A stretch of 64,000 bases of DNA from Candidatus Saccharimonadota bacterium (GCA_050486185.1 JBJHCT010000003.1:37500-101499), one strand, 5' to 3'; positions 1 through 64,000 are shown, numbered from the stretch's first letter. Program-made: numbers and translations. Notes: generated by a model from the sequence alone, not told the origin.

Positions 1-168
1 ATAAGCAGCGGCATTGATAATGGTATCAACCTCGGAAAAATCAAAACTTTTAATAGACTCTTGATTGGCAATATCTAAATCTTCTCTAGTTGTAGCAATA
101 GCTTCAGGGAACTGCTCCTGCAGCGCTCTGCCTAATTGACCATTTGCACCAGTAATTAGCTCCGCCAT
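1..168 (-). CDS. rmlD: dTDP-4-dehydrorhamnose reductase, N-terminal part (runs off window)
   Basis: Reverse-strand translation from the ATG at 168 gives MAELITGANGQLGRALQEQFPEAIATTREDLDIANQES..., a Rossmann GxxGxxG start typical of RmlD/RfbD. It sits immediately downstream of rmlC. Confidence 0.7.
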   Translation of the reverse strand, partial: MAELITGANGQLGRALQEQFPEAIATTREDLDIANQESIKSFDFSEVDTIINAAAY

Positions 169-172
169 ATTA

Positions 173-754
173 TTAAACCTCCATAGGTGTTACATCACCT
201 AGCATTGGATGAGTTTTGTCTTTGTCAGAAACTACTGCCTCATCTAATGGAATCGGCCAATTGATGGCTGTATCTACATCAGCTAGATTGAGCATAGTGT
301 ATCGAGCCTGCTCGCTCCAGTGCTCATTGACTAGGTAGGTATAAACTACGTTATCTTCCAGAGTTTGAAATGAGTTACCACAACCTCTTGGTACGTATAT
401 AGCTACACTAGGATCTAGGTAGAAAGTCTCAACAACACCAAAAGTATCTCCCTGTCTTAAATCAACTATGGCGGCAAAGACCTCACCGTGAGCAATAGAG
501 ATATATTTATCCCAAGGTTCAGCATGGATGCCGCGAGTTACGCCACGTTCGGCGTTGAAGGATATATTATTCTGTACTGGTTGAAAATCTTCCGGCAAGC
601 CTAATTCTTTGAGTTTGGCGGCTTGGTAGTTTTCTTTAAACCAACCACGATTGTCCCCATGAACTGGTAAGTTTATTTCCAGTAGTCCGGGAATTTTAGT
701 TTCAATAACTTCTAGTTTTGGTTCACTTTGCGTTTTCATCTCTGGACTTCCCAT
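173..754 (-). CDS. rmlC: dTDP-4-dehydrorhamnose 3,5-epimerase
   Basis: 193 aa, cupin-fold RmlC-like sequence (…GLLEINLPVHGDNRGWFKENYQ…RGIHAEPWDKYISIAHGEVF…). Part of an rmlB-rmlC-rmlD gene string. Confidence 0.9.
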   Translation of the reverse strand: MGSPEMKTQSEPKLEVIETKIPGLLEINLPVHGDNRGWFKENYQAAKLKELGLPEDFQPVQNNISFNAERGVTRGIHAEPWDKYISIAHGEVFAAIVDLRQGDTFGVVETFYLDPSVAIYVPRGCGNSFQTLEDNVVYTYLVNEHWSEQARYTMLNLADVDTAINWPIPLDEAVVSDKDKTHPMLGDVTPMEV

Positions 755-822
755 ACTTTTACTACCTCTTTAACTAGTAGGTAATTATCAAACAATGAGA
801 TGTTACTTGCAAGCATGAGCAT

Positions 823-1818
<996 letters not shown>

Positions 1819-2069
1819 CTAGGTATTATATCAGCCCAATAAAGATACATCAGAAAGATATTTAACCAAAAAGAAAAGACTTCCCGCTGGGTGGCTTAGA
1901 AACCACGGTGCCAAAAGTCTTTCATTTATAATATTCTCATACATAAGCACAAGGCGCAAGTAAGCAGCCTCTTTGGTGTGGTTAGTAACTACATGTAATT
2001 AACTACTTGGTAGTTCTCTCTAACAAACAGCTAATTCCTGGTAGAATAAACATAAAGGTAAAACTGCTT

Positions 2070-3386
2070 ATGTCCACTATCAAAGCCTCTAAATTCCAAC
2101 ACCCTGACTCTCCTGATCCTAATCTAGAGACTAATGCTGATGGTTCAATACATGCTAATAAACTTGACGTAGATGAGATAACAACTAGCTCATTAAGACA
2201 CCCTGATTCAATAAATCCAGGACTTTCTATGATGGGTAACGGTGATGTGCATATGAATGGTAATTTGGTGGTGAATAATACGGTTAGCTTTACAGAAATA
2301 GATACGGTTAAAACAGCCTCTATACAGAATCCAAACTCTCAATCAGCTAGCATATCGATAGGGTCTGATGGTGGTGTTGGCATCCTATCGAATATGAGTG
2401 CAACTGGTGATGTCGATATTTCAGGCAGACTATCGGCAGGGTATTTAGATGATGGTATCGCAACGACCCAGCTATATAATTTTTCCGGGACAATTCGCTT
2501 TACCACTTGTGGGAAGACTGGACCGATTGGACCAAGTCTCTCAGATGCGGTTAGTAGCTACTCATTAGAGCCTTTCGCTAGTGAATGGCTTGAGGTTGAT
2601 GGTAGGTTTGAGGTTGTGGGAGGGGTTCAATACTTTAAGATTCCTAAGACAGGCCAATATCAAATCAGGGCCGCTGGGTCTAGGAGCGGTGATTCTAACT
2701 GGGGAGGTTTGGGTATAGATATAACTTCTACGGCAGAGTTTCGTGCCGGTGAAATTATACGTATAGTAGTCGGACAAAAGGGCCAAGGGAATAGTGCAAC
2801 ATATGCTGGCGGTGGTGGAGCTTCAGCCCTAGCTGTTAGGAGGATGGACTTGTGGGTACCTATCTTAATTGCTGGTGGAGGAGCAGGACAGTCAAATAAT
2901 AGTCCAAACTCTTTTAACGCCAACAGGAATGCTTTTGCTCCAGACGTTAGAAGTGGTGACAACTTTGGTGGTAGAGGCAGCTATTACAGTACTAGCTACA
3001 GTACCTCTATAGGTCATAATTGGCCAGGCGGTGGAGGTGGTGGTTGGTCATCAGATGGTTATGACGGTAGGATTAATTACTTTGGCTCCGGTCAACCGAT
3101 AGGTGGTAGGGCTTTGAGTTCAGAATCTCCCATGGGCGGTCGGTATTTTATAGACCCAAACAACACTTATGATGGTGGGTTTGGCGGTGGCGGAGCCACT
3201 GGTGTCGGTGGTGGTGCTGCTGGCGGTGGCGGCGGTTGGTGGGGAGGGAACTCTTCTTATGCAGGTATTGGTGCTAGTTCTGATGATACTAGTCATTTGG
3301 GCGGTGGTAGCTATTCCAGAAACAGTACTTATACTGTCGAGGGGACCAACAACGATCAAGGTTTTGTAGAGATAACTTTAACTTAA
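2070..3386 (+). CDS. Gly-rich paralog family member 1: conserved N-module MSTIKASKFQHPDS…, Gly-rich core, C-terminal …GFVEITLT
   Basis: Long ORF. The ATG at 2070 is chosen because the protein from there aligns with the N-termini of the three downstream paralogs. RBS-like AAAGG sits 11 nt upstream. A QHPDS/RHPDS motif is repeated internally. No N-terminal hydrophobic signal peptide. Confidence 0.75.
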   Translation: MSTIKASKFQHPDSPDPNLETNADGSIHANKLDVDEITTSSLRHPDSINPGLSMMGNGDVHMNGNLVVNNTVSFTEIDTVKTASIQNPNSQSASISIGSDGGVGILSNMSATGDVDISGRLSAGYLDDGIATTQLYNFSGTIRFTTCGKTGPIGPSLSDAVSSYSLEPFASEWLEVDGRFEVVGGVQYFKIPKTGQYQIRAAGSRSGDSNWGGLGIDITSTAEFRAGEIIRIVVGQKGQGNSATYAGGGGASALAVRRMDLWVPILIAGGGAGQSNNSPNSFNANRNAFAPDVRSGDNFGGRGSYYSTSYSTSIGHNWPGGGGGGWSSDGYDGRINYFGSGQPIGGRALSSESPMGGRYFIDPNNTYDGGFGGGGATGVGGGAAGGGGGWWGGNSSYAGIGASSDDTSHLGGGSYSRNSTYTVEGTNNDQGFVEITLT

Positions 3387-3459
3387 ATTAAGAAAGTCTT
3401 TAGTCTTTTTGCTAAACTTAAACATAACTAACTTTTTAAGAAAAGCGACTATATAGCTA

Positions 3460-4908
3460 ATGTCCACTATCAAAGCCTCTAACCTCCAGCACCCTGACTC
3501 ACTAGATCCTAACCTAGAGACTAATGCGGACGGCTCGGTTCATGCTAATAAACTGGATGCCGATGAGTTAACTGCCGGTACTATTAATGCTAGTGGGTTG
3601 AATATTAATGAAGCCAACATTCAAGATTCAATCGATCAATCTATCTCACAGTCCAAGCTAATGACTGAGAACACCCAAACCCAAGACTACACCTTGCAAC
3701 TTAGTGATATAGGTAGAGTAGTAGTGATAGATAGTGAGACAGATAGAACTATCACTATACCTAACTCATCAGCAGTAGATTTTCCCATAGGTTCCGTAAT
3801 TTATCTATACAGACAAGGTGAAGGGAGAGTAGTTGTTACTGGTGCAGAGGGTGTGACGGTTAAGAACGATGGTAATCTTCCTAAAGAAGAAGATATCTAT
3901 GTCCGTAAACGAGCTACTAATGAGTGGGTAGTCTTTCCTTCTTTGTGGAAACCCGTTAACGCTTCAGGAGGTCAGTTCAAGACTGTTACAGTTTCAGACA
4001 CAGTCTATGGGGTTCATATGTTCACTGATATTGGTTCAGCGGAATTTCATATCTTAGATGAAGGTTCTGAAAGTAAACTCGATGTTTTGATTGTCGGTGG
4101 CGGCGGCGGCGGCGGAGGTTACGGTGGCGGCGGCGGTGGAGGTGCCGTGCTTCACTCTGTAGATAGACCAATAGAAAAAAATACTTACCAGATAGTGGTT
4201 GGAGCAGGTGGAGATGCTAGGCCGTGGGTTAATAGCGTGGCTGGCCCTGAAGCTGCGGAGCCTTTCGGCGGGGGTTCATCTAGTGCTTTTGGTTTGGCGG
4301 CTACCGGTGGTGGTGCTGGCGGTAGCTATAACGGTAGAGATGCTGGTCATGGGGCTAATGGTGGTGGTAGTGGGGCTTATGGTAGCGGTGACTTAGGTGG
4401 TACTAGTAACAAGTCATTTCCTGGAGTTGGTGTAGTCCCAGAAGGCGATGATTATACAACGGTCTACGCAGGTAATACTGGTGGTGACGCTAATGTTACC
4501 TCGCCTAACTTCCCTTTAGCCGGTGGAGCTGGTGCCGGAGAGGACGGGCAATCACAACCTAGTAGCTCTGGTAACGGCGGTAATGGTGGTAACGGAGTTA
4601 TGATTAATATTGAAGGTAACGACTACTACTGGGGTGGTGGAGGCGCTGGTGGCGTATATACAACTAACGGAACTGGTGGTAACGGCGGACTAGGTGGCGG
4701 TGGCGGAGGCGGTCAACTTGGATCTGGTGGCGGCTCAGCCCTAAATCCTGGCGGTGATGCTGGATCGCATCTATCTTCTGGCGGGGCCGGCGGCGCTAAT
4801 ACTGGTGGCGGAGGTGGCGGAGGTGGGTACAATAGTAACGGCTCAATTGGTTCACCAGGTGGTTCCGGTATTGTTATTATTCGTTATCCACTAGAAAAAC
4901 CATCGTAA
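3460..4908 (+). CDS. Gly-rich paralog family member 2: N-module MSTIKASNLQHPDS…, poly-Gly core, C-terminal GGSGIVIIRY
   Basis: 482 aa. The first ~45 aa are ~80% identical to members 1 and 4. Long GGGGGGGGYGGGGGG runs. A conserved C-terminal beta-strand-like motif. Confidence 0.8.
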   Translation: MSTIKASNLQHPDSLDPNLETNADGSVHANKLDADELTAGTINASGLNINEANIQDSIDQSISQSKLMTENTQTQDYTLQLSDIGRVVVIDSETDRTITIPNSSAVDFPIGSVIYLYRQGEGRVVVTGAEGVTVKNDGNLPKEEDIYVRKRATNEWVVFPSLWKPVNASGGQFKTVTVSDTVYGVHMFTDIGSAEFHILDEGSESKLDVLIVGGGGGGGGYGGGGGGGAVLHSVDRPIEKNTYQIVVGAGGDARPWVNSVAGPEAAEPFGGGSSSAFGLAATGGGAGGSYNGRDAGHGANGGGSGAYGSGDLGGTSNKSFPGVGVVPEGDDYTTVYAGNTGGDANVTSPNFPLAGGAGAGEDGQSQPSSSGNGGNGGNGVMINIEGNDYYWGGGGAGGVYTTNGTGGNGGLGGGGGGGQLGSGGGSALNPGGDAGSHLSSGGAGGANTGGGGGGGGYNSNGSIGSPGGSGIVIIRYPLEKPS

Positions 4909-4980
4909 CCTTAAGCTACTTACACATAATGAAACCTGCTACACTTTAGGTGTAAGTAAAGAGTCAAAATAGGTATATAA

Positions 4981-6396
4981 ATGTCCACCATCAAAGCCTC
5001 TAAATTCCAACATCCAGACTCAGAAGGCAAGAACATAGAACTAGACTCTAGTGGCAATGCTTCATTTAGTGGGGAGATTAAAGCCTCAAGTATTCGCCAT
5101 CCTAACTCTTCAAACAGCCAAATCACTATGAATATCGATGGCACAGTTAATGTTAGCGGTTTAAGTGTTAACGATGAGGATATTCAAGACACCATATCCC
5201 AAACCAAACTTTCTTCAGAAAAAGAACTTACTCCTGATTTAAACGATGAATACACCCTAGGGCTAGAAGATGCTGGGAAAGTACTGACTTTAGATGATGC
5301 TGATGAAAACAAAGTAGTTACTGTCAATATTCCTAATGATAGTCAAGCTGATTTTGAAGTAGGTTCAACCGTAAAGTTGTATCGCGATAACGAAGCCGGT
5401 ATTACCATCAAAGCTAATGAGAGCGTTAGTATCAAAAGCCCTCTTGCTCCTGGGCCATACTACTTTGTTAGAAAGTATGGTGAACCTCAACTTAGAAAAA
5501 GAGCTGCTAACCAGTGGGTTTTAACCGAAAACGGTCTACTAATCCAGTCCCTACTTGCTGTAGGTGGTAACGAAGTTTTTGAAGAGATTATTAATGGAGC
5601 AGTGTATCGTATCCACGTTTTTACTACCGTAGGCTCTTCACAGGCTTTTGAAGTAGAGCTTGGCGGCGGCGAAGTTGAGTATCTAGTAGTTGCTGGAGGC
5701 GGTGGTGGTGGAATGGTTAACACTGGATCTGTTGGATCCGCAGGGGGTGGAGCCGGCGGATATAGATGTAGCGTCAAAGGAGAATTGTCTGGAGGTAATA
5801 ATCAAGCAGAACCTCCTTTGGTAGTAGAAAAAGGATCTTACACAGTTACAGTGGGAGCAGGAGGAGTAAAAGGTGTAACTACAAATAATCCTGGTGGAGA
5901 CGGTGGTGATTCGACACTAGGATCAGTAGTTAGTTTAGGCGGCGGCGGAGGCGGAGGTACTGGTCACGGTAGAAATGGTGGCTCTGGCGGCGGCGGAGGT
6001 TACGGTGGCGGCTCAGCTGGCAGCGGCACATCCAGTCAAGGCTTTGACGGTGGGGGTGGATCTACAGAAGCCGTTGCTCCCGGATCTGCAGGCGGTGGTG
6101 GAGGTGCATCTGAACCTGGTATTAAACCTGCGACTGCTTCATCAGCGGGGGGTAATGGCGGTGATGGTATAGAGTCAAATATTACAGGATTACCTACCTA
6201 TCGTGCTGGCGGCGGTGGAGGTGGACAGAATAACTCTGCCTGGGGTTCGGGAGGTTTAGGTGGCGGAGCCGATGCTGGTAATGGTAATAGCGGTGAGAAT
6301 AATACTGGCGGTGGCGGAGGTGGAACTCGCTCTGGCTTAGCTAACCCAGGTCAAGGCGGCTCCGGCATAGTCATAGTTCGTTACCGCATCGGTTAA
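4981..6396 (+). CDS. Gly-rich paralog family member 3
   Basis: 471 aa. N-module MSTIKASKFQHPDS plus a second RHPNS repeat. Shares a ~100-aa middle module with member 4 (EYTLxLEDAGKVLTLDD…VVTVNIPND…FEVGS…LYR…PLAPGP). Gly-rich core. C-terminal GGSGIVIVRYRIG. Confidence 0.8.
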   Translation: MSTIKASKFQHPDSEGKNIELDSSGNASFSGEIKASSIRHPNSSNSQITMNIDGTVNVSGLSVNDEDIQDTISQTKLSSEKELTPDLNDEYTLGLEDAGKVLTLDDADENKVVTVNIPNDSQADFEVGSTVKLYRDNEAGITIKANESVSIKSPLAPGPYYFVRKYGEPQLRKRAANQWVLTENGLLIQSLLAVGGNEVFEEIINGAVYRIHVFTTVGSSQAFEVELGGGEVEYLVVAGGGGGGMVNTGSVGSAGGGAGGYRCSVKGELSGGNNQAEPPLVVEKGSYTVTVGAGGVKGVTTNNPGGDGGDSTLGSVVSLGGGGGGGTGHGRNGGSGGGGGYGGGSAGSGTSSQGFDGGGGSTEAVAPGSAGGGGGASEPGIKPATASSAGGNGGDGIESNITGLPTYRAGGGGGGQNNSAWGSGGLGGGADAGNGNSGENNTGGGGGGTRSGLANPGQGGSGIVIVRYRIG

Positions 6397-6451
6397 ACTT
6401 CTTAATAAATAACTAAACCCTGCTAAAATAAACATAAAGGTAAAACCATTT

Positions 6452-7057
6452 ATGTCTACTATTAAAACCTCTAACATCCAACACCCTGACTCACCAGACT
6501 CTAATTTAGAGACCAATGCGGACGGCTCGGTCCATGCTAATAAGTTAGATGCTGATGAATTAACTACTGGGCAAATCAATGCCGATACTATTACAACCGG
6601 CACCATTAATGCTACTGGGATAAATATAGATGATACTAATATCCAAGAAACTATCTCTCAAACTAAACTATCTCTTGAAAAGAATATAGTCCCAAGTGAG
6701 AGCAATGAATACACCCTAGAGCTTGAAGATGCCGGTAAAGTCCTAACTCTTGATGATGAGGATGAAGAAAAAGTAGTGACTGTCAATATTCCTAATGATA
6801 ATGAAGTGAATTTTGAAGTAGGCTCTAATGTTAGTTTGTATCGTGGCGACAATGCCAACATCGAAGTATCTGCTAATAACGGAGTCGATATCAAAACCCC
6901 TCTAGCTCCAGGTCCTAGTAACGCCTCTGGTGGAAATCCAGGTAACGGCACCAATGGCTTAGGCGGTGGAGGCGGTGGATCAAATGGTTATAACGGTAAT
7001 TTAGATGGTGGAGCTGGTGGCTCTGGAATTGTCGTCGTTCGTTATCGCATCGGCTAG
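6452..7057 (+). CDS. Gly-rich paralog family member 4 (short form, 201 aa)
   Basis: Same N-module, the middle module shared with member 3, a short Gly-rich core, and C-terminal GGSGIVVVRYRIG. Its upstream 26 nt are nearly identical to those upstream of member 1. Confidence 0.8.
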   Translation: MSTIKTSNIQHPDSPDSNLETNADGSVHANKLDADELTTGQINADTITTGTINATGINIDDTNIQETISQTKLSLEKNIVPSESNEYTLELEDAGKVLTLDDEDEEKVVTVNIPNDNEVNFEVGSNVSLYRGDNANIEVSANNGVDIKTPLAPGPSNASGGNPGNGTNGLGGGGGGSNGYNGNLDGGAGGSGIVVVRYRIG

Positions 7058-7100
7058 CTTTATCAACAATAATATCCTTAGTTCCTGCTACAATTAAGAC

Positions 7101-8132
7101 ATGATCGCAGTGATTCTAGCTGGAGGTTCTGGTAGCCGGCTTTGGCCTTTGTCGACACCAGATAAGCCGAAGCATTTAATGTCGGTTAATGGTAGCAGTA
7201 CGTTGTTGCAAGATACTCTCGATAGAGCAGCTGTATTTGCTGATGATATTTATGTAGTTACTGATATATCTCATTCAAAGTTAGTAGCAGGTCAGCTCAA
7301 AGGTAGAATCGATGAAGACCATATCATAGTTGAACCTGATCGTCGCGGTACGGCATCGGCAATAGTACTAGCGCTGGCTACACTAGAGTCACTACATGGG
7401 CCCGATATGCCGGTCTGCTTTATGCATGCTGATCACTATATAACCGATAAGCAGGCCTTTGCTGAATCTGTTGAAAAAGCCATTAGTGCTGCTAGGAAAC
7501 ATCAATCCATAGCTCTAATCGGAGTTGAGCCTGACTATCCAGCTACCGGTTTTGGCTATATCAAAAAATCTAAGCAATTATCTGGTGGGGCTTTTGGCGT
7601 AGCTGGGTTTGAAGAGAAGCCAGATCTTGATACTGCCCAAGAGTATCTATCTAGCAGTAAGTATGTTTGGAACCTAGGTTTATTTGCTGCTCCAATCGAT
7701 ATATTTATCAAAGAGATGGATTCACATGCCAAGCACCTGCATCTAGGTCACAAGCAATTAAGTGATCACATCAAAGCGGGTAGGGACTACAGCGATACCT
7801 ATAAATCCATGATCAATGAGGCTATCGATACAGCTTTAATTGAAAAGTCGAGTAATTTAGTAGTGGTACCGGCCGGTTTTGACTGGCTAGATATTGGCTC
7901 CTACAAAGACCTACATGAAGTACTACCTAAAACCGATGAGTATGGCAATACTATAGAGGGCCAAGTGGTAGCTATCGATGCTAAAGACTCGATCATCATG
8001 GAACAGACTGGCGTACCACTAGCTATCTTAGGACTAGATGATGTGGTGGTAGTTAGCACTGATAAGGGTATATTAATTTGTTCTAAAGAGTACTCACAAA
8101 GAATTAAAGAGGCTACCGAGCAAATGCCCTAA
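7101..8132 (+). CDS. sugar-phosphate nucleotidyltransferase (mannose-1-phosphate guanylyltransferase-like)
   Basis: 343 aa. N-terminal IAVILAGGSGSRLWPLS…KPK motif of the NTP-transferase (GlmU/RmlA/ManC) fold. No C-terminal cupin. Confidence 0.75.
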   Translation: MIAVILAGGSGSRLWPLSTPDKPKHLMSVNGSSTLLQDTLDRAAVFADDIYVVTDISHSKLVAGQLKGRIDEDHIIVEPDRRGTASAIVLALATLESLHGPDMPVCFMHADHYITDKQAFAESVEKAISAARKHQSIALIGVEPDYPATGFGYIKKSKQLSGGAFGVAGFEEKPDLDTAQEYLSSSKYVWNLGLFAAPIDIFIKEMDSHAKHLHLGHKQLSDHIKAGRDYSDTYKSMINEAIDTALIEKSSNLVVVPAGFDWLDIGSYKDLHEVLPKTDEYGNTIEGQVVAIDAKDSIIMEQTGVPLAILGLDDVVVVSTDKGILICSKEYSQRIKEATEQMP

Positions 8133-8476
8133 ATACCTGAATTTATACCAAAGACATCAACAAGTGATTCCTTTACTTGGTTAAGTTTGTTTTGATTAAT
8201 TAGGGCTACAGTTTTCTTAATTAAGCTTTCATCTGCTGTAAATATTTTATCAGGGCGTATATAGCTAGTTATGGGTAGGCTAGATATAGCAAAATCCTTT
8301 TCAGATAATACTACTGCTCGTTTACTGCTATATGGTTGAGAGGTGATTTGGCATAAGATTAAGTTATCAAACTCAGCTTGAGCTAGCACTAGAGCAGGCC
8401 TAGATTTACTTTCTGTTAAATCAGAAAAAGGAAAATCAACTACAACTATTGATCCTGGTTCTAAAGTTTCGACCAT
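8129..8476 (-). CDS. mazF: MazF/PemK-family endoribonuclease toxin
   Basis: 115 aa. Sequence GSIVVVDFPFSDLTESKSRPALVL… matches PemK/MazF. Overlaps the upstream AbrB-type antitoxin gene by 16 nt. Confidence 0.7.
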   Translation of the reverse strand: MVETLEPGSIVVVDFPFSDLTESKSRPALVLAQAEFDNLILCQITSQPYSSKRAVVLSEKDFAISSLPITSYIRPDKIFTADESLIKKTVALINQNKLNQVKESLVDVFGINSGI

Positions 8477-8697
8477 GCCTTATCTTCCGCTGGGTTTAGC
8501 CAGTCTTTAGCCAAAGATTTTTCACTTAAAACAGCCGAACTGAAGGAGTCAGCTGTTTTAGCTGGAACTATACGTATCTCCCCGCGCTTAACCTCAAGCT
8601 CAACCTTATCAGGTAGCTCGCTTCTAATTAAAGCTTCTTTGGGTATGCGGATACCTTTGGAATTTCCGATTCTGGTTATATTAGTAATCTTATTCAT
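8461..8697 (-). CDS. mazE: AbrB/MazE-family antitoxin (SpoVT/AbrB domain)
   Basis: Internal Met start gives MNKITNITRIGNSKGIRIPKE…, the swapped-hairpin AbrB motif. Translationally coupled to mazF. Confidence 0.65.
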   Translation of the reverse strand: MNKITNITRIGNSKGIRIPKEALIRSELPDKVELEVKRGEIRIVPAKTADSFSSAVLSEKSLAKDWLNPAEDKAWSKL

Positions 8698-8768
8698 TGT
8701 AATTACAATTGTATATACAAAGTTAAGAAAAGTCAATAAGGTTAATTAGTATTTAGGAGATAAAAAAC

Positions 8769-9545
8769 CTACGGCTGCAACGTGCCACCGTAAACCTGCC
8801 AAGCTAGGGCTGATTTAGCTACTAGGCTTAAAACTATGTAGGTTTTCTCACCATACAGATAGTCATGCCACTTACCGACTTTTTTGTATTGTAAGATCAT
8901 ATTAATAGCAAAGCTATTAAAGAAGACAAAGATAGATCCATATATCCAGTAGACAAAGGTTGGGATTTCACCGACCCCATAACTATTTGCAATCCAGAAG
9001 TAGATAGCTATGACTATCCAAGGAACAGCTCCGGCCAATACGCCGATATTGTAACTCAACCAGTTGGTTTTAGTAGTGCTTTGGTTGTGAACTTCCATGA
9101 CTAGACCCATGAGATTCATCACGGCAGTGAGGGTAAATATCATGATTAAACTACCTAAGTCGTATATACCTACTAGCATGGCTATAGCTACTATCATGAT
9201 AGAAGCAGATAGAGAGTACTCATACCAGCGAGCCTTATTAATACCCAAGGCCAAATTAGCTTCATATTTCTGCCTATAGATAGTAGCGATTATTAGATGA
9301 GCTGTTGCTGATATAGCGAAGAAAGCAAATATCAACCAGGCTAGGGGCAAGCTAAATAGTTCCGTATTCATTAGAACCAAACTCTGAGTAGTATTATCAA
9401 AGTCTAGATAGGAGCCGTTGATAGGTAGAGCAAAGTCACTACTGAGCCAGGCTATAGCGGTTGCTTGAATGGCGTGCAGTCCAGCCATAGCCAGGTTAAA
9501 TGTTTTCAACCTCTTGAGCTTTGAGCTTATATCTTCAGGATTCAT
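8769..9545 (-). CDS. heliorhodopsin-like 7-TM retinal protein
   Basis: 258 aa. The N-terminus …LKTFNLAMAGLHAIQATAIAWLSSDFALP…, the mid-protein WYEYSLSASIMIVAIAML, and the TM7 motif YIVLSLVAKSALAWQ with a candidate Schiff-base Lys match my recollection of the heliorhodopsin (48C12/TaHeR) family. Confidence 0.65.
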   Translation of the reverse strand: MNPEDISSKLKRLKTFNLAMAGLHAIQATAIAWLSSDFALPINGSYLDFDNTTQSLVLMNTELFSLPLAWLIFAFFAISATAHLIIATIYRQKYEANLALGINKARWYEYSLSASIMIVAIAMLVGIYDLGSLIMIFTLTAVMNLMGLVMEVHNQSTTKTNWLSYNIGVLAGAVPWIVIAIYFWIANSYGVGEIPTFVYWIYGSIFVFFNSFAINMILQYKKVGKWHDYLYGEKTYIVLSLVAKSALAWQVYGGTLQP

Positions 9546-9633
9546 ATGTTTTAGCCTCCAATTTTTAAAATTACTTCTTTAAATCAATTATATACCAGTT
9601 CTTCTACACCTAATATGGCGCCAATGTTGACAA

Positions 9634-9648
9634 GTTCGGTCTATGTTC
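9634..9648 (+). promoter_or_regulatory. GTTC-N7-GTTC direct-repeat (LexA-box-like) operator between -35 TTGACA (9627-9632) and -10 TATACT (9651-9656) of lexA
   Basis: Read directly: TTGACAaGTTCggtctatGTTCgaTATACT. The same motif architecture recurs at 10328-10342 upstream of the next gene. Confidence 0.5.
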
Positions 9649-9663
9649 GATATACTAGTTGCC

Positions 9664-10284
9664 ATGATGAAGCAAACCTTAACTAAAAAACAAAAACAGA
9701 TGTTAGATTATATCCGTGAGTCCTCTAGTGAGTTTGGTTATGCGCCTACCTTTAGAGAGATTATGGATGGGCTTAATTACAGCTCAGTAGCTACAGTAGC
9801 TCAACATATCGATAACCTAGTTAAAAAAGGCTATTTATACAAGCGCAACAACGAAGCTAGATCGATTCAGTTAGTTGAAACTGATGTCGATACAGAAAGC
9901 ACGCATGGCTTACCCGTTATGGGTTGGATCGCTGCTGGTGAGCCAATCACTACTTTAGATAACCCCAACGAGACGCTGCAGGTACCTAACTTTATGATCA
10001 AAAGCGACACTAGCTATGTTCTGCAAGTAAAAGGCGAGAGTATGATTGAAGACGGCATATTAGATGGAGACTACATAGTAGTTAGAGAAAACCGCGTACC
10101 CCAAGATGGTGATGTGGTGGTTGCTATGATCGATGGGGACTCTGCTACCCTAAAACACTTCTACAAGGAAGGCGAACGCATTCGTCTAGAGCCGGCTAAC
10201 TCAGCATATGAGCCTATCTATATCGAAAAGGGCAGATCACTAGAAGTCCAAGGTGTAGTTACTGGAGTAGTTAGAGCCTATTAA
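9664..10284 (+). CDS. lexA: LexA repressor (S24 peptidase)
   Basis: N-terminal wHTH (MMKQTLTKKQKQMLDYIRES…GYAPTFREI). C-terminal S24 domain with GESMIEDGILDGDYIVV and the catalytic Ser/Lys context. Confidence 0.85.
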   Translation: MMKQTLTKKQKQMLDYIRESSSEFGYAPTFREIMDGLNYSSVATVAQHIDNLVKKGYLYKRNNEARSIQLVETDVDTESTHGLPVMGWIAAGEPITTLDNPNETLQVPNFMIKSDTSYVLQVKGESMIEDGILDGDYIVVRENRVPQDGDVVVAMIDGDSATLKHFYKEGERIRLEPANSAYEPIYIEKGRSLEVQGVVTGVVRAY

Positions 10285-10327
10285 ACCTCTTCTAGGTTAA
10301 GACTCCATAAAACATCTAACAATTGAT

Positions 10328-10342
10328 TTTCGTATTCTGTTC
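10328..10342 (+). promoter_or_regulatory. second GTTC-N7-GTTC-like operator (TTTC-N7-GTTC) inside a TTGATT / TATAAT promoter
   Basis: Sequence TTGATTttCgtattctGTTCgtaTATAAT lies 16-35 nt upstream of the HNH-like ORF start. Confidence 0.45.
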
Positions 10343-10357
10343 GTATATAATGTTTTC

Positions 10358-10666
10358 ATGCCAAGAGAAAAAAGAACTTACGCAGACCGTAGAGAAGAGC
10401 TCATAAAAGCGGTCGCTAAAAGACGAAGAAAGCTCAAAGAATTAGCCATTGAGTACAAAGGTGGTAGCTGCCAAGTGTGCGGATATGATAGATATCAAGG
10501 AGCTCTTGAGTTTCATCATCTAAACCCTAAAGAGAAGAAATTCGGCATAGCTGACAAGGGATATACCCGCTCCTGGGATGAAGTAAAAGAAGAGTTAGAT
10601 AAATGCGTTTTGGTTTGCGCTAATTGCCATAGGGAAGTTGGGTTTGGTGGTGTGAAGCTGAGTTAG
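10358..10666 (+). CDS. small HNH-family nuclease-like protein
   Basis: 102 aa, basic N-terminus. The CxxCG…EFHHLNP…CANCH pattern has the HNH/His-Me finger layout. Probable SOS-regulon member, by promoter architecture only. Confidence 0.55.
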   Translation: MPREKRTYADRREELIKAVAKRRRKLKELAIEYKGGSCQVCGYDRYQGALEFHHLNPKEKKFGIADKGYTRSWDEVKEELDKCVLVCANCHREVGFGGVKLS

Positions 10667-10722
10667 TTGTTTACGAGGGGGGATATACAGGCTAGAATAT
10701 ATACTGTCCAATAACTGGATGA

Positions 10723-11030
10723 TCCTGGGTAGCTCAATGGTAGAGCAACTGGCTGTGAAAACGCAGCTTTCCGATCGAAAGACGGATCGAATAACGAGGT
10801 GAACTGCTGGAAGCCTAAGGCCTATTTAGCTAAGGTAATCAGCATCCAAGCCTTGCTACAAGATAGCAAGGAAGGTTCAGAGACTATCTCGCAAGAGAGT
10901 ACTCCACTTACCCTGGAGGAAGCGCCTCGCTCCCTTTTATTTTTGGGAGATGATATAGTCCACGCCCGTTGGAAACAGCGGGATAAGTGTAACCAGTAGG
11001 TTGGCGGTTCGAGTCCGCCCCCAGGAGCCA
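10723..11030 (+). tRNA. tRNA-Asn(GUU) interrupted by a group I intron (exon 1 10723-10756, exon 2 10990-11030, CCA encoded)
   Basis: Acceptor TCCTGGG/CCCAGGA, discriminator G, D-arm GCTC-AATGGTA-GAGC, anticodon stem ACTGG/CCAGT, T-arm GGCGG-TTCGAGT-CCGCC. The spliced loop is cuGUUaa, which matches the classical Asn anticodon loop CUQUUAA. Confidence 0.7.
10757..10989 (+). ncRNA. group I self-splicing intron in the tRNA-Asn anticodon loop, ~233 nt, no ORF
   Basis: P1 is exon gcugU paired to the intron guide sequence Gcagc (10763-10767), giving a U•G wobble at the 5' splice site. P7-like 5' strand ..cAGAGACUAucucg.. and 3' strand ..GAUAUAGUCCacgcc.. (compare Tetrahymena …AGAUAUAGUCGGACC). Terminal omega-G at 10989. 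Confidence 0.65.
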
Positions 11031-11994
11031 AGATTGATTTTTAGAACACTCTGCGATTACATCAAAGGGTGTTTTCAGATTAAAAACCAGCTTTTTGTCT
11101 TGAATTACGAGGTTCGAAAGCAGAAAGCGTAAAAGTTTGGATTTTAGTGCCGCTTTCGAACTTTGGAACAGTTTAGGTGCTTTTGTGGCTATCTCTAACA
11201 GATACGAACTGGTTAACATAAAACTTTTGTCATTGTGCGTTAAAGTAACCAGCTGTTCGTCTAGTTGCTCTTGTCGGGCTTTCAGGTCCTTAACATATTC
11301 GTCATAGTCATTGAGAGTAATACGCCCATCGAGCCTGTCCTCGTACAGCACACGCAGCTTTTTCTGTATTGTATCGTACTCTACACGGGTCTGCTCAATA
11401 GCGTTGGCGTAGTAAAGCTGCTGGTTATCGTGGTGCTTACGAAGCTCGTCAATTACGTATTTAACAATATCCTCGTTCATTTCAAGCTGTCCAACCATAG
11501 CAGCAACCTGCGGCACAAGGTCCTTTTCTTTGATGTGAGCCTGTTTGCACGGACCTTTGCCTTTGCTGCATTGCATATAAACGTTACCTTTGGCTGTATA
11601 AGAGGATATGCTACAACCACAGCTACCGCATTTTAATAAGCCGTTAAACGTATAGTCAGTCTTTTGCTTTTTGGTCCTGTTAGTACCACGCTGGTCATTT
11701 ACAGCCTGTACCTTATCAAACATCTTGCGGCTTATAAGCGGCTCGTATTTATGAGGGTACAGTTTGCCGTTATACCGCATAACGCCATAGTAAAACGGGT
11801 TTTTAAGTATCTGCTCAATCGTGCTTTGACCAATAGGGGTTAGTTTGGCTGTATTATTTCTTAAACCCTCTTTTTTGAGTTGTGCAGCAATGCCTCTATA
11901 AGGTGTGCCGATTAACCGCAGTTCAAATGCCTTTTTAATGTAGCCAGCTCGTTCTTGGTCTAACAGTACGGTTGTTTCTTTGTCGCTAATTCTA
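10908..11994 (-). pseudogene. large serine recombinase (integrase) fragment: recombinase domain, Zn-ribbon and coiled-coil, lacking the N-terminal catalytic resolvase domain
   Basis: Homology to serine integrases runs from …ISDKETTVLLDQERAGYIKKAFELRLIG… through the CGSCG Zn-ribbon and coiled-coil to …FDVIAECSKNQ. The first ~100 codons of the 460-aa ORF are antisense read-through of the adjacent ATPase fragment. The last ~40 codons run over the tRNA-Asn 3' exon. Confidence 0.6.
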
Positions 11995-12510
11995 TGGATT
12001 AATCTGGTGACCGACAGTGCGATGGTAATTCCCTTAGGGATGGAGCCGGGTGAGTCCGATCTGATGGAGCGACCACCGCGTAAGCCCAAAAAACCGATCC
12101 TCGGTAAAGTCGTGATTACACGTATGATCTTTATCGCCAGTATAATGGCGTTGGTGACCTTAAGTCTATTCACCTTCTTCCTGCAGTTTATGAGCGAAGA
12201 GTATGCGCGTACTATCGCTTTTAATGCCCTGGTTGTTATGCAGTGGGCCGATGCCTTTAACGCCCGTTCGCTCTGGCAGTCGATATTCATTCGTATTAAG
12301 ACGATGAATAAGTCGTTCTACGTAGGTTTGACGATTGCTGTTTCGATGCATATTTTAGCCATGTTCGGACCGATGCAAAACCCATTGTCAATCGAAAATG
12401 TCCAGCTCAATCATCTGCTCATCACGAGCCTCATCGCTATCGTGCCGATCATCATCGCCGGAGAGCTTCACAAGTTGATTATCCAGCGTATCGATCCAGA
12501 TTTCCGCTAG
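11980..12510 (+). pseudogene. C-terminal fragment (TM7-10) of a P2-type cation-transporting ATPase
   Basis: LILWINLVTDSAMVIPLGMEPGESDLMERPPRKPK… is the signature of the cation_ATPase_C region. No upstream A, P or N domains. It abuts the integrase fragment with no gap. Confidence 0.6.
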
Positions 12511-12710
12511 CAGCGGGCGCTAACTTGGGTTAGGTCGGCTGCGGCAAGCTGATCAAGCGTTAGCTGATCTACGATGACGACCGTAACTTATTAGTACGAG
12601 TTTGATGGAGCTGAATGGGGAGAGGCGGCCGATAGGTTGGACAATGATCACTGCGGTGTGGGATAATAAGCACAAGCAATCGATAAAAAATAAACAGCCT
12701 TAATACACCT

Positions 12711-14405
12711 ATGGATCTCAGTAGTCTCTTTACACAAATTAGCTTGATTGTAGCCGTCGGCGCAGTGGTTGCAACGGTGATGCGGCTGTTGCGACAACCG
12801 CTGATTATCGGCCATATCGTGACCGGAATCATCGTTGGCCCGATGTTACTAGCTATTGTTGGACCTGGCGGTGAGCTGGGCGGATTGAGTCGAATTGGCA
12901 TCGTATTACTGCTATTTATCGTCGGGCTGGAAATTAGCCTCAAAGTTTTCTCCAAGCTAGGGAGCGTAGTCTTCATAGCAGCACTGGTCCAGGTAGGGGT
13001 GGTCACAACTGTCGGAGCCACGGTGGCTACCGCTTTTGGTTTTGCTGGCGTAGAGAGCTTTATTATCGGCCTCGCCTTAGCTCTTAGCAGTACCTTGATC
13101 AGCGTGAAGTTATTCGGAGACAAGAAGGAGTTGACTCGACTGTATGCACAGATTGCGGTCGGGGTGCTGTTGCTGCAGGATATGGTGGCGACTGGTGCCA
13201 AAGTCTATCTATCTGGTTATGAAAAAAGTGGCTCTTTGATTGACATCCTTTGGTTAGGAGGCCGCGGCCTCGCCGCTTTATTAGCTCTCTACTTAACAGT
13301 CCGTTATATCTTGCCGAAATTGACTCATGCGATCGAGGATACCAAGGAGTTGCTTTTGTTATTCTCCCTGGGGTGGGGGTTGGGGGTGGCGACGCTGTTC
13401 GATATGGTCGGCTTTTCGATAGAAATCGGAGCCTTGCTGGCTGGAGTTAGTCTGGCCTCAGTGCCGTATGTGCACGAGATGGCATCACGGCTCAAGCCGC
13501 TACGCGACTTCTTCATTGTGCTGTTTTTCATCTCGATTGGCAGCACATTACTGCCGGGACAGTTGACGCAAGCGCTGCTGCCAGCAGCAATCTTTACGGT
13601 GCTCGTCTTACTCTTGAAGCCACTGGTGATTTTAATGTGTATGGGGCTACTTGGTTATGCCAAACGGACAAGTTTTAAAACAGCCGTTTCACTGGCCCAG
13701 GTGAGCGAGTTTTCATTAGTCTTAATCGTAGGGGCGCTAAGTGCCGGATTAATCAGTGCCGAAGTCCAGGCTATTATTACGGTAGTGGCACTTGTTACCT
13801 TCGCCGGCTCTACCTACATGATGAAGTATGACAACCAACTCTATAAGATGCTGGAACCACACTTGCGGCTATTTGAACGCAAAACCACTCGGTTAGAGCA
13901 ACCTGCTAGCCTTAGCCATTACCCGGCAGTGCTGTTCGGTTACCGCAAGGGCGGGATGGAGTTTATTCGGACATTTAAGAGCATGGGTAAGCGGTTTGTA
14001 GTGGTAGATTACGACCCAGAAGCTATCGAGCTACTCGAGCGCCAGCAGGTAAACTTGATTTTTGGCGATGCCACCGACCCAGAACTACTGGAAGAGCTAG
14101 GCCTAAACCAAAGCAAGGTCATAGTTTCAACCATTTCTGACCTCAAAACTAACGAGTTTTTAGCCCAGTGGTTGCACATCAATAATCCAGCAGCTGTCTT
14201 TGTCTGTTCGGCCGATAATGCGGCTCAGGCCAGCGCCCTCTATGAGCTGGGGGCTGCGTATGTGATGATGCCGCACTTTATCGGCTCGGAAAAAATCGGC
14301 AGTTTTATGAAGCGTAATGGACTCAAGAAGTCGGAGTTCCATAAATTTCGCCAACGCCACTTGCAGTATCTAGAGACACATTATGCCTTCGAATCAAACA
14401 GCTAA
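12711..14405 (+). CDS. Kef-type monovalent cation:proton antiporter (CPA2) with C-terminal RCK/TrkA-N domain
   Basis: 564 aa. About 12 TM helices of a Na+/H+-exchanger fold, followed by a Rossmann RCK domain (…RFVVVDYDPEAIELL…FGDATDPELLEE…). Confidence 0.8.
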   Translation: MDLSSLFTQISLIVAVGAVVATVMRLLRQPLIIGHIVTGIIVGPMLLAIVGPGGELGGLSRIGIVLLLFIVGLEISLKVFSKLGSVVFIAALVQVGVVTTVGATVATAFGFAGVESFIIGLALALSSTLISVKLFGDKKELTRLYAQIAVGVLLLQDMVATGAKVYLSGYEKSGSLIDILWLGGRGLAALLALYLTVRYILPKLTHAIEDTKELLLLFSLGWGLGVATLFDMVGFSIEIGALLAGVSLASVPYVHEMASRLKPLRDFFIVLFFISIGSTLLPGQLTQALLPAAIFTVLVLLLKPLVILMCMGLLGYAKRTSFKTAVSLAQVSEFSLVLIVGALSAGLISAEVQAIITVVALVTFAGSTYMMKYDNQLYKMLEPHLRLFERKTTRLEQPASLSHYPAVLFGYRKGGMEFIRTFKSMGKRFVVVDYDPEAIELLERQQVNLIFGDATDPELLEELGLNQSKVIVSTISDLKTNEFLAQWLHINNPAAVFVCSADNAAQASALYELGAAYVMMPHFIGSEKIGSFMKRNGLKKSEFHKFRQRHLQYLETHYAFESNS

Positions 14406-14581
14406 TTCCTTCACAAGCTACCGTGTCTAATAATTTGTTTATAACGCAAAAAACACAAGAAGTGTCTAATGAGTAGCTAGTCGAGAGCAATTGAAGTTCT
14501 GATTTTCTCTACTACCGAGAGGGTAAGGCAAACGGGCAACCTTTGTGCGGCACATTCGCTTCATTAAGATATAATGACATT

Positions 14582-15019
14582 ATGAAAGCGATGCAGTTCT
14601 CAATCGATATAAGTACCGGCAGAGAAAAGGTCTGGGATACGCTATGGCAAGATGAAACATTTCGCGAGTGGGCGGGTATTATTGACCCGGGAACACACAT
14701 GGTTGGCGATCTGGAGGAAGGCAATGAAGTACAGTTTATTTCCGGAAATGGGTATGGTGTAACCAGTCTGGTCGAAAAGCAGGTAGTAGGCGAATTTTTG
14801 CTACTCAGGCACCGTGCAGATACGAAAAGTAAGGGCGAGCGAGAGCGTGAAGATCAGTGGACTGGCGGTGAGGAAAGCTATTCGCTAACGGAAAAGGACG
14901 CTACTACGACCTTAACCGTCACATTTGATGTTCCGCCGGCACTGGAAGTGTATTTTAAGGATAACTACCCTAAAGCTTTGGCGCGAGTTAAGCTCTTAGC
15001 CGAAAGAGAGAAGCGGTAG
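14582..15019 (+). CDS. SRPBCC (AHSA1/START-like) domain protein
   Basis: About 145 aa from the internal Met. Sequence …REKVWDTLWQDETFREWAG… is a typical AHSA1-type SRPBCC. Confidence 0.55.
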   Translation: MKAMQFSIDISTGREKVWDTLWQDETFREWAGIIDPGTHMVGDLEEGNEVQFISGNGYGVTSLVEKQVVGEFLLLRHRADTKSKGEREREDQWTGGEESYSLTEKDATTTLTVTFDVPPALEVYFKDNYPKALARVKLLAEREKR

Positions 15020-15104
15020 CTAGGGCTAACTGCTTTAATTGTTTGACCGCCCTCTTATTTTTGGCGACTATACCCTCATAGCAAGTAGATGTTAAAGTGT
15101 CCTC

Positions 15105-15425
15105 ATGGACGCTATAGACCGACAGTTAGAACAAATTCAAAAAGCAGAAGCTAAACACAAAGGCGACAACAAAGCCTTAATCTTATTCTGGGAAGACCTA
15201 TGGAATAAAGGCGGTCTGAAATTTAACGGAGTAAAGTGGACATTCCGCATAGTTGACCTGTACTACAAAGAAAAGCGATATGACGACGCCTGGCGAGTGC
15301 TTAATGACTTTATAAAAACCAAGCCACAATACATTACTAATATTCGCAAATGGCAGATTAAAATACTAAAGAGAGAAAAGAAAGACTACGCTCATATCCA
15401 ACAGCTTTTAGATAACGGTCAGTAG
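15105..15425 (+). CDS. hypothetical protein
   Basis: 106-aa ORF followed by a hairpin and T-run. Confidence 0.45.
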   Translation: MDAIDRQLEQIQKAEAKHKGDNKALILFWEDLWNKGGLKFNGVKWTFRIVDLYYKEKRYDDAWRVLNDFIKTKPQYITNIRKWQIKILKREKKDYAHIQQLLDNGQ

Positions 15426-15454
15426 TATGCTAAAATATACTAAGTAAAACGCGT

Positions 15455-15490
15455 CCCAAACGGAGTAATCCGTCGGGGCGTTTTTTTATT
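15455..15490 (+). terminator. putative intrinsic terminator (hairpin ACGGA-GTAA-TCCGT, extended by CCC/GGG, then T8)
   Basis: Sequence aaaacgcgtcccaaacggagtaatccgtcggggcgttttttt lies directly after the 15105-15425 ORF. Confidence 0.55.
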
Positions 15491-15523
15491 GCCAAAATTC
15501 GTGTGGTGCCCTCATGAATTTAT

Positions 15524-15599
15524 GGGGCAGTAGTTTAACAGGTAAAATTTACGGTTTGGCATCGTAAGATACGGGTTCGAGTCCCGTCTCGCTCCACCA
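15524..15599 (+). tRNA. tRNA-like gene (Pro/UGG-like anticodon loop) with a mismatched acceptor stem; probable pseudo-tRNA or integration-site remnant
   Basis: D-arm GTTT-AACAGGTA-AAAT, anticodon arm TACGG-tttggca-TCGTA and T-arm ACGGG-TTCGAGT-CCCGT are all well formed, and CCA follows. The 5' acceptor GGGGCAG pairs only 5 of 7 with the 3' strand CTCGCTC. Confidence 0.35.
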
Positions 15600-15642
15600 G
15601 TAGAATATCCAAACTAGAAAGAGACCCTTTCAGGTCTCTTAA

Positions 15643-15656
15643 CGGTTTGGCATCGC
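15643..15656 (+). repeat. 14-nt direct repeat ACGGTTTGGCATCG (second copy; first copy 15551-15564 inside the tRNA-like anticodon arm)
   Basis: Exact duplication read in the sequence, 92 nt apart. The second copy is followed by the 8-bp hairpin CGCTATGC-acattgt-GCATAGCG. Confidence 0.6.
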
Positions 15657-15811
15657 TATGCACATTGTAGCATAGCGCAGATGGTTTATGCACCGCTTTT
15701 CGCGGACGCACGCATAGCTATTGCCAAAATTAAGGAGTTAAAAGTACAGTGACAACAGAGGTAAGTATATCCTTGACAACAAGTATACTAAAAGATATAC
15801 TTATAAGTACG

Positions 15812-16660
15812 ATGAGATACACGATAACCCAATTCAACAAAGACTTTCCAAACGATGATGTATGTCTTGATACTATTTTTGAGAATCGCTACGGCGATGT
15901 CAAAGACTGCCCGAAGTGTGGCGTAGTCGACACGAAGTTCTACCGTGTCAAAGGGCGCAAGTGCTACGCCTGTATGCACTGTGGCTATCAACTGCATCCT
16001 TTAGCCGACACTATCTTTCATAAGTCAGCTACACCACTTAAAAGTTGGTTTTATGCAATATATCTATTTTCAGTATCGAAGAATGGCGTATCAGCTAAAG
16101 AGCTAGAGCGACACTTAGGAGTAACTTACAAGACTGCACACCGCATGGCAGCACAAATCCGCAAACTCATGAAAGACAATGAAGATCCGCTCAGTGGCGA
16201 AGTAGAAGTAGACGAAACCTATATTGGTGGTCGCCGTAAACTAGCACAGAAATTTGATAATAAAAGCGTAGTATTCGGTATGGTAGAACGGGACGGATTT
16301 GCGAAGACTAAACATGTTATTAGCTCTGGTAGCCGCGTTCTACTGCCAGTGATCGTTAAAGGGGTAGCGCCAAAGTCTAGTATCCACAGTGACGAGTGGA
16401 GAGCATACAAAACACTTTCAAGACGAGGCTACACTCACACCACAGTCAATCACTCTAAATTAGAGTACGTACGCGGTGCAACTCACACCAACACCATAGA
16501 GGGCTATTGGAGCCAACTAAAACGTTCTATCGACGGGACTTACCACTCTGTTTCGCCGAAGTATTTACAGGCTTACCTTGACGAGTTTTCTTTTCGTTAT
16601 AACTTGAGGGGTTCAGCTGTTTATCCTGTTCTTTTGGGACGGGCGTCGACGCCTTTTTAA
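15812..16660 (+). mobile_element. IS1595-family (ISXO2-like) DDE transposase gene
   Basis: N-terminal Zn-ribbon CPKCG…CYACMHCG and the hallmark …EVEVDETYIGG… of the IS1595/ISXO2 transposase domain. The internal Met at 15812 is chosen as start. Terminal inverted repeats could not be convincingly identified by eye. Confidence 0.7.
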
Positions 16661-16687
16661 TTAGTTTCTTGAATTGCTTTTTACCCA

Positions 16688-17023
16688 TTATCTAAACCAA
16701 ACCTCAATAATCACATTTATGATAGTTGCTATAGTTATTATAACAGCGGTAGTCACCTGTATAAAGTTCTTGTTGTCCCCCAGTATAGCTCTAACTAATC
16801 CTGTTGGTATTTTTCCTCTCTTATATATTAAATCGTAGCCATCAGACAGTACTTTCAACTTGTCAGTACCATCAAGTGTACTACTTGGGATTAATTCTAT
16901 GTAATTTCTTTTCAGGGCAGACTTATAAATCGCCTTTGCCTTAGAGTCTCTTAGTTCATGCTTTACGGAAAACTCTTTTATGAAGGCTACTTTATCTTCA
17001 CAATGCTCATCTTCATGTCCCAA
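16688..17023 (-). CDS. hypothetical protein with C-terminal TM helix
   Basis: 111-aa ORF. No recognisable domain. Confidence 0.35.
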   Translation of the reverse strand: MGHEDEHCEDKVAFIKEFSVKHELRDSKAKAIYKSALKRNYIELIPSSTLDGTDKLKVLSDGYDLIYKRGKIPTGLVRAILGDNKNFIQVTTAVIITIATIINVIIEVWFR

Positions 17024-17161
17024 AAAACCTTGTGAAAAATAGTCGTCTAGACTCTCGTTGTTCTTTTCGTTGAGCGATAGCTCTAGCCCCTACTACTAAG
17101 AGCCAATCTTAAGTTTCCATACTATAAAAAATTCTAAACAAACCTTGATATAATCAAAACT

Positions 17162-17395
17162 ATGAATCCAACTACAATCACAGGCCGCATATACGCTACA
17201 ATATTTGAACTACTTGAACAAAACCCCGAAGGTCTGCGTTGGTCGGAGCTGCTAGAAAAAATTCAAGAATCAGACCCTAGCTTTCACCCCAAAACAGTCA
17301 ATGGTTGCGTCTGGAAGTTGATTGAAAAATATCCCGAGGAGGTACATAAACCCTCAAAAGGGGTATTTCAGCTTACGAAGTATAAATCTAACTAA
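17162..17395 (+). CDS. small winged-helix protein (Mrr_N-like wHTH)
   Basis: 77 aa. …GLRWSELLEKIQES…KTVNGCVWKL… resembles the Mrr N-terminal wHTH family. Confidence 0.45.
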   Translation: MNPTTITGRIYATIFELLEQNPEGLRWSELLEKIQESDPSFHPKTVNGCVWKLIEKYPEEVHKPSKGVFQLTKYKSN

Positions 17396-17418
17396 CAACA
17401 AAGCCTAGATTTACAAAG

Positions 17419-18264
17419 CTATTTTTTAACTACTTTAGCCAGGGACGACTCACGAAATTCACGGGTAAAAGCCAGTATTCCAGCTACTAGCATTGTTATA
17501 CCCATTAGTTCAATACTTTCTTCAAGTACCGAGTCGGTAAACATAAAGTAGGTAAAGCCTTGGGTTCTACCAGGCAAGAGCGGTAGATTGCTACCAAAAA
17601 ACAGGATATCGAAAGCTCCACCGATGATGACGTAGGAATGGAATAGGTTGCTCATCAGTGATCCACCAGCGGCCATGGCATAAAGAATAAAGCCTATTAA
17701 AAAGAGCTTACGAGCACTAACAGCTCGCCAGGCCTGGCGCCAGTACCGAGCAAAAGCATAGACTGGTACTGCTGCTAGAGCTAGAAAATAGGGAGCTTCA
17801 ACTACAAAACTGTGTCTTAAACCAAAAATCTCACCACCAAAAGCCCTTTCAGCTTCACGGTTTAGCACATGTCTAATATCACCAGCATCCTCAATCAACA
17901 TCAGGCCAAACCCGATAGCAATCAAAAAGAAGAACTTAGCGGCGTCTTTCTCGCCGCTAGCACTTAATCTACCGGCCAAAAACCCCGATATACCAGCGGC
18001 AAAGGCCAACATAAACCACTGAGTCCATTCTACTGGTCTATCGTTAAAGAGAAATGTCCAGGCCGGAGCTCTTAATTCAACACTGATCCAGCCTAAGATA
18101 TCGATTGATATGAATATAGCCCAGGCTATAGCTATCCAAGTGGCAATAGCTAGTACTACGACTTTAGGTCTGATATTAAATAGCTTGGGCCAGGTTGTGT
18201 CTATTTGATTTGGCTGATTTGATTGGTCTTTTACATCTTTCATAGATTGCCTAAAATTATACAC
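17419..18264 (-). CDS. integral membrane protein (hypothetical)
   Basis: 281 aa with multiple hydrophobic helices. Confidence 0.5.
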   Translation of the reverse strand: MYNFRQSMKDVKDQSNQPNQIDTTWPKLFNIRPKVVVLAIATWIAIAWAIFISIDILGWISVELRAPAWTFLFNDRPVEWTQWFMLAFAAGISGFLAGRLSASGEKDAAKFFFLIAIGFGLMLIEDAGDIRHVLNREAERAFGGEIFGLRHSFVVEAPYFLALAAVPVYAFARYWRQAWRAVSARKLFLIGFILYAMAAGGSLMSNLFHSYVIIGGAFDILFFGSNLPLLPGRTQGFTYFMFTDSVLEESIELMGITMLVAGILAFTREFRESSLAKVVKK

Positions 18265-18382
18265 TTAAAATTAGTTAAATGCGCTTGGAGCTTGTATAAC
18301 AACAACCAAATCTAAAGATAGCTCTTACCGCTCATGCTTGTGATGTCTGAACTATTGGCCCATAATTTGGGTCTAGATAGCT

Positions 18383-20749
18383 ATGAGACGTCAAAGCTTT
18401 AACCACTACCACCAAGGCAAAACTAGATTCTTGCAGTATGTCTGGATATTGTCGCTAGTATTATCACCTCTATCAAATCCTCAATCAGTAGATGCTGATG
18501 ACCCTATAGATATATCAAGCTGCTTAGAGCTACAAGATGTCGGTAGCGATCCTTCGGATCTTCCCCTAGATGGTTATTATCGGTTGCTCGATCATATAGA
18601 TTGTACTTTTGAGACCTCTGATCCTGATGGCACTCTATATAACGGGGGTGAGGGTTTTGATCCGATCGGAAGCGAACTCGAGCCTTTTATCGGCATATTA
18701 GACGCTCAAGGTTTTTCTATAACCGGTCTACATATTAATAGAGGCGAAGTAAGGGTCGGCTTATTCAGTAGTATAGATGCTCCGGCCGAGATATTAAATC
18801 TTGATTTAATAGATATCGATATCGCCAATTCACTAGACTATACGGCCGGGCTAGTAGGCTATATGCAGGCAGGCAGTATTAATAACGTTAATATTAGCGG
18901 TATAAGCAATATATCTGGAGGCAATAAGGTCGGTGGTTTGGTGGGATTTGCTAGCAGTGACGTCAGTATTACTAACTCCTCTGTGACTGTTGATGTTGAT
19001 GGTGGTAGTGATGTCGGCGGGCTGATTGGCGAAAACGCCGGCATAGTCTCGCAGTCTGTCTCGGTCGGTAGTGTTAGTGGCGTTAGTAATATTGGTGGTT
19101 TAGCAGGCTTTAGTAGTGGCGATATTAATGAGTCACAGAGCCAAAGTAGTGCAATAGGAAGCGGTAATAACATCGGTGGGTTGGTGGGAGAAAATCAAGG
19201 CAATATCACTGATTCCTATGCTGTAAGCAACATTTCATCGATGGGTGATAATGCTGGTGGTTTAGTGGGGTATAACAACGGTAATGTCGAAGGGTCTCAT
19301 GCTACGGGTGAGGTAGAGGGGATTAATCATGTCGGTGGTTTAGCTGGGTACAATAGTGCTACTATCACTAGTTCGTATGCTGAGGGTGACGTTAGCGCTA
19401 GTGACTCTTATGCTGGCGGGTTGGTAGGGTATAACGATAACAATATAACACTGACTCATGCTAGCGGCAGAGTCACTATTGATGAAGATTCTGGATTTGG
19501 AGCTGGTGGACTAGCCGGCTATAACGAGGGAGAGATATATAGATCCTACTCTGAAGGAGATATATATTTTGAACACACCAACAACGTGTGGGATATCGGC
19601 GGTTTGGTAGGAGAGAATCATGGTCTTATCTCACAATCTTTCTCTACCAGTAATGTGGTTGATATTAATGGCGCACCCATAGCGGACACTAATTTTGTTG
19701 GTGGGTTGGTAGGCACACTAAATGGAGGGTCGATAACAAACACTTATGCTAGAGGAGCTACATATAGTACTCTTTTGGGAGGATCTTTAGTCGGTGATGT
19801 CCTTGATGGTGAAGTAAGTAACTCGTATGGTACAGGAGAGGTTTCAGGAGATGATTTAGGTGGCCTAATAGGAGATAACTGGAATGATGCTCCAGTAACC
19901 AACTCTTTTTGGGACATGGATAGTACCGGTATCGATGAGGCTAACAATACCAGTGGCTCAGGTACCGGCAAAACCACCGAAGAGATGAAGGATGTACGCA
20001 CCTATACGGATGAAGAGTTCTCTAGTGGTTTAGATCTGCCGGTTTGGGACTTTGTCGGTAATCCAAACGATGATGTTGGCCTAGATGATATCTGGAGCAT
20101 AGATTCAGAAGGTGTTATTAATGATGGCTATCCTTTCTTTGATTGGTGGTGGCAACTACAACAAGAGGGCGATGGGGATGATAACGGTAATGGCGATGAC
20201 GGTGAAGATAACGGCGATGATGAGATAGAAACTAACTTAGATAACGATAAGAACGGCGACGGTATACCAGATGATCAGCAAGATAACGTTGCTTATATCA
20301 TCAGCCCGATTACCGGTGAATTAGTAGTCTTAGAGGTAGATGAGCAGTGCTCAATTACGGCTCTTTTCATAGTTAGTGAAGATGATAACGATGTGAGCGA
20401 TATAGGTTACGATTATCCCCAAGGCTTTATAACTTTTACGATTAACTGTGTGACCCCAGGGTATACTTCTGATATCATTTTATACTATTACGGTATTGAA
20501 ACTAGTGATTTAGATAAGTATCTTTTGCGTAAACACAATCCCAACACCGGTGCATACTTCAGTATTGAGGGTGTGAGTATAGATACTACTAATATATATA
20601 GCGAGATGGTTTTAAGAGTTAATTACCAGGCTACCGATGGTGGTGAGCTTGATATAGATGGTGAGACTAACGGTATCATCACTGACCCTGTCGGCTTAGG
20701 TGTAGAGGTAGTCGGCGTACCCGATACCGGTTTGGGTGGCGGTAGATAG
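18383..20749 (+). CDS. secreted GLUG-repeat surface protein with an acidic Asp/Gly-rich linker and C-terminal …VPDTGLGGGR
   Basis: 788 aa with an N-terminal signal-like hydrophobic segment. More than 10 tandem ~28-aa repeats of the form (V/I/A)GGL(V/I/A)G.N.G.I…S(Y/F)(A/S).G.V.G match the GLUG motif family. Confidence 0.75.
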   Translation: MRRQSFNHYHQGKTRFLQYVWILSLVLSPLSNPQSVDADDPIDISSCLELQDVGSDPSDLPLDGYYRLLDHIDCTFETSDPDGTLYNGGEGFDPIGSELEPFIGILDAQGFSITGLHINRGEVRVGLFSSIDAPAEILNLDLIDIDIANSLDYTAGLVGYMQAGSINNVNISGISNISGGNKVGGLVGFASSDVSITNSSVTVDVDGGSDVGGLIGENAGIVSQSVSVGSVSGVSNIGGLAGFSSGDINESQSQSSAIGSGNNIGGLVGENQGNITDSYAVSNISSMGDNAGGLVGYNNGNVEGSHATGEVEGINHVGGLAGYNSATITSSYAEGDVSASDSYAGGLVGYNDNNITLTHASGRVTIDEDSGFGAGGLAGYNEGEIYRSYSEGDIYFEHTNNVWDIGGLVGENHGLISQSFSTSNVVDINGAPIADTNFVGGLVGTLNGGSITNTYARGATYSTLLGGSLVGDVLDGEVSNSYGTGEVSGDDLGGLIGDNWNDAPVTNSFWDMDSTGIDEANNTSGSGTGKTTEEMKDVRTYTDEEFSSGLDLPVWDFVGNPNDDVGLDDIWSIDSEGVINDGYPFFDWWWQLQQEGDGDDNGNGDDGEDNGDDEIETNLDNDKNGDGIPDDQQDNVAYIISPITGELVVLEVDEQCSITALFIVSEDDNDVSDIGYDYPQGFITFTINCVTPGYTSDIILYYYGIETSDLDKYLLRKHNPNTGAYFSIEGVSIDTTNIYSEMVLRVNYQATDGGELDIDGETNGIITDPVGLGVEVVGVPDTGLGGGR

Positions 20750-20821
20750 TAGGGAGAAGATAAAAATATCTATTAAAAACTAAAGAGTATCAGGGTGTTA
20801 AAATTATCTCTGCTACTGAAT

Positions 20822-21850
20822 TTATGGATTTAACCCCAAGACGGCTTGCTTGATCTTGTTTAAGTTATCCTGAGCTATTGGCCTAACCTTCTCGGCACCT
20901 ACCCTTAGCACCTCATCTAGTTGTTCGGAGCTATTAATTAGCTGGTGGTATTTTTCCGACATTGGCCCGAATCTATCTACTATTACTTCTAGCAATCTTT
21001 CCTTGGCCTCTTTCCAGCCGATATTGCCTGACTCTAGGTCACTCTTTAGCGCTTGGGACTGCTCAGCATCTGCTAGGGTTGTAAATATTTGGTATATCAG
21101 GCTGTCTTCTGCTACCAACTGCTCACCGGCTGATGATGAGTCGGTGACTATCTTGCGAACTGCCTCCCACCACCCATCTTTATCGGTAAATAGGGGGATG
21201 ATATTGTCATAACTCTTGCTCATCTTGCGTCCATCTACACCTACCACTTCTTTAGCCTCATCTTTGAGTAGGTGTTCTGGCAGGGTGATTATCTCATCTC
21301 CGATCGCATGGTTGAATCTCTGAGCGATATCACGAGCAATCTCTACATGCTGGGCCTGGTCTTTACCGACCGGTATTACATCGGCGTTAAACAGCAAGAT
21401 ATCACTAGCCATCAGTAAGGGGTAGGTATATAGGCCCATATTTATACCTTCATCTGGGTCTTTGTTGTTTTGGGTATTTAAATCTACCGCGGCTTTGTAG
21501 GCATGAGCTTTATTCATCCAGCCCTTAGGAGTGAAGTTAGTTAGTATGGTAGCTAACTCAAAAACTTCTGGGACATCCGATTGGCGGTATAGGTTGAACT
21601 TGTCGGTATCTAGTCCAGCTGCTATCCAGGTAGCTGCTACTAAGTAAGTCTGTTTTTTGATTAGTTCACCATCATAGGTAGTGTTGAGAGCATGATAGTC
21701 AGCTATAAATAGGTTGCCTTGGTCGTATTGATTTACTAGCTCAAGACTAGGCTCTATAGCGCCTAGGTAGTTGCCGATATGTGGAGTGCCGGTCGGCTTG
21801 ATGCCGGTTAGTAGAACTTGCTTAGATGTATCTGTTTTACTCATGTTCAA
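20822..21850 (-). CDS. trpS: tryptophan--tRNA ligase
   Basis: 342 aa with class I HIGH (TGTPHIGNY) and KMSKS motifs. Confidence 0.9.
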   Translation of the reverse strand: MNMSKTDTSKQVLLTGIKPTGTPHIGNYLGAIEPSLELVNQYDQGNLFIADYHALNTTYDGELIKKQTYLVAATWIAAGLDTDKFNLYRQSDVPEVFELATILTNFTPKGWMNKAHAYKAAVDLNTQNNKDPDEGINMGLYTYPLLMASDILLFNADVIPVGKDQAQHVEIARDIAQRFNHAIGDEIITLPEHLLKDEAKEVVGVDGRKMSKSYDNIIPLFTDKDGWWEAVRKIVTDSSSAGEQLVAEDSLIYQIFTTLADAEQSQALKSDLESGNIGWKEAKERLLEVIVDRFGPMSEKYHQLINSSEQLDEVLRVGAEKVRPIAQDNLNKIKQAVLGLNP

Positions 21851-21858
21851 TCTATATT

Positions 21859-21966
21859 ATGCCACTAGATTTAGATATAGAGAAATCTGCGCCTTATAAA
21901 GGTTTATTAGGACTAGGCGCGCAAATGGTCAACGCACCTGATACCGGGCTTGACGGCGGTAGGTAA
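21859..21966 (+). other. 35-codon stub ORF whose last ~20 codons are homologous to the C-terminus of the GLUG protein (…GLGAQMVNAPDTGLDGGR*)
   Basis: The 39 nt at 21928-21966 are ~75% identical to 20711-20749. Likely a gene remnant or mini-ORF flanking trpS. Confidence 0.4.
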
Positions 21967-22093
21967 TACTAACTATCTAACTGTAGATAATCTACTTGAT
22001 AGACTTTGCCATCCTCTATAAGGTAATAGTGAAACCTGCTGCATAGAAGGTATACTAGTTATATAACCCCCCAAAAAAGGTAATATTTGAGTA

Positions 22094-23905
22094 ATGCAAG
22101 ATCAATATCAATCATCCATAGACAACCAAATCAAGCAATCTCTAGTTAAGCTAGATAGTAATGTCAAAGTAGGCACTAATTTAGCGTCTGAATCCTCCTT
22201 GCTAGATGAATTAGCTACTAATATAGCTGAAGCCACTAGTTTGGATAAGCTTGAGATTAAGCAACTACTATCGCCACCACCAGAGCGAGATGATTTAACT
22301 CTAGACTTTGATTATGGGTTAGCTACCTTTACTTTAGCTAAAGACACCAAAAAATCCCCAGTAGATGTAGCTAAAAGCCTGGCTAAGAGCCTATCAGGAA
22401 GCGACCTCATAGCTGATGTCCAGGCTGTAGGTCCATATCTCAACGTCGCTATTAAAGACCAAGGAGTTATTGAATCTTTACGCCAAATAGTTGATGCAGG
22501 GGAAGAAGAGCAAGCCTCTAAGGGTACAGTCGTCATAGATTTTTCTTCTCCTAATGTAGCTAAACCTTTCGGAGTAAACCACCTGCGTTCTACTGTGATC
22601 GGCGAAGCTATAGCTAGGTTGTTAGAGTCTCAAGGCTTTGTAGTGATTAGAGATAATCATTTAGGTGATTGGGGTACTCAGTTTGGTAATATCTTAGCTG
22701 CCTATGACATCTACAACCCAGAAAAAGATTTCAGTGATTTAAATATTGATGAGATCAATGAACTATACATTCGTTACTCCCAAGAGATGAAAACAGATGA
22801 GGATCTAGTAGAGAAAGGCAGAGAGTATTTCTCTCGTCTCAGCCAGGGTGATGAGGAGTTGCTAACTAGGTGGCAACACTGCGTTGATTTAAGCCAGCAG
22901 GATTTTGATAGAGTCTATCAGCGTCTAGGTGTTGAGTTTGACATCCAAATCGGTGAAGCCTACTTTGCCGAAACCACCGATGAGTTATTAGATGAGCTGG
23001 TTAAAGATAGTGGCTCAAAATCGGTAGTAGTAGATGAAGACGGCAGCATTCATATAGACGGCAAGCATCCAGTAATGCTTCGTACAGCTGGTGGTTATTC
23101 GGTCTATGCAGCTAGAGATCTAAGCACTATTAAATTTAGAAGTCAGACATATAACCCTAATGCGATTATCTATGTAGTCGGTCATGAGCAATCTACTTCT
23201 TTTGAGGCGGTTTTTGATGTTGCTAAGCAGCTGGGGTTGAACAAGACTGATCGGGGCGAGGCCGACTTAGAGCATGTCGGCTTCGGCCTATTAGTTGGAA
23301 CAGATGGCAAGAAGCTCTCAACTAGGAAAGGTACTAGCGGTAAGCTAGAAGATCTGATTAACCAGCTAGAAGAGAGGGCTTTAGCTGAAATTAAATCCAG
23401 GAATCCCGATATGAATGAATCAGAAGCTCAAGACAACGCCAAAGTCTTAAGTGTAGCGGCACTAGTTTGGCACGATCTTAGGACTGATAGGAACACTAAT
23501 GTCCGTTTTGATCCAGGTGCTATGTTAGCTTTAGGTTCAGGTAGCGTAGTTGACGTGCTTTATTCGTATGTACGTAGTCAGAGGATTTTAGCCAATCTCG
23601 GTGAGGTTGATTTATCGAACGTAGCTTTAGAGTTCAGCGCTGGGATAGAGCATAGTTTAGGTGTTAAGTTGGCTGAACTGCCGGAAATAGTAGCTAAAGC
23701 AGCTCAAATGAAGTCACCACACATATTAGTCGGCTATTTGCATGAGCTATCGAAACTACATGGTAGTTTCTACGAAGCTAGCCCGGTTATAGGTGAGGAA
23801 GATCAGAGCAAGCAGGCACTAAGAGTCTTACTCCATCAAGCCTACATCAAGGTGGTTGCTCAGGGGCTAGATCTACTTAATATCAAACCACCCTCTAGGC
23901 TTTAG
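22094..23905 (+). CDS. argS: arginine--tRNA ligase
   Basis: 603 aa. The N-terminal Arg-tRNA-binding domain, the class I catalytic core (…SSPNVAKPFGVNHLRS…) and the DALYS anticodon-binding domain are arranged as in ArgS. Confidence 0.85.
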   Translation: MQDQYQSSIDNQIKQSLVKLDSNVKVGTNLASESSLLDELATNIAEATSLDKLEIKQLLSPPPERDDLTLDFDYGLATFTLAKDTKKSPVDVAKSLAKSLSGSDLIADVQAVGPYLNVAIKDQGVIESLRQIVDAGEEEQASKGTVVIDFSSPNVAKPFGVNHLRSTVIGEAIARLLESQGFVVIRDNHLGDWGTQFGNILAAYDIYNPEKDFSDLNIDEINELYIRYSQEMKTDEDLVEKGREYFSRLSQGDEELLTRWQHCVDLSQQDFDRVYQRLGVEFDIQIGEAYFAETTDELLDELVKDSGSKSVVVDEDGSIHIDGKHPVMLRTAGGYSVYAARDLSTIKFRSQTYNPNAIIYVVGHEQSTSFEAVFDVAKQLGLNKTDRGEADLEHVGFGLLVGTDGKKLSTRKGTSGKLEDLINQLEERALAEIKSRNPDMNESEAQDNAKVLSVAALVWHDLRTDRNTNVRFDPGAMLALGSGSVVDVLYSYVRSQRILANLGEVDLSNVALEFSAGIEHSLGVKLAELPEIVAKAAQMKSPHILVGYLHELSKLHGSFYEASPVIGEEDQSKQALRVLLHQAYIKVVAQGLDLLNIKPPSRL

Positions 23906-24459
23906 TGTTGGTCCCAATGGAAGATTGTGTAGGTGCGTTAATTAATGGTGGAGTGGGGGTGATTCCAACTGATACTATTTATGGAGTTGTGGCTTCAGCA
24001 CATGATCGTAAAGCCGTTGAGAGGGTTTATGAGGTTAAAGGCAGAAATTCAGACAAACCCTTCATTATTTTAATCGGCAGCATTGATGATGTAGGTGGAT
24101 TCGGGGTTAAGTTAGGTGATGATATTAAAGCTAAGTTAGATGAGTATTGGCCGGGTCCGATCAGCATTATCTTGCCAAGCCAGGATGATAAATATGAGTA
24201 TTTACACAGGGGTACTCAGTCATTAGCCTTTCGTCTGCCAGATAAGCAAGATTTGATTACACTACTAAAACTAACCGGTCCATTAATAGCGCCATCTGCT
24301 AATCCAGAAGGATTACCACCTGCTAAAGATATTAATCAAGCTAAAGAGTATTTTGGTGATGAGCTAGATTTCTATATTGACGGTGGAGATTTAGAAGCAA
24401 ATCCATCAAAATTGCTGAAATTAGAGGTCGATGGGTCAATTAGGGTAATTAGAGACTAG
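23905..24459 (+). CDS. tsaC: L-threonylcarbamoyladenylate synthase (YrdC/TsaC family)
   Basis: 184 aa. …IPTDTIYGVVASAHDRKAVERVYEVKGR…KPFIIL… matches the YrdC fold. Confidence 0.8.
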   Translation: MLVPMEDCVGALINGGVGVIPTDTIYGVVASAHDRKAVERVYEVKGRNSDKPFIILIGSIDDVGGFGVKLGDDIKAKLDEYWPGPISIILPSQDDKYEYLHRGTQSLAFRLPDKQDLITLLKLTGPLIAPSANPEGLPPAKDINQAKEYFGDELDFYIDGGDLEANPSKLLKLEVDGSIRVIRD

Positions 24460-24521
24460 TTTAAAATCAACAACTTAATCTAAGAGTTCGAAGACTATAA
24501 CAGCTACTGCACACCCTTGTT

Positions 24522-24752
24522 TCATGAAAGAGCAGCCTCTAATTTAGCTTTATCAAAACCGATGATGTATTGATCATCAATTTGTGTAACCGGTACGCCC
24601 ATTTGACCGGTTTTTTCTACTATTTCTTGAGCAGCCTGTTGATCAGTGGATACATCAATCTCTTCATACTCAGCGCCTTTATCTTGCAAGAACTGCTTAG
24701 TCATGTGGCAAAAAGCACATGTTGGGGTGGTATATACTTTGATATTGCTCAT
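24522..24752 (-). CDS. glutaredoxin-like protein (NrdH/YruB-type, CxxC = CAFC)
   Basis: 76 aa with thioredoxin-fold motifs: CAFC…GVPV…. Confidence 0.75.
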   Translation of the reverse strand: MSNIKVYTTPTCAFCHMTKQFLQDKGAEYEEIDVSTDQQAAQEIVEKTGQMGVPVTQIDDQYIIGFDKAKLEAALS

Positions 24753-24755
24753 TAT

Positions 24756-25073
24756 CTACCCTTTCTTTAATGTTTTAATACAGCCAAATAAGAGTTTAGC
24801 TCGCGGGTTAACGTAATTAGGTTTATAGCAGGCTTTTTGGCCCATCCGTAGACGCTTGATCAAATCGGCATTCTCCAAGATTTTTAGTTGCTGAGAAGTA
24901 CCCGGCATCGAGATACCTATCTTTTCGGTAATTTCACTAACGCAAAGATCGTTGTTATCGAGTAATAAGCAGACTATCTTCAGCCTGGTAGGATCACCAA
25001 TAGCATCAAAGAGCTTGGCTAGCTCCTCCTCTTCAATCTGTGTATCGCCGTATTTATTTAGAAGATTTAGCAT
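24756..25073 (-). CDS. ArsR/SmtB-family metalloregulator
   Basis: 105 aa. …DPTRLKIVCLLLDNNDLCVSEITEKIGISMPGTSQQLKIL… is an ArsR-type HTH with Cys residues in the alpha3 region. Confidence 0.8.
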   Translation of the reverse strand: MLNLLNKYGDTQIEEEELAKLFDAIGDPTRLKIVCLLLDNNDLCVSEITEKIGISMPGTSQQLKILENADLIKRLRMGQKACYKPNYVNPRAKLLFGCIKTLKKG

Positions 25074-25263
25074 CGATATTCCATATATAATTATTTAATT
25101 AAACAATTAAATGATAACATAGAATAGATTTAACTTACAAATCATTATAGTTGCAGGCAGTCTTTTTAATATTTTTGTATTAGGGGATTGGTTTTTGCAA
25201 TCTAAGCAGCTTATTGCTAACTAGGATATTATATAAAGTATAGACAAACAGGAGACCAATACT

Positions 25264-27306
25264 ATGTTTGAGCACAGTCGCTCTGATGAGATAAACCACC
25301 ATAAACACGATGATCATGATAATCATGATGAACACGACAAGCATGCCCATCACTCGGTAGCCATGTTTCGTAGTAAGTTTTGGTTATCACTTGTCTTAAC
25401 CGTGCCGGTGTTGATTTACTCTGAAATGATTCAGGCATGGCTAAGCTTTTCTCCGCCAGCATTTACCGGTTCTGAATATATTCCGGCATTACTTGCCAGC
25501 GTAATCTTCTTTTACGGCGGGCTAGTCTTTATTAAAGGCGCTATTTCGGAAATAAAGAGTCGCTCTCCGGGCATGATGAGCTTAATCGCTCTGGCTATTA
25601 TCACAGCCTATAGCTACTCTTTAGCCACCCTCTTTATTATTGATGGTGAGAGTTTCTTCTGGGAGCTAGCTACTTTAATTACCATCATGCTCTTGGGTCA
25701 CTGGTTAGAAATGGCCGCTATATCCAAAGCCGAAGGTGCGTTAGAAGCTATATCTAAACTACTGCCTGATATGGCTGAAAAGTTAATTCCAGGCCAACAA
25801 CATCCAGAAAAAGTAGCGGTTTCTCAGCTGGTCAAGGGTGATTTAGTCTTAGTTCGACCGGGTAGCAGTGTACCGGTGGATGGAGTAGTTAAAGAAGGAG
25901 ATTCTTCAGTTGATGAAGCTATCATAACGGGCGAATCTAAACCGGTGGCCAAATCGGTAGGTGATAACGTCATTGCCGGTAGTATCAATCAAGATGGATC
26001 ACTAACGATCGAAGTCAAAGAAGTAGGTGAGAGTACGGCCCTAGCTGGAATTATGAGGTTGGTTTTAGAGGCCCAAAAGTCCAAATCAAAATCTCAAGTA
26101 TTAGCCGATAAGGCAGCACTTCTACTAACGATTGTAGCTGTAGTATCGGGACTAGTTACTTTAGGTGTTTGGTGGTTGCTAGGTGATATTAACTTTGCTG
26201 TAGCTCGAGCCGTGACAGTAATAATTATTGCCTGTCCCCATGCTTTAGGACTAGCTATACCTCTAGTAGTCTCGATATCTACTACTCTATCGGCCCAAAA
26301 CGGTCTGTTGATTCGCAAACGACCAAGTCTGGAGGCAGCTCGCAATATAGATGTAGTGTTGTTTGATAAGACGGGCACATTAACTCGTGGTGAACATGGA
26401 GTGAGTGATATCTGGACTGTAGATGGATTGGGCGAGGAAGAAGTGCTTAAAATCGCGGCTTCACTAGAGCAAAACAGTGAGCATATCATAGGCCGAGGCA
26501 TAGTGGCTGCAGCTAAGGATAGAGATATCAAGCTGGATAAGGTAGATGAGTTTAAGGCATTAGCTGGTGCGGGAGTTGAGGGTGCTATATCAGGTGAAAA
26601 CTTTAGGGCCGTATCAAGAAGATATATCGAAGAAAATGGTTTAGTAGCACCTAAAGAGATATCAAGCCAGGCACTAACAGCAGCTAAAGAGGGTAAAACT
26701 GAAGTCTATTTACTCAACCAAGACGACAAAGTTCTTGGACTCATAGCTTTAGCTGATATGGTGCGAGAAGAGTCTAAGCAGACTATTGAAGATCTGCGGA
26801 CCTTAGGCATTAAAACAGCTATGATTACTGGTGATTCTAAAGAAGTAGCTGCTTACGTATCGAAAAGCTTAGGTATAGATCAATACTTTGCTGAAGTTAA
26901 ACCAGAGGATAAGGTGGCTAAAGTTAAAAGCCTGCAGGTTGATGGCAGTAAGGTAGCTATGGTAGGAGATGGGGTGAACGATGCGCCAGCTCTAATGCAA
27001 GCAGATATCGGTATAGCTATAGGTGCTGGTACCGATGTAGCTATTAAATCGGCCGACATTATTTTAGTTAAAAACAACCCTCTAGATGTCATCAAAGTCA
27101 TCAACCTCTCAAAAGCTGCTTATCGGAAAATGGTACAGAATCTAATTTGGGCTAGCGGGTATAACGTATTAGCTATACCGCTAGCTGCTGGTGCGGCTAT
27201 TAGTTTTGGTATAGTTTTATCACCAGCTGTGGGTGCAGTATTGATGTCACTTTCTACAATTATTGTGGCCTTAAACGCCCAACTATTGAGGGGTCAGAAA
27301 CTTTAA
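25264..27306 (+). CDS. P1B-type heavy-metal ATPase with His-rich N-terminus and CPH transmembrane motif (CopB-like)
   Basis: 680 aa. His/Asp-rich N-terminal tail. TM6 motif IIACPHALGLAIP. DKTGTLT phosphorylation site. GDGVNDAPAL hinge. Confidence 0.85.
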   Translation: MFEHSRSDEINHHKHDDHDNHDEHDKHAHHSVAMFRSKFWLSLVLTVPVLIYSEMIQAWLSFSPPAFTGSEYIPALLASVIFFYGGLVFIKGAISEIKSRSPGMMSLIALAIITAYSYSLATLFIIDGESFFWELATLITIMLLGHWLEMAAISKAEGALEAISKLLPDMAEKLIPGQQHPEKVAVSQLVKGDLVLVRPGSSVPVDGVVKEGDSSVDEAIITGESKPVAKSVGDNVIAGSINQDGSLTIEVKEVGESTALAGIMRLVLEAQKSKSKSQVLADKAALLLTIVAVVSGLVTLGVWWLLGDINFAVARAVTVIIIACPHALGLAIPLVVSISTTLSAQNGLLIRKRPSLEAARNIDVVLFDKTGTLTRGEHGVSDIWTVDGLGEEEVLKIAASLEQNSEHIIGRGIVAAAKDRDIKLDKVDEFKALAGAGVEGAISGENFRAVSRRYIEENGLVAPKEISSQALTAAKEGKTEVYLLNQDDKVLGLIALADMVREESKQTIEDLRTLGIKTAMITGDSKEVAAYVSKSLGIDQYFAEVKPEDKVAKVKSLQVDGSKVAMVGDGVNDAPALMQADIGIAIGAGTDVAIKSADIILVKNNPLDVIKVINLSKAAYRKMVQNLIWASGYNVLAIPLAAGAAISFGIVLSPAVGAVLMSLSTIIVALNAQLLRGQKL

Positions 27307-27351
27307 CCATCTGTTGAAACTTTATAAAGTTTATGATAGTATTATAAAGTT

Positions 27352-28269
27352 ATGAAATATATCAGACAATTAAAAACCATTTTAGAAGCAGCCTCGTGGT
27401 CTCAAGAAGAGCTAGCTAAGAATTTGGGCGTGTCTTTCCCAACCGTTAACTCATGGATTAATAGTCGCTCAAAACCACGCAAAAACTCTATTTTAAAGAT
27501 AGATAAACTATATATGGATATAGTAGGTGTTGATAGTGTTAGTGAAGATGATCTCAGCACGGCAAAGCAAGAAGCCCTAAACAGTGTTGTTGATATAAAT
27601 AATCTGATTAAAGATTCAGAGGCTCTAGATAAGTTAACGCTTTATCTGACCTACCACACCAACACAATTGAAGGTAGTACGATGACGATATCTGATGTGC
27701 AAAATGTTATTTTTGAAGACAAGGTACTGAGCAATAGGACCTCTATTGAGCAAGCTGAAGCTCGCAATCATCAGGCAACACTAAACTGGCTTCTTAGTAA
27801 GATAGTAGATGAGGAAGATGACTTTGTTGTAGATGAAGAGCTAATAATAGGCATACACTTACGACTCATGAACGGCATCATTAGTGATGCTGGGGAGTAC
27901 AGGAAGCATTCAGTTAGGATTATGGGTTCTTCAGTTCCCTTGGCTAATCCTGTTAAGATACCAGACTTAATAACTAGTTTATCGGAATATATCAAGAACT
28001 CACCTGATGACGTAGTTGCTCACTTGACCAAGACGCATGCTGATTTTGAGAAGATACACCCTTTTAGCGATGGTAATGGGCGAGTTGGCAGGTTGCTGAT
28101 GTTAGCGCAGGCGCTAAAAGCAGGAATACTACCCCCTATAATTAGCAAAGAGCGTAAGTATGCGTACTACAAGTACCTTGAACTTGCTCAAACTAAATCA
28201 CAATATGGGTCGTTAGAACTTTTTGTATGTGAATCTATACGCTTCAGTAAGAATTTGCTCGAAGTATAA
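27352..28269 (+). CDS. Fic-family protein with N-terminal XRE-type HTH
   Basis: 305 aa. HTH …ELAKNLGVSFPTVNSWIN… and the canonical Fic motif HPFSDGNGRVGR. Confidence 0.8.
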   Translation: MKYIRQLKTILEAASWSQEELAKNLGVSFPTVNSWINSRSKPRKNSILKIDKLYMDIVGVDSVSEDDLSTAKQEALNSVVDINNLIKDSEALDKLTLYLTYHTNTIEGSTMTISDVQNVIFEDKVLSNRTSIEQAEARNHQATLNWLLSKIVDEEDDFVVDEELIIGIHLRLMNGIISDAGEYRKHSVRIMGSSVPLANPVKIPDLITSLSEYIKNSPDDVVAHLTKTHADFEKIHPFSDGNGRVGRLLMLAQALKAGILPPIISKERKYAYYKYLELAQTKSQYGSLELFVCESIRFSKNLLEV

Positions 28270-28356
28270 TTTCTTAGTTGGAGATTTGTATTTTCAGAAC
28301 CTTTTAGTTAACATGAAATTAACAATTTTAATTATAGGTTTTAGACTGGGGATATT

Positions 28357-28782
28357 TTGGGATACAGGATAAATGAGTTTACAAACAGTATCTGGCAACA
28401 GTTAATAGCAGCTGTTGTTTATGGGTTGGTGGTTGGCGGTGTAGTTTTTATTTCGTCAACAGATATTTTTACTAAAGATATAACTAGCGATATACTCTGG
28501 GGTGTGTTAGGTACAAGTATGGCATTTACCTATACCTTAATCCTCCTGCCATTTCTAGCTGCTCTCTTAAACAAACTAAGGTTCTTTAATAGAGCTCGAG
28601 GCGTATTAGCTGCTTGGATACTGGGCGGAGGCTCAGGTCTGACTCTGGCTATTTATGTAGCTATCATTACTGCATCTGAGCCGGCCGGCGGCTGGGCTAT
28701 ACTGGCTATTATTCCGCTAGCACCACTAACTACAGGAGTTGGTTTATTGCTAGGATTTGGCAAAAAGAAAAATGATATATAG
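28357..28782 (+). CDS. small multi-pass membrane protein (hypothetical)
   Basis: 141 aa, hydrophobic. Confidence 0.45.
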   Translation: MGYRINEFTNSIWQQLIAAVVYGLVVGGVVFISSTDIFTKDITSDILWGVLGTSMAFTYTLILLPFLAALLNKLRFFNRARGVLAAWILGGGSGLTLAIYVAIITASEPAGGWAILAIIPLAPLTTGVGLLLGFGKKKNDI

Positions 28783-28808
28783 ATAAGGGAGATGGTATTA
28801 GGGTTAAG

Positions 28809-31349
28809 GTGACAAAAAGGTGGGGATTAGGGATAACTTGGAAGCGTTTAGTCTCAAGCCTAGCTATTTTAGCTATATTAATATCTAGTTTATTCTTGGT
28901 AGTACCAACTGCCGAAGCTGATACTTGTGCAGACGTATTAGCTATATTCGCTAGAGGCTCTGGTCAAGACCACATCGACAGTAGCGGTAGTGATATTGAT
29001 CATACCGCCACCTTTTTTGATGAGCTGGAGAGTCGCAACGATGGTTCGCTAACCATAGAGACTGTAGACCTAGACTACCCTGCTCCAGGTATAGAAAGTT
29101 TTCTTAATGCTAAATTCCCATTTTTTCCAGGGGGATACCGCAAGAGCGTATCTAGCGGGGTTGATCAGCTCGAACAAGAGCTATTAGACCGTAGTCACTG
29201 TGAGGATCAAAAGATAGTTTTGGGCGGGTTTTCTCAAGGAGCTCACGTGATTGGTGATGCTTTGGAGGTAGTGGCTAGTTATGGTGGCATAGAATCCAGG
29301 GTGGTTGGTATCGGTATGTTTGGTGACCCTAAGTTTAATCCTGATTCCTATGCAGCTCATGGCACCTATCAAGCCCCGCAGCATAATCGCCTCCTAAATT
29401 CAGGAGGTATTTTAGGTTCTCGTGATGAATTTCCAGGGTTTTTTGAAGACAGATTACAGAGTTGGTGTAGGTATATGGACGGTATTTGTGAGAACAGTTT
29501 AACTGATGCAGTAATGCATATGCCGGCTCATACAGAGAGTTATCAGAACCGAGAAATACCCACCTTTATCAACCAAGTAGCCGATTCTATTGCGGGTTTG
29601 AGTTATGAGCCTACGTATGAATATAGTCCTGATTTATCCGAAAACTTAGATGTGATGTTTGTGGCTGAAAACATAGAGAGTAATTTACACCAAAGCCGAC
29701 TTAGAAGTATGGCCGTATATCATCAGCTAGATGATATACTGCACGGTCTTGATGGCCTTAGCGAAAGTACTAGGTTTGCTTATCTAGGCTATGGTGGGGG
29801 CTCCTCAGGTTTAAGTGATCCTGACTTGTGGTTACAACACGGACCCTTTACAGATGATATAGATGAATTTATCAATGATATTAGGGATAATACGAGGGAT
29901 TGGAGAAGCAACAGAGCCCACCCTCTTAATGCTTTAGTTAAAGCTTTTGAGTATGATTGGCGTGATGATGCTCGTAAAATCGTCTTCTTGATTACCGATA
30001 GAGGTCATCCAGAAGAGGTTGAAGCCGATACGGGTTATACTCTAGAGTCGGTTATCAATACAGCTCAGGCTTCTGAAATATCTATTTATCCAATATCGTC
30101 GCGTTTACTCAACCCAGACCTTTCTGAGTTAGATGCAGAGAGAGTAGCTAGGTATGAAAGGTTAGCCGATGAAACTCAGGGTATACGTTTCCCAGGCAAC
30201 TTAGGGTCTAGTGGTACAACTTCATTACTGCATGCTGTCGTTAATACTATCCCAATATTTCCTGATATATATAACGGTAGGCCGGGTATAGTTGACGAAC
30301 CGGGTGAAGAGTTTATTTTTGACCTTAGTGAATGGAGAAACCAAAATTATTACGATAAAGATATTAGATATAGGTGGCGATTTAGCAGTAACGACACTAC
30401 CTTCTTAGGTCCAACTGAGATAGTCTATAGTCCGACGGTCTATCATCAGTATGATGAGCCTTTTGAAGGTTTTGTTAGGGCTCAAGTCCAGGGAGAGCAT
30501 TGGTTAGGAGGATTCTCAAGAACTCCTAATATATTAACTAACCTAATTATTCCAGTAGATATAGATCCAGATAGAGGATATGTGCCAAATATTAATACCC
30601 CTAGAGACTTTGAAGTTATCGTGGAAGACGGTAGCTTAAATGCTAGCTGGTCGCCGCCAGATAACGCCTCCCCAGCTAGGTTAAGGGGGTATAATCTATA
30701 TACTGCTGACGGCGAAGAGCTGGCTACGCTAGACAGCAAGCTTAATGGTGTTGATATAACTAACATTACAGATGATCATGACCCTAATATTTTACTTAGC
30801 GCTATTAGCGCTCAGGGTGAGAGTCAAAAGATCAGCCCCAAAGTGACCGTTATAACGGATGGCGAACAAGTAGATAATAATCCTGATGAAAATACAGGTG
30901 AGAATGTGGATAATGAAGAATCGGACAATGATCAGTACAGCGATGATTTAGTAGCAGATATCGGTAGTGATGGCGATGAGCCAGAACCTATAGACCAAAC
31001 TAATGAGTCAGAAAGAAATCAGGATCAAGAAGATGGGTTGATTTCAGGAAGTGGTGACAGTGATTTTAGAGATGAACAGCAGGAGCTAGGTATATTCAAT
31101 AATGATGGCTCAAATCTATTAGGCATGTTTTTTGAAGATAGGTTTAATATCATCAAACTTGCGTCTATATCTATGCCTACAGCTGATATCAACAACTCCA
31201 GAGCCAATGTCTTAGGCGTTGGTGATGAAAACAGGCGTTACATTTGGCCCTATCTAGTATCTATATTCTTTTTCTTGAGCGCTGGATACTTAATCTATAG
31301 AAGGAAGTCTATAAATTTTAAAAAACATATAAGCAAAGTTAATCGATAG
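28809..31349 (+). CDS. large membrane-anchored surface protein: signal peptide, cutinase-like alpha/beta-hydrolase, central region, FN3-like module, acidic linker, C-terminal TM anchor
   Basis: 846 aa. N-terminal …CADVLAIFARGSGQD…GGFSQGAHVIGDAL matches the cutinase family (G-Y/F-SQG). …ASWSPPDNASPARLRGYNLY… is FN3-like. A DE-rich tract follows. The C-terminus is YIWPYLVSIFFFLSAGYLIY + RRKS…. Confidence 0.6.
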   Translation: MTKRWGLGITWKRLVSSLAILAILISSLFLVVPTAEADTCADVLAIFARGSGQDHIDSSGSDIDHTATFFDELESRNDGSLTIETVDLDYPAPGIESFLNAKFPFFPGGYRKSVSSGVDQLEQELLDRSHCEDQKIVLGGFSQGAHVIGDALEVVASYGGIESRVVGIGMFGDPKFNPDSYAAHGTYQAPQHNRLLNSGGILGSRDEFPGFFEDRLQSWCRYMDGICENSLTDAVMHMPAHTESYQNREIPTFINQVADSIAGLSYEPTYEYSPDLSENLDVMFVAENIESNLHQSRLRSMAVYHQLDDILHGLDGLSESTRFAYLGYGGGSSGLSDPDLWLQHGPFTDDIDEFINDIRDNTRDWRSNRAHPLNALVKAFEYDWRDDARKIVFLITDRGHPEEVEADTGYTLESVINTAQASEISIYPISSRLLNPDLSELDAERVARYERLADETQGIRFPGNLGSSGTTSLLHAVVNTIPIFPDIYNGRPGIVDEPGEEFIFDLSEWRNQNYYDKDIRYRWRFSSNDTTFLGPTEIVYSPTVYHQYDEPFEGFVRAQVQGEHWLGGFSRTPNILTNLIIPVDIDPDRGYVPNINTPRDFEVIVEDGSLNASWSPPDNASPARLRGYNLYTADGEELATLDSKLNGVDITNITDDHDPNILLSAISAQGESQKISPKVTVITDGEQVDNNPDENTGENVDNEESDNDQYSDDLVADIGSDGDEPEPIDQTNESERNQDQEDGLISGSGDSDFRDEQQELGIFNNDGSNLLGMFFEDRFNIIKLASISMPTADINNSRANVLGVGDENRRYIWPYLVSIFFFLSAGYLIYRRKSINFKKHISKVNR

Positions 31350-31441
31350 GCAGATTCTAAACCCGTAACTCCCATGCTAGAATAATATAAACATATTTCT
31401 CTATATATAAATCAAAAAATTCAAATTAGGAACCTAAGCTT

Positions 31442-32410
31442 ATGCCCAGACTACCAATTCCAGGACAAGACTCAGGTACATGGGGAGACATCCTTAATGA
31501 ATTCCTGAATGTAGCCCACAACTCAGACGGTAGTCTAAGAAACATCAACCTAGAATTAATCTCTAATATCGATACCACTAACCTCCAAGACGGCGATGTT
31601 TTAGTTTATGACCAAGCAACTACCACTTGGCTAACCTCTACCCCAGCTAATAATGCCAGTGATGTTAGCTATGACGATACCAATACTACTCACGTCTCAG
31701 GAAACAACGTTCAATCAGCTCTAGAGTCAGTTGATAGCACCCTAGGTACTCACACCACTACCCTTGAATCAACCGGTTCACTTACCGATATAGTTACCTT
31801 TACTTCGTCAGGTACTTTTACCAAGGCCAACTATCCAGGTCTAAAACGCATTAGAGTTAGGCTAGTTGGAGGCGGTGGAGGCGGGGCAGGGGTTGCAGGT
31901 GCTGGATCTGGTAATGCTAGAGCTGGCGGCGGAGGGGGAGGAGGTGGTTATGCTGAGAGTTTAATTACTGAATCACAATTAGCAGCTTTGGAAACTGTAA
32001 CGGTTGGCGGTAGTGGGATACGTGGGTCTAATGGTAATAATGCTGGCGGCGGAGGGGGAACTAGCTCATTTGGCTCTTTAGTTGTCGCAACAGGTGGTGG
32101 AGGTGGTGGAGTAGCTATCGGAACCGGTGATGGTGGTGGTGCGGGTGCAGGAACTGCTGGAGATATAATTATTGGTGGCGGTAGCGGTGGCGGCGCCGGG
32201 GTGGCTAGAGCTAGTAGCGGAGCTGGTGGATCATCTGCTTTAGGCGGCGGCGGCCGAGGTATGTTTGCTTCAGACCCTACTGCCCGTAACGGAATCAACG
32301 CTAGCGGCTATGGCGGAGGTGGTAGCGGAGCATATGGCTTCAGTACTGGTTATGATCTAATCGGTGGACACGGTAGAGCCGGTATCGTCATCATCGAAAT
32401 ATATCGATAA
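31442..32410 (+). CDS. Gly-rich protein, divergent member of the 2070-7057 family (same C-terminal strand motif …GRAGIVIIEIYR)
   Basis: 322 aa. Poly-Gly/Ala core with VGGGGGGAGVAGAG… runs. The C-terminal GIVII-IYR compares with GIVIIRY and GIVIVRYRIG in the array. The N-terminus differs (MPRLPIPGQDSGTWGDILNEF…). Confidence 0.7.
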   Translation: MPRLPIPGQDSGTWGDILNEFLNVAHNSDGSLRNINLELISNIDTTNLQDGDVLVYDQATTTWLTSTPANNASDVSYDDTNTTHVSGNNVQSALESVDSTLGTHTTTLESTGSLTDIVTFTSSGTFTKANYPGLKRIRVRLVGGGGGGAGVAGAGSGNARAGGGGGGGGYAESLITESQLAALETVTVGGSGIRGSNGNNAGGGGGTSSFGSLVVATGGGGGGVAIGTGDGGGAGAGTAGDIIIGGGSGGGAGVARASSGAGGSSALGGGGRGMFASDPTARNGINASGYGGGGSGAYGFSTGYDLIGGHGRAGIVIIEIYR

Positions 32411-32499
32411 TAAGTTCTAACAACTTTGCTCTAGCAAGTTGATACATGATATAATAATCTGCAAAGGTCAATATTAGTAAAGTTTGAAGGAGGCAGCTA

Positions 32500-32625
32500 A
32501 TGCCCGAACCTAAGAAGCGTCGCAGTCCGCGCAAACAAGGATTGCATAGATCGCACGAAGTTAGAAAGCTAGCAGAAGCGGTTAACAAGAGATCACCTGT
32601 TAAGGTGAAGCTAGGTAAGAAGTAA
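32500..32625 (+). CDS. rpmF: 50S ribosomal protein L32 (41 aa; absent from the ORF track because <60 aa)
   Basis: MPEPKKRRSPRKQGLHRSHEVRKL… has the bL32 N-terminal pattern PK(K/R)RTS.S…RRSH. A strong RBS, GAAGGAGG, sits 7 nt upstream. Confidence 0.6.
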   Translation: MPEPKKRRSPRKQGLHRSHEVRKLAEAVNKRSPVKVKLGKK

Positions 32626-32703
32626 GTAAAATAAGATGTTATCTATAATCAAAGAGATTTTAGCTCTACTAACATTTTTCAAGTAAATTAACAAAATAGG
32701 TTA

Positions 32704-33171
32704 TTGCAAATGGCATCCAATCGACATCTAGGCCGTATAGTCGCACTACAGAGTCTGTATGAGTACGATTTTCGCAGTGGTGAAGATTTAAGTATCAAAG
32801 AGGTTACAGATCGCAACTTAGTCCAGTACGAAGATGTGATTGATGATAAGGACTTTGTCTACAATCTAACCAATTCAGTAGTTGATAGGCTCAAAGAGAT
32901 CGATGCCATCATAGCTCCGGCTGCACCAGAGTGGCCAGTTGAACAGATTGCTAGGGTCGATAGAGTTATCTTGCGCATGGCAGTTTATGAGTTAGCGCTA
33001 GATGAAGAAACCCCACCCAAAGTTGTTATCAACGAGGCCGTAGAGCTAGCTAAATCTTTCGGAGCCGATAACTCATCAAAATTCATTAACGGAGTATTAG
33101 GAACAGTATATAGTGAACGAATCGAAGACAAATCAACCAAAGCCAAACAGCCAAAAGCAGACGAACAATAA
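32704..33171 (+). CDS. nusB: transcription antitermination factor NusB
   Basis: 155 aa. …RIVALQSLYEYDF… and the helical NusB fold pattern. Confidence 0.8.
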   Translation: MQMASNRHLGRIVALQSLYEYDFRSGEDLSIKEVTDRNLVQYEDVIDDKDFVYNLTNSVVDRLKEIDAIIAPAAPEWPVEQIARVDRVILRMAVYELALDEETPPKVVINEAVELAKSFGADNSSKFINGVLGTVYSERIEDKSTKAKQPKADEQ

Positions 33172-33697
33172 CCGTCCGGCCAACCATTCTAAGAACAAAA
33201 ACAAGGGTGGCGGACGTCAGCGTCGAGGCAGTAAACTTCAACATATACGCAGGCGTATTCGCCGTACGGTAGAGGAAGAGACTGCCGGTGGTGTAGTTTT
33301 TCGCCGTGGCAAAGAAGGAATTGAGATATTGATGATTCAAGATATCAAGGGCCGCTGGACCATACCGAAAGGTCACGTAGAGGAAGGTGAGCGGATTGAA
33401 GAAACCGCCCTAAGAGAGATTGAGGAAGAGACAGGTCTAAAGTACATTAAAATCCTAGACCGTTTAGGTAAAATCGATTTCCGTTATCGCAAGTTCGACA
33501 AATTGATCTTGATGACTACTCATATCTTTTTAATCCATGCTTTTAAAGATAGCGACAACTACCGTCCTGAAGAAAGCGAAGGTATTAAAGACGTAAAGTG
33601 GTTCCCAGCTAATGAAGCTTTAGATTTAATCGAGTATGATGATATAGGGAAGCTTTTCCTAATAGCATTAAAGAAAATACGCCATGGCGGATATTAA
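33113..33697 (+). CDS. NUDIX hydrolase with a basic low-complexity N-terminal extension
   Basis: NUDIX box GHVEEGERIEETALREIEEETG. The ORF overlaps the nusB 3' end by 59 nt, so the true start may be internal and non-ATG. Confidence 0.6.
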   Translation: MNESKTNQPKPNSQKQTNNNRPANHSKNKNKGGGRQRRGSKLQHIRRRIRRTVEEETAGGVVFRRGKEGIEILMIQDIKGRWTIPKGHVEEGERIEETALREIEEETGLKYIKILDRLGKIDFRYRKFDKLILMTTHIFLIHAFKDSDNYRPEESEGIKDVKWFPANEALDLIEYDDIGKLFLIALKKIRHGGY

Positions 33698-34376
33698 AGA
33701 TTTAGCTAAAACTATCGAAATTGAGATGAAGGATGAGTCGCTGTATGAGACGGCTCTAACTCATCGGTCATTTCTAAATGAAAAGGACACTTCAGCTCAA
33801 GAACACAATGAGCGCATGGAGTTTTTGGGTGATGCTGTCTTAGAGCTAATCGTAACTGAGTATCTATACCGTAAATACGATGATCCAGAAGGAGTATTAA
33901 CTAACTGGCGTAGTGCACTGGTTAAAACGGAATCTTTAAGTTCTGTGGCAGAAAATCTTGGCATTGAACAGTACTTGCGTCTAAGTCGTGGTGAGCGCAA
34001 AGGCTCACGCCGGGCACGGCTGCAGATACTAGCCAATGCCATTGAAGCTATCATCGGCGCTATTTATTTAGATAGAGGATATAAACAAGCCCAAGAGTTT
34101 GTAACTAAAAACATCATTTCTACCCTACCTACTATCTTAGAAGAAGGAAGTTGGCGGGACGCTAAGACCGCCTATCAGGAATTAATTCAAGAGCAAGAAG
34201 GCCATACCCCAGAATATGAAGTCATTAGCGAATCCGGGCCAGATCATGATAAGCAGTTTGTTTTCGGTGTCTACGTCGATGGTGATTTACGCGGGAAAGG
34301 CGAGGGGGCTAGCAAGCAGAGCGCCCAACAGTCGGCTGCTAAAGATGCCCTAGAGTCGATCGAAGAGAGTCAGTAA
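33684..34376 (+). CDS. rnc: ribonuclease III
   Basis: 230 aa. Signature ERMEFLGDAVLELIVTEYLY plus a C-terminal dsRBD. Confidence 0.9.
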   Translation: MADIKDLAKTIEIEMKDESLYETALTHRSFLNEKDTSAQEHNERMEFLGDAVLELIVTEYLYRKYDDPEGVLTNWRSALVKTESLSSVAENLGIEQYLRLSRGERKGSRRARLQILANAIEAIIGAIYLDRGYKQAQEFVTKNIISTLPTILEEGSWRDAKTAYQELIQEQEGHTPEYEVISESGPDHDKQFVFGVYVDGDLRGKGEGASKQSAQQSAAKDALESIEESQ

Positions 34377-34508
34377 ATTTATTAATAGTTTGACAGTTCG
34401 TCCAGAGGTGGTTAAAATATGACGAGTTGTAATTAATAAGTAAAAGTTTAAATAGCTTTTCCCCGCTCCAGATCAAGCTGAGCGGCGATTAAATTTAAGA
34501 GAGGAATC

Positions 34509-35063
34509 ATGCTAACAATCAGATTAGCCAGAACTGGCCGTAAAAATCTTGCCAACTACCGTGTAGTAGTAGCAGATTCTCATCGTGCCGCCACTGGTAA
34601 ATTCGTATCCCAACTAGGTCACTATAATCCCCACACCAAAGAACTGGTAATAGATGAGGATAAAACTCAAAAGTTTCTAGATAATGGTGCCCAGCCATCT
34701 AGTAAGATGGTTAGATTGCTAGACACTCAGAAAGGTATCAAATTGCCAGACTGGGCCAAGTCTAACCTAGTAGAAAAACAAAGTAAGCCAAAGAAGCAAG
34801 CTGAGGAGCAGGCCGAGGAAGGTGCTGCTGAAGCTAAGTCTGAAGCAGAAGTAGAAGCTGAATCTCAAAAGGATTCCGAGGATGAGACTAAGGAAGAAAA
34901 CAGTAAAGATAAGAAAGCTGATCAAGAAAATGCTGCAGAGTCAGCAGAAGAGTCCGGTTCTAAAGAAGATGATAAGTCTGAAGAGAAAACTGATTCGAAA
35001 GAAGCAAAAGAGTCTGATAAATCAGATGAAGCCCCGGCCGATACCTCAAAAGACGAAAAATAG
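34509..35063 (+). CDS. rpsP: 30S ribosomal protein S16 with a long acidic/Lys-rich C-terminal extension
   Basis: MLTIRLARTGRKNLANYRVVVADSHRAATGKFVSQLGHYNP… is bS16. About 100 extra residues are rich in E/K/D/A. Confidence 0.85.
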   Translation: MLTIRLARTGRKNLANYRVVVADSHRAATGKFVSQLGHYNPHTKELVIDEDKTQKFLDNGAQPSSKMVRLLDTQKGIKLPDWAKSNLVEKQSKPKKQAEEQAEEGAAEAKSEAEVEAESQKDSEDETKEENSKDKKADQENAAESAEESGSKEDDKSEEKTDSKEAKESDKSDEAPADTSKDEK

Positions 35064-35167
35064 CTTATAGCAACCGATACTACTTTGGCCTACTTTGTTA
35101 GCGCCAAGGTAGCTGTGCTAATATAGAGTTTGAGTGAGTAAATTAATAAATTAGAAGGAGTGCCGAT

Positions 35168-35650
35168 ATGGCAGATACTATCGACCAGCAGTTTGTAGAA
35201 TATATAGCGAAAGCATTAGTGGATAATCCCGACGAAGTTAGAGTAGAGAGAATTATTGATGAGCGAGGAGTTTTGCTCCAGCTACATGTAGCACCAGGAG
35301 ACTTGGGCCGAGTTATCGGTCGAGCAGGCTCTACTGCTAAAAGTATCCGTACACTACTTCGAGCTTTGAGTGTTAAAAACGATGCTAGATACAACCTCAA
35401 AATTATCGAGCCAGATGAAGAGGGTGGTGACTCAAGAACTACTTCCGAAGACACAGTAGCTGAAGATCAACAAGTAGAAGCTAGTGTTGATGAAGCTACC
35501 GATCAGACCGACGAAGTAGTTGAAGAAGAGCAGGTAGAAGAAGTAGAAGCTGAAGTTGAAGAGCCAGCAGCTGAAGAGGAAGAAGAAAGCGACCTAGTTA
35601 GTCGTAGCCGCAGAGAAATCGCTGATTTAACTGACGATCTAGACGACTAA
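35168..35650 (+). CDS. KH-domain RNA-binding protein (YlqC/UPF0109-like) with an acidic tail
   Basis: …LQLHVAPGDLGRVIGRAGSTAKSIRTLL… is a KH GXXG loop. The rpsP-KH-trmD neighbourhood is conserved. Confidence 0.8.
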   Translation: MADTIDQQFVEYIAKALVDNPDEVRVERIIDERGVLLQLHVAPGDLGRVIGRAGSTAKSIRTLLRALSVKNDARYNLKIIEPDEEGGDSRTTSEDTVAEDQQVEASVDEATDQTDEVVEEEQVEEVEAEVEEPAAEEEEESDLVSRSRREIADLTDDLDD

Positions 35651-35700
35651 TCTTAAAGCTAAACTTGTTTGCAGCCGATAATTCCTAGATACTAGTCGTT

Positions 35701-36360
35701 ATGAAGATTAGTATTATTACCCTATTTCCCGATATGTTTTCGGGCCCCTTTGATATGAGCATGCTCAAAAAAGCTCAAGATAACAATCTCTTAGAGTTAG
35801 AGTTTATCGACCTGCGAGATTTTGGTGTGGGACCAAGAAGGCAAGTAGACGATAGCCCCTATGGCGGTGGTGATGGCATGGTGTTAAGACCTGAGCCGGT
35901 AGTTGAGGCTATCGAGCAAGTTCTAAAGCAGTCCGAATTTAGCAAGGAAGAGACTAAAGTCATACTACTTACCCCAAGAGGTGATACGTATATTCAATCA
36001 GCTGCTAGAGACTTAGTTGAAAGCAAACACCTAGTATTAATCTGTGGACACTACGAAGGATTTGATGAGCGTATAGTTGAATTTGTAGATTTGCAAGTTT
36101 CAATCGGTGACTACGTTCTAACTGGCGGTGAAATACCAGCTATGGTATTAGTTGACTCAGTAGTTAGACTTATCCCAGGAGTCTTGGGCGGTGAGCGCTC
36201 AGCTATAGATGAATCATTTAGCGATGATCAGACTCTAGAACATCCCCACTATACTCGCCCCGAAGAGTTTAGAGGACAAAAAGTACCAGAAGTGCTTTTG
36301 AGTGGTAATCATCAAGAGATTGCCAAGTGGCGACAAGACAATAGCATTGCTAAGAATTGA
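35701..36360 (+). CDS. trmD: tRNA (guanine37-N1)-methyltransferase
   Basis: 219 aa. MKISIITLFPDMF… and SPOUT knot motifs. Confidence 0.9.
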   Translation: MKISIITLFPDMFSGPFDMSMLKKAQDNNLLELEFIDLRDFGVGPRRQVDDSPYGGGDGMVLRPEPVVEAIEQVLKQSEFSKEETKVILLTPRGDTYIQSAARDLVESKHLVLICGHYEGFDERIVEFVDLQVSIGDYVLTGGEIPAMVLVDSVVRLIPGVLGGERSAIDESFSDDQTLEHPHYTRPEEFRGQKVPEVLLSGNHQEIAKWRQDNSIAKN

Positions 36361-36417
36361 TAAATACTTATAAATATTGCATAGTATAGAGACTATTAAT
36401 TCTATGTCAGGATAAAT

Positions 36418-37395
36418 ATGTCTGAATATATCCCTAAAACACCGGAAACAATCCCCTCCGAAGAAGAGTTCTTTACTGAACTGGCTGCTTCGGCCTTTTA
36501 TATCCGTCAAGTAGCGGATAATCAACTGGTTGGTGGCGAGATTGAGAGCTTAAGCCAATCCATCGGCAATGTCTTAAATTGGCCAAATAGACCAGCTAAT
36601 AGGGGTTCAGAAAAGCCTAATTTAGTACCAGTGCCATCAGCTGATATGACTGATGATCCTATGGATTGGATTAAACCTTTCACCAAGAGCTCAACACTGT
36701 ATCTACACAGGATTGCAGCTAGCTGTTTAGATACCGGTAAAGACAATCAAGAAAATACTCCGGCACGCATGTCTATATATACCGACTTCAATATACTATA
36801 TCGATCGGTTGAGAATAGCCTAGATAGCATCGGTATAGCTATAGATGATCAAACCAAAGTAGACATAGTTAGATGGTATGGTGTTAGCTTTGTTCTAGCT
36901 AGAGCCTTAAATGCTGTAGGTTTAGAGCATGAATCAGCGATATTGGTAGGACATCAAGACTGGCGAAGAAGAGAGGTTGAGCCTAGATCAGAGGTATTTC
37001 GGCACAACCCTGTGTATCGAGACTATATTAACGATAGAAACAATCAGGTGTACGACAATCTAAGACGCCTAGTGTCTAATGAAGATTGGTACTATGAGGG
37101 GATTCAATGGTCAGCTTATGCCCATAGCTTAGGACTAGAGTATCTTTATGAATTGCTAGCAGACAAACTACACGCTACAGGACCTATCGGTATAAGTTTC
37201 GAGGATTTACTGAACAAGATCGAAATTGAGCAGATGATCTATATATGCCAGTACTTAGCAGATAGTAATTTTAAAATATCATCTGCTAAGCGCTTACTAT
37301 CTAGGGTATTTAGTTTTAGGAACAAAGATCTAGTGGCTATGGCGACAGACAACCTATACTTACTTCATATGCCAGATGGTGACTCTACGGCCTAA
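36418..37395 (+). CDS. hypothetical protein (325 aa)
   Basis: Long ORF with no recognisable domain. It sits between trmD and sodN. Confidence 0.5.
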   Translation: MSEYIPKTPETIPSEEEFFTELAASAFYIRQVADNQLVGGEIESLSQSIGNVLNWPNRPANRGSEKPNLVPVPSADMTDDPMDWIKPFTKSSTLYLHRIAASCLDTGKDNQENTPARMSIYTDFNILYRSVENSLDSIGIAIDDQTKVDIVRWYGVSFVLARALNAVGLEHESAILVGHQDWRRREVEPRSEVFRHNPVYRDYINDRNNQVYDNLRRLVSNEDWYYEGIQWSAYAHSLGLEYLYELLADKLHATGPIGISFEDLLNKIEIEQMIYICQYLADSNFKISSAKRLLSRVFSFRNKDLVAMATDNLYLLHMPDGDSTA

Positions 37396-37440
37396 GGTTT
37401 GCGTCCAGCCAGTGCTATACTAGATAAAAAGGAGGGATTT

Positions 37441-37836
37441 ATGATTAAAACTATTCTATCAAGTCTAGCTACACCGGTATCGGCTCACTGTGACTTAATG
37501 TGCGGGGTTTATGACCCAGCTCAAGCTCGTATCGAGGCCGAATCTGTTAAAGCTATCATGGAAAAATACCAAGATTCAGATGATGAGGTATTCAAGCAAA
37601 GATGCATTATCATCAAAGAACAGCGTGCCCAGTTAGTTAAAGAGCACTTATGGGTGCTATGGACAGACTATTTCAAACCAGAACATGTAGAGTCACACCC
37701 TGATTTACACGATCTAATCTGGCGAGCCACTAAATGCGCAGGAGATTGCAAGAAATCAACCGATCCAGAAGATGGCCAAAAACTACTAGACCTAATTACT
37801 GAAGTAGCTAGAGTATTTGCTGAAACTAAGAAATAG
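37441..37836 (+). CDS. sodN: nickel superoxide dismutase precursor
   Basis: A 14-aa leader (MIKTILSSLATPVSA) followed by HCDLMCGVYDPAQARIEAESV…, the Ni-hook motif His-Cys-x-x-x-Cys-Gly-x-Tyr at the mature N-terminus. Confidence 0.8.
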   Translation: MIKTILSSLATPVSAHCDLMCGVYDPAQARIEAESVKAIMEKYQDSDDEVFKQRCIIIKEQRAQLVKEHLWVLWTDYFKPEHVESHPDLHDLIWRATKCAGDCKKSTDPEDGQKLLDLITEVARVFAETKK

Positions 37837-37846
37837 TAAGTAAATC

Positions 37847-38131
37847 ATGCTGAAACTACCCTGGTTAAAACTCTACAGAGTGGAAGGTGAATCTATGCAG
37901 CCAACCTTCAAGCCAGGTGATTTACTACTAGGATCAGCCCTAGTTACACCTAAAGTAGGTCATCCCGTAGTTCTCAAACGCCAACCCTTAAGTATAAAGC
38001 GGATCAAAAAGCTCAACGCTCAGGGGGTGTGGCTAGAGGGGGATAACAGTAGTCAAAGTAGCGATAGTCGGCAGTATGGGTATGTTAATGATAAGGATAT
38101 AGAGTCGGTGATATTTATGAAGCTAGCCTAA
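37847..38131 (+). CDS. sodX: Ni-SOD maturation peptidase (S26/LexA-like signal-peptidase fold)
   Basis: 94 aa. …VEGESMQPTFKPGDLLL… is the S26 catalytic Ser motif. Directly downstream of sodN, the usual sodN-sodX arrangement. Confidence 0.7.
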   Translation: MLKLPWLKLYRVEGESMQPTFKPGDLLLGSALVTPKVGHPVVLKRQPLSIKRIKKLNAQGVWLEGDNSSQSSDSRQYGYVNDKDIESVIFMKLA

Positions 38132-38162
38132 TAGTTTGCTACAATATACCAGCGTATCTTAT

Positions 38163-38236
38163 TGGGGTGTAGCCAAGCGGTAAGGCAACGGATTCTGGTT
38201 CCGTGATCCTAGGTTCGAATCCTAGCACCCCAGCCA
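38163..38236 (+). tRNA. tRNA-Gln(CUG)
   Basis: Acceptor TGGGGTG/CACCCCA, D-arm AGCCAAGCGGTAAGGC, anticodon stem ACGGA/TCCGT with loop ttCUGgt, T-arm CTAGGTTCGAATCCTAG, and CCA. Confidence 0.8.
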
Positions 38237-38325
38237 AGCATAAGCAATATACTATTAAAATGTATGTTTTAAAATATATAGACATTTCTGTATAATATCT
38301 GTACGCGTAACTAGGAGATAAGACT

Positions 38326-38658
38326 ATGAGTATTGAAAAGCCAACAGCAGAAATTTTCAAGGGTGGTGACAGAAGTGAGGTAGCTAGTGATCGTGAGATA
38401 CCTACAGTAAAAGAGCAAATCCTCACTAGCATTCAAGGATATGTTGATGCTAGAAGCAAAATGGTAGCAGAGATCAGTACACTACCGTTAGACGGTATCG
38501 TAAAGATGGTGAAGGAATTAGATACCGCATGCAGAGACGAGACCCTAAATAAGGAGCAGCAAACAGAAGCCACTCTTCTAAGCACAGTCCTGCAAGAGCA
38601 GGCTATACGAATACACGGGCAGGATTCATATCAAAGAGCCTTCTTTCAGTCTGAGTAA
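38326..38658 (+). CDS. hypothetical protein
   Basis: 110-aa ORF. Confidence 0.4.
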   Translation: MSIEKPTAEIFKGGDRSEVASDREIPTVKEQILTSIQGYVDARSKMVAEISTLPLDGIVKMVKELDTACRDETLNKEQQTEATLLSTVLQEQAIRIHGQDSYQRAFFQSE

Positions 38659-38767
38659 TAGCCTCCTGAAATGCATCCACTAGCCCCAGCCACGAATTTT
38701 CACGAAAGAATACCCAGCGGCAGATTATGCGTAGTAATAAGAAGATTGAATCGTTATACTTAGCTAC

Positions 38768-39460
38768 ATGAATAGCATCAAGGCACTAACGTATAGTCTG
38801 CAGAAATTTGGCGGCTTCGCTTCATTGATTATGGCCTCTACATTTATATTTGGAATGGTCATATTTTTTATGTTCTTGGATTCATCCAGTTTTATCGCTA
38901 CTAATTCTGACCCAGTAGAAAATGCGGCCTTTCTTGTAGATAACCATGCAATTGTAGCTTTGTGGTATTTGGTAATCTACATAGTATTCGGTATTTTTCT
39001 TGTCGCTTTAGTCATAGCTTTACACGAAAGACTAAAAGCAGCAGCCCCATCGTTAATGAAGATTGCAACGACTTTTGGGCTTATCTGGGCAGGACTGATG
39101 TTTGCTAGCGGTATGATAGCGAATGTAGGGACTTCAGCTGTTATTGATCTGTATGTACAAAATCCGGAACAAGCTGGTCTCTTGTGGCTCTCGATTAACT
39201 CGGTGATTATGGGACTAGGTGGCGGTAATGAAATTGTCGGTGGTCTATGGGTATTGCTAATCAGTCTAGTAGCATTGCAGATAACCGATAAACTACTACT
39301 GCCAAAAGGCCTGGTCTATTTAGGATTAATCGTCGGCGCAACTGGCGTTTTCCAGACACTTATTACAGAAATCGAAGTGTTGGATGCAATCTTTGGATTA
39401 GGATTAATCATCTGGTTTGTTTGGGTCGGGGTGCACCTACTTCGCAATCCGGGAAGCTAG
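38768..39460 (+). CDS. integral membrane protein (hypothetical)
   Basis: 230 aa with ~6 TM helices. Confidence 0.5.
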   Translation: MNSIKALTYSLQKFGGFASLIMASTFIFGMVIFFMFLDSSSFIATNSDPVENAAFLVDNHAIVALWYLVIYIVFGIFLVALVIALHERLKAAAPSLMKIATTFGLIWAGLMFASGMIANVGTSAVIDLYVQNPEQAGLLWLSINSVIMGLGGGNEIVGGLWVLLISLVALQITDKLLLPKGLVYLGLIVGATGVFQTLITEIEVLDAIFGLGLIIWFVWVGVHLLRNPGS

Positions 39461-39484
39461 TAGAGAATTAACTCAGCGTAGATA

Positions 39485-41320
39485 CTACCGCTTCTTTTGC
39501 CGCTTATTTTTCTCTAGCTCTCGTTTTCTCAAACGAAGTGACTCAGGCGTGATTTCTAGTAGTTCGTCATCTTCTAGGAAGTCGATAGCTTGCTCTAAAC
39601 TCAATATAGTTGCAGGTGTTAACTGTACGGTACCGTCACTACTTTTTGAGCGCATATTAGTAAGCTGTTTTTCCTTGGTTACGTTTATCTCAATATCCTC
39701 ATTGCGGGAGTTAAGACCGATTATCTGTCCACCATATACTTTAGCTCCAGGCTCTATGAACACGGTTCCTCTAGCCTCGGCGTTTTGTAGAGCGTAAGGT
39801 GTCGCTACGCCGTTTTCCCAAGCAATCATTACGCCGTTACGCTGCTGACCCAAGGTAGCCCCAAGGGGCTCATAGCCGCTCATCAGGCTGTTCATAGTGA
39901 TAGTGCCTTTGGTTTCGGTCATAAGGATTGTGCGCATACCTAAAAGAGTTCTGGTAGGCATCTGGTAGACCAGCTTGGTAATATTGCCATCCATCGGCAC
40001 CTGTTCGATTAACTGGGCTTTGCGTTTACCAAATTCCGATTGAATCGTACCGGTAAACTCATTTGGAACTTCAACCGTAATCTCCTCATAAGGCTCAAGT
40101 TTCTGGCCATTCTCTTCGATAACTACCACTTCTGGCCGACCGACCTCTAATTCAAAGCCTTCGCGCCGCATCGTCTCTATGAGAACACTTAAATGCAGTT
40201 CTCCTCGACCTTTTATAACGTAGCCTATACCTTCAGGCTCGACTTCTAAGCCTATATTGGTTTCCAGTTCCTTATTTAGGCGCTCACCGATTTGACGGGA
40301 GGTGGTTAAATCACCTTCCTTGCCTTTATAGGGGGAGGTATTCGGTCCTAGGTACATACTTAATGTGGGCGGTTCGAGCTTTATTTCCGGCAAAGCTTCC
40401 GGATTCTTCTTATCTGTAATAGTCTGGGATATCTTGATATCACCAAGACCAGTGACGGCTACTATTTCACCGGCCGAAGCAGAATCTACTTCGCGTCTAC
40501 CCAAGCCTTCATATATAAACAACTTGTCGATTTTGCCACTAGAGATGGTTTCAGCGCTAGTTATAGCTACAGCTTGGGATTTCTCAACCATGCCACGATG
40601 AACCCTACCGATAGCGTATTTACCAAGGTAGCTATCCCAGTCTAGCGCAGTGACCAGGATTTGCAGTCCGCCATCTTCCTCTACTTGAGGGGCGGGAACT
40701 TCAGATAGAATGGCGCTAAAGACCGGTTCAAGATCGGCGTCAGAATCAAGATTATCCGGAGGGGAGTTCCAGGCCTTGCCGATTCTACCAACTGCATAAA
40801 TGGTGATGTAATCGAGCTGATCTTCATTTGTAGCTAGTTCTAGAAAGAGATCAGATATAGCGTCCTCAACCTTTTGTAGGTTTGCATCGGATTTGTCGAT
40901 CTTATTTATAACTACAATCGGTTTAAGCCCGCTTTCGAAGGCTTTCTTCAGTACAAACTTGGTTTGTGGCATCGGGCCTTCTTGGGCATCTACTACTAAC
41001 AGACAGCCGTCTGCCATATTCAATGTTCTCTCAACTTCACCGCCAAAGTCCGCATGACCAGGGGTGTCTATGATGTTTATCTTATAGCCCTGGTATTTAA
41101 CGGCTGTAATCTTGGCAGTAATAGTGATTCCACGTTCTTTCTCTTGGTCACCGGAGTCCATGATCAACTCCTGCTCCATCTCACTCTGATGAGAGCTAAA
41201 GGTTTCGGTCTGTTTCAATAGGCCATCGATCAAGGTAGTTTTACCGTGATCTACGTGGGCGATAATTGCGATGTTGCGAATTTGGTCACTAGACATACTC
41301 AAGCGATTATACACTCTCAC
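39485..41320 (-). CDS. typA: translational GTPase TypA/BipA
   Basis: 611 aa. G1 motif AHVDHGKTTL, with EF-G-like domains II, III and V. Confidence 0.9.
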   Translation of the reverse strand: MRVYNRLSMSSDQIRNIAIIAHVDHGKTTLIDGLLKQTETFSSHQSEMEQELIMDSGDQEKERGITITAKITAVKYQGYKINIIDTPGHADFGGEVERTLNMADGCLLVVDAQEGPMPQTKFVLKKAFESGLKPIVVINKIDKSDANLQKVEDAISDLFLELATNEDQLDYITIYAVGRIGKAWNSPPDNLDSDADLEPVFSAILSEVPAPQVEEDGGLQILVTALDWDSYLGKYAIGRVHRGMVEKSQAVAITSAETISSGKIDKLFIYEGLGRREVDSASAGEIVAVTGLGDIKISQTITDKKNPEALPEIKLEPPTLSMYLGPNTSPYKGKEGDLTTSRQIGERLNKELETNIGLEVEPEGIGYVIKGRGELHLSVLIETMRREGFELEVGRPEVVVIEENGQKLEPYEEITVEVPNEFTGTIQSEFGKRKAQLIEQVPMDGNITKLVYQMPTRTLLGMRTILMTETKGTITMNSLMSGYEPLGATLGQQRNGVMIAWENGVATPYALQNAEARGTVFIEPGAKVYGGQIIGLNSRNEDIEINVTKEKQLTNMRSKSSDGTVQLTPATILSLEQAIDFLEDDELLEITPESLRLRKRELEKNKRQKKR

Positions 41321-41475
41321 GAGGCTTGGTCTAGCTATTTTTTATCTAAGCCTATGGTCGGTCTAGACCTATACATTCTCAGTTAGAAGTAAATACTCGA
41401 CTCTTCATGGAGTAATATATCTGTCTCATACGACAAAAAGTAGTATTTATTTAAAAAATATGCTAAAATTGTCGT

Positions 41476-42459
41476 ATGAAATTAAATAAAAGCAATTCAT
41501 ATACACTAATCCATCTCCTTAATGGCGATTCTACGGTTGCGTCTATTGCTAAGCAGGCAGATGCCCCAGATGTGCGCTCAATTCAGCGGGCCATGCAACG
41601 ACTAACAGAGCTAGATCTTATCACCAAGAAGGGGGCTAACAACAACCCATCCTACGCATGTAACTTTACTAATATATTGCATGCAGAGATACCAGAGAAA
41701 ATATTTGATGAGGAGACGCGACCAATTTCACATTATAGGTTCAATCTAATTGATTGGTTAGATGCGCTCAATACTTCTGAACTTGAGAGTCTTTTTTCTA
41801 AAGACTTAAGTCTCATTGGAGAGAAAGAGAAGATGTCGGTTAAAGAGTTAGAGCATCTTACCATCGAACTGTCGTGGAAGTCCTCTGCACTTGAAGGTAA
41901 TACTTACACTCTTTTAGATACACAACTACTTCTCACAGAAGGCGTACGTGCTCCAAACCGAACCGAGTTCGAGACACAGATGATTCTTAATCACCGAGAT
42001 GCTATATCGTTCATTCTCAACCATGCTAACTTATTCAGTGGAGCACTTGAATTCAAGACTGTAGAAGAACTCCACCGAATTATTGGCAATAATCTCGGAA
42101 TAGGTAAGGGAGTTCGCAAAAAAATAGTGCGAATTACTGCCAGTAACTATGAGCCACTTGAGAATCCTCAGCAACTCCGCGAACAGGCAGATAAAATACT
42201 TGGAATAATTAATAAGTCAAAAACTCCTTACATACGAGCACTACTTGCCCTAGCATTCATACCATACTTGCAAATATTTGAGGATGGTAATAAGCGCACA
42301 GGCCGAATGCTTGCTAATGCTCTGCTAATTTCCTCTATTGGTCGTGGTTTCAGCTTACGAAAAGTTGATGCGCGTAAACTCGCAATCGCATACTTAAGCT
42401 TCTATGAATTTAGTAGTATGCAATCACTTGAGACTATCCTGCAAAATGAGCTAAGGTAA
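41476..42459 (+). CDS. Fic/DOC-family protein with a degenerate active-site motif (…QIFEDGNKRTGR…)
   Basis: 327 aa. Has a Fic-like helical core, but the canonical HPFx[DE]GNGR has become IFEDGNKRTGR and lacks the His. Confidence 0.55.
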   Translation: MKLNKSNSYTLIHLLNGDSTVASIAKQADAPDVRSIQRAMQRLTELDLITKKGANNNPSYACNFTNILHAEIPEKIFDEETRPISHYRFNLIDWLDALNTSELESLFSKDLSLIGEKEKMSVKELEHLTIELSWKSSALEGNTYTLLDTQLLLTEGVRAPNRTEFETQMILNHRDAISFILNHANLFSGALEFKTVEELHRIIGNNLGIGKGVRKKIVRITASNYEPLENPQQLREQADKILGIINKSKTPYIRALLALAFIPYLQIFEDGNKRTGRMLANALLISSIGRGFSLRKVDARKLAIAYLSFYEFSSMQSLETILQNELR

Positions 42460-42486
42460 TTTCTATCTTCGCTGCACATTGAAAGG

Positions 42487-43005
42487 CTATGTCTTTATAG
42501 GTGTAGTCTTAAGCAGAGACTTGGTTTTAAATAGTCTTAGCTGAACTAACGTAGAGTTATAGGCTAATACCTCAGGTTGACTACTGGGTATCAGTGATTG
42601 TATATAGTGGAAACTTTTCGCCATGAAATTGGATCTTTGGACAGATAAGTCAGCACCTAGAATAATCGATAAGATACCTGCTTCAACAAGCAGTAGTGAA
42701 TCGGCAAGTAGTATGTAGGAAATGTTGTATCCCATAAATGTAGACGACACAGTACTGGCTGCACCTATAACTATCATAAAGATACCACCTATGTAGAGTG
42801 TGGTCCTTGCTGTGTATGTCCGCAATTTCGGCATAAAGACGTAAGCTAGTAAGATCGCAACCAATGCGATACGGGCGCAGATAATAAGTGTGTCGAGATT
42901 AATTAGTAGGTGCACATAATGTGAGCTGCTAATTAAACCATAGAAACTAAATCCTAATAGCGCCATGCTAAATATCAGGGTTTCAAAAACATTGTTTTCT
43001 TTCAT
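42487..43005 (-). CDS. membrane protein (hypothetical)
   Basis: 172 aa with ~5 TM helices. Confidence 0.45.
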   Translation of the reverse strand: MKENNVFETLIFSMALLGFSFYGLISSSHYVHLLINLDTLIICARIALVAILLAYVFMPKLRTYTARTTLYIGGIFMIVIGAASTVSSTFMGYNISYILLADSLLLVEAGILSIILGADLSVQRSNFMAKSFHYIQSLIPSSQPEVLAYNSTLVQLRLFKTKSLLKTTPIKT

Positions 43006-43156
43006 AATTTTAATTCCATCCTTTCTAGATTGATAGAGCGCACATTACTGCTACATAAAATGCAACTAATCAAAGGGTATACTTAATTAGAGCCTTGAAT
43101 TATTTATCAGGACGTAAAATCAGTAAATTACTATTTTTAAGCTATACTTTTTGTCT

Positions 43157-43303
43157 TTATGCTTTTTGTCTTTTAGCAAGCATGTTGTAGATGAATACAA
43201 CTAGAGCGGCAACAAGAAGGATGTGAATCATTCCTCCGCCTATGTCTATAGCAAAACCTAACGCCCATAATACTGCGAGAATAATCACAATTGTTATTAA
43301 CAT
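43157..43303 (-). CDS. lmo0937-family small membrane protein (48 aa; not in the ORF track)
   Basis: MLITIVIILAVLWALGFAIDIGGGMIHILLVAALVVFIYNMLAKRQKA matches my memory of the lmo0937 family pattern. Confidence 0.5.
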   Translation of the reverse strand: MLITIVIILAVLWALGFAIDIGGGMIHILLVAALVVFIYNMLAKRQKA

Positions 43304-43493
43304 ATTATAAAACCTTTCTTATTAATTACTACTGATCTTTTCCTAATAGCCCTCTTAAGGACCCCGCGTGATAATATCAGTGTACTTTTAATAATATCCC
43401 TAAACCCTGCAGGCGTCTGTGTCATAGGACACAGGATTAAAATAGCTTTAACACGAGAGGCCACAGGGTATTGCTTGCCCAACGTCACCTGCT

Positions 43494-44876
43494 TTGGTTA
43501 CAATAAAGCTTATATTTATGGACAGAATTAAAAAAATACTTATAAATATCTTAGAGCCAATATTTGGGGTGTTTACTAAACTAAAGAAAACTTCAGGGCT
43601 ATGGCTAACGATCATTATCATAGCTATTCCGTCATTTGCCTGGGTAATCGGCTATGACTTTAGCGGTATGTCCGGTTTGGAGATAGCTGGCACTATCCTC
43701 AAAAGAGGAGCGGCATTTGCCGGTATGGCCATGTTTGCCTGGACGTTGATACTAAGCGGTAGGTACAAAATTTTAGATGGTCTATTTAACGGCCTAGATC
43801 AAACCTATATAGCTCACCGTTTCCTAGGTACCACTGTGATGGCGCTTTTAATCCTGCACCCCTTTGGCTACACACTGCTTCATATAGCAGCCCAAGGTGC
43901 TACAGGGTTAACCCAACATTTCCTAGGCTTTGAAAGTATAGCTTTGACTATGGGTAGATTGTCGCTATATGGCCTGATTTTGCTTGGTATTTGGTCAGTC
44001 TTTGCGAAAGTCAAACATGAAACCTTCATCAAGGTGCACTTGTGGCTAGGGGTATTGTTTGTAGCAGGAGCCGCACATGCGTTTATGTCAGGACCGGAAT
44101 CAGTGCTAGCTAATAACGCCTTTATGTTTTGGTATATGTTAATTTTATCAACTACTGCGACACTAACATTCTTGCACTACTCGATCTTTGGTGACTTCTT
44201 GCATCCATACTATAAATACAAGGTTGCGTCTGTAAATGTATTACCAGGTGATGTTGTCGATATAGAGCTTACACCGAAGTATAGGATAGTGAACTTTAAG
44301 CCAGGACAGTTCTTTTATGTAGCTTTTGATCAGATGGGGGAGGATAGGTACCATCCATACTCGGTAGCTTCGAGTAAGGATAGTTCTAAAATGCGCTTCT
44401 TGGTTAAAAAGCTAGGTGATTACACCAACCAGCTTGATGAGCTATCTGTTGGAACCGTTGCTAGATTAAAGGGTCCTTACGGAGGGTTTACCTTTGATGA
44501 TGATAAGCATGCCAAGCAGCTATGGCTAGCTGGAGGTATAGGTGTGACGCCTTTTTTGAGCAAGGCTCACAGTCTAAGGTTTTCTCAGCTTCATCCAGAG
44601 GTAAAGATGTTCCACTTTGCTAAAGATAAACAAGAGGCGATCGATAGGGAGGTGTTAAACATCATCCAAAAAGACCACAAGGCCTTTGACTATAAGTGTA
44701 TACCGGAGGATAAGTTTGGTATTGTTTCGCTCAAAGATATTTCCAAACAGCTAGGTTCATTGAAAGATTATGCTATCTATCTGTGTGGCCCTCCTGCTAT
44801 GCTCAAGGCTTATGATGAACAGGCTAAAGAGTTAAATATAGAAAAACAGCTACATTACGAAGAGTTTAGCTACTAA
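43494..44876 (+). CDS. NOX/ferric-reductase-like membrane flavocytochrome (bis-heme TM domain plus FAD/NAD(P)-binding domain)
   Basis: Two His pairs spaced 13-14 residues apart in TM helices (HRFLGTTVMALLILH and HLWLGVLFVAGAAH). FAD site KPGQFFYVAF…HPYS and NAD site LAGGIGVTPF. Confidence 0.7.
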   Translation: MVTIKLIFMDRIKKILINILEPIFGVFTKLKKTSGLWLTIIIIAIPSFAWVIGYDFSGMSGLEIAGTILKRGAAFAGMAMFAWTLILSGRYKILDGLFNGLDQTYIAHRFLGTTVMALLILHPFGYTLLHIAAQGATGLTQHFLGFESIALTMGRLSLYGLILLGIWSVFAKVKHETFIKVHLWLGVLFVAGAAHAFMSGPESVLANNAFMFWYMLILSTTATLTFLHYSIFGDFLHPYYKYKVASVNVLPGDVVDIELTPKYRIVNFKPGQFFYVAFDQMGEDRYHPYSVASSKDSSKMRFLVKKLGDYTNQLDELSVGTVARLKGPYGGFTFDDDKHAKQLWLAGGIGVTPFLSKAHSLRFSQLHPEVKMFHFAKDKQEAIDREVLNIIQKDHKAFDYKCIPEDKFGIVSLKDISKQLGSLKDYAIYLCGPPAMLKAYDEQAKELNIEKQLHYEEFSY

Positions 44877-44899
44877 CTCATTAAAAGAGAGAACTGCTT

Positions 44900-45796
44900 T
44901 TAAAACCCATCGATAATTAGCTTTTTCATCTGCATCATCTTGCCAAAAGCTCCAGGCTTCTCCATCAGCTCTTCGATATTTTCTGGCGTAATCTGCCAAC
45001 TAACGCCGTATTTATCCTTACACCAACCGCATTGTTCAAACTCTGGTTGGTGGGAGAGTTTTTCCCAGAAATAATCAATTTCTTCTTGATCCTTACACAT
45101 TACAGCCAGTGAAACCGCTTCATTGAAAGTAAAATCTTGTTCAACACCGCTGTCCATAACTACAAGCCACTGATCGTTCAAAGTAAAATCAGCAAACATC
45201 AATGAACCTGATTTAGCCGGCCCAGTGCTTTCGTTGTAGCGAGCAACTATCCCAGATTTTGAACCGCTAAAGATTGATTTATAGAACTCCATGGCTTCTT
45301 CGGCGCGGTTAGTGTTTGCTTGTGAAAACAGCAAGGAAGGGGTAATAAATGGACGAGGGTCGCCTTCTGGGTCGGTTAGAATCAGCTGCCAAGTTAAACC
45401 ATATCGATCCTTAACCCAGCCATATTTTTTACTAAAGGGGTATTCATCTATCGGCATTAACGCCTGGCCGCCATCTATGAGCTGGCTCCATAGTTTATCT
45501 AAATTTTCACTAGCCTGGTCGTCTTTTGAGGGGTCAAAATTAACCATGAATGATATAGATGGGTTGAACGAAAACTCTGGACCAGCATTTATAGCTGTAA
45601 ATCTCATATCCCCAAGCTGAAAGTCGATAGTTAATTCTTTGCCGGCCAAACCTAGTTGAAAATCGGCCAAACCCTCTTCAATACTATTTGGATAGTAGGA
45701 AGTAGATATAACTTTACTGTTAGGGAATATGGATGTATAGAAATCGACCGCCTTACTAGCACCATCGAACCATAAGTTTGGTATTATTTTCTGCAT
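44900..45796 (-). CDS. tandem VOC/glyoxalase-like (PhnB-type) domain protein
   Basis: 298 aa. Two copies of the …I.P.LWFDG…A..FY..IF… module. Confidence 0.65.
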   Translation of the reverse strand: MQKIIPNLWFDGASKAVDFYTSIFPNSKVISTSYYPNSIEEGLADFQLGLAGKELTIDFQLGDMRFTAINAGPEFSFNPSISFMVNFDPSKDDQASENLDKLWSQLIDGGQALMPIDEYPFSKKYGWVKDRYGLTWQLILTDPEGDPRPFITPSLLFSQANTNRAEEAMEFYKSIFSGSKSGIVARYNESTGPAKSGSLMFADFTLNDQWLVVMDSGVEQDFTFNEAVSLAVMCKDQEEIDYFWEKLSHQPEFEQCGWCKDKYGVSWQITPENIEELMEKPGAFGKMMQMKKLIIDGF

Positions 45797-45895
45797 TATA
45801 TAATCCTTTCTATAAATTATAGCAAAAATTACCGTAGCTATTTTGGTGGTATAATTTCTATAGTTTTAAAGCTGATAATAAAGGAAAAATTCGCT

Positions 45896-46177
45896 ATGGG
45901 AAAGAAAATAATTCGCATCTTAATAATAACCGCATTAATTTTGGCTGTGCCACTTATAGCTATGTGGTTTAGCAGTGAGGTTAACTGGAGCTTAGCAGAC
46001 TTTATTATTAGTGGCGCTTTGTTGATTATTACAGGAACTACCTATGAAGTGTTGATTAGTCGGTTTAATACCGCTAGACAAAGAGTTGTTATCGGTGCAG
46101 TTTTAGCTGTAATTTTGCTTATTATCTGGGTGGAGCTTGCGGTAGGAGTCTTTGGTACCCCATTTGCCGGTAGTTAG
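45896..46177 (+). CDS. small membrane protein
   Basis: 93 aa with 3 TM helices. Confidence 0.4.
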   Translation: MGKKIIRILIITALILAVPLIAMWFSSEVNWSLADFIISGALLIITGTTYEVLISRFNTARQRVVIGAVLAVILLIIWVELAVGVFGTPFAGS

Positions 46178-46279
46178 TTTTAAGCAAAAAAGCTGTTTAC
46201 TATTCAGTAGTAATTAATATTGCTCATGCTTTATGTTAGGATATAGTTACATATTTATTAACAACCAAAAGGAGTTAAT

Positions 46280-46846
46280 ATGTTATCTAAAATAATAGAC
46301 GAAACAACCAACGCAGTAGTTTCTGCCGTTAAGGGAGTAGACAATATTCTCAAAGCAGTGACAGATACTGTTAAAAATCAAGTAGTTAATGTACTCAGTA
46401 GCACGGGTGAAGTAGCCGAAGCCGGAGTAGAATCTATCGCTTCTGTAGCTAGTGGTGCTATCAAGGGTGCTGGTGAGGTGGGAGAATCAATCACTGATAC
46501 CGTAGCCGGTACTATGAGCGGCGTGGTTAACGGTGTTAACCAAGTAGGTGGCGATGTAGTAGGAGCTGTTTATGGAGCTGCTAAGGGAGTAGTCACAGCC
46601 ACAGCTGAAACCGGTGGTAGTATCGGTACAGCGGCCGTATCGGCCGTAGAAGGTGCTATTAAAGCTGCCGGTGATGTTGGAGCTGATGTAGCAGGAGCTG
46701 CTAAATCAGCAGTAGGCGGCGCATTAGATGCAGCTACTGAAGTAGGCGGTGATGCCGTCGGTACAGTCCGAGAGGCTCTATTATCTGCAGCAGCACTACC
46801 TAGAGATGTAATCGAATCTGCGCTCAAGGGATCAGACAAAGAGTAG
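46280..46846 (+). CDS. Ala/Gly/Val-rich repetitive protein (11-mer-like amphipathic repeats)
   Basis: 188 aa with recurring …AV.GA.KGAGEVG… units. No TM segment. Confidence 0.5.
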   Translation: MLSKIIDETTNAVVSAVKGVDNILKAVTDTVKNQVVNVLSSTGEVAEAGVESIASVASGAIKGAGEVGESITDTVAGTMSGVVNGVNQVGGDVVGAVYGAAKGVVTATAETGGSIGTAAVSAVEGAIKAAGDVGADVAGAAKSAVGGALDAATEVGGDAVGTVREALLSAAALPRDVIESALKGSDKE

Positions 46847-47172
46847 TTTCAAGAAGCAGAGTAGTTAGACTAACAGCAACAGACACAGTCTGGTTGATGC
46901 TCAGAATCACTATCCTCATTTATGACCGCTTGATGCAAGCTGGCTAGAGCTACTTCACTGGGGTTATATGAGGATCTGATGTGATTGTTATTAATAATGC
47001 TTAATATAGTGATAGTTAGTATAGCCATAGCTATAGCAGTAAAAGTGACAGTTAGTATTGGTATTAGGCTAGCGGTTTTAGTTTGAGTTTGTGGTTTTTT
47101 CATAGTCTTAAAGCCAGCATAAGAGGTGATTGTTTGGCAATATTGCTTTATTAGTATCGTTTCTTAATTAGT

Positions 47173-47850
47173 TTAGCTAACTAACTCGGCCGAAACTATA
47201 ACTCTCTCATCATAGCTACGAGACTCTTGATCGAATAAACCACCACAGGTAATTAAATTAACCTGGTGTGATACTTGTGGGTGTTGAGAGAATAATACAC
47301 TGGCTGCTTCACTCTCATGCATTGAAACTACTTCCATAACTCGATAGGTGAGTATGCGCCCATCACCCATCTCGATCTCAAATTCATCACCACTATTAAT
47401 ATATTCTAGGTGCATAAATATGCCATTCCTAGAAGTTGCCCCATCTACGTGGCCATCGATAATGCTTAAACCCATCTCACCAGGTCGCACACTATTTATG
47501 AACCAACCAGCTTTATGAACATTATCAGGTACGGCTATCTGTTGATTTTGATCAATACCAACGTTTTGAATATATCCACCACTATCGATACTGGGCAATC
47601 TAATATATTTAGGATCATCTGAAGACCCTTGCCACTGGTAGTTATCATCTGGCTCTTCTTCGCTAGGTTGATCGGTAGAGAAAGTTATCGGTTCAGTCGC
47701 TATCATCTCATCAACTTCGTTATCATGAGAAGCTATTTGGTTAGAAAACCAGATTGCAGAGAATGTAATAGTTATTAACAACAAAACAGATAGGGCTAGG
47801 ATTGCCTGCGTACCTGGTAGTCTATCTTTTCTAATTAAGGCTTTAATCAT
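47173..47850 (-). CDS. sortase (class E/F-like transpeptidase)
   Basis: 225 aa with an N-terminal TM anchor, catalytic His (…IIDGHVD…) and the TLITCGG Cys motif. Confidence 0.7.
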   Translation of the reverse strand: MIKALIRKDRLPGTQAILALSVLLLITITFSAIWFSNQIASHDNEVDEMIATEPITFSTDQPSEEEPDDNYQWQGSSDDPKYIRLPSIDSGGYIQNVGIDQNQQIAVPDNVHKAGWFINSVRPGEMGLSIIDGHVDGATSRNGIFMHLEYINSGDEFEIEMGDGRILTYRVMEVVSMHESEAASVLFSQHPQVSHQVNLITCGGLFDQESRSYDERVIVSAELVS

Positions 47851-47912
47851 ACTCCTAACATCATAGTCTAGATATTTGTTTTTTAAAAATGTAGTAACAT
47901 AAAGGGTAGTAT

Positions 47913-48902
47913 ATGTTAGAAAAAACTAAAAATTTTAATCCCTTCACCATCTTTATATTGGCAAATATAGTTATTGGTACCAATGTTGTGGCTTTCAAGA
48001 TAGCTACAGAAGGAGCGATGGATCCATTACTATTCTCGGCCCTACGCTTTGGTGGTGCCGGTATGTTACTCCTGGGATTTATATGGAGTGGTGTATTAAA
48101 GAACCCTTCCGTACTTTGGCGAGTGTTACTTAATGCCAGCTTTATAGTAATCTTTTTATTTCTTTGGTCGTATGGCTTAGATCAATCTACAGCCATTAAA
48201 GCCTCTTTCTTAAGCCTAACCACACCGTTAATGATCTATGTTATGTCAGTGCTATTTTTGCATGAAAAAGCTAATAAACTAGCTTTAGTAGGCTGCTTAA
48301 CCGGATTATTGGGCAGTCTAATGATTATCGGTTTGCCGGCACTGTTTACCGATAGATTAGTGGTTGGTGATGTAATGCTTTTAGTCTCTTATCTATTCGC
48401 AGCTATTACGATTGTACATACCAAACACATGTATAGATGGGTAGGGCCGGCTGAGATAGTTAGTTACCGCTTCTTTGTAGCCGGTTTTATCGCTTTGGCT
48501 TACTTATTAATAGCCCAAGGTTCGGGAGTTTTTACCGGTGTTAGCCTTCAGGGATGGGTGGCTACGATTTACGGTATATTGATTACGGGCCTATTGGGTA
48601 ATGTGGTCTTTTTCTGGGCTTTAAAGCGAATTAGAGCTGAAGATGCCTCACCAGGTTTTTATGCCGATCCTTTAACCGGTACAGTTGCTTCAGTGTTGAT
48701 ATTAGGAGATGTCTTAGAACCACTAGCAGCTATTGGTGTAGCTATAGTTATATTGGGCTTAATAATCTCACATCCTCACCATCACAATATAATGTACCGT
48801 CTCCATACCAAAGAGCATCACCTATTACGACGGATTAGAGTTTGGTTGGGTGGCATACTAAGATATCGTCACTTTAACCACCTGCATATCAACCAGCGTT
48901 AG
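47913..48902 (+). CDS. EamA/DMT-family transporter
   Basis: 329 aa, 10 TM helices, duplicated EamA pattern. Confidence 0.7.
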   Translation: MLEKTKNFNPFTIFILANIVIGTNVVAFKIATEGAMDPLLFSALRFGGAGMLLLGFIWSGVLKNPSVLWRVLLNASFIVIFLFLWSYGLDQSTAIKASFLSLTTPLMIYVMSVLFLHEKANKLALVGCLTGLLGSLMIIGLPALFTDRLVVGDVMLLVSYLFAAITIVHTKHMYRWVGPAEIVSYRFFVAGFIALAYLLIAQGSGVFTGVSLQGWVATIYGILITGLLGNVVFFWALKRIRAEDASPGFYADPLTGTVASVLILGDVLEPLAAIGVAIVILGLIISHPHHHNIMYRLHTKEHHLLRRIRVWLGGILRYRHFNHLHINQR

Positions 48903-48940
48903 AAGCTTACGAATATCTGATATAATCTCTCATATAGGTT

Positions 48941-49312
48941 ATGTTTAATAATAAAGATTCCAAAATTATCAAACTCAGAGGTGACATCGACACCTCAACT
49001 AAGCCTATACATATCCATATCAACTCTAGTACTGATGATTTATGGAAGGACTTTAGCTACTGGCTAGAAGCTATTAGCTTTTTAGCTCATGAAGTACAGA
49101 AAGAGCGTGGCTGGAGCAAGAAACAGGTAGAGGAGTGTGTAGCCGAATACCTAGATAGAGCTTTAGATGATGTTAGTGATGATGAGGATAGAAAAGATAA
49201 TGACAATAATGACAATATTGACTTAAAAGACGCTCAAACCAAAGCTCTGACTAAGACTAAACATAAAGATAAGAAAAATGATAATCAATCAACTAAGAAG
49301 ACGAGTTCTTAG
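48941..49312 (+). CDS. hypothetical acidic protein
   Basis: 123-aa ORF. Confidence 0.4.
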   Translation: MFNNKDSKIIKLRGDIDTSTKPIHIHINSSTDDLWKDFSYWLEAISFLAHEVQKERGWSKKQVEECVAEYLDRALDDVSDDEDRKDNDNNDNIDLKDAQTKALTKTKHKDKKNDNQSTKKTSS

Positions 49313-49329
49313 AAGAAAGCAGGAAAGGT

Positions 49330-50241
49330 ATGGATAATATCAACCAAGACCCTAAATCACCAGTCATATCAATCAACGGCTTAGTTAAAAAGTTCGGCTC
49401 CACAGTAGCTTTAGATGGATTAGATATGCAAGTTGGGACTGGAGAGGTTCATGGGCTGCTTGGCCCCAATGGAGCCGGTAAATCTACTACTATTAGGGTA
49501 CTTTTAGGATTACTTCGCCAAGATCAAGGAGAGATCGAGTTGCTTGGTGGTGACCCTTGGCATGATGCTGTTAAGTTGCACGAGAAGCTGGCTTACGTGC
49601 CTGGTGAAGTTAATCTTTGGGATAATCTATCTGGTGGTGAGATTATCGATTTATTGATTGATTTACGAGGTAATGTAGATATTAATCGTCGTCAGGAACT
49701 AATAGAGCGTTTCCGTCTAGATTCAAGTAAAAAGTTTCGCACCTATTCCAAGGGCAATAGACAGAAAGTAGCCTTAATTGCGGCTCTGGCCTCAGATGTT
49801 GATTTGTATATTTTAGATGAACCAACATCAGGGTTAGATCCTTTATTAGAATTAGTTTTTCAAGATGAGATTAGAAGATTAAAAGACCTAGGCAAAACTA
49901 TTTTGCTATCTAGTCATATCTTAGCCGAAGTTGAGGCTTTATGTGACCGAGTAACTATCATTAGGGAAGGCCAAGTTGTTGAGTCAGGTTCATTAGATGA
50001 GTTGCGCCATCTAACCAGAACTACTATTAAAGTAGCCACAACCAAACCACTAGCTGAGATCGGCCGATTGCCTGGTATGCATGAATTTAAATCCGAAGGT
50101 AGATATGCTGAATTTGAAGTTGAGCCGGAGTATCTCAACAATGTTCTTACCCACTTAAGTCAGTTGCAGGTTGAGTCGATCATCTCTCATCCACCGACTC
50201 TAGAGGAGATGTTTATGGGACATTACAAAGGCGATGACTAG
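49330..50241 (+). CDS. ABC transporter ATP-binding protein
   Basis: Walker A GPNGAGKST, signature LSGGE, Walker B ILDEPTSGLD. Confidence 0.85.
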   Translation: MDNINQDPKSPVISINGLVKKFGSTVALDGLDMQVGTGEVHGLLGPNGAGKSTTIRVLLGLLRQDQGEIELLGGDPWHDAVKLHEKLAYVPGEVNLWDNLSGGEIIDLLIDLRGNVDINRRQELIERFRLDSSKKFRTYSKGNRQKVALIAALASDVDLYILDEPTSGLDPLLELVFQDEIRRLKDLGKTILLSSHILAEVEALCDRVTIIREGQVVESGSLDELRHLTRTTIKVATTKPLAEIGRLPGMHEFKSEGRYAEFEVEPEYLNNVLTHLSQLQVESIISHPPTLEEMFMGHYKGDD

Positions 50242-50262
50242 AAAGGTGAGTTTTCAAGATCA

Positions 50263-51897
50263 ATGAAAGAACACTTTAAAGGAACTTTAAGACTACTGAG
50301 GTTGGCTATTCGTCGGGATAGACTGAAGCTATCTATAACTTTTGTGGCCGTAGCGGTATTAGTTCCTGCTTTAGTTAACGGAGTGAAGGAGATTTTTCCC
50401 TCTCAAGCCGAGATGGTTCAAGGCGCTACGCTGCTAGCTGCTAATCCAGCCATGCGTTTATTTGGTCTACCTATAGGAACAGATATGGGCCATATTCTAA
50501 TGCTAAGATCTTTTGTAACACTCGCTATTTTAGCTGCTTTTGTTAGTACTTTCTTAGTTATTAGGCACACTAGGCAGAACGAGGAGGTCGGTAGATCAGA
50601 ACTAGTTAAATCTGGCCCTGTGGGTCGGTATAGCTTTTTAACATCTAGCCTTATACTAGTTTTGTTAGTTAACTCGATCTTAGGATTATTAATAGCTACT
50701 GGATTTATATTAGGAGACCTACCCATAAGAGGTGCTATTTTAGTAGGTACAGCTGCCGGTTTAGTTGGTCTAGCTTTTGCATCCATAGCATTTATCTGCG
50801 CCCAAGTTGCCCAGACCTCTAGAAGCGCTAATAACTTAGCAGCTTCTACTATTGGAGTCAGCTTTATATTGAGTGGAATCGGTAGTGTTTTGGGCCAGGC
50901 TAGAGACGGCCATTTAGCGGTAATAGATCCTCATTGGGCCTCGTGGCTTTCGCCTATTGGTTGGGCTCAGACAATGAGGCCGTTTGCGGAAAATAATCTA
51001 TCGATAATCTGGCTGTTTGTGATCTTTAGTCTAATCTGTATAGTCACAGCCTGGATATTAGCAAGCAAACGGGATGATGGTCAGGGCATATTAGCGGCCA
51101 GTTCTGGTAAAGCTTCGGCCTCGTCTTGGTTATTGAGTCTAACGGGTTTAAATTGGCGGCTTAACAGAGGTGTATTTATCGGCTGGTTGATTGGATCTAC
51201 TGCTACGGCGGCTGTTTTTGCTGTCATGGCTCCTGATGTATCTGAACTGCTATCTCAAGCCGAGGGTATCGCCGATATCTTAATTGCTGCTACCGGATCA
51301 GCAGATATAGTTCTAGCCTTTTTTGGCGCTGGTACCGGTATAGCCGGTATCTTATCTGCCATCTATGTAGTGCAGATGGTTTTGAAACTACGAGTCGAGG
51401 AGAATCGAGCCTTAGAGTTGATGTTTTCTGGGAAGCTATCTAAAAGCAGATGGTTAATCTCTAGTACGTTATACATAGTAGCAACTACCACCTTGATACT
51501 ACTAGCTTTTGGTTTAGTGACGTCTCTACTATCAAACTTGATGTTAGAGGATTTCGCCAACTTATTTAGCGAAATAGTTATCGGCTCTATGGTCCAGCTT
51601 CCGGCAGTACTGCTCATCATGAGCTTAGTTTTAACCGCATTTGCACTGCTGCCCAGACTAACCAATGCTCTAGCTTGGAGCATACTATCTATCAGCATTA
51701 TCTTTAGCCCCTTCTTTAGTTCCATGTTCAACCTACCAGATGCGTTAATCAATCTATCGCCTCTAGCTCACAGCCCATCAGTGCCGCCACTGGATAATCT
51801 AGAGGCCGAGCCGCTAATTATTCTCTCAGTTATAGCTTTAGTGTTGATAAGTATTAGTATTATAGCTTTTAGGCGGCGGGATCTACAGACTAACTAG
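50263..51897 (+). CDS. ABC-2-type exporter permease
   Basis: 544 aa, 12 TM helices. Downstream of and coupled to the ATPase gene. Confidence 0.7.
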   Translation: MKEHFKGTLRLLRLAIRRDRLKLSITFVAVAVLVPALVNGVKEIFPSQAEMVQGATLLAANPAMRLFGLPIGTDMGHILMLRSFVTLAILAAFVSTFLVIRHTRQNEEVGRSELVKSGPVGRYSFLTSSLILVLLVNSILGLLIATGFILGDLPIRGAILVGTAAGLVGLAFASIAFICAQVAQTSRSANNLAASTIGVSFILSGIGSVLGQARDGHLAVIDPHWASWLSPIGWAQTMRPFAENNLSIIWLFVIFSLICIVTAWILASKRDDGQGILAASSGKASASSWLLSLTGLNWRLNRGVFIGWLIGSTATAAVFAVMAPDVSELLSQAEGIADILIAATGSADIVLAFFGAGTGIAGILSAIYVVQMVLKLRVEENRALELMFSGKLSKSRWLISSTLYIVATTTLILLAFGLVTSLLSNLMLEDFANLFSEIVIGSMVQLPAVLLIMSLVLTAFALLPRLTNALAWSILSISIIFSPFFSSMFNLPDALINLSPLAHSPSVPPLDNLEAEPLIILSVIALVLISISIIAFRRRDLQTN

Positions 51898-51961
51898 GTT
51901 TATTTAGAAATACCCAGGGCTATACTTGCTCCTGTGATAAAGATGCTATAATGCTCTTACT

Positions 51962-52561
51962 ATGGCAAATCAGCCAGCTAAGAGGGCGCTTTTTATACTG
52001 TTACTGCTTGTGGGGGCTGGGGTGATTGGCCTAGGCGCTTTCTGGTTAACTAATAGATTCGTAACTCAAGAAGCAGCAAATATCAGTTCCTTTACTGAGT
52101 GTGAGGCGGCTGGATATCCGGTCATGGAGTCTCACCCTAGGAGGTGTAATACACCGGGCGGCAAGACCTTTGTTGAAGATATAGAAGGTGAAGAAGATAA
52201 CGGAATAGAGATGGCCGAGTATGCTTCTACTAAAGGCGAGACTATTCGTTTGTTTTCTCCGCAATCAGGAGACGTTATTACCTCACCTTTGAGTATTTCC
52301 GGAGAAGTTAGAGGTAATTGGTCGTTTGAAGCTGACTTTCCTATAGAGATTTGGGACTGGCAGGGAAATGTAGTAGCTAGTGGTATCGGTACTCTAACAG
52401 ATGATTGGATGACTGACGAGTATGTTTTATTTGAGTCAACTATAGAATTTGATGATGCTGATTTAGATGGTCAGGGGATGTTGGTGCTACATAAAGACAA
52501 CCCATCAGACCTAGAAGAGCATGACGATCGTTTAGAGATTCCGATTTTATTTAACAACTAA
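51962..52561 (+). CDS. secreted Gmad2-like Ig-fold protein
   Basis: Signal anchor. …FSPQSGDVITSPLSISGEVRGNWSFEADFPIEIWDWQGN… resembles the Gmad2 domain. Confidence 0.5.
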   Translation: MANQPAKRALFILLLLVGAGVIGLGAFWLTNRFVTQEAANISSFTECEAAGYPVMESHPRRCNTPGGKTFVEDIEGEEDNGIEMAEYASTKGETIRLFSPQSGDVITSPLSISGEVRGNWSFEADFPIEIWDWQGNVVASGIGTLTDDWMTDEYVLFESTIEFDDADLDGQGMLVLHKDNPSDLEEHDDRLEIPILFNN

Positions 52562-52573
52562 ATCTTTTAGTTG

Positions 52574-53431
52574 TTAGTCTTTGTCTTTGTCTTTATCTTT
52601 GTCTTTGTCTTTATAGCTACCTTTCCATAGGCGCAAGATTCCAGCTAGAATCAGCGCTAGTAAACTCAAGCCGGTTAAAGTAGCGATGACGGGTAGTAGT
52701 GCACCGGTGATAATGGGGGCTACTTCGTTAATGATAGAATCAACCCTACCACTACCAGCCTCAGAAGCCATACCGCTTAATATTCCCAAAACTGCTACTA
52801 AAGGCAGTAAACTCATCAATACCACAAAACTAGGAGATACTAATCTCCCGAAGCGATGGCTGAAATAGGTGAGGCTACTTAGCAGCAGCAGGCTTACTAG
52901 GCTTAAAATTATGAGGGTACCCCTAGATTTTAAGTGCGAGTCATAGCTAACTAGCGAGATAAAACTAGCATCATTAATAAAGCTATCGATCTCGTCTTGA
53001 TCATCGGTTATTTGAGCGGCTAACTCCTCAGGACCATTATAGTAAAGCGGTTCGGTGATTTGGCGAAATATTGCTAGCCTCAACTCTCTAGGAGATAACT
53101 CTTGGGCCTCAGCCTTGGTAATGCTGATAAACTCCATGCCTTCGATTGGATGTATAACATCTTCATCCTTAAACTCATCTAAAATCTCGTTAATATCACC
53201 TTCATAATCTAACCCTTCAGGACTGAAGGCTGCAGCTATTGCTAGTGTCGATATATCGATAGCATTTTCAGGGCTACTCAGCCGCCAAAAACTAAAGACT
53301 AGCAGTGTAGCTAGTACTAATAGGATCGATAGTATGCCGCTGATCCATTTAAGATCGACATGCCAATACGGTCTGATTTTAGGAGTTTTATCCTGGCTCT
53401 TTGGGCGTTTAAACATAAGCTGATTATACAC
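52574..53431 (-). CDS. membrane protein with a C-terminal (KD)n tail
   Basis: 285 aa with multiple TM helices. It ends …GSYKDKDKDKDKDKD, encoded by the hexanucleotide repeat at 52576-52615. Confidence 0.55.
   Translation of the reverse strand: MYNQLMFKRPKSQDKTPKIRPYWHVDLKWISGILSILLVLATLLVFSFWRLSSPENAIDISTLAIAAAFSPEGLDYEGDINEILDEFKDEDVIHPIEGMEFISITKAEAQELSPRELRLAIFRQITEPLYYNGPEELAAQITDDQDEIDSFINDASFISLVSYDSHLKSRGTLIILSLVSLLLLSSLTYFSHRFGRLVSPSFVVLMSLLPLVAVLGILSGMASEAGSGRVDSIINEVAPIITGALLPVIATLTGLSLLALILAGILRLWKGSYKDKDKDKDKDKD
52576..52615. repeat. (GTCTTT/ATCTTT)n hexanucleotide microsatellite at the 3' end of the 52574-53431 gene
   Basis: Sequence gtctttgtctttgtctttatctttgtctttgtctttat read directly. 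Confidence 0.8.
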
Positions 53432-53483
53432 CGCCTATCTTTTAAAGCGCCAACTCAAGCAGTTTTTGCTATGATATACCTAT

Positions 53484-53831
53484 ATGGTTAAACACTTTAT
53501 CTTTAAATACGCCTATCATCTCCTATTTATACTATCAATATCTGCCATCCTAGCCGGTGTCTGGGTTTATCACTACATTGAGGGTATGAGCTGGATCGAT
53601 GCTTATTATTTTAGTGTTATTACTTTAGCTACTGTCGGTTACGGTGATATAACCCCTCAGACTAACTTTGGCAAAATATTTACTACTATATATGTACTAG
53701 TCGGTATAGCCATAATCGGTGGATTTATAGGTACTATAATTAGCCGCGGCAGAGATAGACTAGCCCAGAAGGTTCACTATCACCGCAGTCAGGACTATTA
53801 TAGCGAGGACAAGGAAGAGCCAAGACTTTAG
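53484..53831 (+). CDS. minimal 2-TM potassium channel (TVGYGD selectivity filter)
   Basis: 115 aa. M1 helix, pore helix with …ITLATVGYGDITP…, M2 helix, and a short cytoplasmic tail. Confidence 0.7.
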   Translation: MVKHFIFKYAYHLLFILSISAILAGVWVYHYIEGMSWIDAYYFSVITLATVGYGDITPQTNFGKIFTTIYVLVGIAIIGGFIGTIISRGRDRLAQKVHYHRSQDYYSEDKEEPRL

Positions 53832-53878
53832 CTGATCGGACTTGGTGATTTTAAGTCTTTCATGTTACATTAACCCTT

Positions 53879-54358
53879 ATGAATACTAAAGCCATTATTG
53901 CCATAGTATTAGCTGTAGTTGCTGTCGGCTTAGTTGCTATATTCTTTTTTGCAGGCGGTGTTAATGACGAAGATGTGGACGATACCACTACTCAAGAAGA
54001 GACAACAGCTAACGGTGAAGCTGAGACGACTCCAGGAGATGATCCTAGAACTATCGATGATGGCAGCGATGAGGTTGAGGGCGTAGAAGGAACTACGGTT
54101 AGGTATAGCTCCAGTGGCTTTGCTCCAGCTACATTAACAGTTAGTGTTGGTGGCACGGTTTCGTTTATGAATGGTAGTAATACCAACATGTGGGTGGCAT
54201 CCGACCCACATCCAATTCACAACGACTACCCGGATTTCGATGCCGGCAGAGGTTATGCTCCAGGAGATACTTATGAGTTTACTTTCACTAAAACTGGCAC
54301 ATATGGCTATCACGACCATCTCAATCCTACTCGTGGCGGCACTATAGTCGTTGAGTAG
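53879..54358 (+). CDS. secreted cupredoxin-like protein
   Basis: Signal anchor, acidic linker, then a beta-sandwich region with His-rich loops (…ASDPHPIHNDYP…YGYHDHLNP…) suggesting a Cu-binding site. Confidence 0.5.
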   Translation: MNTKAIIAIVLAVVAVGLVAIFFFAGGVNDEDVDDTTTQEETTANGEAETTPGDDPRTIDDGSDEVEGVEGTTVRYSSSGFAPATLTVSVGGTVSFMNGSNTNMWVASDPHPIHNDYPDFDAGRGYAPGDTYEFTFTKTGTYGYHDHLNPTRGGTIVVE

Positions 54359-54362
54359 CTAT

Positions 54363-55892
54363 TTAATAACCGGGGAAATAATCGGTTTTAACTTGTAATT
54401 TATCTATATTTGCTTCTATCAACATAACCTCAACATCTTTAATCATGGCCGGTGGTCCAGATAAGTAGTAAGTTGCGTCAGTGTAGTTATCTACATACTC
54501 TTTAACTAAATCGATATCTAGCTGATGAGACTTATCTCTATATAGGTAAACTACTTTGAGTCCTATGCTACTAGCGTTTTTATCAAAGTAGTCTTTAAAG
54601 ATAACAGAATCCTCACCTCTATTGATATAAAAAAGAGTAATATCTCTTGTTTGATCTTCGTCTTTCAACCACTGGGCCATAGCTTTGAAGGGAGTAATCC
54701 CTACTCCTGCTGCTATCCAAACTAAAGGTTTATCTTCATTTTTAGGCAATACAAACTCTCCCTCGGGTCCGGTAACAGATAGCTCATCCTCTGGTTTTAA
54801 CTCAAGCAAGGCTTTCTTGAAACTACTGATTTTATCTGACTCACGAGGAAATTTAGCTGTTAATCTAAGCTCTTTTTCGCTAGGAGAGGAAGCGATCGTG
54901 AAAAAGCGTCTACTGCCTCGTAAATCTATCTTTTTGTGCGGCAAGGACCAATCCAGGTATTGACCAGCTAGAAACTCTAAGCCATCTGGCCTATTAAAGA
55001 CCAAGGTTTTAATATCGCTAGCTTCATCAACAACTGATTGTAATTTGAGCTTAAACCTACGACTTGCGCCTAAGAGTAGGGCTAGTAAGTTAGCAATCAA
55101 CAGACTTAATTCCAGAGAGTAAAATACGCTCAAGAGATTTTGAATCGATACTAGTAAGATAGCTGTAACTATCCCGAATACGATCTGTTGGTTCTTTCTA
55201 GTTGGTGAGGTCTGTGGTTCAACCAACATCACAAAAGCAAAGAAGATAATCGGGGAGTTAAGTAGAATTCTTTCCAGCAAGCCATAGGTACTAGCAAGGT
55301 CACTACCACCAATTAAGTTAGTTGCAAACATCAACGTAAAGTAGGTCAGCAAAAAGGCCGCAATCATACCGAAACGTTTGATCTTTTTAACAATCAAGAG
55401 ACCGCCTAGCAATACTACTGGCAAGATCCAAGCTCCGCTCACCCACCAGCTAGCTCCTTGGTCGAAGATGATGTAGCTAGCCATGACAGCTACTACAGCC
55501 GGATTAAATATATGTTTGCGCCTGTAGGTAAGTAAATATTTTGAAGCCATAGCAGCGGCTGCTAGGAGGATAAATATATGTAAATTAGCAGCTATAGGTA
55601 GAGGTCCGACTATTAAAGTCAGTATTAGACCGGTAATCAAAGGCGATTCTATAGTTGCATCAGCTTTAAATAGTCTTGCTAAGACCCAGTTAAAGATTAA
55701 ACAAAGACCGGGCAGGATGAGGCTAGCAAGTATTAACTCTAAGGGGTTGTAAAACAATACATCAAAGAAGCTTAAAATTACTACGTAGAAGATGATGGAG
55801 GCTAGATAGGCTCTCATTAAAAACAGCATACTAAAGCGATTTAGGAGTGAGTCTATATACCTCATATACTTCTTAGGGTAACAGAAATGCAA
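54363..55892 (-). CDS. membrane-bound oxidoreductase: N-terminal polytopic domain plus FNR-like FAD/NAD(P)-binding domain
   Basis: 509 aa. C-terminal RRFFTIASSP (FAD) and AGVGITPF (NAD) motifs. No His pairs were seen in the TM part, so it is not a classical ferric reductase. Confidence 0.55.
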   Translation of the reverse strand: MHFCYPKKYMRYIDSLLNRFSMLFLMRAYLASIIFYVVILSFFDVLFYNPLELILASLILPGLCLIFNWVLARLFKADATIESPLITGLILTLIVGPLPIAANLHIFILLAAAAMASKYLLTYRRKHIFNPAVVAVMASYIIFDQGASWWVSGAWILPVVLLGGLLIVKKIKRFGMIAAFLLTYFTLMFATNLIGGSDLASTYGLLERILLNSPIIFFAFVMLVEPQTSPTRKNQQIVFGIVTAILLVSIQNLLSVFYSLELSLLIANLLALLLGASRRFKLKLQSVVDEASDIKTLVFNRPDGLEFLAGQYLDWSLPHKKIDLRGSRRFFTIASSPSEKELRLTAKFPRESDKISSFKKALLELKPEDELSVTGPEGEFVLPKNEDKPLVWIAAGVGITPFKAMAQWLKDEDQTRDITLFYINRGEDSVIFKDYFDKNASSIGLKVVYLYRDKSHQLDIDLVKEYVDNYTDATYYLSGPPAMIKDVEVMLIEANIDKLQVKTDYFPGY

Positions 55893-56043
55893 GCCCAGTA
55901 CCTAGAAATAAAAGATTTTAAATCCAGGTTTCAAGGGGTAATAAGAAGGTCGTTTTATTTGCCCTTTTAACTAAAAAGGTATATCATTGTCACTATAAAC
56001 TCTTTGAAGTTAACAGTATAAATAAATAAGGAGCATTAAAGTT

Positions 56044-56250
56044 ATGAATATTTTCGGATTAGGCGTACCAGAACTGATACTAATCATCGTGTTAGTACTA
56101 TTACTATTCGGAGGCAAGAAGCTTCCTCAACTATCTAGAAACGTATCTTCCGCCATCAAAGATCTAAGACGCGGTTTCTCAGGTGATATCGATGAAGAAA
56201 TGGACATAGAGAACGTAGCTAAAAACAGCAGTAAGAAAAGCTCTAAATAA
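56044..56250 (+). CDS. tatA: twin-arginine translocase TatA/E
   Basis: 68 aa. MNIFGLGVPELILIIVLVLLLFGGKKLP is the TatA TM-hinge-amphipathic pattern. Confidence 0.85.
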   Translation: MNIFGLGVPELILIIVLVLLLFGGKKLPQLSRNVSSAIKDLRRGFSGDIDEEMDIENVAKNSSKKSSK

Positions 56251-56364
56251 CTCTTCCAAACTTCCAAGAAGTACCTTTTAAAAATTTCAAAACAAACCAA
56301 CCAAACCTCAAACTAGATATCAACAAAAAAGATATCTCTTAGTGAAACAAATAGAAAAGTAAAA

Positions 56365-57219
56365 ATGAGCAAAAGCAAAAACCAAGATCAGTTAGATAAT
56401 GTCACTACTTTCCACGGCCACCTAAGAGAGCTGCGGAACAGGTTTTTCTATGTCGGCATGATTCTAATCGTCGGCTCAATCTTGGGTTTTATGGCTCATG
56501 AGCCAATCCAGGATATTTTGGTATCACCCCTAGGTCATCAGCTGCACTACACCTCTCCTATGGGAGGGTTGCAGTTTATCTTCAAAATCAGTCTTTTTGC
56601 CGGTATCTTACTGTCAATCCCAGCTTTTATATATAACTTAATCAAGTTTGTAGAACCTTCTATAGGTAAAGAGAATGTTAACTATAGCCTCAAGATTATC
56701 AGCGCGTCATTCTTGCTACTTGCCACCGGTATATCTTTCGGTTACTTCGTATCGTTACCGGCTGTACTATCATTCCTAGTCGGTTTTGCACCTGATAGTA
56801 TTGCCCCGATTATCACCACCAATGAATACTTATCATTCGTAACACTATATCTATTTGCTTTTGGTCTAATCTTCCAAATACCCCTAATATTCTTAATCAT
56901 CAACAACTTTACTCCCCTAAATCCAGATAAGCTGAATAAATCACAAAAGTATGTAGTAGTAGTAAGTTACATTGCAGCAGCTATCATTAGTCCAACTATC
57001 GATGTCATCAACCAAACCATCATGGCTCTGCCTATAATCGTGCTTTATGAAATATCTATCGGTCTAGTCTGGGTAGTTAACCGCTACGCTAAATACGATT
57101 GGGGAGAAGAGTTGGTTGAGGATGAGTTTGGCAATCTGGTAAACACTGAACCTGAAGAAGGCTTTGTAGCCTTGGTCGGCCAGGCTTTAAAGTCCCACCA
57201 ACTAGATAGATCATCCTAA
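56365..57219 (+). CDS. tatC: twin-arginine translocase TatC
   Basis: 284 aa, 6 TM helices. N-terminal …FHGHLRELRNR…. Confidence 0.85.
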   Translation: MSKSKNQDQLDNVTTFHGHLRELRNRFFYVGMILIVGSILGFMAHEPIQDILVSPLGHQLHYTSPMGGLQFIFKISLFAGILLSIPAFIYNLIKFVEPSIGKENVNYSLKIISASFLLLATGISFGYFVSLPAVLSFLVGFAPDSIAPIITTNEYLSFVTLYLFAFGLIFQIPLIFLIINNFTPLNPDKLNKSQKYVVVVSYIAAAIISPTIDVINQTIMALPIIVLYEISIGLVWVVNRYAKYDWGEELVEDEFGNLVNTEPEEGFVALVGQALKSHQLDRSS

Positions 57220-57240
57220 GTCCGTTATCATATGTAGTGT

Positions 57241-58047
57241 ATGAACAAGATAGTTATATCAGCAATAGCGGTATTAGTGCTAGTAGTCGGTGGCTACGGA
57301 CTGTATTGGTATTTAGATAATCAAGCAGATGAAGTAGTTGAAGATAGCCTTGAACAAGAACAGATAGAGGAGCAGCCACAGCTAAGCCTGCAGGAGAGAT
57401 TTGTGAAAGTATTCTATGATGCTGATTTACCTAACCTAGAATGGCTAGAGGAAGCACCAGCTATAACCGGCAATGAAGAGGCCGACGCTCGCATTCGCTC
57501 CATAGCTGAGCAACGAGGATACAAACTGCAAGCCATACCAACGGTAGAGCTAGTAGAACTACAAGGTATATTAGTGCAAGAACCGGTAGTTGAAGCTTGG
57601 AACCAGATGCAGGCAGCTGCTATTGAAGAAGGTGTCTACCTAGGACTTGTATCGGGCCATAGATCGGTAGATAACCAAAGAGAGATATTTATAAATCAAT
57701 TACATGAGCGAGCCGATGAAGAGATTGGCAATCGCTACACCTTTGCTCAGATAGCTGGCGGTACAGCCGATGCGGTTCTTAACGATATACTAAGAGAATA
57801 TTCCATACCTGGCTATTCCAAGCACCACAACGGTTATACTATCGATATTACCGATACTACGGATGAGTATCCTTTCTATCAATTCGATAAAACTGCCGGG
57901 TATGCCTGGGTGAGCGGTAACGACTATGCCAACATTAGACGTTTCGGTTTTGTGCCTAGTTATCCTGAGGGTGGGCCAAGTCAAGGACCAGATCCGGAGC
58001 CGTGGGAGTATGTTTGGGTCGGTGAGGATAGAGCGCAGAATCTATAA
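57241..58047 (+). CDS. M15-family D-Ala-D-Ala carboxypeptidase (VanY-like)
   Basis: Signal anchor. Zn-binding SGHRS…D and YSKHHNGYTIDI motifs. Confidence 0.65.
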   Translation: MNKIVISAIAVLVLVVGGYGLYWYLDNQADEVVEDSLEQEQIEEQPQLSLQERFVKVFYDADLPNLEWLEEAPAITGNEEADARIRSIAEQRGYKLQAIPTVELVELQGILVQEPVVEAWNQMQAAAIEEGVYLGLVSGHRSVDNQREIFINQLHERADEEIGNRYTFAQIAGGTADAVLNDILREYSIPGYSKHHNGYTIDITDTTDEYPFYQFDKTAGYAWVSGNDYANIRRFGFVPSYPEGGPSQGPDPEPWEYVWVGEDRAQNL

Positions 58048-58052
58048 ATGTA

Positions 58053-58082
58053 AAAACCCCACTAAAATAGCGGGGTTTTTAC
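58053..58082. terminator. bidirectional intrinsic terminator between convergent genes (AAAAACCCCactaaaatagcGGGGTTTTT)
   Basis: Hairpin flanked by an A-run and a T-run, between 57241-58047 (+) and 58101-58349 (-). Confidence 0.6.
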
Positions 58083-58100
58083 TACCTAAATAGAGTTTAT

Positions 58101-58349
58101 CTATTCTTTAGGACGAGCAATGTCTACTCGCAAATTGCGACCTTCGAATTCCTTCTCATTTAGCTGATCAACAGCTGCCTGAGCTTCTTCGTCGCTAGAC
58201 ATCTCTACAAAGCCGAAGCCCTTAGATCTGCCAGTCTCACGGTCGGTAATGATAGCTACCGAAGTAACTGTACCTGCTTGTGAGAAGTGTTGAGTTAGGG
58301 CATCATCCGTAGTTCGATACGGTAGGTTGCCTACATATAGTTTAGCCAT
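58101..58349 (-). CDS. RRM-type RNA-binding protein
   Basis: 82 aa. RNP2 LYVGNL and RNP1 KGFGFVEM. Confidence 0.85.
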   Translation of the reverse strand: MAKLYVGNLPYRTTDDALTQHFSQAGTVTSVAIITDRETGRSKGFGFVEMSSDEEAQAAVDQLNEKEFEGRNLRVDIARPKE

Positions 58350-58504
58350 TTTGGCTCCTTATATTAATTTTATAGCACTAACTTTTTCTAAGGGTCCGGG
58401 GTCAGGGCTATAAAAATGAGCCAAATCTTACCTTGCGTTGCCTAAAATCTAAAAGTTAGTTCACTACTAAGTTTAACCCCTCGAGGGGGTTTTGTCTATA
58501 TCCC

Positions 58505-59941
58505 TTACTTCTTGAGTAGCTTTCTAGCTTGTTTCAAAGCCTCTTCCTGATTATCTATCTCGTGATTGAGGTAGGCGTCTTCTAGGTCTTTTAGTAGTTG
58601 ACCTAGTATAGAATCTGCCGGCAATTTCAATTCGTCCATCAACCACTTACCATCAACTCCTAAGTCTTCCTTAAGAGACGGTGGTCTCTTGGCTTTCCTA
58701 GCTTGGTAGTTAGCCCACATGTTATCTAGTTCGGTGAAATCTGCCGGGCCATCATCAACAGAGCCGTCATCTCGCAAGCTCCAGGCTGCATGAGCATCGG
58801 CTCTGTGAAGTTCTAGCAGATCACCGAAGGCAGGATGGGACATGAAGTTATCGGCTTTTCTGGGTCTCATCTTGGGTAGAGTGTCGATACTTAGGTGATT
58901 ATGTATCATCCAAGCTACTTCTTCACGAAAACGTTTAGCAAAACGCAATCTTTTTAACATTTTTGTAGAAATCTCAGCACCTAGGCGGTGATGATCACTA
59001 AAGCGTATTCTATCGCCACTGTCTTTAGCTGGCTGAAAGCTGGGCGCCTTGCCAATATCATGAAGCAATGTAGCCCAAGCTAGCCTAGGGGAGACGATAT
59101 CAGGTAGATGTCCGATACTAATCATAGTATGAGTAAATACATCTCCTTCGGCATGTAGTTTTTCAGGCTGCTCAACCCCTTTAGTAGCGGCCAGTTCTGG
59201 CAAGAGCTGTTTTATAGCGCCTAAATGATCTAGGTCCTCAAAAGCTACTTGCCTTCTAGGGTGCATTAATATGCGAGTAAGCTCTGTTTTAACTCTCTCT
59301 GGAGCTATATCTTGGAGTCTGCCTTTTGAAATAGCTTGTTTAATGGCTTGCTTAGTTTTAGTCTCAAAACTAAATCCTAAGACATGCTTAAGCCTAATAG
59401 CGCGCAAGATACGAAGCGGGTCTTCTTTGATCCGTTTCTTAGGAGTTCCTACAAAGCGAATTAGGTGGCTTTTGAGATCCTTCATACCATCAACTTCATC
59501 AACAATTTCTTTGGTCAGGGGATCATAAGCTAGGGCGTTGATAGTAAAGTCACGTCTGTAGATATCTTCTTTTAGGCTAGCAAACTTAATTTTGGTATCT
59601 TTTCTACCCTTTCTAGCACCTACATCTTTTCTGTATGTAGCTATCTCGATCTCTACTTCATGAGTTTGCGAGGAATCCTCATCGGGTATGCGCAAATATA
59701 CCCTAGTTACTCCGTAAGCTTGAGCTGTGTCTTTGTAGAAAGATTTACTAAAGTCTTTAATCTTTAAGATTTCTTCAGGCCTAGCATTAGTGGCAAGGTC
59801 AAAGTCTTTAGGTTTTTTACCCAGCAACATATCCCTAACGGCTCCACCGATAATGTAGGCTTCAAAGCCTTTTTGGTTAAGTTTTTCAGCCGCTAGCTCA
59901 GCAGCTTTAAAATGAGGGGAGTTAGGGGTAGTAATATCCAT
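58505..59941 (-). CDS. cca: CCA-adding enzyme / poly(A) polymerase-family nucleotidyltransferase with HD domain
   Basis: 478 aa. GGAVRDxLLG…DxD head motif and a downstream HD domain (…HDIGK…). Confidence 0.8.
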   Translation of the reverse strand: MDITTPNSPHFKAAELAAEKLNQKGFEAYIIGGAVRDMLLGKKPKDFDLATNARPEEILKIKDFSKSFYKDTAQAYGVTRVYLRIPDEDSSQTHEVEIEIATYRKDVGARKGRKDTKIKFASLKEDIYRRDFTINALAYDPLTKEIVDEVDGMKDLKSHLIRFVGTPKKRIKEDPLRILRAIRLKHVLGFSFETKTKQAIKQAISKGRLQDIAPERVKTELTRILMHPRRQVAFEDLDHLGAIKQLLPELAATKGVEQPEKLHAEGDVFTHTMISIGHLPDIVSPRLAWATLLHDIGKAPSFQPAKDSGDRIRFSDHHRLGAEISTKMLKRLRFAKRFREEVAWMIHNHLSIDTLPKMRPRKADNFMSHPAFGDLLELHRADAHAAWSLRDDGSVDDGPADFTELDNMWANYQARKAKRPPSLKEDLGVDGKWLMDELKLPADSILGQLLKDLEDAYLNHEIDNQEEALKQARKLLKK

Positions 59942-59970
59942 ATATCTAAGATACCACTAATGCTTTAAGT

Positions 59971-61161
59971 TTACTCCTTTTCCCAGATCACTTGATCTTT
60001 AATCTCCTCAGGCAAAAAACCCTTATCATGCTCAAAACCCGCTTCCCACTTGTAATCTTGGCCGTAGCCTAAATCTTTCATTAATTTAGTCGGGGCGTTA
60101 CGTACGTGCAAAGGCACGCTTAAATCTTGGTACTCTTCTGCTAGTTTCAGAGCTTTGTTCATAGCCTCAGTTACTTTTCTTGATTTATCACATCTAGCTA
60201 GTACGCTAGCGCAGTGGAACAGGTTGTACTGGCACTCAGGCATACCGATCTTTTCTACGGCCTCAAAAGTAGCTACTGCTAGGTTTAAGGCTCCATTAGT
60301 AGCTATACCGACATCTTCGCTAGCAAAAACTGCCATCCGGCGAGCGATGAACTTAGGGTCTTCACCAGCTTGAAGCATCCTAGCTAGGTAATAGAGGGTG
60401 GCGTCGATATCACTACCCCGCATAGATTTAATGAAGGCTGAGATGAGGTTATGGTGCATCTCGCCAGCTTTATCAAATCCTGGGATGCGTTTTTGGGCAG
60501 CGGTTTTAATATCATCTATAGAGACCTTCTTACTACTTACTCGTAAGGCTAACTCCAGGATATTCAGTGCTATGCGGCTATCACCACCTGATAGCTGGGT
60601 GATATATTCAACCGCTCTTTTATCTAACTTACTTTTAGCTTTAATACTGCGAGCTGCTCTATCTATGATTTTTTCTATATCTTTAGGTTTTAGCGGCTCT
60701 AAAACCAAAACTCTAGAGCGAGATATGAGGGGTCTAATAACTTCAAAGCTAGGGTTTTCTGTAGTAGCACCGATTAAGGTAATTAGCCCGCTTTCTACGT
60801 GGGGTAAGAAGGCATCTTGCTGGGCTTTGTTGAACCTGTGGATCTCATCCACAAATAGGATAGTAGGGGTCTTGAGCCTCCTATTTTCCTCAGCAGTCTT
60901 AATAACTCTACGGACATCCTCTAATTTTGCCGATACGGCCGATATCTCTATGAATTCAGCCTCTACTTCACTAGCTATGATGCGAGCTAGAGTGGTCTTG
61001 CCGCTACCAGGAGGCCCCCAAAGTATCAAAGATGTTAGTTGCTTGCTATCAACTAATTTTTTAATTAGTCCACTCTTGCCCACTAAATGATCTTGGCCTA
61101 TGAATTCGTCTAGGCTTTTAGGTCGCATAGATTCTGCTAGTGGTACGTCTGAATCTCTCAC
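59971..61161 (-). CDS. rarA: replication-associated recombination protein A (AAA+ ATPase)
   Basis: 396 aa. Walker A GPPGSGKTT, Walker B FVDEIHR, and the MgsA C-terminal domain. Confidence 0.85.
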   Translation of the reverse strand: MRDSDVPLAESMRPKSLDEFIGQDHLVGKSGLIKKLVDSKQLTSLILWGPPGSGKTTLARIIASEVEAEFIEISAVSAKLEDVRRVIKTAEENRRLKTPTILFVDEIHRFNKAQQDAFLPHVESGLITLIGATTENPSFEVIRPLISRSRVLVLEPLKPKDIEKIIDRAARSIKAKSKLDKRAVEYITQLSGGDSRIALNILELALRVSSKKVSIDDIKTAAQKRIPGFDKAGEMHHNLISAFIKSMRGSDIDATLYYLARMLQAGEDPKFIARRMAVFASEDVGIATNGALNLAVATFEAVEKIGMPECQYNLFHCASVLARCDKSRKVTEAMNKALKLAEEYQDLSVPLHVRNAPTKLMKDLGYGQDYKWEAGFEHDKGFLPEEIKDQVIWEKE

Positions 61162-61245
61162 TAGTTTCAGTATAGCATCAGGGGTGTTTGATCTAAGCAG
61201 GAAAACGCGTAGTTCTCCTTAAGCCTGATATACTCTATAAGTATA

Positions 61246-64000
61246 ATGGCAGATTTTGACTCAGAGTATTCTAAGCTAAATAGCGCCCAAAAACAGGCGG
61301 TCGATAGTATCGACGGCCCGTTACTCGTCATAGCCGGTCCTGGTACCGGTAAAACCCAGCTGTTATCTATGCGAGTAGCCAATATCTTACGACTCAGCGA
61401 CGTATCACCTAGAAATATTTTGTGTCTAACCTTTACCGACTCAGCGGCTACTGCTATGCGGGAGAGGTTGCTTGGTCTAATCGGCATCGATGCGCATAAG
61501 GTAGCTATACATACTTTTCACAGCTTTGGTGTTGAGGTTATCAACCAATACCCAGAGTATTTTTACTCTAGTGCTAGGTTCTCTCCATCAGATGACGTGA
61601 CTCAGGTAGAAATCATTAATAGTATCCTAGCTAAACTCGATCACGATAGCCCACTAGCCTCAACGATGAATAATCGTTTTATCTATCTCAAACCTATTAA
61701 ATCGGCCATCGACTATTTGAAGAAATCCGGTCTTAACTCTGAGGACTTACGCTCAATTTTAGCTGCTAATGAGAGCGATATAGCAGAGATTGAGCCTAAG
61801 ATCGCAGCAGTCTTTAATCAAGGACGTATTTCTAAGAGCATGTTACCTAAACTAGCTGATGTAGCTAGTAAAATAACGATATCTAAACAACCAGATCTAC
61901 CTAAGCCTTTCGAGCCCCTGTCTAAAGTCTTACTCCATAGCCTGTCCCTAGCTTTAGATGAAGCAGAAGATCTTGGTAAAACCACACCGATTACTAACTG
62001 GCGTAATGCTTGGATGGAGAAAAGTTCTAGGGGCGAGTATGTCTTTAAAGACCATCACAACAACGCCAAACTCTATGTTCTAGCTGATGTCTATGAAGAG
62101 TATCAGCAAACACTAAAAAGGGAAGAGAAGTATGATTTCTCCGACATGGTTCTAGACGTGGTCCAAGCCATTGAATCCCATGATGAGCTGCGCTTTGCCT
62201 TGCAAGAACAGTACCAATACTTCCTAGTTGATGAGTTTCAAGATACTAATGAAGCCCAATTGAGATTACTAAACAATCTAGTTGATAATCCAATTCATGA
62301 AGGTAGGCCTGATGTGATGGTGGTGGGAGATGATGATCAGGCTATCTATAAGTTTCAAGGAGCTGAGGTTAGCAATATCGTTAGCTTCTACAACAAATAT
62401 CGTGATGTTCAATTAATTACTTTGACGCAAAACTACAGATCGACCCAAGAGATTCTAGATCTAGCCAAATCGGTAATTACTGGTGCTGAAACTAGATTAG
62501 AAAACACTATAGATGAGGTACATAAAGACCTTACTTCTGATAATAAGAAGCAAGACAAAGGTCAGATTCAATACAAAAGATTACCTACTTCCGAGCATCA
62601 GTATCTATTCGTAGCTGAGGAAATATCCAGGCTCATTAAGCAAGGCAAATCAGCTAGCGATATAGCGGTATTAGCTAGGCAACATACTCAACTAGAACAG
62701 CTGATGCCCTACTTGAGTGAAGCTAATATCCCGGTAGTATATGAGCGGCGTAGCAATGTCTTAGATCAGCGCCACATTGCTCAATTGCTTGATCTAGCTT
62801 ATCTAGTGCACTTTCTAACTAGTGATAACCAGGAGCTAGCTAATGAGTACCTATCCAAAGTCTTGAGCTATCCTTTCTGGGGGATTGACCCAGTCACAAC
62901 CTGGCGACTTAGTAGGCAAGCCTATGAGGAAGGTCAGCTATGGCTAGAAGCTATGCTAGCTAGTAAAGATAAAAGCCTATCGAAACTAGCTAATTGGCTA
63001 CTAGAGTGTGCCCACCAGGCCAAGAGTCAGCCATTAGAACATGTAATTGATATTTTAATCGGTGTTAAGAAACTATCAGGGTTTAAAAGTCCGTACCGTG
63101 ACTACTACTTCTCTAGTGAAAAGTTTGATGAAAACAGAGGTGAATATCTAGCCTTTCTATCAGCCCTGAGGTTGCTACGTAACAAACTGCGTGAATACCA
63201 CTACCGCGAGGTTATCTACCTTAAAGACTTAGTCGGCTTTATCGATACACACCGAGATAACGAGATACCGATAGTCGATGAGACGCCTTTTGTATCTCAT
63301 GATACGGCAGTCGAAGTGATGAGCGCCCATAAGGCCAAAGGCTTAGAGTTTGATACCGTTTTCGTTTTAGATTGTCAGGAAAAAGTTTGGACTCCAAGTG
63401 CTTCTAGGCAATCGATTAGATTCCCAGCCAACCTACCCATTACTCCGGCTGGAGACCACTTAGATGATCAGTTGAGACTGTTTTTCGTAGCTGCAACTCG
63501 GGCTAAATCCAATCTATACCTACTAGGCAGTAAACATAGTAGTAGTGGCAAGGAATCGTTACTAGCGCCATTCCTAGATCATCAATTGTTTGAAGATATT
63601 AAGATGGATGATGCTAAAACTATTGAGGTACTAGAGACTTCATGGCAATCGTACCAGCCCTTGCCGAGGGAGGCCGATGCCAAGGCGGTACTCAAACCCA
63701 TACTGAAAGACTACAAACTCAACGCTACTGCTTACATTAAATTCCTAGACGTAATTCGTGGTGGGCCTAAAGCCTTCCTACTTGAGAGTTTATTAAGGTT
63801 TCCACAAGCACCATCGGTATCGGCAGCCTTTGGTACAGCTATGCACAATACTTTAAACGAACTATATTATCTGCTTTCTCAAGGCAAAAAACCCCAAAGA
63901 GCTGAAGTCTTAGATATTTTCGCCCAGGCACTACGCTCTAGAAGACTCAAAAAAGAGGATGAGGCCAAACTGCTCAAACGTGGCCAAGATAGCCTCAAAG
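61246..64000 (+). CDS. UvrD/PcrA/AddA-family SF1 DNA helicase (5' part; runs off window)
   Basis: MADFDSEYSKLNSAQKQAVDS…AGPGTGKTQ (motif I), …VDEFQDTN… (motif II), …VGDDDQAIYKFQGA… (motif III). Open to position 64000. Confidence 0.8.
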   Translation, partial: MADFDSEYSKLNSAQKQAVDSIDGPLLVIAGPGTGKTQLLSMRVANILRLSDVSPRNILCLTFTDSAATAMRERLLGLIGIDAHKVAIHTFHSFGVEVINQYPEYFYSSARFSPSDDVTQVEIINSILAKLDHDSPLASTMNNRFIYLKPIKSAIDYLKKSGLNSEDLRSILAANESDIAEIEPKIAAVFNQGRISKSMLPKLADVASKITISKQPDLPKPFEPLSKVLLHSLSLALDEAEDLGKTTPITNWRNAWMEKSSRGEYVFKDHHNNAKLYVLADVYEEYQQTLKREEKYDFSDMVLDVVQAIESHDELRFALQEQYQYFLVDEFQDTNEAQLRLLNNLVDNPIHEGRPDVMVVGDDDQAIYKFQGAEVSNIVSFYNKYRDVQLITLTQNYRSTQEILDLAKSVITGAETRLENTIDEVHKDLTSDNKKQDKGQIQYKRLPTSEHQYLFVAEEISRLIKQGKSASDIAVLARQHTQLEQLMPYLSEANIPVVYERRSNVLDQRHIAQLLDLAYLVHFLTSDNQELANEYLSKVLSYPFWGIDPVTTWRLSRQAYEEGQLWLEAMLASKDKSLSKLANWLLECAHQAKSQPLEHVIDILIGVKKLSGFKSPYRDYYFSSEKFDENRGEYLAFLSALRLLRNKLREYHYREVIYLKDLVGFIDTHRDNEIPIVDETPFVSHDTAVEVMSAHKAKGLEFDTVFVLDCQEKVWTPSASRQSIRFPANLPITPAGDHLDDQLRLFFVAATRAKSNLYLLGSKHSSSGKESLLAPFLDHQLFEDIKMDDAKTIEVLETSWQSYQPLPREADAKAVLKPILKDYKLNATAYIKFLDVIRGGPKAFLLESLLRFPQAPSVSAAFGTAMHNTLNELYYLLSQGKKPQRAEVLDIFAQALRSRRLKKEDEAKLLKRGQDSLK

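Follow-up and report, generated by a model that had tools for sequence, protein, structure and literature searches.

The window, the whole 64,000-nt stretch of DNA that was analyzed, contains a gene for a GLUG-repeat protein, two aminoacyl-tRNA synthetase genes (trpS and argS), a short open reading frame (ORF) between these two, and a sortase gene. The features considered in this study were as follows:

18383..20749, plus strand: GLUG protein gene, an ORF of 788 aa, predicted from its translation to encode an exported surface protein
18383..18496, plus strand: putative Sec signal peptide, aa 1-38 (MRRQSFNHYHQGKTR, FLQYVWILSLVLSPL, and SNPQSVDA before DD; translation inspected)
18845..19873, plus strand: 13 GLUG repeats, aa 155-497 (regular-expression count, Pfam PF07581)
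20165..20287, plus strand: acidic Asp/Gly/Asn-rich linker, aa 595-635 (translation, EGDGDDNGNGDDGEDNGDDE...DDQQDN)
20285..20707, plus strand: C-terminal beta-sandwich (choice-of-anchor U), aa 635-775 (NCBIfam NF041766, AlphaFold2)
20708..20749, plus strand: flexible C-terminal tail VVGVPDTGLGGGR of 13 aa and stop codon (drop in pLDDT, family-wide conservation)
20822..21850, minus strand: trpS, tryptophanyl-tRNA synthetase (Pfam tRNA-synt_1b, E=1.2e-51; 63% identical to trpS of the relative L006)
21859 (ATG)..21966 (TAA), plus strand: stub of 35 codons, the last 18 of which (21910-21963) are homologous to the family tail
22094..23905, plus strand: argS, arginyl-tRNA synthetase (Pfam tRNA-synt_1d, DALR_1, and Arg_tRNA_synt_N)
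47173..47850, minus strand: class F-like sortase, 225 aa, membrane-anchored (Pfam Sortase, NCBIfam class_F_sortase)

Judging from its sequence, the 788-aa protein is most likely exported through the Sec pathway to the surface of a Saccharimonadales (Patescibacteria/CPR) bacterium. A predicted signal peptide is followed in it by 13 GLUG repeats, an acidic linker, the choice-of-anchor U beta-sandwich, and a short xPxTG tail. Residues 1-38 form a probable Sec signal peptide in the translation, where a K/R n-region, a hydrophobic core of 15 aa, and a VDA-DD site were recognized by inspection alone. The Glug family (PF07581) was matched with an E-value of 5.4e-27 and 92.7 bits, against a gathering threshold of 20.5, and the repeats have a GGL(V/A/I)G core and a period of about 27 aa. 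The more than ten repeats and the acidic linker of the preliminary description were thus located, with 13 repeats counted. The NCBIfam model choice_anch_U (NF041766) was matched at aa 675-774 with 44.1 bits, above its curated cut-off of 32. An AlphaFold2 model of the beta-sandwich had a mean pLDDT of 92 and a pTM of 0.84, with IITDPVGLGVE as its final strand, and its comparison with solved structures returned no significant match.

Beyond the final strand, the model showed no secondary structure, and the pLDDT fell to 62 and then to 42. The protein ends in GLGVEVVGVPDTGLGGGR, where the frame is closed by TAG TAG. The pentapeptide VPDTG occupies aa 779-783 (20717-20731) and is followed by LGGGR only, such that a single terminal Arg is the sole charge left, in agreement with the earlier observation that the motif lacks the hydrophobic stretch and charged tail of LPXTG substrates. 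Visual inspection of all frames across the 72 nt preceding the trpS stop showed no hydrophobic stretch, and the curated anchor models (Pfam Gram_pos_anchor and the NCBIfam LPXTG anchor) gave no match at E<=0.01 for Pfam and E<=1 for NCBIfam.

A second match to this tail was found in the divergent trpS/argS spacer, where the stub ends in GLGAQMVNAPDTGLDGGR followed by its stop codon. The stub is the 35-codon ORF previously noted beyond the oppositely oriented trpS, and its open frame starts already at 21826, which gives 46 codons. It shares 12 of 18 residues with the GLUG tail. The next best score was 4/18 among 1835 stop-terminated six-frame ORF ends of the window, and the runner-up across about 128,000 window positions was 8/18, inside a Gly-rich run. 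The nucleotide similarity reported earlier was also found, at 72% (28/39) over the last 39 nt in place of about 75%, and it decreased to 60% (38/63) over the last 21 codons. An HMM of the family C-terminus, built without the window sequences, recovered the stub with an E-value of 0.0012 among 5301 six-frame segments, with an alignment that covers the last 17 aa only and a loss of the NG.I.DP motif. The two copies are not an assembly artefact, since the independent Logan assembly L008 was 100% identical over 1451 nt spanning both of them. A third PDTG at 53564 on the minus strand is antisense within a K+ channel gene and was dismissed as a chance occurrence rather than a further copy of the motif.

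The trpS gene is a bystander between the intact GLUG gene and the stub, which starts 8 nt from the trpS start. The spacer containing the stub is delimited by argS, which shares 65% identity with an argS of Ca. Saccharimonadales. In the closest available relative (L006, with an argS 65% identical), a 5'-truncated and frameshifted copy of the C-terminal domain was found between trpS and argS. This relic is longer than the stub and ends in LAPSTGLGGGVN and a stop codon. As L006 also has a truncated sortase, of which the C-terminal 117 aa remain, the family decays at the trpS-argS locus with enzyme and substrate together. The arrangement of trpS and the family remnant differs between L006 and the window, indicating that the trpS region has been rearranged.

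A search with the last 154 aa of the GLUG protein, which include the beta-sandwich and the tail, identified 1546 relatives (E<=1e-3) among 1.84 billion cluster representatives, and the best 150 of these representatives were used for tail statistics. Among them, 107 terminate 0-14 aa (mode 5) past an x[PA]xTG pentapeptide, following the motif [AVST]-P-x-T-G-[LFIV]-(G-G)-x(0-3)-[KR]-COOH. Every one of these short tails has the T and the G, and 104/107 have the P; the x position is N in 93/107 and only rarely the Asp of the GLUG protein, and the residue after TG is L/F/I/V in 100/107. A K or R occurs within 88 of the 107 tails and is the final residue in 56. DPxG and the motif have a constant spacing of 7 residues in 105/107. 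The proposed anchor-free signal would be shared by 107 or more clusters at 50% identity, many of which are from Saccharibacteria, with others probably from further Patescibacteria. The N-terminal passenger domains vary among members and include GLUG, fn3/DUF8202, Peptidase_M26_N, or none recognized. The earlier proposal that PDTGL-GGR serves several genes at their C-termini is strongly supported at the level of the family (107/150), but within the window it applies to one functional gene. The preliminary description would have been contradicted by a motif unique to its two sites together with a stub absent from close relatives; instead, the motif is family-wide and a longer trpS-argS remnant exists in L006.

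Besides the short tails, x[PA]xTG or a less strict xTG motif precedes a hydrophobic transmembrane (TM) helix and a basic tail in about 35 of the best 150 representatives, an arrangement that constitutes the classical sortase signal. Seven of these have xP[ND]TG with the TM helix. For example, in L018 and in the first gene of L023, PNTGLGG is followed by a TM helix and then by RR or RHH. The motif of the GLUG protein aligns with the LAxTG/xPNTG of the TM-bearing homologues. The short-tail motif is homologous to the classical sortase pentapeptide, and the hydrophobic helix appears to have been lost, leaving a short and usually basic end.

The sortase encoded at 47173-47850 was correctly noted in the preliminary description (Pfam Sortase, E=1.6e-16, 60.6 versus 26.6). 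Class F was the top scorer among five sortase classes, with 103.7 bits and an E-value of 7e-30 for NCBIfam class_F_sortase (NF033748), which is below the cut-off of 166, and a Saccharimonadales relative 46% identical to the window sortase is named 'class F sortase' by NCBI. The His (GHVDG), Cys (LITCGG), and Arg (ERVIV) are present, and H90, C158, and R172 are invariant columns across 53 sortase sequences. Thus, the window enzyme resembles class F sortases in its best-scoring class, its conserved His/Cys/Arg, and its N-terminal membrane anchor, but it differs from them in its score under the curated cut-off and in that no solved relative was detectable by sequence. The characterized class F enzyme of Cutibacterium acnes has been described as using ordinary LPXTG substrates.

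The window sortase is 41-61% identical to sortases encoded beside short-tail genes. A total of 23 substrate-centered loci were considered, namely L003 and 22 metagenome loci, in which several contigs end too early to judge. A sortase orthologue was directly downstream of the short-tail gene in 9/23 and nearby in two more. In the 22 metagenome loci, the sortase was directly downstream in eight, convergent in one, and beyond a second substrate in one. In L003, there is a 14-nt overlap between the short-tail gene and the gene of a sortase 50% identical to that of the window, and in L023 a TM-tailed and a short-tailed gene occur in tandem, with one sortase downstream of both. The reciprocal, sortase-centered search found a short-tail gene 14-30 nt upstream in three of four loci (L031, L033, and L034), where the upstream genes end in PNTGLGGLSAR, PNTGLGGRF, or PNTGLNPVY. 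No sortase was found nearby in L016, L017, L018, L025, and L026, in each of which 2 kb or more of downstream sequence was available. In the window, the GLUG gene and the sortase are 26 kb apart, and the operon linkage of the other genomes is hence absent. The doubt originally raised about a link between tail and sortase is countered by the gene neighborhoods of these other genomes, and the window sortase is proposed as the candidate processing enzyme for the short tail.

Comparisons with known systems revealed both likenesses and differences. Like the classical LPXTG signal (PF00746/TIGR01167), the short tail has a C-terminal pentapeptide with an invariant Thr-Gly and Pro at position 2. This pentapeptide comes behind the final folded domain in a probably Sec-exported surface protein, the genome encodes a sortase, and homologues of the GLUG C-terminal domain have all three parts of the classical signal in the corresponding place. 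In contrast to the classical signal, it has no hydrophobic helix, and only 0-14 residues (five in the GLUG protein) follow the TG, usually [LFIV]-G-G with K/R, which is much shorter than the classical charged tail. A/V/S/T takes the place of L at position 1, and Asn fills the x position in nearly all cases, with Asp in the GLUG protein. Dedicated sortase/substrate pairs are known, including the class GN 'marine' sortase (TIGR03784), which is encoded beside its only target, and the operons of pilus class C sortases. Similarly, the sortases of the short-tail family adjoin one or more co-oriented presumed substrates, with tandem substrates in L005, L023, and L025. However, the substrates of the known pairs are understood to keep a TM helix and charged tail, the enzyme of this family is closest to class F, and the pair is separated in the window. 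In the choice-of-anchor domains (NF041766), as the name implies, the domain precedes a C-terminal sorting signal, and in the GLUG protein it scores above the cut-off in that position; the 'anchor' here is a five-residue remainder rather than an LPXTG or TM-containing signal. Sortagging tags (LPETG-G/His6 on soluble proteins) are sufficient in vitro for sortase cleavage and transpeptidation. They share with the short tail an unstructured C-terminal xPxTG, few residues past the Gly, and the lack of a membrane anchor, and since such an anchor-free tag suffices in vitro, sortagging offers the closest parallel to a possible mode of action of the tail. Unlike the short tail, sortagging is artificial, employs high concentrations of enzyme and substrate, and is not known to occur in nature.

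On balance, we consider it probable that the tail of the GLUG protein is a naturally occurring sortase signal that lacks a membrane anchor and that the stub is the 3' relic of a diverged paralogue. The first part draws on the motif homology, the conservation, the modelled disorder, and the tight gene linkage with a sortase clade that were observed above. For the family at large, we lean somewhat toward the view that a large clade of surface proteins uses the natural anchor-free signal [AVST]PxTG-[LFIV]GG-x-[KR]-COOH, processed by a dedicated class F-like sortase usually encoded immediately downstream. The tail could instead be a vestige, kept for a structural or other reason in descendants of classical substrates that are now secreted or held non-covalently at the surface. 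Such an origin would agree with the 26-kb separation of substrate and sortase in the window, with the loci that have no sortase within 2-4 kb, and with classical work that makes the hydrophobic segment and charged tail necessary for anchoring. In the staphylococcal protein A deletions of Schneewind and colleagues, removal of the hydrophobic domain and charged tail reportedly abolished anchoring and resulted in secretion, so a TM-less signal should not act by the classical retention mechanism. We nevertheless regard a vestige as rather unlikely. It is at odds with the invariant T and G and nearly invariant P across 107 clusters mutually below 50% identity, in a segment that lies outside the fold and is predicted to be disordered, and it does not account for the reciprocal linkage to one sortase clade, with junctions of 4-30 nt or overlapping, or for the joint decay of substrate remnant and sortase in L006.

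If the tail is such a signal, we infer that it would be cleaved and that the GLUG protein would be held near the enzyme without an anchor. Once the protein is exported, its exposed tail would be bound by the membrane-anchored class F-like sortase (47173-47850) and cut between Thr and Gly, freeing GLGGGR, and the new C-terminal Thr would be passed to an amine nucleophile, most plausibly a cell-wall precursor. The hydrophobic retention segment is regarded as obligatory in sortase sorting signals; if the proposal is true, it is dispensable in these ultrasmall bacteria, possibly because the substrate is coupled to the sortase in translation or in space, or because the envelope is built differently.

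The stub allows several explanations besides a relic. A functional small gene, in which PDTGLxGGR would be used by two live genes and the 35-aa motif peptide could act, for instance, as a decoy, in regulation, or as a free substrate of the sortase, would fit the intact ATG-to-TAA frame with a stop in the same register, the concentration of conservation in the tail residues (12/18 identical and the family HMM match), and the Asp, rare at position x, that the stub has in common with its neighbor. We hold this to be very unlikely. The stub has neither a signal peptide nor a hydrophobic segment, and its product would therefore not reach an extracytoplasmic sortase. No promoter-like site was found upstream on the plus strand, no Shine-Dalgarno-like sequence was seen by eye before the ATG, and the stub is not among the called genes of L008. 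The invariant residues of the family are lost everywhere upstream of the last 17 aa, the corresponding interval in L006 has a long frameshifted remnant and no small ORF, and a chance open frame of 46 codons is not improbable at 42% GC. The two copies might also be direct repeats at the DNA level, left by a recent segmental duplication or by insertion of trpS into the GLUG 3' end, with either a target duplication or an integrating element that supplied a substitute 3' end. Two co-oriented homologous segments do bracket trpS alone, with the stub within 8 nt of its start, and the arrangement differs in the nearest relative. This explanation appears quite improbable, as the similarity is protein-like: identities by codon position were 20, 19, and 12 of 32 (13, 14, and 8 over the last 18 codons; hand count), which places third positions near saturation and indicates that the stub is not a recent copy of the GLUG end. 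The identity of 60% over 63 nt also falls to 35%, which is background, directly past the stop codons, and the stub is about equidistant in nucleotides from the neighboring GLUG gene (53%) and the family members of L006 (49%) and L003 (48%). No integrase, tRNA gene, or inverted repeats were found near the two copies.

A shared nucleic-acid element, such as an argS T-box leader, a terminator, or the template and variable repeats of a diversity-generating retroelement, is suggested by the position of one copy within the argS/trpS promoter spacer, and leader RNAs are frequent in aminoacyl-tRNA synthetase genes. It was effectively refuted. The stub region had no Rfam match better than E=2, all matches fell far below their gathering thresholds, the best being an unrelated family, and no terminator-like hairpin was found. 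The differences favor third codon positions, and hundreds of proteins share the same terminal peptide with differing codons. A diversity-generating retroelement in particular was rejected, as the mismatches are not confined to adenine: of 25, the stub has A at nine and the GLUG copy at three. The stub is best read as an ordinary pseudogene fragment rather than as another working gene with the motif. It would be the 3' relic of an already diverged family member, the remainder of which would have been deleted as the trpS-argS interval was rearranged. Of the earlier idea that remnants of a duplicated gene flank trpS, the 3' remnant on one side is retained, and the gene on the other flank is intact.

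The two similar ends that the preliminary description had placed on either side of trpS proved to be real, and the features concerned are as follows.

Features around trpS (window positions)
18383-20749, + strand: open reading frame of the GLUG protein, 788 aa, ending ...DPVGLGVEVVGVPDTGLGGGR and followed by TAG TAG
20822-21850, - strand: trpS, convergent to the GLUG protein gene
21859 (ATG; alternatively 21826) to 21966 (TAA), + strand: open frame of the 35-codon stub in the trpS-argS spacer, ending ...GLLGLGAQMVNAPDTGLDGGR
22094-23905, + strand: argS, divergent from trpS, with a spacer of 243 nt

In the ends of the GLUG protein and the stub, 12 of 18 residues are identical and the stop codons fall in register; the runner-up among the window's 1835 six-frame ORF ends that terminate in a stop matched the GLUG tail at 4 of 18. 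At the nucleotide level the two 3' ends agree at 28/39 positions in the last 39 nt and at 38/63 in the last 21 codons. The stub was also found at E=0.0012 among 5301 six-frame segments by a family C-terminus profile built without window sequences, the family being the relatives of the C-terminal domain and tail of the GLUG protein. In L008, an independent assembly of the same organism from Logan, 1451 nt including both copies were identical. The earlier account of the large protein was also confirmed, namely the Pfam Glug assignment, 13 GGL[VAI]G repeats, an acidic D/G/N-rich linker, and a sortase encoded at 47173-47850 (- strand). An exact-match look-up of the 788-aa protein returned no record. 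A third PDTG, at 53564 (- strand), was dismissed as a chance occurrence antisense inside a K+ channel gene.

The GLUG protein passed the curated thresholds of the GLUG and choice-of-anchor U families, and the latter domain (NCBIfam) was located at aa 675-774, immediately ahead of the tail. The C-terminal 174 aa gave nothing in a word-indexed homologue search; HMMER, run exhaustively against 1.84 billion cluster representatives, returned 1546 matches at E<=1e-3, of which 901 reached E<=1e-10. C-termini were read in the best 150 of the 1546 matches, where the alignment reached the extreme protein end in most cases. That the terminal PDTGL-GGR might be a conserved motif of several genes, as had been suspected, found strong support across the family: 107 of these 150 end 0-14 residues (mode 5) past x[PA]xTG. 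Within these 107 short tails, Thr and Gly are invariant, 104 have Pro, and the x position is Asn in 93. The distance from a conserved DPxG to the pentapeptide is exactly 7 residues in 105, the residue after the Gly of TG is L, F, I, or V in 100 and is often followed by Gly-Gly, and Lys or Arg is present in 88. The end of the short-tail relative P0017 (...VGVPNTGLGGGR) is that of the window protein except for Asn in place of Asp. The short tail is the majority state in the sampled part of the family and no accident of the window genome. Both window copies carry Asp at the x position (PDTG, 20717-20731 and 21934-21948), a residue found there in only about 4 of the best 150 representatives; its presence in both could fit a preference of the local sortase that is specific to the lineage, or else gene conversion between the paralogue ends.

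Sortase-dependent anchoring uses a tripartite signal composed of a pentapeptide, a hydrophobic helix, and a charged tail. About 35 of the best 150 relatives carry a hydrophobic stretch of about 20 residues and a basic tail after the motif, which is the classical sortase signal. The motif is LAxTG in most of these TM-tailed relatives and xP[ND]TG, the same as in short tails, in seven; eight of the 35 lack TG or show just a looser xTG. Intermediates were found in two metagenome loci, L018 (...APNTGLGG-AVMQHSDNSRNYLVLVTILLVAALGTRRLQRNKSSL) and L023 (...VPNTGLGG-LQPAASHRSAGSQLWPSAVTMLLGLAWIIFRHH). Because of these intermediates and the TM-bearing relatives, the short tail is homologous to a sortase sorting signal minus its membrane segment. 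An AlphaFold2 model of the last 154 aa (mean pLDDT 92, pTM 0.84) gave a beta-sandwich with the final strand IITDPVGLGVE, after which VVGVPDTGLGGGR has no secondary structure and pLDDT drops to 62 and then 42. Since the tail is unstructured and of low pLDDT, the motif is predicted to sit on an exposed flexible extension, as expected of a recognition peptide. A Foldseek search of the C-terminal domain against the PDB found nothing at E<=0.001, with TM below 0.35.

The short tail is closely linked to sortase genes. At L003, the gene of P0017 overlaps by 14 nt a gene for a 222-aa sortase that is 50% identical to the window sortase over 210 residues. JGI metagenome contigs were scanned with the pattern G[VA]P[ND]TGLGG and then searched by tblastn with the two sortases. 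The pattern matched 138 stretches, of which 22 were confirmed as family (choice-of-anchor U) loci; among the other 116 there may be cases of this tail joined to unrelated passenger or domain families. Orthologues of the window sortase (41-61% identical) start within a few tens of bases 3' of the substrate gene in L009, L010, L012, L013, L014, L021, L024, and L029, while L022 contains a convergent orthologue, and in L023 the orthologue follows a second substrate gene. No sortase was detected by tblastn in L016, L017, L018, L025, and L026, each with at least 2 kb of downstream DNA, and in the remaining loci of the 22 the contig ends too early downstream for its presence to be judged. Tandem substrate genes were also seen: pairs in L005, L026, and L023 and a triplet in L025, the L023 pair combining a TM-tailed and a short-tailed gene.

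To escape the bias of the substrate pattern, a reverse search was begun from the enzyme. It gave at least 140 clusters homologous to the window sortase, and NCBI labels one of them 'class F sortase [Candidatus Saccharimonadales bacterium]'. Four homologues on long contigs were inspected; in three cases the gene upstream stops 14-30 nt short of the sortase gene, and its product has the same domain and a short tail, the three ends being ...AAPNTGLGGLSAR, ...GAPNTGLGGRF, and ...GSPNTGLNPVY. Because the N-terminal parts of the short-tail proteins vary (GLUG, a possible beta-propeller, fn3/DUF8202, Peptidase_M26_N, or none recognised), the domain and tail are a module common to different surface proteins. 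The overlapping or abutting gene pairs suggest co-expression at one site. The window sortase itself has a hydrophobic N-terminal anchor and His, Cys, and Arg residues that are invariant among 53 aligned sequences. Its best NCBIfam class is F, although its score of 103.7 lies below the curated cut-off of 166, and phmmer against PDB sequences gave no match at E<=0.01.

GC content ranged from 34 to 64% among the loci overall. Contigs bearing a pair of short-tail gene and sortase span 37%-64%, with L023 and L024 at 62-64% and the window at 42%, and given this range the system may extend beyond Saccharibacteria. The only name among the cluster members of 10 short-tail proteins was 'GLUG motif-containing protein [bacterium]'.

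In the best-supported reading, the tail would be recognised by the class F-like sortase, which would cleave between Thr782 and Gly783 with release of GLGGGR and pass the protein to an amine acceptor, presumably a wall precursor. The homology of the tail to bona fide sorting signals, its strong conservation in a disordered segment, and its tight reciprocal gene linkage are established, and what is proposed here is the cleavage, the acceptor, and the way the protein is retained. Classical work on staphylococcal protein A raises the chief objection, since deletion of the hydrophobic domain and charged tail reportedly abolished anchoring there. In vitro, sortases readily use soluble proteins that bear short LPETG tags (sortagging), which makes an anchor-free chemistry plausible. 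That the motif is a vestige on a protein that is merely secreted appears rather unlikely. In contrast to the classical LPXTG-anchor family, the GLUG protein was confirmed on testing to have no hydrophobic segment of the defining kind, as the preliminary description had cautioned, and anchor models do not match it. It thus falls outside that family, yet most likely works like a sortase substrate. A TM segment hidden by recoding or frameshift was also considered and dropped: the stops are TAG TAG and TAA rather than TGA, translation by eye of the 72 nt before the trpS stop gave no hydrophobic stretch in any frame, and in other loci the sortase gene begins 4-30 nt past the substrate stop or overlaps it.

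A sortase family has been reported in more than half of CPR genomes, with its targets unnamed (Meheust et al., 2019; PMC6744442), and the CPR pilus described in a 2026 preprint (10.64898/2026.03.03.709456) consists of donor-strand-exchange pili, which differ from the tail/sortase system. Among the papers searched, none described the short tail, 'PNTG' together with sortase, or any sortase sorting signal in CPR/Patescibacteria. The proposed reading would define the substrate motif of the sortase family of Meheust et al. (2019), and widespread natural substrates with just a pentapeptide and a few residues would mean that membrane retention is not universally needed. Additionally, it would yield a sequence rule for listing the surface proteins that Saccharibacteria attach covalently, which are candidate factors for the attachment of these epibionts to their hosts. 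A natural pair of sortase and short tag might also be turned into an orthogonal tool for protein ligation.

The stub appears to have a different status. The family profile matched only its last 17 residues, and the invariant NG.I.DP residues upstream are gone. In comparison with the end of the GLUG protein, identity at codon positions 1/2/3 was 20/19/12 of 32 overall and 13/14/8 in the last 18 codons; these values suggest that both ends diverged mostly as coding sequence selected for the peptide, with synonymous sites near saturation. Nucleotide identity of the stub was 49% and 48% to family members of other genomes and 53% to its neighbour, and beyond the stop codons, where the similarity stops, it was 35% over the next 72 nt. 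Because of these codon-position, distance, and post-stop data, a 3' relic of a separate, older paralogue is favoured over a recent DNA-level duplication or a target-site duplication from trpS insertion. DNA-level repeats from an insertion are accordingly improbable, the third codon positions being near saturated and the identity past the stop low. The suggestion that trpS is flanked by remnants of a duplicated GLUG-type gene therefore stands as far as the stub is a 3' remnant of the family; the gene across trpS is intact, and the data argue against a recent duplication.

A functional mini-ORF is very doubtful: as a stand-alone 35-aa peptide the stub has no signal peptide and therefore no access to an extracytoplasmic sortase, and the gene caller of L008 left it uncalled. 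No promoter-like or RNA-family signal was found for it, the only weak promoter-like site (22029-22056, + strand) being downstream. An RNA element is the least credible of these readings, as the best Rfam match had E=2, none came near a gathering score, and no terminator was found. A tRNA or att-site remnant was rejected, since ARAGORN gave only tRNA-Pro (15524) and tRNA-Gln (38163), as was a DGR reading of the two copies. The stub was rated an ordinary pseudogene fragment, a small case of gene decay and rearrangement beside housekeeping genes in a reduced genome that does not share the importance of the tail.

The window organism is a Saccharimonadales MAG. Its argS has an exact database match and is 65% identical to that of its nearest relative (Candidatus Saccharimonadales). 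The best trpS relative in GTDB genomes was 53% identical (L001, an uncultured Saccharibacteria), where neither synteny nor a family member was found near trpS. The nearest relative, L006 (GCA_040876925.1, with L007), is collinear with the window right of argS, and its trpS-argS interval contains about 4.5 kb of extra DNA missing from the window, including two remnants.

Remnants in the trpS-argS interval of L006 (the same in L007)
3526-3879, - strand: truncated sortase, C-terminal 117 aa, 70% identical to the window sortase
4686-5088, + strand: 5'-truncated, frameshifted C-terminal domain copy, 65-83% identical to aa 657-787 of the window protein, ending ...GLGVEVVLAPSTGLGGGVN*

In place of a full-length second paralogue, L006 has between trpS and argS this domain remnant, the only family member seen nearby, which may be orthologous either to the stub or to the intact gene. 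Enzyme and substrate appear to be decaying together in L006. These remnants point to decay of a family gene, and in L006 also of a sortase, in the trpS-argS interval, and the window would retain only the last 20-35 codons of the gene. At L030 (1075-1182, + strand), the match to the family is confined to the last ~34 residues (...DGNISDPVGLGLTVLGAPNTGLGGRH*), with no apparent relation upstream in that frame; the locus may represent another 3' relic or a gene with a frameshift.

Several other genes of the window were noted. An 846-aa protein (28809-31349, + strand) has a cutinase domain, a weak fn3 match below threshold (18.8 bits, cut-off 25), and an orthologue in L006 (52% identical). It ends in a hydrophobic helix and basic tail (...YIWPYLVSIFFFLSAGYLIYRRKSINFKK...) with no xPxTG motif, and this surface enzyme is probably anchored differently from the GLUG protein. 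A 285-aa membrane protein (52574-53431, - strand) with no Pfam family ends in a (KD)5 repeat (...WKGSYKDKDKDKDKDKD). Four tandem paralogues at 2007-7057 (+ strand) have the common N-terminus MSTIKAS[NK][LF]QHPDS. The first (2007-3386) has no Pfam match, and the other three, together with a fifth gene (31442-32410, + strand), match Pfam Gly_rich_2 (PF21722) and end in ...GGSGIV(I/V)(I/V)RY.... Together, these genes are a variable family of glycine-rich surface or tail-fibre-like genes.
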